DNA of 64,000 nucleotides from Chrysemys picta bellii (GCF_011386835.1 NC_088797.1:34224001-34288000), one strand, 5' to 3'; shown: positions 1 through 64,000, counted from the first letter of the stretch. Notes: generated by a model from the letters alone, not told the origin. A program made the numbers and translations.

Positions 1-240
1 CCCTGGCGCCCCGACTCGCCGTGTGAGCGCCAGGGAGGCAGCGAGCGCTGGGGCCGCGGCTCCCCCACCCCAGGAAGCGGCGCGCCGTGTCATTTCCCCT
101 TCGCAGCCCGGGCCCGATCCCGGTGTGACTCCGGATTCGCTCGGCTTGGGGCAGGCAGCGGGGGTTAACGCTTCGCTGCCCGGAGCCGGGAGCCACTCCA
201 GCGATAAATCCGGAGGCGCGAGTTGTGGGACGAAGGGCCC
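1..240. promoter_or_regulatory. CpG-rich element, possible promoter/enhancer of a gene largely outside the window
   Basis: High CpG density relative to flanks, ETS-like CAGGAAGCGG; no coding exon recognised. Confidence 0.3.
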
Positions 241-299
241 AGGAACTGAGAGCCCCCAGAGAGGAAGGGCACCCAGAGAGACAAGGCATGGTGGGGAAC

Positions 300-725
300 G
301 GAAGGGGACCCAGGAGTCCTGGCTTCCTCAACCACTAGACCCTACATTCACTCCTTTCCCGGAGCAGAGGCTAGAACCCAGGAGTCCTAGCTCACAACCC
401 CCATCCACTCACACACAAACTAGACCCCATTCCCCTCTCAGAACCAGAGGACAGAAACCAGGTGTTCTGGCTCCCAGCATTCACCACCTCCAACCACTAG
501 ACCCCACTCCCCTCCTAGAGGCTGGGATTAAATTTAGGCTCCTGGCTTCCAAGCCCACCACCACACACAGGGTAACTACTAGACACAGACCACTCCCCTC
601 CCCAGGCTGGAAAATTAACCCAGGAGTCCAGGCTCCCAGCCTCCTGCCCTAACCACTAGACCCTACTCCCCTCCCTGAGCCTGGGATAGAATCCAGGGAC
701 CCTGACTCCCAGCCCTCTTAACAGA
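300..725. repeat. Tandem cluster of a dispersed ~70-bp repeat (AGAACCCAGGAGTCCTGGCTCCCAG...AACCACTAGACCCCACTCCCCTCC)
   Basis: About 5 degenerate copies here; same motif recurs at ~10930-11030, 11380-11580, 11670-11770, 13160-13230, 18200-18240, 41170-41310, 53600-53700. Confidence 0.75.
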
Positions 726-1581
726 GTGAGGGGTGACACTGAATGGGAGGGAGCCCCCACATATGGGATGCACTGGATAACCTGGGTCACCTTGGCACGG
801 CTAGTAGTGTCCCATCCACCTCTGGAGTGGAGGAGCCAAGGGATGGGGGCAGTGGCAGTGCTAGCCCACTGGGGGTCCTAGGCAGGAATACCCCCCCCCC
901 CATACTAAAACAGGCAAGTTCTTATAATAAAAACCGAAGGTGGGGGGCTTAAACTGCTCAGGGCCCTAAGCAATTGCTTAGTCTGCTTACACCTAGTGCT
1001 GGCTCTGGCTGTGGGGCAGGGTCTGTGTGGAGGGTCTCTGCAGCCAGAATCTGGGGGGGCTGGTTTGTGGTGGGGCTGGGGGCAGGGTCGTGGCAGGGGG
1101 GCTCTGCAGCCAGTATCTGGAGCTGGCTGGTTTGTATCCAGGCTGGGCAGGCAGCCCTGGGAGGTGGAAAATCCCGGGCTGGAGCGAGTGGCTCCTGTTT
1201 TCCTTGGCCCCCACAGTGCTGACGTTGCGTTGCCAGGGCCTGGTTGCCAGGACACACCGTCTCCCAGCCTCGTCCAGGGACCATGGGCAACACTGGGTAG
1301 AACTAAGAGTCAGCCAGCTACTCCCAGTGGGATCTGGGGCACTACAACCGGGATGCACAGTCCCAGCCACCCCCAGCACCCAGGATCCAGCGCCAGGATT
1401 TAACCTCCAGCTCCACCCATGGCACTAGTGGCCGGATTTCACACTCCCAGTGGGATCTGCACCCCAGGACCCTAGCACCAGGGATTCACAATCCCAACCC
1501 CCGCTCCCACCCCCAACTGGGGATCCACTAGCACCAGGATTCCCACCCTTAGCTTCCTTCTGTGGGATCTGTGCCCCAGGG

Positions 1582-2069
1582 CAGTGGCTCTCAACCTTTC
1601 CTACTGTACCCCTTGCAGGAGTCTGATTTGTCTCGCGTACCCCAAGTTTCACCTCAGTTCAAAACTACTTGCTTACACAATCAGACATAAAAATACAGAA
1701 GTGTCACAGCTCACTGTTACTTTCCCATTTTTACCGTATAAGTATAAAATAAACTGATTGGAATATAAATATTGTACTTACATTTCAGTGGGATACTTGA
1801 GCCTGGTTTTCACTTGCCAGCCTTGTCTGAAGCCTGAGCCCCACCGCCCAGGGCTGAAGCAAGGAACATACCTTTGCGGGGACCCAAGCAATTGCCCTGT
1901 TTGTTATCCCCTAACAGTCCTGCACTTGTTACCCCCTGAACCTGACTCGCAGCCTTCCTGAGGGTCACCATCCCCAGGTTGAGAACACAAATCTAGCTGA
2001 GTTGATGTACCCCCTGGATGACCTCTATGTACCCCCAGGGGTATGTGTACCCCTCGTTGAGAACCACTG
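1582..2069. mobile_element. Non-autonomous hAT-type DNA transposon (MITE), 488 bp
   Basis: TIRs CAGTGGCTCTCAAC / GTTGAGAACCACTG; exact 8-bp TSD CCCCAGGG (1574-1581 and 2070-2077); AT-rich interior; inserted in a GGGATC..CCCCAGGGCACTAG tandem repeat (~1300-2270). Confidence 0.85.
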
Positions 2070-2619
2070 CCCCAGGGCACTAGCAACCCCCAGACCCCTC
2101 CACTGGGATCCACGCCCAGGGCACTAGTGCCAGGATTCACACACACACCAACCTCCTGCAACTGGGATCCATGCCCCAGGGCACTAGCAATAGGATTCAC
2201 ACTCCCAGTCTTCCCCCCCCCCCCCCGGGATCCACACCCCAGGGCACTAGTGCCAGGATTCACACTCCCAGCACCCCACCCAGCACAATGGGGTGAGAAG
2301 GGACAGAGACACCCTGTTGACATCCCCCTGTTGGCTTCTATTTCAGTGTGTCTAGCTCCCCTGTATGGCACGAGGCAGGCATCGCGCTGCAGTCCTCACA
2401 TCCTGACATCCTGGGGGTCCCAGGGAGACTGGCCAGAACAGGGCTGGGTGCCAGGCTGAGCTGGACAGACAGGCAGGCCCCTGGTTCCAGGCATGGGACA
2501 GAACTGGGCATGGGTGCTTGGGACAGCACTGCCCATCCACACCATAGTACATATGACCCTGGCACCTGGCCCAGGGGTGCCTAACTCCTGACACATACAG
2601 CTTGTGGAGGGAGGGGAAA

Positions 2620-4320
2620 TCTCATACTGGGGAGAGATAGGGGAGATGAGTGTGTGTGACATGGAGTCTATATGCGGGGGGGGGGGGGTGTAGATGGGCA
2701 CCTATGTGTCTATGATATGGGGGGAGATGTGGGGTCTGTGTGTGTGATGTGGGGGAGATGGGGGGTCTGTATGTGTGATATGAGGGAGATGGGGGGTCTG
2801 TGTGTGTGATGGGGGAGATGGAGGGTCTATGTGTGTGATACAGGGGGTCTGTGTGTTTGATGTGGGGGAAATGGGGGGGGGTCTGTGTGTGATGTGGGGG
2901 GAGATGGAGGGTCTATGTGTGTGATACAGGGGGTCTGTGTGTTTCATGTGGGGGAGATGGCAGGTCTGTGTGTGTGATATGGGGGAGATGGAGGGTCTGG
3001 TGTGTGTGATGTGGGGGAGATGGGGTCTGTGTGTGATGTGGGGGAGATGGGGGTCTGTGTGTGTGATGTGGGGGGTGTCTATGTGTGTGATACAGGGGAT
3101 CTGTGTGTTTGATGTGGGGGAGATGGGGGGTCTGTGTGTGATGTGGGGGAGATGGGGTCTGTGTGTGATGGGGGGGATGGGGGGGTCTGTGTGTGATGTG
3201 GGGGGAGATGGAGGGTCTATGTATGTGATACAGGGGGTCTGTGTGTTTGATGTGGGGGAGATGGCGGGTATGTCTGTGATATGGGGGGTCTGTGTGTGTG
3301 ATATGGGGGAGATGGGGGGTCTGGTGTGTGTGATGAGGGGGAGATGGGGTCTGATGTGTGTGATGTGGGGTCTGTGTGTGATGTGGGGGGAGATGGGTGT
3401 ATGTGTGTGATGTGGGGGGTGTCTATGTGTGTGATACAGGGGGTCTGTGTGTTTGATGTGGGGGAGATGGGGGTCTGTGTGTGATGTGGGGGGAGATGGG
3501 GGTCTGTGTGTGTATGTGGGGGGTGTCTATGTGTGTGTGTGTGATACAGGGGGTCTGTGTGTTTGATGTGGGGGAGATGGGGAGTCTGTGTGTGATGTGG
3601 GGGGAGATGGGGGTCTGTGTGTGTGATGTGGGGGAGATGGGGTCTGTGTGTGATGGGGGGTCTATGTGTGTGATGTGGGGGGAAATGGGGGTCTGTGTTT
3701 GTGATATGAGGGAGATGGGGAGTCTGTGTGTGTGATGTGGGGGGAGATGGGGGTCTGTGTGTGTGATATGAGGGAGATGGGGAGTCTGTGTGTGTGATGA
3801 GGGGGAGATGGGGGGAATCTGTGTATGTGATATGGGGGAGATGGGGGGTCTGTGTGTGTGATGGGGGTCTGTGTGTGATGTGGGGGAGATGGGGTCTGTC
3901 TGTGTGATATGAGGGAGATGGCAGGTCTGTGTGTGTGATGTGAGGGAGATGGCGGGTCTGTGTCTGTGATGGGGGGGTCTGTGTGTGTGATGTGGGGGAG
4001 ATGGGGGTCTGTGTGTGATGTGGGGGGTTGTGTGTATGATACAGGGGGTCTGTGTGTGATGTGGGAAAGATGGGGGTCTGTGCGTGTGATGTGGGGGGAG
4101 ATGGGGGGTCTGTGTCTGTGATGGGGGTTCTGTGTGTGTGATGTGGGGGAGATGGGGTCTGTGTGTGTGATATGGGGGACATGGGGGTCTGTGTGTGATG
4201 TGGGGGGTCTGTATGTGTGATATGGGGGACATGGGGGTCCGTGTGTATGATACAGGGGGTCTGTGCATGTGATGTGGGAAAGATGGGGGTCTGTGCATGT
4301 GATATGGGGGAGATCGTGGA
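2620..4320. repeat. ~1.7-kb degenerate G/T-rich minisatellite (GTGTGATGTGGGGGAGATGGGGGTCTGT-like)
   Basis: Dozens of variant ~25-35-bp units, extreme strand asymmetry; explains the H/T/P-rich and V/C/M/G-rich ORFs. Confidence 0.95.
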
Positions 4321-5916
4321 ACTTTGTGTGGTGATGAGCAGGGAGTCGAGGGGTGGGAGTGGGAAATGGGGGCGGTGTCTGTGATTTGGGCCCGGAAGGC
4401 CCAGAGCTCACGCTCTCACCTGGGCCCTTCATCCCATTCCCCCAGCCCCGCTCTCCCTCTGAGTCAGGGCAAATTTCCCCCAGCGGGCCCCAAACCACGC
4501 TATGGGCCCCGTGGGTGGCTGCTCCCGCTGTGGCTTCTCCCACTTCCTGCCCCGCCACCAGTGTCACCGTCAGGACCAGGCCGCTCTCCGGCAGGGGTGA
4601 TTCAACTGGAAACCCAGCGCCCTGCCGAGCCAGTCAGAGTGTGCCTGCCTGCCATGGGCGGGTGGGGGTGGAAGCAGGGCTGGGAGCAGGGGAAGAGGAT
4701 CGGGGTTAGGTGGGGCATGGCAGGGCTCTGATCCCACCATCAGACCCTTCCTCACCCAGCAGGACAGTCCTGCATCCCAGGCTCCTAACCTGAGCCTCCT
4801 TCCTTTCACCTGGGGAGCTGAGCTAAGCCCTCCCCCTTAAAGGCCCAGCTCTCCCTGTAAGGTGGGAGAGATGGGGATAGGCACAGGATCAAGACTGGGG
4901 AAGGGGGTGGATTAGTGCAGGATGGAGGCTTGCCAATGGGGAGTCGGGCAGGCATCTCTAGCAGAGCCCCAGGCAGGCACTGGGAGGTAGGGAGAGGCTG
5001 CGGCTGCACTGTAAGCTGTGGTTACAGTACAGGAAGCTGGGACGCCCCATGATGTAGGTCAGAGCCACAGCCCTGGTACACGAAGGGTTAACTCTCCCAG
5101 CCCAAGGGGGTGCTCAGTGTGAGACTGGGAGCCCCTGCTGCCCCCCCATTCAGCCGCTACACCCTCCCAGCCAGGATCGGGGACGGGGCCTGTTGTAGAC
5201 ACAGTGGAGAATCCAGCAGCCTCATTTCAAACGTGTGTAGGAGACGCTGAACCTGAATCCCACGCAGCCCTGCCGGTGCCGCTCAGTCCTGATCCACAGA
5301 CCCTGCTAGCCCAGCCCTGGTCTCCCCACAAGCTCTGCTGGTGCCCCTCAGTCCTGATCCGCAGCCCCTGCTAGCCCAGCCCTGGGCTCCCCACTCAGCT
5401 CTGCCAGTGCCCCTTAGTCCCAACCAGCAGCCTGGGAGGGGGAGCTGCCCCTGGACTGGGTGAGATGGAGGTTTCAGAAATGGCCCACCTCTCACGACAG
5501 GTTCACACTGATCCAGGAGGGGGGGGCGGGGGGGGTGTCCTGATGTGCCTCTGATGTACTGAGCCCTGTAAGGAACCCAGCCTAGAATCCCCGCCTGCTG
5601 CCCCGGGAGCCGGAGACATGGCCGCTCCCTGCACAGTGGGGACAGACAGGGCCCTGAACCGGGGCTGAGGGAGGTGCGGTCAGAGGAAAGCTGCTGTCTA
5701 GGCCAGGCTGTAATAATGGCGCCCACACGCCCCGGTTTCACAATGAATGGAGACCGTCAGTCCCAGCGCCCCGAACCCACAACAAAGAGCGACGCTGGCC
5801 CCGATTCATCCTGAAAGTGAAACTCCCCACGGGCTTCGCGGGAGCCGCCCCCCAACTGATCGACTGGAATTCACTGTGTGGCTGGGAGGCATTACTCTAA
5901 TTTATCTCTTACTGAC

Positions 5917-6200
5917 TGAGATCAGGGCCAGGCGCTGCACAGACCCCGACCGAGATCAGGGCCCCCATCGCGTCAGATGCTGCTCAGACCCCAAGAGAGA
6001 TTAGGGCCCCCATTGTGTCAGGCACTGCACGGGATGTGAGCGAGATCAGGGACCTTGTCACACCCAGCTCTGTACAGACCCCGAGTGAGATCAGGGCCCC
6101 CATTGCATCAGGTACTGCACAGACCCCAAGCGAGATCAGGGCACCCACTGTGTCAGGCGCTGCACAGACCCCGACTAAGATGCGGGCCCCCATCATGATG
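5917..6200. repeat. ~45-bp tandem repeat, about 6 copies
   Basis: GAGATCAGGGCCCCCATTG..CAGGC.CTGCACAGACCCC at ~5998, 6042, 6087, 6132, 6177. Confidence 0.85.
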
Positions 6201-6869
6201 GGAGCTCACACGCAGTCTCAGCCCCAGAGTGCTCACAATTTAAACAGTCCCATCTTTGAGCCCCCTGCTCCCTCCAAGGCTGCCCCTTTCTGGGGGCAAA
6301 TCTGAGCCCCCCACTGCTCCCCCAGTGGAAGGTGTGAACCCAGCTGGCGCTGAGCCGGATCCTGCACAGTCATAGCGCGAGGGCCCAGCCCCACTCGCAC
6401 CTCATTGGGTGGCAGCCTCCCTGCTCGAGTGAGACCAGGGCTCCCACACAGCCACTCGGCCGGGACCACGGAGCACAGGCGGCACTGCAGGTAGGGTCCT
6501 GGCAGCGGGAGGGGGCAGGACTCTTTGGGTTTGGATCCCTGCAGGGCATGTCTCCCTGAGGCTGGGTGTCTGTCCAGAGTCTCCGGGCATGGGGCTCTGG
6601 CGCTGGCGCCTGCGCTGGGGTCTGCACTGGAGCCCTGGGGTGGGGATCCTCCCTTCCTGGCACACAGGGCTGCATCAGGAGCAGAACCCGCTGGGGAAGT
6701 GGGGACCCCCTGCTGTCTCTGCCTCCCTTTCCCACTCGCAGGCTCAGGCATACTCAGCAGGGGGAGCTTTAAGGTGAGGGACCCCCCTCCACTGCACCCC
6801 AGGCTCATGGGCAAACTCACCCCCCTGGAGCCGCTGTCCTGCTGCAGGGAATGACAGGCAGGAGGGGAG

Positions 6870-7150
6870 GGGTTGAGGAATGGGACTGGGGGGGGACAGG
6901 GAGCAGGGTGGGGGGTGAGGAGTGGGACCGGAGGGGGACAGGGAGCGGGGTGGCGGGTGAGGAGTGGGACCGGAGGGGGACAGAGAGCGGGGTGGCGGGT
7001 GAGGAGTGGGACCGGAGGGGGACAGGGAACGGGGTGGCGGGTGAGGAGTGGGACCGAGGGGGGACAGGGAGCGGGGTGGGTGGTGAGGAGTGGGACTGGG
7101 GGGGGGGACAGGGAATGGGGTGAGGAGTGGGACTGGAGGGACAGGGAGCA
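6870..7150. repeat. 42-bp G-rich tandem repeat
   Basis: GTGAGGAGTGGGACC recurs at 6915, 6957, 6999, 7041. Confidence 0.9.
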
Positions 7151-7511
7151 GGGTGGGGAGCAGCTCCAGGGGGCATCGGCCGAGGGATGTTTCACACTGA
7201 GAGGCCAAGCCTTCCTAGCGGGTGTTGGGCCCTGGGGTTCAGAGTGCTGGGGTAGGCCCCCACTGTGGGGGAGGCGCTGGGAGAGAAATGACCTTGGGCC
7301 CAAGGGCAGCAAGCAGGAGATGGGGAGCATTCAGCCCCCACCCGGGGGCGGCCAAGCTGGCAGCTGGGGTCGGGGCTGTGCCCAGCCCCCTCAGAACCTC
7401 TAGCTCTCTCTAAGTTAATTGCTGCGTTTGCTGGTCTGGGTCCTTGCCCCCAGATCTCAGGCTCGGGCCCTGGGTGAGTTCCCTGCGCTGACCCCAGCTG
7501 CTGTGGATACC

Positions 7512-8146
7512 ATGGCGGAGCGGAGGGTGCCCTGCTCTGCTGATGCCTCTGTCCCTTTGGGCTGGTCTCCTGCCATCCAGAGCCTCCGCCCACAGCTGCC
7601 CCCAGTGCCTGGCCCCCTGTCCCGCAGCCACCTGGTAAGGGGAGAGGGTATTGGACCAAGCCAGAAGCCTTAGCTGCTCAACATGGCCTTTTCCTGGAGT
7701 GCGGGGTTCAAGGACTCAAGGGGCAGGGTGAGGCCTCACGGGATCAGGATTTGGGTTAGGGGCTTACCGGTCAGGAGTCAGGTTAGGGTCAGGGTTTACG
7801 GTCACAGGGGTGGGGGATGGGGAGGAAGCTGGCTCCAGCCCGCACCCTTGCCCCAGACTCTAGGCCCAGCTGCCCCACCCGGCCGGGTTCCCCACCCTCA
7901 GTCTTAGTCACTGGGATCCCAGCACTCCCAGGGCTCCAGGTGTTGCTGGCTGGCCGGCTCCCCCAGGTCGGGTGTCTCCATCCAGGCCAAGCTCTGCCCA
8001 GACCCAGCGAGGGCACCGCCAACCCCAATTGCCTGGCAGGGAGCTCTCACCGGGAGCCAAGGGGAGCAGGACACCGGGGGTGGAGCACTCTCCCAATAGC
8101 TTCAACAGACTGGGCCTCTGGGGCCTGGTGCGCTGGCAGCGTCTGA
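7512..8146 (+). CDS. Possible small 2-exon orphan ORF (~100 aa, MAERRVPCSADAS...WCAGSV*) or lncRNA
   Basis: ACCATGG start at 7512, strong donor CTG|gtaagg after 7634, in-phase acceptor ccccag|GTC at 7967, stop 8146, AATAAA 8507-8512; no recognisable domain. Confidence 0.25.
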
Positions 8147-9698
8147 TCTCTCCCAAGAGCCCATTAGCCCAGTGTCCTGGCCCCATGGCCAATGGGAGGG
8201 GTTGGGCCCCAAGGCAGCACTAGCTCGGGGGCAGGGGTCAAAAATGGAGACACAGAAACCCCTTTCAGCTGGGGGCAGAGCAACCTGCCATAACCCAGGG
8301 CAATTTGGGCATTCCGCCCGCCTGTCCTGTCTCCGTCACCTGTCCCCCTGCCCAGGGACCCCGCCATCACACGAGCTGGGCCAGCTGCAAGCTCTGGAGA
8401 GCTGCATGGCCTAGCACAGGGGGGAGGCGACCAGCACAGAGAGTCCCTGCCACCCCAGCAGCACAAGGAGGAGCAGAGGACATCCAGCCTCCTGACCCCA
8501 GCAGAAAATAAACTCTTACCCAGACAGGGCCCCCAGCTCCCCAAGCCCAGCTCTCATTTTCCCCCTGTATCCTTGGCTGCTGCCCCGAGGTATCGCCACA
8601 CGCACAGGGCTTTCCCTTGCAACAGGCACTCAGCATTACAGACCCCCCGCCCCACTATTGGGACCCCACTCCGCAGGGGACAGAGGGCTCAGACCCATGT
8701 ACCTCAAAGAGTCCCAACCCCATTTCGACCACTCAGCCCCCTGGAAGCTGGAGGTCCCAGTGCTTAGCAGGAGTCTGAGCCCCATGGAAATTGGCCCCAG
8801 AGCCAGGCAGCTCAGCTGGGGACTGCAGCCCAGGCCCTGGCCACCTGGTCTGTGCTCTCTGCAATTCACCGCATGCATGAAGGGCTGGTGGAACAGCTGG
8901 GGGTGGGGGAGGGAGCTTTTGTGCCATTTGGCCCCGCTGGGCCTGGCCTAGATCATCCCCAAGGGCAGAGCAGGACCAGCCAGATGTGGGGAGGTGGGGG
9001 GGGCGGGGGCTGCAGCGACCAGGGGGCAGTGAGCTGGGGAGGGCGGGCAGGGCAGTGCCAAGGCCCTTGGGATCAGTTTGAGAAGATGTTACCAAGCCGA
9101 TGAAGTGCGAGGCGCAGCCGGACCCCCAGGGCTGTCTTGGGGGTACAGCCCCCCAAATGGGGTCCCATGCTCCGTGTGTGGTGGCTCCATGGCACCAGGG
9201 TGTGTGTGGATGTCTCTGTCTCTCCAGGGGCGGAGGCAGCTTCTCCCCTTCACCTTTGTGTCAGGGTCTAGATGTTGGGGGAATCTCTCCCCCGCACTCC
9301 CTGCACTCTCTGTCCCTGTCCCGCCAGCTGCTCTGCCCCAGGCTCTGACCAGGCTCCCAGCTCCCCCGCATGGGCACAGTGCTGGGCGGCACTAGATCGG
9401 GCAGGGCTCCAGGCTCTCAATCTGAGTAATTGAACAAAAAGAAGATGAACAGTGACCTGATCTAAGAACCACACTGGAAACAGATCTGGGGTAACAGTCT
9501 TGCAGATGAAGGCCTAACACGAGAAGTAGCTAGACAAATTCAGAGTGGAAATACGGTGTAAATGTTCCCGGCGAGGGGGACAGCCCGTTAGACGGGGAGT
9601 TGCCATTGCTGGCCGATTTTCCATCTCCAGGGGTTGTTTTTCCAGCAGATCTGCCCTAGTTCAGCCAGGATTTCATGCAGGGAGATTCTCTGGAATGT

Positions 9699-9878
9699 TT
9701 CAGAGTAGCAGCCGTGTTAGTCTGTAGCCGCAAAAAGAACAGGAGTACTTGTGGCACCTTAGAGACGAACACATTTATTTGAGCATAAGCTTTCGTGGAC
9801 TACAGGGCTACAGCCCATGAAAGCTTATGCTCAAATAAATGTGTTCGTCTCTAAGGTGCCACAAGTACTCCTGTTCTT
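9699..9878. mobile_element. Penelope-like palindromic retroelement remnant
   Basis: Perfect 62-bp inverted arms (9733-9794 / 9819-9880); flanked by duplicated TTCTCTGGAATGT (9686-9698, 9879-9891); resembles the GTTTCAGAGTAGCAGCCGTGTTAGTC repeat I recall as abundant in turtles. Confidence 0.75.
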
Positions 9879-11139
9879 TTCTCTGGAATGTGTCACACAG
9901 GAGGTCAGACTAGATGAGCACTGTGGCCCCCTTTGGTCTAGAACTGAGGCATCTGTGGGCTTGGCAAGCCCGGGAAGTGCTGGGCCTAGCTCAGAGCCGA
10001 CCGTGTCTCCAGTGAACATCATGGCTGAGGCAGGGCAGCGGGCGGGGGGCGCTCGCAAGGACCAGGGCAGCTGGGGTGCGGTAGATTCTCCAAAGGGATA
10101 CGTGTCACACAGGACAGATTGCAGCGATGGACACATGGCTCCTGCCTGGTAATGGCTACATTTCCCAGCACTGGGGGGACTCCAGCTTTGCAGCCCAGAT
10201 CCTGCCTACTGCAGACTCTCCATGCAGGAAGACCCCCTCCCCAGTCAGGGTGGGGTTACATGTGTAGAACTCACCCTGGTCCCAGCCCTTCCCAAAAAGG
10301 AACCAAGTGCCCAGGGCATGAGCACAGGAGCCTGTGACACTAATTGCTCTGGGGCGGTGACGGGGCACGATGAGCCTGGCGCCAGAGGCTCAGGGTGCCA
10401 ACGTTCCCAGCCCCATTATCCTGCCCAGGTCACCATCCACAGAGGTCACCAGGGCAGGGGGCTCAGTGACACCCCTTCACACTCAGACCCAGAACTGCGC
10501 CTGGGGCCGTGATGTCGATGAGCCAGGTGCAGCAGAGCTGGGGTCAAGGTCACGGCTCAGCTCAAGGTCAGGGCTAAGGTTTCTCTGTCTGATGCCTTCT
10601 GGGCCCCCATCCCCTGTGTTGTCTGCCAGGAGTCTCTGGTGCTTGGGTCTCTGTGTCATGCTGGATGGGGAGGGGGCCCTGACAATCCCAGTTGCCCTGT
10701 GGGACCCTGACCTGCAGTGTTATAATTTGTTCTGGAGCAGAGCAGGGAGATGTGGGGCAAGCGGGGTGCAGTCCCTCCCCCCGGAGTTGTGGGGTTGCGC
10801 TGAAGGGAGGGGAGTCGGGCCCAGTTCTGTAGCCCTGCTGGGCTCCCCCGCCTTCCCTCCTCTGCAGGGAGCTGCTCCCGCAAGACACAGGGAAGGGAGA
10901 CGGCCCTTTGGCCCACAGATGAGACTGGCAGCCAGGACTCCTGGGTTCATCCCTGACTGGGAGAGGACTGGGGTCTAGTTGTTAGAGCACGGGTGCTGGG
11001 AGCCAGGACTTATGGGTTCTATTCCTGTCCAACTGCACAAGCTGGAGGGCAGGTCCCTTCCCCACCCCACGATGCGCATTGCCCCACATGTGTTTGTCTG
11101 TGTCTGCCCCCCCAGCCCCCCCCCCCCGCTCTCACACAG

Positions 11140-11340
11140 GATATTGGGCTGGGAAGGCGCGCGGCGAAGGCACCTGTTTTCCGTTTGTTCGTTCGCTCGC
11201 GCTGGGAGATAAGCAGCCGTCGGAGCCGCCGCGCTGACAGGAAGCGGGAGGGGGGGTCTCTGCGGGACCAGCACGATGTGCCACAACGCTGCACTGAACC
11301 CTCTGCAAACAGCCAGGGAACCGGGCGGGCGTCAGCCGAG
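11140..11340 (+). promoter_or_regulatory. Small CpG island; probable promoter/5' UTR exon of the ELM2-SANT gene
   Basis: CpG cluster ~0.6 kb upstream of the first coding exon acceptor (11874); GATA (AGATAAG) and ETS (CAGGAAG) motifs. Confidence 0.5.
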
Positions 11341-11879
11341 AGTCTGTGGGTACTGTGGGGGGAGGGGGGAAGCCTGGACTCATGGGTTCTATCCCCATCA
11401 CCAGGAGTGACTGGGGTCTAATGATTAGAATGGGGCGGGGGAGTTACTGGGAGCCCGGACTCCAGGGTTCCATCCTCAGCTCTGGGAGGGGAGTGGGGTC
11501 TAGTGGTTAGAGCTGGAGGGGCAGGACAGAGCACTGGAATGGAAACACGAGACCGGGATTCTATTCCCGGTTCAGCTCTTGGCTGGCTGGGTGACCCTGG
11601 ACAAGGCACTTCACTGCTCTTTGCCAGTTTCCCCCTCTGTAAAGTGGGGGCAATGACGGCTGGGTTCTCTTCCCAGCTCTGGGAGAGGAATGGGGTCTAA
11701 TGGTTAAAGCAGGAGGGTTGGAAGCCAGGACTCCTGGGCTCTATTCCCAGCTCCAGAAGAGCTGTGTCTCCAGCTGGCTAAAACAGGGTGGGAGGCTCAG
11801 AGTCAGGACCCCTTCGCTTAGAACCTGCTCTGTGGGGGTGTGTTGCCCCTTCATTTCTCTGGGTCTCTTTCAGCTCCGT

Positions 11880-14800
11880 ATGGGACTCGACACCACAGAG
11901 ATGGAGCCTGAGATGAGCACCTACGGCCCCTTCTATCCCCCTTGCAGCATGGAGGCCGGGGACCCTGTCAGCACGCAGGGGCCATATGCTGCCCTGGGCC
12001 AGCCCTGCTGGGGCCCTGAGGGGAACCCAGCCCAGCAGGGCCAGCAGCCCAGGGCAGCGGGGGGCCCCTATGGGCTCTGGCCCCAGAGGATTGAGCCAGC
12101 CCACCGCAGGCTGGACCCCTTTGCCCAAGCCTTCCCCAACCTGCCTTTCGGGAAGCCGTGGGTGCTGGGGACTCAGGCATCCAGGAGCCAGGGCTGCAGC
12201 CTGCAGGAGATAATGGCCCAGCCGCCCCCTATTGCCCCACAGGAGGGATACCCCCCTGGCAGCCCCCTGCTGCTGCAACTCCCTGGAGGCCAGCTGGAGG
12301 GGTCAGGGCCTCCTCTGTCCTACTGCAGCCTCCCAGAGAGGCAGGGGCAGGGCGGAGGTGGATACGGGCAGCAGCGCAAGGAGCCCCCGCTTTCGTGTCT
12401 ATACCAAGAGAACCAGTCTGCTAGCTACAGCCCCCCAGAAGGCTACCCGGGGCCCGGTGAGTGACAGGGGGGAAAGGGGGGTGGTTACGGGTGCTCTCAG
12501 CGGATGGTGGGGCCAAGATGGGGAAGGCCAGCTGAGGGGGCCCCCAGTTTTGGGAAGGTTATGGAACTAGGTGATGCTCTCAGGCGCTGTGGTGGGGGGA
12601 AGAGACAACTTGGGGGGGTGGGCTGTGGTATCCGGACAGAGGAGCATGGAGGGAGGACTCCAGCTTGGAGAGTCATGGGGTTGGGAGGCACCACTGGGAT
12701 ATGTGGGCCCAGGAGGATGCAGGGGTATGGACACAGGCAGATACGTGCCTGTGGGGGGGTGGAAGGGGGACGCCTGGCTCCTTGTGGGTTATGGGGTAGA
12801 AGGGGGAACTCATCTCAGGGGGATTATGGGGCCAACCCTGAGGGTTATGAGATATACTAGGGAGGGCCCCCAGCTTTGGGGGGAGGCTGCTGGGATGGGA
12901 GGGGGGAACTCTGGCTCTTTGCTGTCACAGCCTAACCTCCTCTCCCTGTGTGTCAGCTCCCCAGGGGCTTGCAGGCCCTGAGACGTACGCTGGGCTCCTG
13001 GGCCCCCCTGATTGGCTCCCTGATGCCGCCCCCAGCCTCTGCTGCTACCAGGTGGGTTGGTATGAGGAGGGTGGTGGGAAAATGGGCGGTGCCCAGTCCC
13101 AGGGCCATGCTGCCGAGTAGGGGCGGGGGTCGGGAGATTCCCCCAAGATTAATGGCAGAGGCAGTGGGGTCTAGTGGTTAGAGCGGGGCTGGTGCTGAGA
13201 GCCAGGACTCTGGGGTTCTCTCCCTGGCTGTGGGTTCTGACTCCCTGCACTGAGCCTGTCATCCCCTGCAGGACACTGAGCGCTACTGCAAGGGGCTGGA
13301 GTTTCTCCCTGCTGGTTTTGCCCCATGGCCGGGGGTCTCCCCTGGGGAGCCAGATTCAGAGGTCGCTGCTGCCAGGCTAGGGCATGAGCAGAGCCCCCCA
13401 CTGGCAGGCCGCACTGCCACCCCCCAGGTGAGAGTGGGACGCTGGGGCTGGGGGAGTGGGGCCTGCCTCACCTGAGCCCTCAGGGAAGCATGGGTGGGGC
13501 AATGGAGTCAGGGAAGTCCCCCCCACCCTAGGGAGCCCTCCCACCCCCCCAATACCCAGCCACTTGTCCCAATCACAGGCCGCAATCTTGCACCCAGATG
13601 GGCTCCTGATCACTCATTGGAGGGGAGGGAGGGCTGAGGACACTGGGGAGGAAGATAGCCAGGGAAGGAGTGGTTGGGGGGATGTCTTGATGGTTAGCTG
13701 GGTGTTTCCCAGCATGGGGGGGGAGGGGGGAGTTGCTAGAGTCCTGCCCCCCCCCCCCCGGGACCCAGCAGGGGTGCCAGCACTGGGGAGGCCACGATGC
13801 CCCATTCCCCTCATTGCTCCCCCATGGGATAGGCCCCTGCAGCCTCTGACCACCTTTCCTCCCCAGGTTTCTGGGAGCTCCTTGGCCTCCAGTTATCGAG
13901 GCACTCCTTATTGGAGCCGGATGCACCGGGCCAGGGCCCCCCCGCACTACACACCACCCCCCATGCTCAACCCGCTGCGCCGAGGCACTGGGCTGTTTGC
14001 TGAGCTGAGCGCCTCGCTAGGCGGTAAGTGCCCACCTTGGCCACCTTCCAACGCAGGCGGGGGGGCTTGATTGGTTGCTTGGGAGCCAGTACTCCCGGGT
14101 TCTACTCCCAGATGCGGCTGAGTGTGGCCAAGGGGCAGGGATGTGAGGGAGGGTCTCTCCCTCCACTGAGCCACGTGAACTGGGTCCCTGGGTGTGGAGT
14201 CCATGAAGGTTTGTTGGGTGGGTACAGAGCCACATGGGGGGATCCTGCAGGGCCCTGGAAGATGGGGAGGAGGTCAGGAGTTCTGTCTCAGGGCAAGCTG
14301 GGGAACTGTGTCTGTGCCAGGGGCCTTCACTGCTGGACTCTCCCCTCCACAGGTGGCAGCCCCGACCCCCTCCAGCACCTGGACACCCCGTAAGTCCTGT
14401 CTTTTGGGGTGGAGGGAAATTAGGCTACAGCCCCTTGGGCAGGTGTGGCAAAGGGGATGGGCCCCAGGGAGGGAACTTTGAGCCAGGGATCTCCTGGCGG
14501 CGGGGGGAATCCCCAGGCTGGGGAGCATGAGTGGTGGGAAATGGCTGGTCTGGGAGGGGCAGTAACAGGTCGGGCATGTGCCTGCGGTTGAGGCTCCCTC
14601 ACCTGCCCCTTCCCCTGCAGACAGATAAACGTGGGCCCCGCATTCCAGCCGGCACTGCCAGTGCTGCGGGACCCACACCTGGCCCAGCTGGACCCCCCAC
14701 AGGCTGAACTGGCCTGGAGGCCCTGGCCAGGGCTGGAGCAGGATGCAGAGACCCAGCGCCAAGGTGAGGGGTAGCACTGGGGATTATCACGGGGAGGAGC

Positions 14801-17049
14801 TGGGGCACCCACAGGCGGGGGCAGGGAGAGGTGGGGCAGGCCCATATGTCCCTTACAATAGGGGGAGGGGAGGAGAAGCAGGACAAGCCCACCCCCAGTG
14901 GCTCAGTCTGCATGGTCCAGTCAGTCCCCAGCCTCTTAGGGGAAGTGGAGGGGTCCCATGGGGTGGGGGTTCCCAAGGCCCATCTGATGCCTGCTGTCTG
15001 GGTGCAGTGTGGGGAGTGGAGAGGTCCCATGGGGTGGGGGTTCCCAGGGCCCATCTGATTGCTGCTGTCTGGGTGCAGTGAGGGGGGTGGAGGGATCTCA
15101 CTGGCCCATCTGATGGCTGCTCTCTGGTTGCAGTGGAGACACTGCTGGACGTGGCTTGCTCCAGCGCCCTCCCCGGGGGTGGCACCAATCAGGAGCTGGC
15201 ATTGCACTGCCTGTGCCAGGCTGGCGGGAATGTCATGGTAAGAGACCACCCTCACCCCATGGCCTGGCCCTTGGTAAGTAGCAGTGTCTGACCCGAGGCC
15301 AGGATGGTTCTGGCAGGGGAGCGCCCTGGGGAGGGAAAGGGTCTGGGGCAGCTTCCCCCTCTCAGCTTTACTCCCCCCTCAGGTTGCCTTGGAGACTCTG
15401 TTGCTGCGAACCCCAGTGTGGCCCAAATGTCACCCTCTGGCCAGTTACCATTACACAGGTAAAGGGGGGGGCAGGCAAGTGGCATGACCAGGGTAGCTAG
15501 CAGAGGCTGGGGGCCAGTGGGGGCAGGGCCAGGGGAAGAAGGGGAACAGGGGTAGCAGCAGCTGGGCAGGACAGGATGGAAGAGGAGTGGGGGCAGGATT
15601 GGGAGCCATGGCAGGATGAGGGGGTAGGGCTGTGGGGGACAGGAGGTTGGGGGCAAGGCTGTGAGGGAGTAGGGCAGTGGGGGTCAGGAGGATGGCGGGA
15701 GGGCTGTGAGGGGGTAGGGCTGTAGGGGACAGGAGGTTGGGGGCGGGGCTGTGAGGGGGCAGTGGAACAATTTACATAGTGGGGGTGCTGAGAGCCATTG
15801 AAGCAAACGCTAAACCCTGTATATGATGGAAACCACTTCAAGCCAGCCGCACCCCCAGTTCCAGCCCCTGGGGCTGTGAGCAGCAGGGAGGGGGGACAGA
15901 AACATTGGGTGGGGCAGGGTCTATGCGGGGGGTGGGATGGGGCCAGGCTGTGGTGGGAAGGAGGGTGTGGAAGGGCTATGAGGGGCGTGGAGCAGCATAC
16001 CCTGTCTCAGGTTCCTCTCCCTCCCCCAGGCAGTGATGTGTGGAGTACCCACGAGCGCCGCCTCTTCTCCAAAGCCTTCGCCCTGCACAGGAAGGACTTT
16101 GCCCAGATCCAACGTGCGGTGAGAGCAACACTAGCCCCCTCTCCACCCCTCACTTCCAACCACCTTCTGCGGGGGGAACGGACACCCATCTACTCCAGCC
16201 CCAGCCTCTTCCAGCAGGGGGAGCTGTAGGAGTGGGGTGGGAGCGCTGGCTGCAGGGGGATGGATTTCCGGCTAATCCAGGCCTGGCCTCTCCCAGCAGG
16301 GCTGGGGGATGCTAGCTGACCGAGTTCTCCCTGCCCCCCAGGTGCCCTCCAAGCGGCTGGCCCAGTGCGTGGAGTTCTATTACTTGCACAAGAGCCGGCT
16401 GCGGCGCAGTCACAAACGAAGTGGTGCCGGGTCAGAGTCGGGCGCCATCGTAGGCAGGGCCGGCCCCGGGCAGGTATGTGAGACCTCAGGGACAGGGATG
16501 GGGGGAGCCCCTCCCCAGACAAGGAAGCAGCCTGGGGGAGGTCTGTGATGAGGTCTATGATGTCCTCCTCTTTCTCTCTCTCTCAGCCCCCACCTACCCC
16601 AGAGCTCCCTCAGGACTCCTCCCCCGGCTCCAGCTTCCCCTGCAAACGTTGCGGCAAGTAAGTGGCTTTAACTTTTGGGCTCCACACCCACCAGAGTGGG
16701 GGGCGGGGGGCAGGCTCCAAGTGGGAGTGTTCCCCAGGCCTCCTGCTTGCTGGGGGAGAAGCAGCTCGGCTGAAGGGCCCCCGCAGATGCCTCACTAACC
16801 CCTGCCCCCCACTCTGTCCCCAGGACGTTCTACAAGATCAAGAGCCGAAATGCCCACATGAAGATCCATCGGCAGCAGGACGACTGGGGTGGGCAGGGGG
16901 GAATGCTGGGACCTGGCACTCTCCCTGCCCCTCATGTGGGGTGCCCCCCCTGGGCCAACACAGAGCCAGCCGAGCCCGTTGCTGAGGCCCTGGCCTGCCC
17001 CGGGCTGGGGCTGCTCTATGGGAGGGACATGGAGCAGCTCTTCATGTGA
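11880..17049 (+). CDS. TRERF1/ZNF541/MIDEAS-family ELM2-SANT-C2H2 protein, ~620 aa (paralog identity unresolved)
   Basis: 12 GT-AG exons in phase: 11880-12456, 12957-13051, 13272-13427, 13867-14023, 14353-14389, 14621-14763, 15134-15237, 15383-15458, 16030-16118, 16342-16473, 16587-16657, 16824-17049 (1863 nt). Motifs: [17 protein letters not shown]; ELM2 [10 protein letters not shown]...[20 protein letters not shown]; [21 protein letters not shown]...QCVEFYY; C2H2 [23 protein letters not shown]. Confidence 0.9.
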
Positions 17050-17342
17050 TGGGGGCCAGGACCCCTCCCTTGGCCTGGCATGGAGAGCCCCACCTTCCAA
17101 GAGTTTGCCCCACTGGGGGCCAAGGGGCTGTGGTCTCCTCATGGAGAGCACAAGGTTATAGGAGCCCCCTACCATGAGGGCAGGACCTGCCCCTACAAGA
17201 GACTCCATCCAGGCTCAGCCTGGCCCCTGCACTGCCCCCTATGCCTGGGCAGCTGCCTGTAGGGCATAACCACTGGGACATGTGGGACAGCGGCAGCGGG
17301 CTGAGGGGCAGAGAGACAGCAGGGATAGTGGGGGGTAGGCGC

Positions 17343-17348
17343 TTTATT
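17343..17348 (-). terminator. Poly(A) signal, probable B3GAT3 3' end
   Basis: First AATAAA on - strand ~600 bp past the B3GAT3 stop. Confidence 0.65.
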
Positions 17349-17815
17349 GAGGATATAACATGCTTATTGCTGTAACAGCCACCACGTTCATGCAACAGCC
17401 ACGCACACAACATGGACACACAGGGCTCCCTGAAGCTGGGGAGGGGGATCCCAGCCCACTGGTGAGTGGGGTGGGTGGGGGAACATTGTGTCGCACTCTC
17501 TCACAGCTCCACCGTCCTTAGGAGCCCTGCCCAGCAGGGCAGGATCAGAGCTGCCATCCTCAGGCGCCATGCAGAGGGGCTAGGGCCCCCTAGGAGCTGC
17601 TGGGCAGGGGGAACGCGTCCTGGAGGGGCTCACTGGGAACAAATCCTGGAGCAGCTGCCTCTCTGGGGGCAGGGTCTGACTTCCAGGCAGTAGCAACTGA
17701 GGATGTTGGGCTGGGGGGGGCTCCCTCAGCAGGGAGCAGCAGCACTGGAGATGCTGGGATAGAGGCTCCTCCGCCAGTGGGGTGGGGGCTGGGGGGTAGG
17801 GCCCCTGCATGTCAC

Positions 17816-17821
17816 AATAAA
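17816..17821 (+). terminator. Poly(A) signal, probable 3' end of ELM2-SANT gene
   Basis: AATAAATAAA, first canonical + strand signal after stop 17049. Confidence 0.65.
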
Positions 17822-17941
17822 TAAAGCAGTCTGGGGCGTTCAGTCCCCAAGTCCATTACTCTGGGAGCAGCCCTGATCCTGTCCTGGGCTCTGGGCCAGC
17901 TCCCCACACGGGCCTCCATGTACTGGTTCTCCAGGTGCCAC

Positions 17942-19038
17942 TCACACCTCGATGCTTGGGTCAGAGCCCAGGCCCTGCTTCTGCAGCAGCTCCTCCTGCT
18001 TCATTTTGGGCTTCTCCGACCGTGTGTGCCAGACCAGAACCTGCAATGGAGGAGTGCAGGACAGAGGTGGGGTCCAGAGAGATCCCCCCAGACCGTGCCC
18101 CTCCCCCAACCAGCACCCCCAGCCAGTCAGCACAGCTGGGGGACTGAAGACACCTGGGACCATCCTGCTTAGAGGCAAAATTTCACATTCCCCACTCCCA
18201 GCACCATGGATAGAACCCAGGAGTCCTGACTCCCAGTCCCCCTCCTCACCTTGGTGCAGTTGTCAGCTCGAGGCTCCAGCTCTTCGATGGAGACCAGTGA
18301 CTGCAGCAGGCTGCTCTCCAGGTAGCCACGCTCAGCCAGCAAGTCGAACCGGGCCTCGCGATTGGCCAGCAGCAGCTGCAGAGCAATAGCGAAGCCAGCC
18401 ATGTCCATGGGGAAGGGCCGGTTGGGCTTCCAGGCTGTGTAGAAGCCCACCACCCTGCCCTTCTCCACCAGGGGGCGCTCGAAGCGCAGGCCACCCACGA
18501 GCCCCACGGGCCAAACTGAGACACGCTTGGTGGAGCGGATCTGTGGGGGAGAGAGAGGGGGGGTGTGTCAGCAGCAGAAAGAGACCCCCACGTTGGGGAG
18601 GTGACACAAATGCATCCCTGCGCTCCCCACCCCAATCCCCGCCTCCAGCACCCTGCCACCCACTCCCTTCCCCGTCACCCCACCCCCTGCCACCCACTCC
18701 CTTCCCCATCACCCCAGCCCCTGCCTCCAGCACCCTGCCACCCACTCCCTTCCCCATCATCCCAGCCCCTGCCTCCAGCACCCTGCCGCCCACTCCCTTC
18801 CCCATCACCCCACCCCCTGCCTCCAGCACCCTGCCGCCCTCCCCAGCATCCAGCAAACTGTGGCCCACCCCCTTCTCCGTCACCCTACCACCATGCCTCC
18901 AGCGCCCTGCCGCCCCCACCTCCCCATCAGCCCACCCCCTGCCTCCGGCACCCTGCTATGACAAAGTGAGAATTTTTTGTAATATTTTTATGACACGTCT
19001 AACTGTCTCCATTTCCCCTGTACGGTGCATTGTTACCC

Positions 19039-19070
<32 letters not shown>

Positions 19071-22000
19071 CGGGAGGTCGCTTGTCTCGGTCTCAATCCC
19101 CATACTAGTGGCACACCTCAAAAGACACCAGACAAATCCAATTGTCTGGACATTGCTCCCTAGCAATCAGTGACCCAGAAAGCTATAGACTTCCCCGCCC
19201 CTCAGCAGGGGGGAGGGGGGCTGAGCAACATTCTCCCAGGTTGAGATCCAAGGACTGGAGAGATGTGAGCAGGGGTGGAGGGGCAAGAGTGGGTGGCTGG
19301 AGGCAGCCGGGGCTTTCACCTGGAGTCTGACAGAGGAGATCAGACGGAGGGTCAGTGAGAGCTTGAACCAAGGAGCTCACTACAGCTTGGCTGGGCCCTG
19401 GGCGAACCAGACTGGACTGCGCTTTAACGTCTGTTCTCTGTGCTAACCTAAGGACTCGTATGGTGTGTTCCAGAGGACTAATAAACCCAAGTGTTTTGAC
19501 AACACTGTGTGAGTGTCACTGCCAATGCTTGGCGAGGTGCACTAATCCCTGGGGAGTGCACCAGTCTCCACTGGGGGTCTGTCTCAGTTGGACTCGCTGA
19601 ATGGAGCTCACAATGTGAAGCAGCGTGCCGGAGGCCTAGAGGTCCAGTTTCACAAGGCGGTGAAGCCATGTGTCTTACACGGCCTCCAGGGGGTCTGACA
19701 CACTGAAGGGGTTCCTGCTAGAGACTCTTCCCAAACTGACACCGTATCACCGATCTTGTGGATCCATGACAGGTGGTGGTAGAGGTGGGATGCTGAATGC
19801 ACCGGTAGCATTTTGTAATAAATGACTTGCAGCAGTAAAACAAGGATAGTTAAAGGAAACAGCAAAAAAATGGTCTGTAGCCAGCTCCCTAAGACAGACG
19901 ATGCAAACATGTGCAGGCAAAGAGGGTTAAGCTTTGGGAAGCTCAACAAGGTGCAGCTGCACGGCTGGAGAAGGATGACCGGTCCAAGAAGCAGGTTCCA
20001 GATCCAGGCGGGGTTCCAAGAGGGTGTGAGAGTGACAGAGACAGCAATAGGGCATCCTTGAGACCCGTCTCCCTGTACAGCAGTGGTCTTTTGTGACTTG
20101 GTTCCCCATTGATAGATCTGAAGTGGTGGGATTTGGCGCTGAGAGTGAAGATGCTAGTAGATTGTTCCCTCTCAGTTTCCAAGGAGGAAGAACAGCGGAA
20201 GAACCCGGAGAAGGAGTGAAAGCAGGAACCAGATATGGAGAAGCAGAGGGACAAGTGGGGAAAGATGCTGATTCCGCAGGGAACGTAGATCCCAGTTTAC
20301 GGAGTGGGGATATTGATGCCTGTCTCACTGCCTTTGAAAAGGCTTGTGATTTGAACCAGGTTGACCCTGCAGACTGGTTCCGCTGTTTCACCCCTTACTC
20401 AGGCCCACCGCTATAGAGGCGTTCAGCCACATGGATGGAGCTGACACTGGGGACTATGAACAGTTCAGAAAGACTCTATGGCTTACGTCTGAATTGACAT
20501 CTGGGGCTTATAGGGAGGTTTCGGGGTGTGCAAAAGACCCAGGGTGTGACCTACATGGAAACCACCACCCTGATGGGACAATATCTCCACAAGTGGGGTA
20601 AGAGTGCAGGGACACTATACGGGAGGATTGGTATAACCTGGGTGGGTTGGAGGAACTCTATGAGATCTGTCCTCATGAACTTAAAATGTGGCTAGTGCAC
20701 AGGGAACTGAAGGATCTGCATAGCACAGGTCAGTTGGCCAATGATTTTGTGGACAGTAGGTGTGGGTATGAAGAGAGACCCAAAGGGAACTGGGCTAAGC
20801 ATGGGTCCTGGGAAAGGGAACCAGTGGAGGCACCCCAGGAGTGGGACTCAGGTAAACCCATGCGGGCAGGCTTCTTCCAAGGGAGATGTAATATCTGTAG
20901 GAAAACAGGACAGAAGTGAGCACTATGGCCAAGGCTTCATGAAATAAGGTTTGCTACTTCACTGTGCCCAACCAAGAAGGCCGCATTGTAGCTCAGGCGC
21001 TGAGTGTGAGTCACACAGCCAGCTCTTTGGGGGCACCGGGAGTGGTGAAAGATGGACTCCTGATCCAGGCACTGTACACATGTCCTGTGGTACTCTGCTG
21101 GGCTCAGACTCATGGGATCCCCAGTGGGAGCAGAAGGTGCTGGTTACTGGGAAGACGTTCCTGGGGTAGAGAGATTCTGGGACAGAGAGCCCTTGTCAGA
21201 GCACATGTGGTACAACCCATCACATGCTGAAAGGCTGTGTCAGCTGGATTAAGGTTCCTTTTGTCTAGCTCTGTGCAGACCCAGGAGGGCTTGGGGTGGC
21301 TGGTCTCCAAGATATCAGCTCTGACATCCTTTTGGGGACTGACTGTATCACCTTAAGACAAAATTCTGCCCGTTTCTGTACCAGCCCGAACCACCCGAGC
21401 CGACAGGCTCAGACTGGAGGCGTCAGTGAAAATGCAAATAGCTTGGCTGGCAGGGAGCAGGAGGGTTTTCCCCCCTTGCTTGCAACAGAAAGGAATGGCT
21501 GTTAGCTCAGGACACCTTTCAGTCTGTAACCATACAGCCAGATCTGAGTGGGGCAGGGGAACGGCCTCAGCCAGCCGCACACGGGAGATGTGAGTCACAC
21601 TGGCTCAGGTGAAACTTCCCTGACGTCTGATGCTGTGACCAAGGGAGCAAGCTCCCGGCCTGCCCTCGCTGGGAAAGTAGAGGCAGAGCCGAGCCCTGTG
21701 GTATCTGAAACCCCAGCTGAGTGTGGGCAGACACAGGCAGGGCAGGGGGATGGCCAAACAGGTTTGCCCTGGCCAGGGGGAGAGAAACCCCAGTGAAGAG
21801 GCAGCTTCTGGTAACAGACACCTGATCAGAGGGTGGCCCTGACCACATGCATTCTCTTAGCCAAGAGAGCCTGAATCACGGCCCACCAGGAGCAGGGGAT
21901 GAGAGGACTGTCCTGGGGGTGAAGGCAACAGACTGATCCCAAGTAGGGAGATGGGCTCCTTGCATCACACAGCGCTGGGGTTGAGACACACCAATGTGAA

Positions 22001-25000
22001 GGAGCCCCTTGCATGCCTGCCTCACCAGAGCCTGGGACACCACAGCCCCAGGGATATGGATGGGCCAAGACCAAATGATCCAGGAGTCACTTCTTACCCC
22101 AACCTAGGCTAAGGACACCCCCGGCTGCAGCCAAGCTGACACTTGGAGGACCGGGGCTCATTGCCCTCCTCACTCCCAGCCAATGAGGGGGTCCAGAGAG
22201 TGGCTGGATCTCAGCCCAGTTTCAAACTCAAGGTTTTGGGGTATAAAAGGGCGAGGGGCTGCACCCTGCTGGTGCCATCTAACAGACCAGACCTAAGGGA
22301 GGATGGGAAAGTGCTCGGAATGGCGTATTCAAACTATAAGTTGGACTGAATGGCAACTGTGCTATAAGAATCTCGAGAGTGCCGGGTGGGACAGCTACTA
22401 AGGAGAAGGGGAAGATGCTGTAGTATCTCTGGATAACATTTGTGGGTTCGAACTTCCGCAGGTGACTGGTTTAAGTGACCCTGCTCAGCTTGGTCTCAAA
22501 GAGGGAAGAGATGTGACAAAATGGGAATTTTTGGTAATATTTTTATGAAGCTTATGTGTGCCTCAGTTTCCCCTACATGCTACATTGTTACCCAGTGGTG
22601 GTGTTGGGAGGGGGGCAGGGCAGGACTGTTTGGTCTTGGGGCTGGCTAGGAGACAGAGGTGTGGGTGTCACCTAACTGTCTGGGCCTTAATCCCCATAGA
22701 AGTGGAGCCTGTAAAAAGACAATGGCAAATCCAATTGCCCGGACATTGATACCTGGCAACCAAGTGGCCCAGAAAACTATAGACTTCCCTGCCTTCCAAC
22801 ATGGGGGCTGGTCTCAGGTCCAGACTGAAGAGATGTGAGAGGAGGGAGAAGAGCAGGAGTCAGTTGGGGAGTCCGAGGAATCAGACAGAGGGTCAGAGAC
22901 AGCTTGAACCAAGGGGCTCACTATAGCTCGGCTGGGCTCTGGGCTAACCAGATTGGACTGTGCTTTGATGTGTTCTCTGTGCTAACCTAAGGACTGCCTA
23001 TGGTGTGTTCCAGAGGAGAACACTGTGTGAGTGTCACTGAAATGCTTGGCAAGGTGCACTGATCCCTGGGGAGTGTACCAGTCTCCATCGGGGTGTCTCA
23101 GTTGGACTCGCTGAACAAAGCTCATGGTGTGAAGCAGGAGTGCTGGAGGCCCTGAGGAACAGGTTCAGGAGGAAAGTGAAGCCGTATGGCTCACGCTTCC
23201 TCCAGGGTGAGAACCTAGGGGGACTGTCACAATGAAGCGGTTCCTCCTAGAGACTGTTCCAGAGCTGGGCCCATAGCACCGATCACGTGGATCTGTGACA
23301 CCTGCCTCCCCCACTTCCCCAGCACCCCCAGCCTGCCTCCAGTGACCTGCCACCCCCCACACACACATTACATCTATGCTGTCCCAGTGCCCCACTCCTT
23401 CCCCCCGAAGCACACAGCACCCACCTCATCGAAGAGGCGCAGGCTGTAGGTGTTGTCGTCGTCGGCGAAGTAGACCACGCCCTCCTCACTGAGCTCCCGG
23501 TTCTCCCGCAGCCACTGCAGGGCCAGGTTACGCTGCTCCACGCCACGGGGCTTCAGCCAGTTGGGGTCGCTCTCCTTGCGCTTGTGCTCCTTGGGTGTCT
23601 CCGTGTGCAGATGGGTGAAGCGCAGGCCGCTCTGGGCCAGCAGCTCCGACACCAGCTGGGTCTTCACTGGGGAGTCCTCTACCACGATCCAGTGGAAGTT
23701 CTTCACGTGCAGGAAGGTCTGTGAGATGCGCACCAGCTCAGCCTTCTGCACCAGCCTGCGGGAGAGGAGAAACAACAGAGAGATGCACCATCTCAGCTTG
23801 GCGGGCGGGGTGGGGGGGGTGGGGGAAGACAATAAAGAAATATGCCAGCTGGGGAGGAAGGGGGAAATAATAGAGAAATGCACCAGCTCAGCCTCGGGAG
23901 GAGGGGGAACAATAGAAATGGGGCAGCTCAGCCTAGAGGGAAGGGGAAAACAATAGAGGAACATACCAACTTGGCCTGGAGAACAATAAAGGGGGAGAAG
24001 CCAGAGAGAAGCACACCAGCTGGAGAAGGTGGTAGTGGGAGAGAAACCAGGGACATGCAGCAGCCTTCAGGGAAAGGGGTGGTGATGAGGCAGACTGGGG
24101 TGGGCAAGGGGGAGCACGCAGTGGAGTTAGACGGTTCCTCCCAACAGAGATGAAGCAGTCGGGTTCCAAAGAGCACCTCTTGGGTATCGAAATATCCATT
24201 TCTGGAGTTGCCAGTGCTTGGCATTAGAGAAATCTCAGCTCCTCCGGCACAAATGGGTTTAATACCAACTCTGTCTGCTGGAGGGATATTCTTCCCCTCA
24301 GCCATGTCTTACCCCAGCAAGGCAACAGTAACTGGGGGTATGGAAACCCACACTCATGATCTCATCTGACAAGGATGGGAAGAGGCAGGCCAGTTAGATC
24401 CTGGGAAATATGGCTTAGTAGCTTCTGCAGAGGTTGCTTCCCTGGGTGCTTGGGAGTGACTGGAGTGTTTCCATAAACACTGACTGGTGCTGGGCAGGGG
24501 GAGCAGGGCCCCTTTCAGCCCCCTGACTGCTAACACTGCAGCAGAGCCAGCTGGCAGGTTCCATGGGAGCCACAGGGCCCTAACCTGCTACCTGCAGGTG
24601 CCTGCTCTCCTTGCGGCTGGGTTTCAGGCTGCTGAATCCAGCCCTGGAGTAATTTCTGTTCCTAGCACATGGAGACTCTTCCCATCCCCAGCAGAGCCTC
24701 CCATCTCCCCAAGCCCAGCCTATTCCCAGCATGGCCAAGCCCCCTTCAGCTCCCCCCAGCAGGAGCTCCCACCTGGCATAGGTGGGTGTGATGGCGTAGA
24801 TGATGGGCAGTGCCTGTCCCTCCAGCTCTGGGCCCTTTCCTCGTGCCTGCAGCCGCTTCACCTCACTCAGCAGCTGGGAGATCTTCTTGTCCTTGCCATG
24901 CATGAGGTCGCTGGCTGATCGCAGGTGCTGGGAGCAGTCGCAGGGCTGCCCTGGAGCCAGGCAGAGGAGGCAGACAGGTCAGAGAAGGGAGACCCTCTGG

Positions 25001-25739
25001 GTTGCAGCTAGCCCACCCCTCCCTAGGGGAAGACTGGGCCCAACACCCTGGTCCCCAGGGTGTTCCCTGCCTGACTTGAAATCCGTGGAGTAACGGTGTT
25101 CCCAGCCCTTCCTCATCTCCCTACTGGGGAGCAGCGGGGCTCCCAGCCAGATCCATTCCCATCAGGGAGCTGCGTGGCTCCCAGCCTCTCCGCTGGGGGC
25201 GATTCCCTAGCTGGACCCAGCCACGGTCAGGGAGCAACCAGGCTCCCATCCCTTCTCCCAAACCAGCATGCTCCCTCCTAACCCACCGTCTGACCCTCGA
25301 GTATTCCTATGACTCCCCGAGTTTCCTGAGACAGGATCTGTGCTCTTCCCTCCAGTCCAATCCCTCACTCCGCACCTCTGGCTGAACTCCTGGCTCTTTA
25401 CGCAGATATCCAGTGGAGCTGGGGCAGGGGCTAGCATCCAGTAGGACAGGGGCTGGCACTGGTACCCAGACAGGCTCCCCTCTCTGTCTGTCTGTCTCAC
25501 TAGGGGGAGAGAGGATGTTCAGGGGCCAGTGACTGCTGGCACCGTGCTCTGGTGGGGATCGAGAACAGCTACTGGCCCAACAGCGCTGTCTGGGCCCACG
25601 AACCTGCTCTGAGTTCAGCCCCAGCACCGCAGCTGCTACGCTCAGCCCAGCACTCACCCAGCTGCAGCAACGCGTACATGAGCCCAATCACCGACACTAG
25701 GAAGTAAATGACAAACACATTCTTCAGCTTCACCTTCAT
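17942..25739 (-). CDS. B3GAT3: Galactosylgalactosylxylosylprotein 3-beta-glucuronosyltransferase 3 (GlcAT-I), 326 aa
   Basis: Exons 25658-25739, 24773-24950, 23425-23755, 18250-18540, 17942-18040 (981 nt). N-term [18 protein letters not shown]43 motifs TPTYAR and [12 protein letters not shown]-term [12 protein letters not shown]; synteny with GANAB. Confidence 0.97.
18640..18956. repeat. C-rich ~42-45-bp tandem repeat
   Basis: CCTGCCTCCAGCACCCTGCCACCCACTCCCTTCCCCATCAC units; a remnant continues at 23301-23360 on the far side of the LTR element. Confidence 0.85.
18957..23300 (+). mobile_element. Non-autonomous gypsy (Gmr1/SCAN-like) LTR retrotransposon, ~4.3 kb, decayed
   Basis: 5' LTR 18957-19771, 3' LTR 22512-23300 (T[G/A]TGACAAA...GTGGATC..TGACA); 5-bp TSD CCTGC; PBS 19774-19791; polypurine tract before 22512; broken gag ([24 protein letters not shown]) and protease DSG remnant near 21170; no RT/integrase seen. 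Confidence 0.85.
19774..19791 (+). other. Primer-binding site, tRNA-Leu-like
   Basis: TGGTGGTAGAGGTGGGAT vs TGGTGGCAGCGGTGGGAT (complement of the tRNA-Leu AAG/TAG 3' end as I recall it), 16/18, 2 nt after the LTR end. Confidence 0.75.
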
Positions 25740-26109
25740 GGTGCCACTCTGGCCCCTGGGGAGATGGGGAGGGAGTGGCTGGTTATGGGGGTATCCTGCT
25801 GCAGCACTCCCCCCACCCCCCAAACTGCTATGGGGAGCACATCCAGGACATGCTGGGCACATGGACACGCACCTCTAGCACCGCAGTCCCCATCTCTGTA
25901 CCATGGCCACCCTGGACCTCCTGCACCCGCCACCACTGGGAGTGTCTCCGGGCGGGGCTTACCATGTCTCTTGGTAGCCCCTGGCATGACTGGGCCCCCA
26001 GCCCTGACAAGAGCCTTCAATTCAGGCTGGGCAATGCAGCTGGAAGTGGATAAGGATTTGGAGCCATGTAAATCTCAGCCCCACCATGGCCACTGTGCCC
26101 ACTGGGGGG

Positions 26110-28700
26110 AAAGGGGGACATGGCACCATCCCTGGGGAAATCACACCCCGGGAATGGGGAGGAGGATGGAGGATGTGCCACCGTCCCCGGGGATGGGGAG
26201 GGTGTGACACCATCCCCAGGGAGATTGCGCCACAGGGATGGGGGGAAAACGTGGCATTGTCCCTGGGAGATTGCACCACAGGGATTGGGGGGGACGTGGC
26301 ATCATCCCTGAGGAGATCACACCACGGGGATGTGGTGGGGGGATATGGCACCATTCCTGGGGAGATCGCGCTATGGGAATGGGAGGGACGTGCCACCATC
26401 CCTGGGGAGATCACGCCACAGGGATGGAGTGGACAGGGGTGTGATGGAGTGGGAATTTTCTGTAATATTTTGTATGAATAGTGTGTGCACTCCTCAGTTT
26501 CCCCTGCATGCTGCATTAAGTAGGTGCTGGTTGTTTACTCTCTGCAGAGACCCAGGTGTTACTGATGCTGTCAGGGGGGTGGGACCCATGTCCCTGGAGG
26601 GTCCAAGATGACAATGGCCACTCCATTGCCCAGACATTTGGTACCTAGCAACTAAGGACCACGGATGGCCCTCCCCTCCGCAGGAAGCTAGCCATGCTTG
26701 TGGGAGAACAGGAACATAGGACTGAGGAGGGGCCAGGTGAATGGAAGCTGGAGACTCTCCTGAACTGGGACAAAAGAGGGGTCAGAATAAGGCTCTGGGC
26801 TGGCCAAGATGGACCATGCGGTAACTTTCTGTTCTCTGTGCTAAGCTAAGGACTAACAAACCCTTCTATTTTACAATGCTGGCTGAGTGCCCCCACAGAT
26901 GTCTGAGGTGGGGCATTGCTCCCTAAGATTGTACAAGTCTCCTTCAGGAGGTCCATCCCAGTTGGACTGGCTGAACGGAGCTCACGGTGTGAAGCAAAGT
27001 GCTGATGGACCAGAGGTCTAGCCTAGGAGGTGGTGAAGCCAAGTGGCTTATCCTGGAAGAAGAGTTGGGTCTGGCATGCTGCAGGAGTTTCCTCACAGAG
27101 GCAGTTCCAAAGCTTGGGCCATAGAACCAGACCTGTGGATCCAGGCCAGGAGGCTGTGGTCCCATCCCTGGGAAGACTGAACTATGGGACAGGGAGGTGG
27201 AGATATGGCACTGTCCCTGGGAGATGGCACCATGGAGACATGTGGGGTTGGACATGGGATATGGCACTGTCACGGGGAGATCACACCACGGGGATGGGGG
27301 GCAGGGGACATGGCACCGTCCTGGGGACATCGCAGCATGGGGATGGAGGGGGAGAGGGAACATGGCACCGTCCCAGGGAGATCCCATCAGAGGGATGGGG
27401 AGGGGACACGGCCCTGTTCCGGGGTGATCGCACCAGAGGGATGGGGGGGAGGGGCAGGGGACACGGCACTGCCGCAAGGAGATCGCACCAGGAGAATGGG
27501 GGGAGAGGGGGGACAGGGGACACGGCACCGTCCCGGGGAGATCACACCAGAGGGATGGGGACGGGGCAGGGGACACAGACTGTCATGGGGAGATCGCACC
27601 AGGGGGATGGGGGGGAGGACAGGGGACACGGCACTGTCCCGGGGAGATTGCATGCGGGGGGTGGGGGGCAGGGGACACGGCATTGTCCTGGGGAGATCGC
27701 AAGAGGGAGATGGGGGGGGAAAGGGACACGGCACTGTCCCGGGAGATCGCAGCACGGGGACAGAGTGGGGCAGGGGACATGGCACCATCCCGGGGAGATC
27801 CCACCAGGGGCATTGGGGGGGGAGATCGCACCAGGAGGATGGGAGAGGGGCAGGGGACGGGCAGGGGACACGGCACTGTCCCGGGAGATCGCACCAGGGC
27901 GATGGAGGGGACAGGGGACACGGCACTGTCCCGGGAGATCGCACCGGGGCGATGGGGGGCACAGGGGACACGGCACCGGCCCGGGGAGATCGCACGAGGG
28001 GGAGGGGGCGGGGGCACAGGGGACACGGCACCGTCCCGGGGAGATCGCACGAGGGAGAGGGGACGGGGGCACAGGGGACACGGCACCGTCCCGGGGAGAT
28101 CGCACGAGGGAGAGGGGACGGGGGCACAGGGGACACGGCACCGTCCCGGGGAGATCGCACGAGGGAGAGGGGACGGGGGCACAGGGGACACGGCACCGTC
28201 CCGGGGAGATCGCACGAGGGAGAGGGGACGGGGGCACAGGGGACACGGCACCGTCCCGGGGAGATCGCACGAGGGAGAGGGGACGGGGGCACAGGGGACA
28301 CGGCACCGTCCCGGGGAGATCGCACGAGGGGGAGGGGACGGGGGCACAGGGGACACGGCACCGTCCCGGGGAGATCGCACGAGGGGGAGGGGGGCGGGGG
28401 CACAGGGGACACGGCACCGTCCCGGGGAGATCGCACGAGGGAGAGGGGACGGGGGCACAGGGGACACGGCACCGTCCCAGGGAGATCGCACGAGGGAGAG
28501 GGGGCGGGGGCACAGGGGACACGCTACCGTCCCGGGGAGATCGCACGAGGGGGAGGGGACGGGGGCACAGGGGACACGGCACCGTCCCGGGGAGATCGCA
28601 CGAGGGGGAGGGGACGGGGGCACAGGGGACACGGCACCATCTCGGGAGATCGCAGCACCGGGACGGAGGGAGGCAGGGGACACGGCACAGTCCCGGGGAG
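26110..28700. repeat. G/CpG-rich minisatellite (55-bp unit in its homogeneous part), interrupted by the solo LTR
   Basis: GGGGAGATCGCACGAGGGAGAGGGGACGGGGGCACAGGGGACACGGCACCGTCCC, period 55 (28081 vs 28136); near-perfect ~27960-28640; degenerate copies 26110-26439 and 27200-27950. Confidence 0.95.
26440..27148 (+). mobile_element. Solo LTR related to the element at 18957-23300
   Basis: Shared start (TGTGATGGAGTGGGAATTTTCTGTAATATTTT), internal motifs (CCTCAGTTTCCCCT, GCTAAGCTAAGGACT, CAGTTGGACT) and end (GTGGATCC..CA); TSD not clean. Confidence 0.75.
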
Positions 28701-28797
28701 ATTGCACCACTGGAGCAGGAACACGTTGCTATGGAGACCGCGCCGCGGGGGAGGGAACGTGCTGCCGTTGCCACGGAGACCGCGGCTGGTTACTCAC

Positions 28798-29100
28798 CGC
28801 GCCGGCCCCGGGGGGTGGGGAGCGGGTCAGCAGGCGGGTCTCAGCGCCCTGCAGCCTCCTCCGCACCCGGCACCGGCATTTCCGGTCCGGCCCGCTCTCT
28901 GGTCCGGGTCCCGTAGGTCTCCTTCGTCCTCCGCCCCCTGCAACTCACTTCCGGTCCGATCCCTTCAGCAGCTCCCCCACTTCCTGTCCTTATTGCAGGA
29001 GCCCGGACTCCTGGGTTCTAAGTTCCGGCCAATCACCGGCCCCGACAGAGAAGCGGTTCCGCGTCCCTCTCCACCGAGTGGACCGAGCCCCCCGCGGGAG
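28798..29100 (-). promoter_or_regulatory. B3GAT3 CpG promoter and non-coding first exon
   Basis: Donor GCG|gtgagta at 28797; CCGGAAGT/CCGGAAAT ETS motifs; matching acceptor ccccag|GGGCC at 25755, 16 nt upstream of the ATG. Confidence 0.7.
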
Positions 29101-29477
29101 GGGAACAGGCACCGCCCAGCCAGCGAGAATGGCCGGCGGCTCTGGCCTTTGCCAGCTCCGGGGCAGTGACAGAAGGGTCCTGAGCTGTCAAGCCCAGGAG
29201 TAGCCAGAGCCAGCATGATAGCGGGGGAGGGGTTTCTGAGGCACCAGTCGGGGGCAGAGCTGGGGTGATGGGGGCAGGAAGGGGTCCTGAGGCACCAGCC
29301 GGAGGCAGGGGGCGGGGGGTGTAGAGCTGGGGTGATGGGGTGGTAGGGGGAGGAAGAGTCTCGGAGGCACAGGTGGCAGGGGATAGAGCCAACCAGCGTT
29401 GGGACAATTGCAGTTTCTGAGCCACCACACCCAGCCCCAGCAGATACACCCAGAACATCACTTTTTTTTCCTCTCTT

Positions 29478-29483
29478 TTTATT
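29478..29483 (-). terminator. Poly(A) signal, probable GANAB 3' end
   Basis: AATAAA on - strand ~1.2 kb past the GANAB stop. Confidence 0.65.
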
Positions 29484-30716
29484 GTTCATCTTTTATCAAA
29501 ACATGAAGTCAATGACTGCTTCGCCCCTTGCAGGGCCAGGCCACCCGTGGCTCTGTCTGTCCAGCCATCTGGGGGGAGGAGGCAGTTTGGGAATAAAAAG
29601 ACATGCCAGTGCCAGCTCTGCCCCTCTGTGCAAGGAATGCTACCCCACAGGCACCTGGACAGTGGCAGGGCAGGAACAGCAACATTGCAAGAGCCGAGGG
29701 AGGGCGTAGGGACGAATACTCCCGCCATTACCCCTCACTGTCACTCTTCTCCTGCCGGGAGAGGGGACGAGGCTGCCTTTGGGCCCAGTCCTAGCAGCTT
29801 GAGAGGCACCGTTAGCTCTCACTGTGAGCCAAGACGCAGCTAGTTCTTCCCCTTGCCCAGTCTGGATTCTGATCCCCACTGCCACATGATCCATCTGCTC
29901 CCTCACCACTATAAATACAAGCGACAATGAGTTGCTGTCATCCATACCTGAAACAGCAGAACCCTCCCCTTCCCAGCCTCAGGGGCAGCGCACCACCTGC
30001 CCCGCCCCTCCCCCCACCATGGGATGGGGGCAGGGGCTGCAGGAAGGTGGGGGTGCCCTCCCACCCCAGGGGTGGGATACAGGGAGGCTCCCTGCACATT
30101 CCAAAATTTGCTTCTGGTCCAGCAGCATTGCTTAGGGGACAGGCTGAGTTAGATGGGGCACCACCCATAGAGGAAGGGGAGCAAGAAGCGTGTGAGAGAG
30201 AAGTAGAGAGTCCCTCTAGGGCAGGAAGGGGGGTGTCAAAGGATCAGGCCAGCCAAAGTGTTTGGTCCCACTTTTGTGCCAGGGCACCTAAATGTTTCTG
30301 GAGAACTTGGTGACTGGGCAGCTGCTCCCGCTCCCACCTCTACTAGGAGGGGCCTCTGATCAGCAAGGGGTGTAGGACAGTAACACACCAACCTGGCTCC
30401 CAGCCCAAAGATTTGTCATTCAGAACCAGGAGCAAATATTGCTAGAAATTAGTCTATGAAGCAGCTCAGAGAAAGATAAGGATGGTAGGGGCTGGACACT
30501 CCCACCTCCCTGCCACCCCTACACTGTGAGGGCTGGGGGTGGTGGTGTCAGAACTCCCCTGTCTGCCCTTCTCAGAGGAGACCAGCCCTGAGATACAGAG
30601 AGAGGAGTGGGGTACTGCTGGCTCAAGGCCCCATTCCTGCCTGTGAAGGCTGGGGGGAGGGTGGGGGAGCATCATCCTTCACTCCAAGCCCCCCCCTCCA
30701 CCCCCACGGTACGGCA

Positions 30717-44559
<13,843 letters not shown>

Positions 44560-44563
<4 letters not shown>

Positions 44564-44800
44564 CTTGGATCGAGCCTGACCCCGCACACAGCCCCCGCCA
44601 GCACGGCTCGGTTCCCCATTGGCCCGGCGCGGCCTGAGCCCCTCCCCCCTCCCCGCTCGCCCGCCAACCTCGTTGCTGAATTATTTGTACAGGCCCCGCC
44701 CAGGTCATGAATATTAATGGTGTCGGTCCCGGACGCCCGGGTCCCGTTCCGTGAGGTCCCTGGGCTACAGCCCGGATGTTCCGGGCCCCAGGCCAAGGTG
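44560..44800 (-). promoter_or_regulatory. GANAB CpG promoter
   Basis: CpG island, CAAGATGGCG (YY1-like) over the start codon, CCAAT and GC box upstream. Confidence 0.7.
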
Positions 44801-45451
44801 ACGCCCAGCGGCTGCTGCCCACGCCCAGGGGGTCCCCTGCCCTGGCGAAGGGATCCCGGCTCTGCTCAGTCCTGCCTGAGCGCTGTGGGGCCGCGCACCG
44901 CCGGCCCAGGCTCCTGAGCTCGGGCAGCACGTGGCCAGCTGGGGGTGCTGACACTTCCGCAGGGTCACCCTCGTGGAGACAGAGCCTCCAGCTCCGGGGA
45001 GCCCAGCAATGCTGAGGGGGACCGAACAGGCAGCTGGGGCAGAAGTTACCGCTGCCCCGTGACCCAGACACACGGGGGCTCAGCTCAGAGGCAAGAAACA
45101 GATCTGGCTCAGTCATCGCGGGAGGAGGGGGCTTCCGCTGCCACCCGCACACACAGTCCTCACCACATACCTACCTCCCCTCGCCCCTGCGATCACACAG
45201 CTAGTGCGAGGCAGAGCTGGGAATGGAACCCAGGCATCCTGCCCCCCCACCCCATCTTCTGCTGGCAACACATCCAGTCACAACCCCAACCCACTCACAC
45301 CAAGTCCATGTGCACACCTCTCTCAAACACAGAGGCCCCCAACATGCCTCCGCTCCTCTGCTATAACTTCCTCAACCCCCAAGCTGCAGGTCCTGGGGCC
45401 TTACCCCCACCCCCCAACACCAACTGCAGGGGCAACAGTCCCTTCTCAGTC

Positions 45452-45457
45452 TTTATT
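45452..45457 (-). terminator. Poly(A) signal, probable INTS5 3' end
   Basis: AATAAA on - strand ~1 kb past the INTS5 stop. Confidence 0.6.
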
Positions 45458-46432
45458 TTGAAAAGGAGAAGGAATTGGCAAAGGCAACAGCAGATTGAGC
45501 TGTGTGGGATGTGGCACCCCTTTGTCCCCCTAAATAGCTGGAGTCTTCAGACAATTCCTGTTCCATTGATCCCAAAGCAGGATGTGGTTGCCGGCCATGA
45601 CAATAGAGAGATGGTGGCTCGGAGGATGATTGAGCCAGGCTGCGCCAGCACACAGCCCCTGCTAACCACAGCAGAGCCCATCCAACAGTGGTAGATGGAG
45701 GTGGAGGCTGGTTTTGGCCCCTGGGTGTCTACCCTCTGTTGAGACCCCCTTGTCCACAGCAGCTCTAAAAATAGAGCAGGAACAGAATCCACCCAGGCCC
45801 AGCTCAGCAGCACCAGGGAGTGGGGGGAGAAGGTGGGCTGGAACAGAAGTACTGAACACATCTGTATCCCCCACTTCCCACCCCCAGCCAGTTTCTCTAG
45901 CTGGGTCCCAGGGCAGAGACATGACCTTGTGGCCCTGCTGTAATTCCCCCACAAGGGGTGGGGAGACAAGAGCCCAGCAGCCTGGGAGCACTTGCAGTGA
46001 GCTGATGGGGCCTTGGGACCTGCTGAGCATGCTCAGTGCCTCACTGTGGGTGGCCCAGGGCCCTTCACTACCCCAGGGCAGCCGAAACCTGGGCCATCAA
46101 GCCCCTTGGAACCAGAAACTAAAGCTCCCAGTCCCTGAGAGAAACTGACAAGGGGGTGGAGTTTCCCCAGTGCCAGCTGCACCAGCTCCTGCCTGCAGCT
46201 CCAGCGACTGTGTGGGAGGTACCATGACCCCCTCACTGAACCCTGGGAGAATTTTACAGTTACTCTTCATTGATTAAAAAAAAAAAGTCAAATGTCCCAT
46301 CCCCCCCCACTCAAGCAGCCACTGCAGTGTCTTAGGAGTGAGGCAGGAGCTAAGTCTGGGACTGTCCTGAGATGGCAGGGGTGGCTGTGCCGTGGGAGGA
46401 GTCCAGGACTGTCCTAGGATGGGGGGGCAGCG

Positions 46433-49400
46433 CTAGGTCTGGAAGCGCCCTGACAGCAGCCCCAGGCGGTCGATATTCTTGTGCAGCACACTATGCAGCA
46501 CGCAGAGGTACTTCCCAACGTCACAGTCACGGGAGAAGTCGCGGAAGAAGAGCCCCTTATCGGCCTGGAAGGTGAACTTCTGGGGCAGGGGGCTGTTGTC
46601 CCGCATGTAGTCCCAGACGCTCAGCAGCAGCAGATGCACCTCGAAGGGCGCCAGCTGGTGGAAGATCTCGTGCATGTTGCCAAGCACTGGCGGCAGCAGG
46701 GAGCCCTCAGCCATGCAGGCCACCAGGGCGCAGGAGGCGTGCAGGTGCCACGGTGAGCTGGTGGTGTCACCGTGACGTGAGGCCTCCCAGTGGGCCATGA
46801 GGGTGGCTAGCAGGCCACGCAACAGCACGGAGCAGTAGCACAGGGCTGGGGGGCCGGCTGCCACCAGCCGCAGCAGCTGGAAGAGCAGCGGGTTGTCACG
46901 GAAGCGCCTGCAGATCTGGATGTCGCGCTCCACCGTGCTGCGAGTGTGCTCCTCGGGCGGCCAGCCCAGCTCGCTGTTGGTGACGTCGGGGCAGATGCTC
47001 TCCACCAGCACCACAGCCACTGCCTTGGCTGCCTCGGGGTTGACAGCCACTGTGTGGGCCGGGGGTTCAGGCGCACCGTAGCGCCCGCCCCGGCAGCAGC
47101 GCAGCAGCAGGCTCAGGAAGTTCTGGACATTGTGCACAATCTCTTCAGGCTCCTGCCGCCGGGCGGGCTGGGGTGGCTTCAGCCCGCGCCCAATCACCCC
47201 GGCATGGAATACTGACCACACACTGCCAGAGAAATTGACGGCAGTTGTGAAGCGCCGGTTGATGTCCAACAGGGAGATCCTGGTGCCTTCCAGGCTGGCA
47301 TCATCCCCAGCAGACAGCTCGGCCAGGCCTCCAAAGAGCTCAGCATTCCCTGGGTGCAGGGCTCCCTCCACCAGTTGCTGCAGGATGGCCTTCATGGCAG
47401 CTGGAGAGGCCCCACTAAGACGGGAGAGCAGCCGGGTGCTGTAGCTGATGCCTGTGGGGCACTGGCGGTGCAGCACCAGGAAGAATTGGTGCACGGCTGA
47501 ACGGATGATGACAAGCAAGTGAGCCGGCCGGATGGTCCGGGGCAAGGGACAGACAGAAAGCAGCAGGGAGGCAGCCTCGGCCACTTCAGGATTGCGATGC
47601 AACAGCAGCTGCCCGAGGTCATAGAGGTGCAGAGAGAGGACAGCCCCTAGCTGGGCGCTCATGGAGGCAGGGCCCTCCCCCTCCCACTGCACAATCAGGG
47701 CCAGGTTGTGGAACAGCTGCACCATGTGCTGCTCCGACAGCCCCCCCATGTGGATCTGGCACACGCACTTCTTGACAGTGGCTGGTAGCAGGTCGCTCAT
47801 GCAGGAGCTCAGCACAGCGTAGAGCTGCGTGGCCAGGCCCAGTTCCTCCTGGCTCCGGGACAGCGTCAGCAAGTAGAAGAGGGCGTCAGTGGTGCAGCTG
47901 GGGGTGCAGTAGACTGAGAGGAGCCCCAGCAGCTGATGCTGCCACAGGAAGCGCTTGCGCTCTAGCCGCAGCGTCTCCACGCAGAGCTCCCGCACGTGGC
48001 CCTTCAGCTCATCCAGGAAGGGCACAGCCCGGGGCGGGGCGTCCCCCAGGCTGGCCGAGCCCCGGTTGTACACCAGCTTCTGCAGGTTGAGCAGCAACAG
48101 CTGGATGATGCGGTCACAGGCCTCGCGCACACTGTCATGGACGGCCAGCCCTGGTGTGGTGATGACCGAGGCTGGCATGGCCGTGTTGACCAGGAACTGC
48201 AGGATACGGTAGGCCCCTGCTGACGTCTGGCAGATGAGATGCACTACAATGCTCACCATGTTCTCCAAGTCCTCGCGGGGCAGTGCAGCGAAGTGCTGGT
48301 GCAGCTGGCTCAGCACGCTCGGCTTGAGGGAGTCCACCAGTTCGGAGGAGATAGTCCCCAGCAGCATGGGCGACATGACGGCCAGCTGCAGCAGGAAGGG
48401 CACTGTAGCTTTCTGCTGCTGGTCACGCACGGGGCCCAGGCTCTCGTGGAACATCCGCAGCAGCTCCTGCTTGATGCTGTCTGAGTGGCGCGAGGCCAGG
48501 TGGCCCAGGATGCCCACCACCGAGGCAATCTTGGGCACCCGCTTGTCAGCGGCAGTGGGGAAGAGCAGGTCGACAGGGGCTGCCCCGTGGACGCAGAAGT
48601 CCTTGAGGCCGCAGGAGAGGACGCGGCTGATGATGGTGTTGGGGAAAGAGGAGCCAATGTGAGCCACCACCCAGTCGAAGTGCGGAGAATGCTGCACTGA
48701 GGTGTCCAGCAGGGCATCCACACAGGCATCGGGGCAGGTGCTGATCATGGAGGACAGGCACTGGGTGTAGATGTCCATCAGCGTCCGAGTGGCCTTGCAC
48801 GACATCCACAGCTGCAGCAGCTCATTGAGGCTGGAGGCGTGGGGCACACCATGCCGCCCTGCGTACTTGCTGCTCAGCTGCCCCATCAGGTCTATGGACC
48901 AGGCTGAGACCACAGGTGCCCAGGCCTTGGGGTTCATGCGGACAAACTCAGACAGCACATTCTGGATCTCTTGCACAACGTCGTCCAGGTTGGGCCCCTG
49001 AGCCCGCCTGGCACCCAGCCCTCCCTCACTGCTCTCCAGCTCCAACAAGTAGGTGCAGACATACTCATCGAAGACATTGCGCAGATGGTCCAGCACGGCG
49101 CTGCGCGCAGGTGGCAGGCTGCGCAGCAGCAGGATGGCACAGCGGGCATGTTCCTTGATGGTCAGCTTGTTACCATGCACAGGGTCCACACCGCTCAGGA
49201 AGGCTTTGATCTCCTGGGCCAGCTCCTGGGAACTGGGAACAAGAGGGGGAAGCATGGATAGCATCAGGCTGCAAGCAGGGATGTATGTTCCAACCTCCCC
49301 TGAAGCCTGGATCCCAAGTCTCCTCACCATCATCCTCATCACCAGCTCTCATGCTATCGGGGGGGTGGGGGGGACTATCTAGTGGGTGCACTTGACTCAG

Positions 49401-50508
49401 AACCAGGGCATCTGGATTCAGTTCCTGGCTACAGTGGGGATGGAAAGGGTGCCATAGGGATAAGTGAGCATGAGGCACCGCAATATTGCAGAGATGGAGA
49501 ATATATACGTATCTAGATAGCAGCCTGACATCCCAGAAGGATTCTGAGCTCTGGAGCACAAGATGCGGGACCCCAAAATTCACTCCCACGTGGTTTTAGC
49601 ACCTGGAGAGATGGGGGGTCTACTGCACTGTGGGGGGCGGGGGAGGGGAAGAGGGAGAGCAGGACCAAGGATTCTGGAGTGGCCGCCAGTCATTCATCCT
49701 ATGAAGGGGTCGCCAGCCTGCAGTTCCCTTTCTCATGCATTAGGAAGTCTATTATAACTACATTATATCCTACAACCCACTGGGGCTGGGCTTTAAACCT
49801 TGCTCCCCCAACATCAAGCAGCACCTGATGACTCAGGAGAGAACAGACCTATAAAGCTATCATGGGGCTCCAGGACTTAGAGAAGAAGGGGATTTCAGGA
49901 AGGGATTGTGATCAATCCCTACTTGGTAGGGAGGTACCTAGCTGGGGCAGTTGGATAGCCTGGTCAGATGGGTTGTGGGCCTACAAAACCTGGAGAAAGG
50001 GGAATTTCCTGCTTGGGAGGTCCCTGCCAAACAGCAGAGGGGTCCTGGGGATTCTGGCTGGGGATCAAATTCCCCGGGTAGAGGTGGGGATTATGGGGCT
50101 CCAGGTGAAGGGGGCAGTGGGGATTTCCTGCTGGGCAGCTGGAGGGAAAGGGTCCCTGTTCCTGGGAAGTGGGATCTGGTCAGGAAGGGGTGTGGGGAAG
50201 GAGGAAGGTTGATAGGTTCAAGACCCCAGACGAGAGTTCCCTGTGGGGGGCTTTGCCAGGGAAGGCAGGGTCCCTGTGGGAGGGGTTGTGGCTCTGGAGG
50301 TTTCCCTATGGGGCATCCCTGTTCCTGGGGTTCCCAGTGAGAGGTCCCTGCCCGGGGGGGAGGGGCTGTGGGACTCAAGGCCTCGGGGGTTCCCAGTCGG
50401 AGGTCTGCTTGGGGGCTCCCGGTACCTGAGCGGCGGGTGGGCCCCATGGGCCGGGTTCTGGGGCGGCCCTGACGGCGCCGCCCCCGGGGGATCGCACAGC
50501 GCTGACAT
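46433..50508 (-). CDS. INTS5: Integrator complex subunit 5, 960 aa
   Basis: Exon 1 50426-50508 ([10 protein letters not shown]...) and large exon 2 46433-49232 ([12 protein letters not shown]...[20 protein letters not shown]...[10 protein letters not shown]); two-exon structure as in mammals. Confidence 0.97.
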
Positions 50509-51271
50509 CCCGGGCCGGGGGGGGGGGGGGGTCCCGGTGCCAGCACTCAGGCTCGCTCCACGCCTGCGCACGGAGGGAAGGTGTCACAGCGAAACAGCCC
50601 CTCCCACACCCGGTGCCCGATATGAAGGTTCCTGCCCCGGTACGTTGGGGAGATGATGATCAGGCCAGGGAGGGTGCAAGGTTGGTGGAAATGGGCTAGA
50701 TGGGGTGTCTCATTAGGGAATGGATTTGGGAATCTGGCTGATGGGTTGGGTGCTGAGCTGGGGGCAGGCTACGGGGAGATGCTCAGCTGGGGGGATTTGG
50801 GGGCTTGGATGGTGGGTCCTGCACTGGAGATTTGCCACCTTCTGAATTGTGGGGAGTAGGGAGGCTGTGAGGTTGGTGGTGAGTTGAGGGTCTGGTCTGG
50901 AGAGAGAGAGAGATCTCTTACCTGGGGCAGGTGGATTTGATCTGGGATGGAGACTGAGCAGAAATCTAGGCTGGGGGCATCTAAGCCTTGTTGGGTTCCC
51001 ATGCGAAAGGGTTTCACTTTTGGATGTCTTCCCCCATCCCCCAGCACAGGAGGGTTTGTTATGGTACCAAACACTAGTGCTAGGTCTGGCAGCAAGGCTA
51101 GAACTGAGGGACAGCCTGGATCCCCAAGATAGCACTACCGCCCTCCAGCCACTGCAAACCCCCCACTGCTGGGACAGCCACTGTAAGTCCCTCCCACCCC
51201 AAGTCCCCTCAGGACAGCATTGCCAAGGGACCTGCCCTCCCCATTGGGACAATAAAGCACATGCCTATCCC

Positions 51272-51390
51272 TAGAGACTGTCAAATTTGCAGATATCTGC
51301 TTTAGATCCAGAGATATCTGCATCCATGGATGTGGTTGTATTGTTTGCCATCTTTGTGGATCCAAATTTCTGTATCTGCGCAGGGCTCTA
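51272..51390. mobile_element. Short hAT-type MITE, 119 bp
   Basis: Ends TAGAGACTG / CAGGGCTCTA; flanking 8-mers CCTATCCC / CCTACCCC (7/8). Confidence 0.65.
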
Positions 51391-52441
51391 CCTACCCCCC
51401 TGCCACCCATAGAAGCCTTGTCAGTGACTAATGAAAGTAGGAGCAGGGCTGGGTTTCCGAGCTGGCTGATGTGGCCCCTTCAGGCCAGCGTCCTGGCTCA
51501 TTCATGCACCAGTAGTGATCCCCCAGTCTCTTGTCTCCAGCAACAAGATCCCTGTTGATTTAGATAATGCATAGCATGTTGCGCCCACTGGGCAATCCTG
51601 CCTGTAGGCTTAGAGGGGAACATCTTGGCACTGCCCTGACGCCGTTTGATGCTGTTAGTGGCAATAATAATACATCTGGCCCCTCTTTACCCCAGGTGTG
51701 ATACCCAGCTTCAGTCACGCACCCCTACCACCTCATACAGACTGTGCAGTCCAGCAGTAGCTGTAAGGTAGGAGCTTCCTTGACCTCTTCCCACAGTTCC
51801 TCCTGACCCCTCACCCCTTAGTGTATGATCTGAAGGGATCCCTCTGCATCTGGGCAGCATCCCCTCCTGCCAAGGAAACCATCATGCCAGCATGAAATTC
51901 AGCATGTTCCCCGAGTCTGCTTATTGCTAACCGGGGCTGGAGAAGGTTCCCTGGGTGTTCAGCCAATAAAGGGAACAGGCTCCCTGCTGCACCTGGTCAT
52001 GGCTGTACTAAGAGAACTGTGAGCTTCCCTACAGACACTCGCAGCACAGTCAGCCCCTGCCCCAGAAGGAGCCCTCCTGATGCTCCACCTGAAGGGGAAT
52101 GACCCACCACAACCACTGCCCTGAGACCCACCTAGCCCAGCTCAGTTCCTATCTCCTAAAGGCCAAGCAGAAGGAGACTATTCATTACCAAAAAAGCCCC
52201 TCCCACCCTTGCTTGTCCCTCTAGGGGTCAGGCCAGAGGGAGATGGTAAGGTTCATTTCATACACGGCCACTGTCCCCTTCCGTCCCACAAACAAAGCCC
52301 CCTTCTCGACCCTGACTTACAGCCGCCATGCTCAACACAGACTGCTGGGACGAGGGGCGCAATGGAAAAGCCCCAAAGGCAGCAGCGCAAACAAGCTGAG
52401 ATACCAAGTGCCTCTGGCCCCACGGAGGGACCAGCCATGAT

Positions 52442-52447
52442 TTTATT
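52442..52447 (-). terminator. Poly(A) signal, probable C11orf98 3' end
   Basis: AATAAA on - strand ~275 bp past the stop. Confidence 0.6.
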
Positions 52448-52721
52448 TCTTTCACAGGATACCATTGAGTCACACGTCAAAGCTCCAGTTCAGCCAGTCA
52501 CTTCCCACAGAGATGGGATTGGCATTGCTTCAGCTCTAGAAAAGCAGGTAGAGGCCAGAGATGCTGGGAGCTGACCATTCACCCAGGGTCCGGCATAGAA
52601 CAGAGCCAGGAGAATGAGAACAAGACACTCTCTGCCCCAAGGAGGCTGGAAAGTCACAGAGCTGCAGGCATCAATGCAGCAAGCAAGGGTGGGGCAAATT
52701 CCAAGTTTTGGAGTCGGTGGT

Positions 52722-54904
52722 TCAGCTGTCCAGTCGTGGCCCAGCCTCTGCTTCCTTCATCTCCACGTCTTGGGAGGCTGCAAGTTTCTTTCTCCTCCCA
52801 CTGCCGGTGATTTTTTTTGTCTGTGCCAGGTTCACAGCTTCAACTTTGCCCAAGAGAAAAGGAAAATCACTTGTGCACAGATAACAGTATTGTAATCTCT
52901 GTCACGCCTGGCCAAGATGCAAGGGGGCCCCCGTCACAGAGAAGAGAGAATCCCTGCTTCCCATTTAAACAGGGTGGGAGAAAGGAAGCATCATTATCCC
53001 CACTGGACAGACTAAGAACTGAGGCTCAAAGAGATGAAGTGAGTCCTCCAAAGTCATACAGGGAGTCTGTGGTGGAGGCAGGAATTTGATCCCATCCGTG
53101 GCCTAGTCCAGCATTATGGACACTGGACTAGCCAGGAAGCCCCAGAAGGTTCTGGGGATTGTGAGTATCATGAGATTTTAGGAGCCGGAAGACCCTGAAC
53201 TTTGCCCCCTCTTCAGAGCAGAGTCTGTCCATCCCTGCTCTTAGCTTCATTGGCCCCCTTTGGGTTACTCACCCATTTCAGGACCCTGACCACACACACC
53301 CTCCCCCAAGCCTCATGGGTCACAGCCAAGAAGGGGTTACCCTGCATGGTGGCTTTCTCCTTGGCAGCATGACGGATCTGCTTCATCAGCTTCCTCCGCT
53401 TCTTCCCTGAGAGGGTGATGTTGGCTCGTGAGCTGGAACTGTGGGGGGAGATACCCAAAGCCATATTACACCCAGAGACGGGGTAGGAGCCAGGAGAAGC
53501 AGTTGAATCAGCAGCGTCTACTACCTCCCAGCTGCAGGTGCTCTCTGGAATCCAATGGTAACAGGGAGAGCAGCATGTTAAAACCACAGACCCCACCCCC
53601 TTCCCAGAGCTGGGAACAGAACCCAAGAGCCTTGGATCCCAGGGCCCCCTGCTCTAACCACTAGACCCCACAGCCCTCCCAAAGCTGGGGATAGAGCCCA
53701 GGTGCCTGAAGAGATGGTGAGGCCTGAATGTTTCTAGGGGCCGCTGAACTTATTCTGAGCTGGTGTCAAATATCAGGGGGTAGCCATGTTAGTCTGTATC
53801 TACAAAAACAACAAGGAGTCTGGTGGCACCTTAAAGACTAACAGATTTATTTGGGCATAAGCTTTCGTGAGTAAAAACCTCACTTCTTCAGATGCATAGA
53901 GTGAAAGTTACTTTAGTCTGTTAGTCATTAAGGTGTCACCAGACTCCTTGTTGTTATTCTGAGCTGGGATAGTTAAATGCCCTTCCCTGGCCCTCGGTCT
54001 CAGAGCAGCATCTGGAAGGGCGACTCACGCACGCTTCTTCAGGTGGTGGATGGTGATCAGTCCCTCGTCCACCACAGCTCCTGTGATCTGGTGCTTCCTT
54101 CTTTTCTCTTTGCTTAAAACCCGGCGTCTTTTGAAGAGGTTTTTCTTCAGCTCCTAAGGGAGGAAAAACACAAGGCTCTTAACTCACCACCTGGCACCAG
54201 TAGCACCTCTGGAGCAGCCATGGGGCTAGGAAACCCCAGGTGGAAGGCAGGGAGGGCACAGGACACAAAGCCACAGACCCAGCAAAACAGTATAGAATCC
54301 AGATCATAAAACACTTAGCAAATGACAATGCCAGAGGAGGGAGGGTTTGATGGTCCCCAGCTTGTTGGGAGCCAGAGAGAATTTGGGGGTTGGAGAGAAA
54401 TAAAATCCTCCCGCCCACCACCCCTGTTTCCAACCCAGGGTTGGGGGAGGCAGGGAGCAAGGGCCTGGGGCTCAGCACTGCAGAAATACCATAGATCAGA
54501 GCTATGTGTGGGGGGAAAGGGTGATGGGGCTGGTGTCCCAAGGAGACAATACGTTTCAGAACTGGGGATCAGGGTGTACGATTTCCGGGTGGGGGGGGGG
54601 AGGGGTCCAAGACAAGATAATGCGAAGGGGGAACCCGCCAAAGGGGATCTGAGGAGCGACTGGGCGTGACGCAAAGGGAGAGGCAGGGCTGAGTTATGGG
54701 GGCAATAGAGGGGCCAGAGAGGACCCCCAGGAGATGGTTTGAGACCACGAGGGGGATCCCGTACAAGACCCATGAGGGACTGGATGATTATGGGGACTGG
54801 GAGGGCACCGGGTGGGGTACCCTGGGGAGAGCCCCGGGGGTAGGGCTGGGGCGGCTCTCAGTCACCGTTCGGGGCCGGTTGATTTTCCCTCCTGGGGTCC
54901 CCAT
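52722..54904 (-). CDS. C11orf98: C11orf98 ortholog, small basic protein, 127 aa
   Basis: Exons 54866-54904, 54029-54153, 53341-53438, 52722-52843 (384 nt); [26 protein letters not shown]...[17 protein letters not shown]...QDVEMKE matches the remembered human sequence. Confidence 0.93.
53764..53953. mobile_element. Penelope-like inverted-repeat remnant in C11orf98 intron 2
   Basis: ACAACAAGGAGTCTGGTGGCACCTTAAAGACTAACAGA with inverted copy; flanked by duplicated TTATTCTGAGCTGG (53750-53763, 53954-53967). Confidence 0.65.
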
Positions 54905-54909
54905 GCTGC

Positions 54910-55230
54910 ACCCACGTGAGCCTGGTCTCGCGGCCCCGACGAAAGCACTTCCAGGTTCTGGAAGGTTACGCCACGTGATGTGATCATCACACTTGTCTTC
55001 CGGTTCATTCCTCCCGCCTCCCCCATACACGTGTCCTACCTTCGTCCGGCCGCGCTAGGGATTTGAATTCGCAACGCGTTCTCTGATTGGGTAGAGCCGG
55101 ATGCAGCTCTCTGATTGGGAGGCCGGCTGGCCAGTCACAACGAAGGTGCACTAGACCACGCCCCTGCCTTGGCACGTGGAGTCCCTCCCTGGCCTGCCTT
55201 ATAAGCAGCCAGGATAAGGCGCGGCGTACA
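54910..55230. promoter_or_regulatory. Bidirectional CpG promoter between C11orf98 and the SNORA57 host
   Basis: CACGTG at 54913, 54972, 55028, 55173; TTTGAA 55062; ATTGG 55086 and 55114; TATAAG 55200. Confidence 0.75.
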
Positions 55231-56650
55231 CGCGGTACGTTTCTAGTGACAATTTTTCGGTCGATCTGGGGATCTAAGGTGAGAGCGGTGATTGGTTGAG
55301 GTCCGAACGGGGACGACCGGCGGTGGCTGGACATCGGGGAGCAGCGTTCTGGGGGTCCTAGGACGGCGCCTCCTTTTCTTGGCAGGCCCGGGCGATGCGG
55401 TGCCCGGCTCTGTAATGCTCCGGAGGCAGAGGAAGGGGATCCCATCCCCCCCGGTGTTCTGTCTTCGGTGCCAGCGGCTTCCCCATCTGCTGGTTCTATC
55501 CTCAAGCACCGGGACACGCAGCTGCGGCCCCGCGGGGAGGCTGCTTGCCAGACTAGGGGGCTCTCCTGAGGGGTGGGGGTAACCCTCCGTGGTAGGGGTC
55601 GCGGGTGGCTGGCCCTGGTGACAGATCGTGGGGAGGGGGTTTCTTACGAATCTTTTTTTTCTTTCTCAGGCTCCCACAAGGCCGGGAGGACTCAGCTCTA
55701 CTCCTGTCGCTAGAGCGCACCGATGCTGGGGCTTGGAACCAGAGACGACGTTATTGCAGCCTCCTCTCCAGAGCTGCCCTGATGCCTCTAGGAGACCTGT
55801 TGCCTAACCAGGGGCTGAGACTGATTCTGCGGGTGTGTTTGCCTGGGACTGTGAGCTCCTAGGGCAGGGACCCCTCATGCAAACAATAGCATCTAGCTTG
55901 GTTTACAACTGGCCCCATTCGGCTTGTGCTCAGACTTGAGCTCAATGGAGGGGTGGAATTAATACCCCTTTCAGGGGGCTGATAGTAGTGGGCCTAGGGG
56001 TGCTGAGCCCACATGAATTAATGGGACTGGTTCTTAAGTACCCAGGTAGTTTGAAAACGGGATATTAGGCTTCTGTGTCACGTAGCCCTTTTGAAAATGT
56101 GCCCCCAGTACCTCTGTGGAAGAGCTAATGCTCCGGGTCCAAGGTGACACCGATATGGGGCAGGTGACTGTTCAGACTTGTCTGTTTGCACAATTTAGCA
56201 AAGAGGTCCTGGGGACTTAACTTAAATTTAACCAACTTTGTTTCTATTTGGCTTACATCTGTTGGGCAGAGTAGAGTGTTAAGTGAAGTTGCTTTTAAAC
56301 AGGGGTGAGGTATTCTAGTTTGAAGCAGTGCAAGTTTTTGCGTAGGCGGGCTTGTGGGGTGAGGGCTGAGCCGGGGGTCTGCCTGGAGGGGGCAGTGCAG
56401 CCTACTGGATAGACTCCTGTAGTGGGAATCAGGTGGCCTTGGTTCTATTCTTTGCTCTGTTGCTGGGTGATCTTGGTAAGTCGTTCTCGCCTCCATTAAC
56501 GCCTCTGTAGCATGGGGCTTGAAGAGATCCTGACCTTGGCAAAGCAGGTGCCTCTGATCAGAAGTGCTGGGGAAGAGGTCGCGTGAACGCCTTGCACTAA
56601 AGCTCAATGAACATGCTCTTTGAGCTAATAAAGATTTTGAATGGAGTTCA
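55230..56650 (+). ncRNA. Putative short spliced non-coding snoRNA host transcript (3 exons)
   Basis: Donor AAG|gtgaga at 55279; acceptor tttctcag| at 55670; candidate donors ~55832/55851; acceptor with TTAAC branch at 56511; AATAAA 56627-56632; no long ORF. Confidence 0.5.
55365..55519 (+). ncRNA. SNORA57: H/ACA box snoRNA SNORA57 (U99)
   Basis: Two hairpins (GCCTCC/GGAGGC; CCGGTG/CACCGG), H box AGAGGA 55428-55433, ACA 55514-55516 three nt from the end; pockets complementary to 18S rRNA; syntenic position matches human. Confidence 0.88.
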
Positions 56651-57179
56651 AACCCTCTTGTTGGTTGATTCTGTTTGCGGGACACCATGGGGGGCGTTCG
56701 TGTTAAAGCGTTGGCTGGCCTCAGCCGTTTCTGGGAGGGGACGTGGTGGAGACCAAGCTGCCTGAGCGAGGAAAATATCCCTGTGAAACTGAACCCTGCT
56801 CTCTGGCCATGAACCAGCCACTCGCTAAGGGGCGGCAGGGGCCCCCTGGGGCTCGTTAGGCTGCGCAGCTCCTAGGGCGGGTGCTGCCCAGCCATGGAGT
56901 AGAGGGGGGGGCCAGCCAGAGGCTAATCCCCCGCTGCTGCTTACTGTGACTAAAGCCACGTAGCTTCACTGGGGGGGGGAACCTGCTCTCAGGCCCGCGG
57001 GCAGGCTCGAGTTACAGCGGGGGGGGGGGGGGGGCGGAGCTCAGGGCTGGGTCCCTGAGTGGGGATTAGTCTCCAGGCCCTGCCTCCCCGAGCAGAGGGC
57101 CGCATGAAGTGGGCGGGGCTGGGCAGCGAGGCCCCGCCGCACCCCAAGGAGCGGGAGTCCGGGGTTAGGCAGCCGCCGC

Positions 57180-58828
57180 ATGGCAGCGCTCATGCTCCTC
57201 CCGCGGGGCGGCCCGGCCCTGGGGACCCTGCTCCGGCCGCTCTGCTCCTGGGCAGGTGGGTGCCGGCTCCCCGGTGGGGTGGTCTAGGCAGGATGGGCTG
57301 GGGTGTGTCCGGTACCCGCAGTGGGTGCCGCTGCCAGGGGTCTCCGACGACACCGGGAAAGGCACAGGCATGTTCAGGGGGAGGGGGGTTCCCAGTCCCA
57401 TTGGATCAATTGTAGGGGCAGAAGGCGGGGGTCATAGTCCCATTGGTTTAGACTATCATGCTGGGGGCATGGGAGATGAGGTGGGCCCATGGGGTAAGGC
57501 TGGGAGGTATAGGGGAGATAGGTTGGGGGGAAGATGGGAGTCCTGGCCTCACACAGTTGGGGCCCAGCCCTATGAGGTTAGCCTAGGGGTGGGGGAGATG
57601 GGGATCTCAGCCCTATGGGTAAGGCAGGGAGATGGGATCAGATTGGGGGACAGGGGTGGGAAGGGTCCTTGCCCTATGGGGTTATTTGGGGGAGAGGTGA
57701 GGATCCTGGTCATATGGAGTCACGCTGGGTTATGATGGGGGAGAGGGAATCAGACTGGGGGGAGGGGTGGTCCTAGCACTATGGGGCCAGTTGGCAGGGG
57801 GATCACAGCCCCAGAAATGGAGCATTCAGTCTCACTTACCTCATCCCCAGCTCTGCAGCATATGTGGGCTCTGTGTAGGGTTGCTCCAGGATGGGGTTGC
57901 ACTATCTGCATCACCCAGCCACCCAAGGGGAGTCAGCATGGGCTGCAGGGGCTCTCCCATACCTCTAGCATAACTCCACAGGGCTGGGATCCACCCTTCC
58001 CAGCCTAGGCCTGAGCTGAGACTGGGCAATCCCGGCTCTATAGCGCTTCAGACCCCTCCCTGTGGGCCCTGCTGGGATCTCCTCCCCTCCCCCCACTGAC
58101 TCCCCAGCCCATGGACTGACCCCTCTTTCCTCCCCCCAGATGGCCTGCTCCACAACATGGCCCAGCCTGGTACATGGGACCGCTTCTACACACAGCAGGA
58201 CACAGCTGGCACCCCCAGCCATTTCAACTGGTTCTTCGACTACATGGCCATCTCTGGGCTCCTGCTCCCAACCCTGCGGGGCTGCGGCCCCCCTGAACCT
58301 AATCCCAGTCCCACTCGGGTGCTCGACGTGGGCTGTGGCACTTCGGATCTGGGCCTGGGGCTATACCGGGACTCCCCACACCCTGTCCACATCTCCTGTG
58401 TGGATGTGTCCCCTGTGGCCATCAGGTCTCTTCACCGGCTGCTCCAGGAGGTCCCCCCACCCCGACACCCCCTCTCCCAGCTTCACCTCCATGTGGCTGA
58501 TGCCACTGACCTTGAGGGGGGTGGCTTTGGGGATGGTACTTTCCACCTGGTGCTGGACAAGGGCACGTGTGATTCACTGCTGCGCTGCCCCCAGGGGCCA
58601 GGCCAGGCTGGGCGGCTGGTGGCTGAGTGCTTGCGGGTGCTGCGCCCTGGGGGCAGCTTGCTGCAGTTTTCAGACGAGGACCCAGATGCCAGGGTCCCTT
58701 TCCTGGAGCAGGCCGGGGGGCCTGGCGTCACAGTGCAGGAAGTCGGGCACATTGGTGGCATGTGCTACTATGTCTACACGCTCTGCCGGCCGGCCCTAGA
58801 GACACCAACCACTGGGGCACTGAACTAG
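57180..58828 (+). CDS. CSKMT: Citrate synthase lysine N-methyltransferase (METTL12), 254 aa
   Basis: Exons 57180-57255 (MAALMLLPRG..., transit-peptide-like) and 58140-58828; FNWFFDY, SAM motif I VLDVGCGTS, LVLDKGT, QFSDEDPDAR. Confidence 0.93.
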
Positions 58829-59025
58829 GAGGGCACAGGAGACCCTGGACTATGGGGCTATGGATATGGGGGTGGGGAATTGAGGACCCTGCCCAAAGGG
58901 AGTTCAGGACTCAGGGTTGGGGGCATTAGGGACTATGGGGATGGTGCCTCCAGTTAGTGTGCCAGGGGACTTCCACAGCAGCATGTGCTCAGGGTGGGGG
59001 TGCCCAAGCCAACTGGAGAATCATT

Positions 59026-59031
59026 AATAAA
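59026..59031 (+). terminator. Poly(A) signal, probable CSKMT 3' end
   Basis: AATAAA ~200 bp past the stop. Confidence 0.6.
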
Positions 59032-59344
59032 GGAATTAGCACCTTGCTGGAGTCTGGCTCGGTACTCTATCCCCCTACATCTAGGGGTGGTCACCCCCAT
59101 AGTGGGCAACTCCTCCCTTGAACAGCAGCCCCCTCCTACTGCATCAGCCAGGGGCCCCACACCCCAGCTGCAGGTGCCCAGGTATTGCTGCCTTCCCTCC
59201 ATCCCCACAGATCAGCCACCACCTGGGCTTGGAGAGTGTGGAGCTCGCAGCCCCCGGGAGCCCAGCCCCACTGGGACACTACACCTGTTCCCCGGGCCTC
59301 GCCAGCCACTTCACAGTGAGACACCACAGCTAGGACAGGAACCT

Positions 59345-59350
59345 TTTATT
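59345..59350 (-). terminator. Poly(A) signal, probable LBHD1 3' end
   Basis: Only canonical - strand AATAAA I found between CSKMT and the LBHD1 coding exons. Confidence 0.45.
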
Positions 59351-60446
59351 GCTGAGCTCAGCAGGGGAGGAGGGGGCAGCTTATACCCACCAGCACAAAC
59401 CCTGCAGGCGGTTGGCCCCCCTGAGCCTTGGGTCCCCACTGTCCATACAGAGCAGGTGCCCAGTCTGGGCCCCAGCTCCTGGAGGTGGTGGGGGCAATGC
59501 GTGCCCCATGGTGCTGCTGTCCCAGATCAAAGTCAGGTTGTCTCTTGCGCACAGATGAGGGGCACTGGATCCGGCAAGAAGGGAGCCCCAGGCAGCCAGG
59601 CTGGTCTTATTCTGCCCCCTAAGGTTCTGGTGGCAGGGGGCCCATCCCCTCCTGCTGCTGTCCAGCTCCTGGGGAGGGTGTCCTGAGCTATGTCCCTCCT
59701 CCCCAGGCTACAGCTGGGTTTCTAGTGGGGTCTGGAGCCAGGCGGGGAGTGGGGTCTGGAGCCAGGCGGGGAGTGGGGTCCTCTTTGCCCCTGGCAGCCT
59801 CACAGCAGCACTTCATCCAGGGTGCTCTCCAGAGCAGGGGGCCCTGAAACAAAGTGCAGGGAGAGGCCTGAGGTCAGAGCCTGGGGGGCAGCACAGGAGG
59901 TAATGTGGGGCCCTGTTAGGAAAATATCTATTTAAATACTAAGCCCCTCCCCCAAGCTGAACACTCCTCCAACCCTCTCCCCAGGTCCCTCTCCCCAGGT
60001 CCCTCTCCTCCCCTCACCCTCAGGAGAAGCTGCCAGCCCAAGCTCCATTAACCATCCAGCTCCATGCCAGCAGCGTTAACAGACCCCTCCCCAACGCCTC
60101 GCGGCCTGGTGGCTTTGACTAACTCAAACTATAGGTGGGGGGCAAAGTCCAAGGGGCCAGAGCCCTGTCAGAGAATGCCCTGCCAGCTGCACCCTCAGTG
60201 AGAGGGCCCCAGCTCAGACATCCCTGCTGATCACAGTCACAGCAGGATGGCCCAAGGAGAGACGCAACAGCCCCTTGGGCAGGACGGTCCCAGGACTTTA
60301 TGGGTCACAGAGACCCTCTTAAGCTCTGACCAGCTGGGCGGCCAGGCAGTAAGCGAGCTGTGGCATCCTGCGCCAGTCCTCGCAGAGGGCACCTTGCAAT
60401 AGCCTGAAGAACGTCTGAAAGGTGCCTATCCCAAGGGAAAGGTCAT

Positions 60447-60815
60447 ACGAACACAGGAGCTACCATACGGGGTCAGAGCAAAGGTCCATCTAGCCCAGTA
60501 TCCCGTCTCCACCAGTGACCAGTACCAGAGCTTCAAGGCGAGTGTACAGAACAGGGCAATGCTGGAGAGATCCACCAGTGTCTGATTCTCGAGCTTCTGG
60601 CAGTCAGAGGTTCAGGGACACCCAGAGAATGGGGTTGTGTCCCTGACCATCTTGGCTAATAGCCACTGATGGGCCTATCCTCCGTGCATTCATCTAATTA
60701 TTTTCTGAACCCAGTTATACTTTTGGCCTTCACAACATTCCCCAGGCAATGGATTCCACAGGCGTGAACACCTCCTCTTGCTTGTTTTAAACCTATTGCC
60801 TATTCATTGCATTGT
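60447..60815 (-). mobile_element. CR1 LINE 3' fragment
   Basis: CATACGAACA...GGTCAGAGCAAAGGTCCATCTAGCCCAGTATCC resembles the CR1 3' terminus in reverse. Confidence 0.7.
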
Positions 60816-60954
60816 GGGGAAAGGTAAAGGGCACTGCATCAAATCTGGCAGGGCACTGCTCTAAGAAGACTGTCAAACAGCAACTCAGTCATCCAAGTTG
60901 TGGGCCCTGGGAATAAGTGGCAGAATCATTCCCCGAGGCTGAGAATGTAAGCCC

Positions 60955-61400
60955 AGAAGGGACCTTTAGATTACGTAGTCTGCCTTCCTCTGTAGCACAG
61001 GCTGGAGAATGTCCCCCAGACACTCCTGCATTGAACCTAATCATTCGTATTTGACTGAAGAGCCTTCCAGAGAGGCAGCCAGCCTGGACTGGAGATGGAA
61101 ACTCCACCCCTGCCCTGGGGAGCTTGTTCCAATGGTCAATCGCCTGTCCCGGGACAAATTTGGGCCTTGTTTCTAACTTGAGTTACTCTGACTTCAGCTT
61201 CCAGCCACTGTTTTTGTTCTGCCTGCCTCTGTGCAGTTCGAGCCCTTCTCTATCTGCTGTTTTCTCCCCGCAAAGGCCTCAGACACCTGAGCTAAACAGG
61301 CCAAGTTATTTCAGTCTCCCACTGGCAGGTGTTTTCTCCTGCCCTCCAGATCCCCTCCAATTCTCCGATGTGGCCCTCAGAGCCCCAGGATCAGGCTCAC
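60955..61400 (-). mobile_element. Older CR1 LINE fragment
   Basis: AGAAGGGACCTTTAGAT...TTGTTCCAATGGTCAATC...CAGCTTCCAGCCACTG CR1-like motifs. Confidence 0.55.
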
Positions 61401-61646
61401 CAATACCCTGTACAGAGGAAAATCCCTCCTAGGGCTTGTCTGCTCTTGGAAATTGACCCACTAGCTATTTCGGAATAAGCCCCATGTGGACACTGGGCGT
61501 GGACTGAGCTAAGCAGGATCACGGCCCTTTCACTCCAGAATGTCCAAGGAGCTATTTTGGTACATTTCCAGGCACTGACAAGCCCCTCCCCGCCTTTTTG
61601 CCTCCTCTAGCTCCTCTGGCAGCTTCCCTCAAGGCCCCAGTGGCCC

Positions 61647-62939
61647 CTAGGCCTCAGCAGCCAGCTGGATCCCCTCCACACTCCCCTCACAATTTGACCA
61701 TGGCTGAGGCACTGAATGGAGATGGAGAGCAGGGCCAGCCCCACGCCCTGACCCCCCAATAGCCTCATAGATACACTGAATGGGGGAGGGGCTCCTGCAG
61801 CACCATCCCACCCCCCAGAGCTTTATGGGGCCACCCTCCCCTCCCAATGGGGCTCTCGCCATGGAGGCAGGGGAGCCCAGATCCTGAGGTGCCTCCAAAA
61901 CAAAGGGTTCTGGTCTGTATCCCAGGGTCCTGTTGAGGCCCCTCTCCCCCTTGCATGGCCACGCCCCCCAGACTCTCCAGGCCCCGGCCCTGGCCCCCAG
62001 ACTCTCCCAGCCCTGCCCCCAGACTCTCCAGGCCCCAGCCCTGCCCGCCAGACTCACCGGGCCCGGGCTCTGCTGCTTGCTCCTCTTCATCAGTGAAGAG
62101 CTCGTCCTCACCCTCCAGCAGCAGGAAGTCATCTGGGGGCCAGCGCAGCTCCCCGCTCTCCACCTCTCCTGCCTCTGTGGGTTCCACCACGATGGACGGC
62201 AGCCGGGCCTTCCCCTGCACTGGACTTCCAAGGGGGCCCTGGCATGGCTTCCTGGGGGAAGGATCTTTGCACATCTCCTTGCACAGCCCTTCACATGGCT
62301 CCATGGGGGGATCCCTGCACAGCTCCCAGGGAGGAATGTCCTCACACAGCTCCACGCACGCCACCTCGCAGGGCTCCCTGGGGGGATCCTCGCACATCGC
62401 CTCGCACATCTCCTCAGGGGGACCTTTGCACAACCCCTCGCATGGCCCCATAGGGGCGCCTTTGCCCATCTCACACGGCTCCAGGAAGAACTGGGCACAG
62501 AGGACAAGGGGGTTGGTTTGGGCGCTGGGGGAGCCTAGCTACCCAGAGACCTGGAATGGCGGGGAGGAAGGCAGGGCAGTGAGGCCCTGATATGAGAATT
62601 GGGGTCTGGATCTGATCTACAGGAGGTGGGGGCAGCAGCACAGGGGGCTCTGTCCTGAGGACTCACCTAGCTCTCCATGGGGGCCTCATCCCAGGGGACC
62701 CAGTGGGGGGATGTCCCAGGAAGGGGGTGTCTCACCTGGTTCTGTGCAGGAGGCTCTGTCTGGATGAGACTCCTTCCCACTTCTGATAGCCACTGCATCT
62801 CCTGGTCAGTGGCGTGGGGCTGAGCCAGGCTGTTCCGCCCTGCGGTTGCCACAGGTAGCTGGATGGGGGTGCAGGCCTCACCAGGGGTCAGCACTGCCTG
62901 GGATGGAGCACCACTACAATCCCGAGTTCCTTCAGCCAT
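61647..62939 (-). CDS. LBHD1: LBH domain-containing protein 1 ortholog (~230 aa; last coding exon uncertain)
   Basis: Exons 62736-62939 (GCCATGG start) and 62058-62490, then 61647-61711 or alternatively 59800-59843; LBH motif RLPSIVVEPTEAGEVESGELRWPPDDFLL; syntenic position after CSKMT; upstream UTR donor at 63422. Confidence 0.8.
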
Positions 62940-64000
62940 GGCGATGCTGGGGGTAGAAACTGGGAGTCAGAGCTGGGAACGGCCCCGTCTCCTTCCTCCA
63001 CCCAGCCAGGGTTAAGCCCCACGTCTATTCCCCAGGATCCAAGCCCTAAAGTTCAGACACCTCTGCACTGGGAATTCAGGCCCTTCACCAGATTTTTTTT
63101 TTTTTTGGGGGGGGGGGGGGGAAGGATTCCCCACACCACAGAATCCCATATACACACACTGGGACTCCTGGTCCTTCCCCTGTGGGGGATCCCGAGCCCA
63201 CCAGACCCCACACACTGGGGCTCCCAGCCCTTCTCCTGGGGGGAAGAGCATTTCCCTGCCCCAAAGAGCCTCACTGTGACACCCCGAACCTTGCCAGGGG
63301 TCACCTCCCCCTTTCAGCTAGACTATCACCCCCCTCCTCCCTGAGAAGCCCCATTATGGGGACAGAGGGAGTTTGTGCCTGCGGTGACACCCCCACCCTC
63401 AGCACCCCGGTCGGTCACTCACCATCAGGCGCTGCCCTGGGCCATCGCAGGATGTGCGGGGATTACAGGGCCCAGCAGTCCCCAGGGCAAGGAGCTGACA
63501 GATGCTCCAGGCGCCATAAGCGCTTTGTCCTGACACCAAGCTAATCCTCTGGGCACAACAGCCCTATGGTGCCGGGGGGAGGGGGGGAGGGGCTGGGATA
63601 GAGGGATGGGGGGCTGGATTCCTCTAGTCAGTACTCCCCACTAGGACCCCCTGCATTGTCAGTGTCCCCCAACCTGACAAGAGCATCCCTGCTGGGCCCC
63701 CCTGTACTCCCAGCCCTTGGATCCCCCCTGCATTCAATACTCCCCACCCCAGGGAGAATGCTCTCTTCTTGGATCCCCTCCTCCCTGGACTGCACTCTCA
63801 ACCCCATCCCCCACACTATGAGGGCTGCCTGCTCCAGAGAGATGTTCCCAACCCCTGCACCTACAGTCTAAGGTGGAAGCCCAGACCAGATAGGGGCGGG
63901 GGCAGGTGCTACCCTGGGCGGGAGTTGTCCCAGAACAGGGATAATAACATGAGGGGAGGATTGGAATCAGGGCTCAGTTAATCACCCAGTGACCTCATGG

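Follow-up and report, generated by a model that had tools for sequence, protein, structure and literature searches.

What is the gene that stands tail-to-tail with B3GAT3 in the painted turtle, Chrysemys picta bellii: a relocated or decaying copy of a known histone deacetylase scaffold, or a further member of the scaffold's family? MIDEAS (ELMSAN1) is the scaffold of the HDAC1/2 complex MiDAC (PDB 6z2j, 6z2k, 9r4i), and TRERF1 and ZNF541 are its two human homologues (PMC7319964, PMC12647621). The turtle gene is already annotated by RefSeq as LOC112060431, an "uncharacterized protein", as are uncharacterized LOC models in many turtles, and its zebrafish relatives are named si:dkey-19b23.10; no mention of this branch, including si:dkey-19b23.10 and the LOC models, was found in the literature searched. 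We consider it probable that LOC112060431 is a functional, transcribed gene of a fourth ancient paralogue group in the MIDEAS/TRERF1/ZNF541 (nematode SAEG-1) family, that this group predates the split between chondrichthyans and bony vertebrates, and that it acts through the HDAC-scaffold mechanism proposed below.

Analysis of the window (the whole stretch of 64,000 nucleotides) confirmed that the gene beside B3GAT3 is real, transcribed and built of 12 exons. Between 11880 and 17049 on the plus strand, these exons join in phase across GT..AG introns into 1863 nt, or 620 codons and a stop, and a search of the coding sequence found no frameshift or internal stop. All 11 introns are crossed at the exact junctions of the model by one 3785-nt spliced RNA contig from run X18, which derives from a related species (organism E) and not from C. 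picta bellii itself, and nine of the 11 junctions were also seen in RNA from organism C (run X27). The initial annotation had described 12 in-phase exons encoding about 620 aa, free of frameshifts and stops, and both the splicing and the RNA junctions bear it out. The X18 contig additionally contains a 5' exon whose end at 11345 is joined to the acceptor at 11874 and whose last 30 nt correspond exactly to 11316–11345. The 3' end of this non-coding exon (11225–11345, plus strand) is exact, with a donor GT at 11346, and its 5' end is approximate, being estimated from the 121 nt of contig upstream of the junction. Because this exon contains an in-frame stop and no ATG, we place the start of the coding sequence at the ATG at 11880. 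The resulting protein is 99.2% identical, without gaps, to isoform X3 of Malaclemys LOC128841123 (620 aa).

The coding exons, all on the plus strand, divide the protein into recognizable parts. Exon 1 (11874–12456) encodes a P/G/Q-rich N-terminus, and is followed by exons 2 (12957–13051; RNA junctions 12456/12957 and 13051/13272) and 3 (13272–13427; model and RNA junctions). Exon 4 (13867–14023) carries an 18-residue loop at 13945–14001, the counterpart of the auto-inhibitory loop at MIDEAS residues 653–670 (PMC12647621). After a 37-nt linker in exon 5 (14353–14389), ELM2 begins in exon 6 (14621–14763; QINVGPAFQ...; Pfam ELM2 E = 1.5e-5, human MIDEAS match E = 5.5e-10) and its helices continue in exon 7 (15134–15237; MIDEAS alignment); a helix linking ELM2 to SANT (exon 8, 15383–15458; alignment) and the first half of SANT (exon 9, 16030–16118; Pfam and alignment) come next, with RNA junctions for each of exons 5 to 9. 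The third SANT helix, a ten-residue string, lies in exon 10 (16342–16473; RNA and alignment). The C2H2 finger is split between exon 11 (16587–16657; FPCKRCG; RNA, Pfam and alignment) and exon 12 (16824–17049), which holds a 16-residue string of its second half, the C-terminal tail and the TGA at 17047–17049. Beyond it, RNA contigs indicate a 3' UTR (17050–18400, plus strand) whose far end is uncertain because the contigs extend about 1.1–1.5 kb past 17300; it is possible that this UTR reaches into the 3' end of B3GAT3, or that two convergent transcripts have been joined in one contig. B3GAT3 itself is annotated at 17942–25739 on the minus strand, with Pfam Glyco_transf_43 (E = 8e-38) on 23374–23964 and the annotated-locus coordinates shifted by +1699, and INTS5 is the other neighbour in the window.

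At the protein level, the first 295 aa are rich in P, G, L, A, Q and S, in keeping with the Q/P/G-rich N-terminus described earlier. Pfam places ELM2 at 343–398 of the Malaclemys orthologue, Myb/SANT at 452–494 (23.5 bits, slightly below the 24.4-bit cutoff) and zf-C2H2 at 539–561 with a weak score; the finger pattern FPCxxC...F.KIKSR.AHMK.H is present by Pfam, alignment and invariant columns, and an AF2 model folds it as beta-beta-alpha with pLDDT 81–87. P0022, a sequence 99% identical to the turtle model, hit two human MIDEAS chains, 9r4i_B at E = 2.7e-59 and 6z2j_F at E = 8.7e-56; its residues 341–499 align gaplessly to 159 chain residues of the solved MIDEAS module (717–887), the YTPPPML loop is aligned as well, and the top PDB matches of the AF2 model were the MIDEAS chains of MiDAC (50–52% identity). 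Pfam and the alignments thus uphold the YTPPPML motif, the ELM2-SANT region and the terminal finger that had been read from the DNA. The intron positions within ELM2-SANT are common to the turtle gene, MIDEAS (locus L006) and kiwi ZNF541 (locus L010).

These similarities leave the question of which family member the gene represents. A careful maximum-likelihood tree of 83 sequences resolved four clades, namely TRERF1 (94/82), ZNF541 (99/100), MIDEAS (mammal-like L006, frog, sturgeon and teleosts) and a clade of 44 sequences that contains the turtle gene (99/97), with MIDEAS and ZNF541 united at 96/97 and a single nematode homologue outside all four. The fourth clade spans chimaera and sharks to turtles, alligator and birds, takes in the zebrafish-type si:dkey-19b23.10, and is split into chondrichthyan (100/99) and osteichthyan (95/86) subclades; the four clades were recovered again after more ZNF541 sequences were added. 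Chondrichthyans are represented in both the fourth clade and the TRERF1 clade. The vertebrate sampling covered jawed vertebrates, with MIDEAS and ZNF541 taken from bony vertebrates only and all TRERF1, ZNF541 and MIDEAS sequences from species other than the painted turtle. The tree supports a separate clade that predates the split between sharks and bony vertebrates, and speaks against orthology with TRERF1, ZNF541 or MIDEAS. Tree, gene content and neighbours led us to reject each orthology in turn: MIDEAS forms its own clade and both genes are carried by Scleropages and Synaphobranchus; TRERF1 is likewise separate, and sharks, Rhinatrema, Scleropages and birds have it alongside the fourth gene; and the turtle gene falls outside ZNF541, with B3GAT3 and INTS5 as neighbours, not NAPA, a zf-BED gene and EHD.

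We give almost no credence to the idea that the turtle's own ZNF541 or TRERF1 was shortened and moved beside B3GAT3. Several members do carry the NCBI pipeline names "zinc finger protein 541-like" or "transcriptional-regulating factor 1(-like)", and over ELM2-SANT the turtle protein is about equally identical to all three paralogues (53–56%), a comparison made with paralogues from other species. Against this, sharks share the separate clade, and an AU test rejected a single clade of its sauropsid members and amniote ZNF541 (p = 4.9e-6). In one kiwi assembly, the fourth gene is flanked by EML and B3GAT3, and true ZNF541 sits next to NAPA on a different chromosome. The crane has the fourth gene, ZNF541 and TRERF1, Scleropages has it with TRERF1 and MIDEAS, and it occurs together with TRERF1 in five sharks and rays and in a caecilian (Rhinatrema). 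The linkage to B3GAT3 is also shared as far as bowfin: crane, alligator and kiwi have the order EML, gene, B3GAT3, GANAB, the pair of gene and B3GAT3 is seen in bowfin and turtle too, and the orthologues of crane, alligator, kiwi and bowfin all lie tail-to-tail with B3GAT3. We take this arrangement to date at least to the bony-vertebrate ancestor. On these data, both conditions that would have refuted the initial annotation, a relocated orthologue nested in the ZNF541 or TRERF1 clade and an unexpressed recent duplicate, are ruled out.

The fourth group is retained in chondrichthyans, ray-finned fishes, coelacanth, lungfish, caecilians, salamanders, tuatara, turtles, crocodilians and birds, and homologue searches found no mammalian, squamate or frog member. 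A fourth paralogue missing from mammals, which the initial annotation had proposed as lost in human, is supported by the clade, the synteny, the co-occurrence with the other paralogues and the lack of a mammalian member in these searches. We infer that the 2R genome duplications gave rise to it. An older or separate segmental duplication, which would make the gene an ancient paralogue and not a strict ohnologue, seems unlikely to us. It is suggested by the nematode-rooted tree, which is asymmetric, branching first to the fourth clade, then to TRERF1, then to MIDEAS and ZNF541, with a root that is set by one long nematode branch and weak (91/80, and 56 in the ZNF541-enriched tree); the sampling also covered jawed vertebrates only, bony ones alone for ZNF541 and MIDEAS, and synteny covered local neighbours only. 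Unrooted, however, the same tree, ((MIDEAS, ZNF541), TRERF1, fourth clade), would fit a 2+2 pattern if rooted on its internal branch, and the single nematode homologue lies outside every vertebrate clade. Families of neighbouring genes also accompany other loci, with EML at the fourth gene and EHD and NAPA at ZNF541. On the human map, KLC1-4, EML1-3, EHD1/2, PRPH2/ROM1 and BICRA/BICRAL link 14q, 11q12-13, 19q13.3 and 6p21.1, putative paralogon links that would count against a non-2R origin.

Within this fourth group, the turtle gene shows signs of sustained constraint. Its open reading frame is intact in >40 species over >400 My, dN/dS across ELM2-SANT and the finger is 0.26–0.31 against alligator, crane and kiwi, and near-invariant columns are found in the loop and the finger as well as in ELM2 and SANT; the domain does, however, evolve faster than that of TRERF1. 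These observations argue against a decaying copy that is transcribed and no longer works as an HDAC scaffold, a reading to which we give very little weight. Its appeal lies in a protein that is much shorter than its paralogues and lacks the clamp stretch and N-terminal fingers, in the long sauropsid branches, in six non-synonymous and four synonymous differences from organism E, and in RefSeq isoform X2, which omits coding exon 10 and with it the third SANT helix. None of the six non-synonymous differences falls in ELM2-SANT, however, and exon 10 is included in the RNA contigs.

We return to a working fourth paralogue, for which MIDEAS offers a mechanism by analogy. Its ELM2-SANT would wrap a class I deacetylase (HDAC1/2), SANT would help build an inositol-phosphate site, and a conserved ten-residue loop may cover the HDAC active site and be auto-inhibitory; the C-terminal finger and the disordered N-terminus would provide targeting. 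The loop lies N-terminal to ELM2 at residues 303–320, with the ten-residue motif at 303–312 and the pattern YTPPP(I/M)L..P.R.G.GL(F/Y), which is that of the auto-inhibitory loop (PMC12647621). The equivalents of its Tyr, Thr and Pro are kept in the turtle, Met replaces the channel residue Ile659, the equivalent of MIDEAS Pro721 is kept in TPQINVG, and the Thr of YTP is Arg in birds and alligator. In MIDEAS a clamp stretch at 631–637 (RPEPLxIP) covers and stabilises the inhibitory loop (PMC12647621); in the alignment it is absent from the turtle and every fourth-clade member inspected; MIDEAS, TRERF1 and the nematode protein have it, bird ZNF541 has a variant, and in human ZNF541 isoform X9 it is not clearly seen. 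In SANT, the residues expected to build the inositol-phosphate site (K of KDF; YY and K of FYYxxK) are either unchanged in the alignment or give way to conservative replacements, and at the trans-acting positions K839 and K843 (MIDEAS numbering) the turtle has R and K. MTA1 and SMRT structures reportedly offer a further basis for choosing these residues. The choice also follows PMC7319964, which supplies the numbering of the MiDAC tetramer interface as well; there, the turtle has R, H and L at K849, Y874 and V878.

With two of these three interface residues changed (Y874H and V878L, beside K849R), a MiDAC-like tetramer is uncertain. We infer that the fourth paralogue binds HDAC1/2 and DNTTIP1 in a MiDAC-like complex. 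A different and simpler complex, in which HDAC1/2 would be recruited without DNTTIP1 or a MiDAC-type tetramer, is possible, if doubtful; Y874H, V878L and the missing clamp stretch point towards it (PMC7319964, PMC12647621). ELM2 nevertheless aligns gaplessly with that of MIDEAS, whose short first helix, the one in contact with DNTTIP1, has its counterpart in the turtle; an MTA1-type dimerisation helix is absent, as it is in MIDEAS, and the basic character of K839 and K843 is retained.

Comparison with the known relatives places the fourth paralogue close to each and inside none. Like MIDEAS, it has a collinear, gapless ELM2-SANT over 159 residues (about 53% identity), the YTPPP(I/M)L loop and the Pro paired with the loop's Tyr, the SANT residues FYY..K and RKDF, a C-terminal C2H2 finger and the same intron positions; unlike MIDEAS, it belongs to a separate clade, adjoins B3GAT3 and does not lie at the MIDEAS locus, lacks the 631–637 stretch, differs at Y874 and V878, has its own ten-residue loop string in place of P-YTPPPIL-S-P, and is 620 aa long against 1045 aa. 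With TRERF1 (TReP-132) it shares about 56% ELM2-SANT identity, a terminal finger that is 73% identical, a ten-residue string and KCHPLA.YHY, whereas TRERF1 has extra C2H2 fingers (PF13894, PF00096), evolves very slowly and is about 1060–1200 aa long. With ZNF541 (SHIP1/ZFP541), a testis MiDAC-like scaffold, it shares about 54% identity, a 16-residue string and YTGSDVW; ZNF541 differs in its N-terminal fingers, which Pfam did not find in the turtle protein, in its length of about 1280–1370 aa and, in kiwi and Denticeps, in its neighbours NAPA and a zf-BED gene. The ZNF541-like and TRERF1-like strings singled out earlier are all visible in the paralogue alignment, and the protein is indeed much shorter than either, the full-length TRERF1 proteins retrieved measuring about 1060–1110 aa. 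The closest relatives are si:dkey-19b23.10 and the RefSeq TRERF1-like, ZNF541-like and uncharacterized LOC models of sharks, fishes, amphibians and sauropsids, which we regard as orthologous to the turtle gene because they fall in the same clade; all share with the turtle the signature HYTP.PMLNP and a finger tail that begins GK(M/T) and continues for 19 residues, and fish and shark members are longer (780–960 aa).

The turtle member of the MIDEAS/TRERF1/ZNF541 family (RefSeq LOC112060431) was found to be an intact gene. Twelve forward-strand coding exons (11880-12456, 12957-13051, 13272-13427, 13867-14023, 14353-14389, 14621-14763, 15134-15237, 15383-15458, 16030-16118, 16342-16473, 16587-16657, and 16824-17049, the last ending in a TGA stop) join in phase at AG/GT borders into a coding sequence of 1863 nt, or 620 codons plus the TGA, with no internal stops. 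The same 12 in-phase exons and a product of about 620 aa had been read in the initial annotation, and a spliced RNA contig now matches every intron: compared over 11700-17300, a single 3785-nt contig from sequencing run X18 (organism E, a close relative) lacks all 11 introns at the predicted GT..AG borders. Nine of the 11 were likewise spliced out in run X27, from organism C. Such contigs arise from RNA only, which places transcription and splicing of the gene in at least two species; runs X12 and X17 gave nothing but unspliced, low-depth contigs and were uninformative.

The X18 contig carries a further 121 nt 5' of the acceptor at 11874, the last 30 nt of which match 11316-11345 exactly and are followed there by GT. 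Traced upstream through this 5' exon, the reading frame runs into a stop 17 codons ahead of the ATG at 11880 with no ATG in between, so that the 620-aa product is the RNA-supported form. RefSeq isoform X1 (680 aa) starts at an ATG at 11700 within a repeat, and the contig gives this start no support because it falls in the intron spliced from the contig. RefSeq isoform X2 (P0001, 636 aa) skips exon 10 (16342-16473), which would remove the third SANT helix including the FYY..K residues; this exon is present in both spliced RNA contigs. At the 3' end (17050-18850), RNA contigs run 1.1-1.5 kb beyond 17300 and into the annotated 3' end (~17942) of the convergent B3GAT3, reflecting either overlapping 3' UTRs or two transcripts fused by unstranded assembly. 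Interspersed repeats in the 5' region and introns (11700-11886, 13150-13380, and 15760-15850), which we take to be SINE-like, reached RNA-contig depths of hundreds to thousands of units with many chimeric joints; the first of them contains the isoform X1 start at 11700.

Pfam scans run exon by exon missed the SANT domain and the zinc finger because introns split both, and a scan of a full-length orthologue recovered them: ELM2 at 343-398, Myb/SANT at 452-494 (23.5 bits, slightly below the 24.4-bit cutoff), and a weak C2H2 finger at 539-561. The best matches among solved structures were human MIDEAS in MiDAC (9r4i_B, E = 2.7e-59; 6z2j_F, E = 8.7e-56), with residues 341-499 aligned to 159 MIDEAS chain residues without a gap and the upstream YTPPPML stretch also aligned, while CoREST, MTA3, and NCoR/SMRT structures matched the SANT domain only, at E values no better than 1e-7. 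The AF2 model built for residues 296-565 was confident for the ELM2 helices, SANT, and finger and returned MiDAC MIDEAS chains as its top PDB matches; its extended parts were disordered, as would be expected without HDAC.

To place the gene we assembled sequences from three protein searches together with the MIDEAS exons of a contaminant contig. The set covered mammalian and avian ZNF541, TRERF1 from shark to human, MIDEAS of frog, sturgeon, teleosts, and a mammal-like source, 44 sequences grouping with the turtle gene, and, as the outgroup, a homologue from a nematode. No full-length MIDEAS appeared among the search matches; the mammal-like MIDEAS entry was rebuilt from the exons of that non-human contig (L006) with X at the joins, and a profile search for amniote ZNF541 (120 rows, nearly all mammalian) yielded the kiwi and ostrich proteins. 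In a careful maximum-likelihood tree (83 rows, 331 columns, LG+C20+F+G4), the turtle's clade was supported at 99/97, with a chondrichthyan subclade at 100/99 and an osteichthyan subclade at 95/86 whose branching roughly tracks the species tree. Support was 99/100 for ZNF541, 94/82 for TRERF1, and 96/97 for MIDEAS plus ZNF541, and the four clades were unchanged after full-length ZNF541 from kiwi, ostrich, marsupial, and human was added; Denticeps ZNF541, verified by synteny and represented by ELM2 only, took an unstable position near MIDEAS and was left out of this later, ZNF541-enriched tree. Constraining sauropsid members and amniote ZNF541 to a single clade cost 58 log-likelihood units (AU test, p = 4.9e-6). 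Several species also hold more than one family member: the crane has the orthologue of the turtle gene (P0027) alongside ZNF541 (P0163) and TRERF1 (P0109), Scleropages has a fourth-clade gene with TRERF1 and MIDEAS, and a fourth-clade gene occurs with TRERF1 in five sharks or rays and one caecilian. On this phylogeny the turtle gene is a member of a fourth clade and not an orthologue of TRERF1, ZNF541, or MIDEAS, which upholds the initial annotation's proposal of a fourth paralogue.

Two avian peculiarities surfaced among the ZNF541-like sequences. Passerine proteins of 280-563 aa (P0215, P0221, P0223, and P0156), one of them mis-named 'REST corepressor 2-like', share a stem of ~1.0 substitutions per site, far above other birds. 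Patagioenas fasciata has near-identical 131-aa 'ZNF541-like' models (P0011, P0137, and P0139) with an ELM2-type exon only, on several contigs and under many accessions, a pattern suggestive of a fragment dispersed in multiple copies.

The gene neighborhood bears on a rival reading in which a ZNF541 orthologue had moved beside B3GAT3. The turtle gene does lie tail-to-tail with B3GAT3 (Glyco_transf_43), with INTS5 farther along; crane, alligator, and kiwi share the order EML, gene, B3GAT3, GANAB, with the end of the EML gene 1.5-2 kb upstream of the orthologue, and the bowfin fourth-clade gene likewise adjoins B3GAT3. Kiwi ZNF541 adjoins a zf-BED gene and NAPA, and Denticeps ZNF541 has an EHD gene on one side and a zf-BED gene and NAPA on the other. 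Relocation was ruled out because a single kiwi assembly (GCA_036417845.1) has both loci on separate chromosomes (CM071243.1 and CM071245.1). The shark gene P0049 spans 55 kb and has no neighbor within 10 kb. The zf-BED/hAT-dimerisation gene that precedes NAPA after ZNF541 in both the teleost (L005, 754 aa) and the bird (L010, 675 aa) looks like an old domesticated transposase held in synteny.

Upstream of the turtle gene, public annotation of the 10 kb at 1700-11700 contains no protein-coding gene, and we located neither ROM1 nor EML3 within the 64-kb window. Large ORFs at 1-11.8 kb had no Pfam match, tblastx of this region against the crane and alligator loci gave low-complexity noise only, and we rejected these ORFs as genes; they are minisatellite artefacts. 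Three G-rich minisatellites (2720-4314, ~50 copies of a 30-31 bp unit; 6853-7158, ~7 copies of 42 bp; 27207-28707, ~27 copies of 52-55 bp) generate long ORFs without stops on both strands and in several frames, such as those of 661 aa at 27184-29169 and 365 aa at 6233-7330; none of these ORFs matched Pfam. INTS5 is an intact single-exon ORF of 969 aa on the reverse strand (46433-49342; INTS5_N, E = 4e-82; INTS5_C, E = 5e-281), and the order from B3GAT3 to INTS5 is presumably that of human 11q12.3.

Across the ELM2-SANT and finger regions, dN/dS between turtle and alligator, crane, or kiwi was 0.26-0.31 at dS of 0.8-1.0, and columns of the loop, ELM2, SANT, and finger were invariant or near-invariant among 34 family members. 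Turtle and organism E differ by four synonymous and six non-synonymous changes, none of the latter within ELM2-SANT. Intron positions in ELM2-SANT agree with those of MIDEAS (the contaminant contig) and kiwi ZNF541, which points to duplication of genomic DNA and not retroposition. At the kiwi orthologue (L011:12834-13025), a single unbroken tblastn segment spans both halves of the C2H2 finger (FPC..CGKTF...), and the turtle intron that splits the finger (16658-16823) seems to be missing there.

Members of the fourth clade were detected in chimaera, sharks, and rays; among ray-finned fishes in bichir, sturgeon, paddlefish, gar, bowfin, osteoglossomorphs, eels, and otophysans such as Danio; and in coelacanth, lungfish, caecilians, salamanders, tuatara, turtles, alligator, and birds. 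From this range, the clade is reconstructed as having split from the other three before the divergence of sharks and bony vertebrates. No mammal, squamate, or frog sequence in the protein-search match lists fell in the clade, the frog match being MIDEAS and the lizard match TRERF1; absence from these lists is not proof of loss, and the initial annotation's claim that the gene is missing from human holds as far as the lists reach. The unrooted topology ((MIDEAS, ZNF541), TRERF1, fourth clade) would fit a 2R-derived 2+2 pattern, but the nematode root is weak (91/80 in the careful tree, 56 in the ZNF541-enriched tree). The accompanying paralogon argument draws on the human map, where 11q12-13, 19q13.3, 14q, and 6p21.1 are presumably linked via KLC1-4, EML, EHD, PRPH2/ROM1, and BICRA/BICRAL; the turtle gene adds one marker for this paralogy (11q12-13 / 19q13.3 / 14q / 6p21).

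The gene is already modelled in RefSeq under placeholder names and has no real name. A search of representative proteins with the 47-aa ELM2 exon returned 18 matches, among which P0005, P0007, P0008, and P0015 were single-exon fragments or low-complexity noise, and identified P0001 as XP_065407230.1. Our 620-aa model aligns gaplessly to isoform X3 of Malaclemys LOC128841123 at 99.2% identity, and the same 90% cluster also takes in Chelonia, Mauremys, Natator, Dermochelys, Caretta, Lepidochelys, and Eretmochelys models of 595-702 aa, which carry the labels "uncharacterized", "TRERF1-like", or "ZNF541-like". The papers that could be searched made no mention of the turtle gene or its zebrafish-type relative, si:dkey-19b23.10. 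MiDAC studies give MIDEAS two homologues, TRERF1 and ZNF541 (PMC7319964, PMC12647621), because the human genome is their viewpoint; a fourth family member of jawed-vertebrate age occurs in the main non-mammalian model organisms, where zebrafish or chicken knock-outs of mideas, trerf1, and znf541 may be buffered by it.

The ELM2-SANT region of MIDEAS wraps HDAC1, a short first ELM2 helix docks onto the DNTTIP1 dimer, and the SANT domain contributes to the inositol-phosphate site; the tetramer interface is built from K849, Y874, and V878, and the neighboring inositol phosphate lies within reach of K839 and K843 (PMC7319964). [quoted passage not shown] The turtle protein keeps this loop, including its Tyr, Thr, and prolines, with Met in place of Ile as in TRERF1 and ZNF541; the Pro721 equivalent is present in "TPQINVG", the SANT residues RKDF and FYY..K are retained, and K839 and K843 are R and K. 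We read it, by residue comparison, as a probable HDAC1/2 scaffold with an auto-inhibitory loop. Its tetramer interface departs from MIDEAS (Y874 to His, V878 to Leu, K849 to Arg) and it has no N-terminal fingers; DNTTIP1 use and MiDAC-type tetramerisation are less certain than this scaffold core, with the chances evenly balanced. Across the whole fourth clade the loop signature is H-Y...ML-N/D-P, and the RPEPLxIP clamp of MIDEAS is absent.

We suggest, tentatively and as a possibility that we consider rather doubtful, that jawed vertebrates other than mammals, zebrafish, chicken-type birds, and turtles among them, have a fourth deacetylase complex of the MiDAC type assembled on this scaffold, and that the regulation of this complex would differ without the loop-stabilising clamp, perhaps with higher baseline activity. 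If so, the class I HDAC complement differs between mammals and other vertebrates, and the disappearance of the gene from mammals and, apparently, from squamates and frogs would have cost those lineages one whole class I HDAC complex. Loss of a single ohnologue in mammals is common; a fourth, clamp-less scaffold of the MiDAC type, present in the principal models outside mammals, nevertheless deserves specialist attention. The initial annotation observed the gene correctly and its interpretation was largely borne out; the turtle gene, already annotated under placeholders, is an unnamed new member of a known family and not a new kind of system. Compared with MIDEAS, the fourth clade is a natural variant of the newly described auto-inhibitory system, loop retained and clamp lost, that could help dissect its mechanism.
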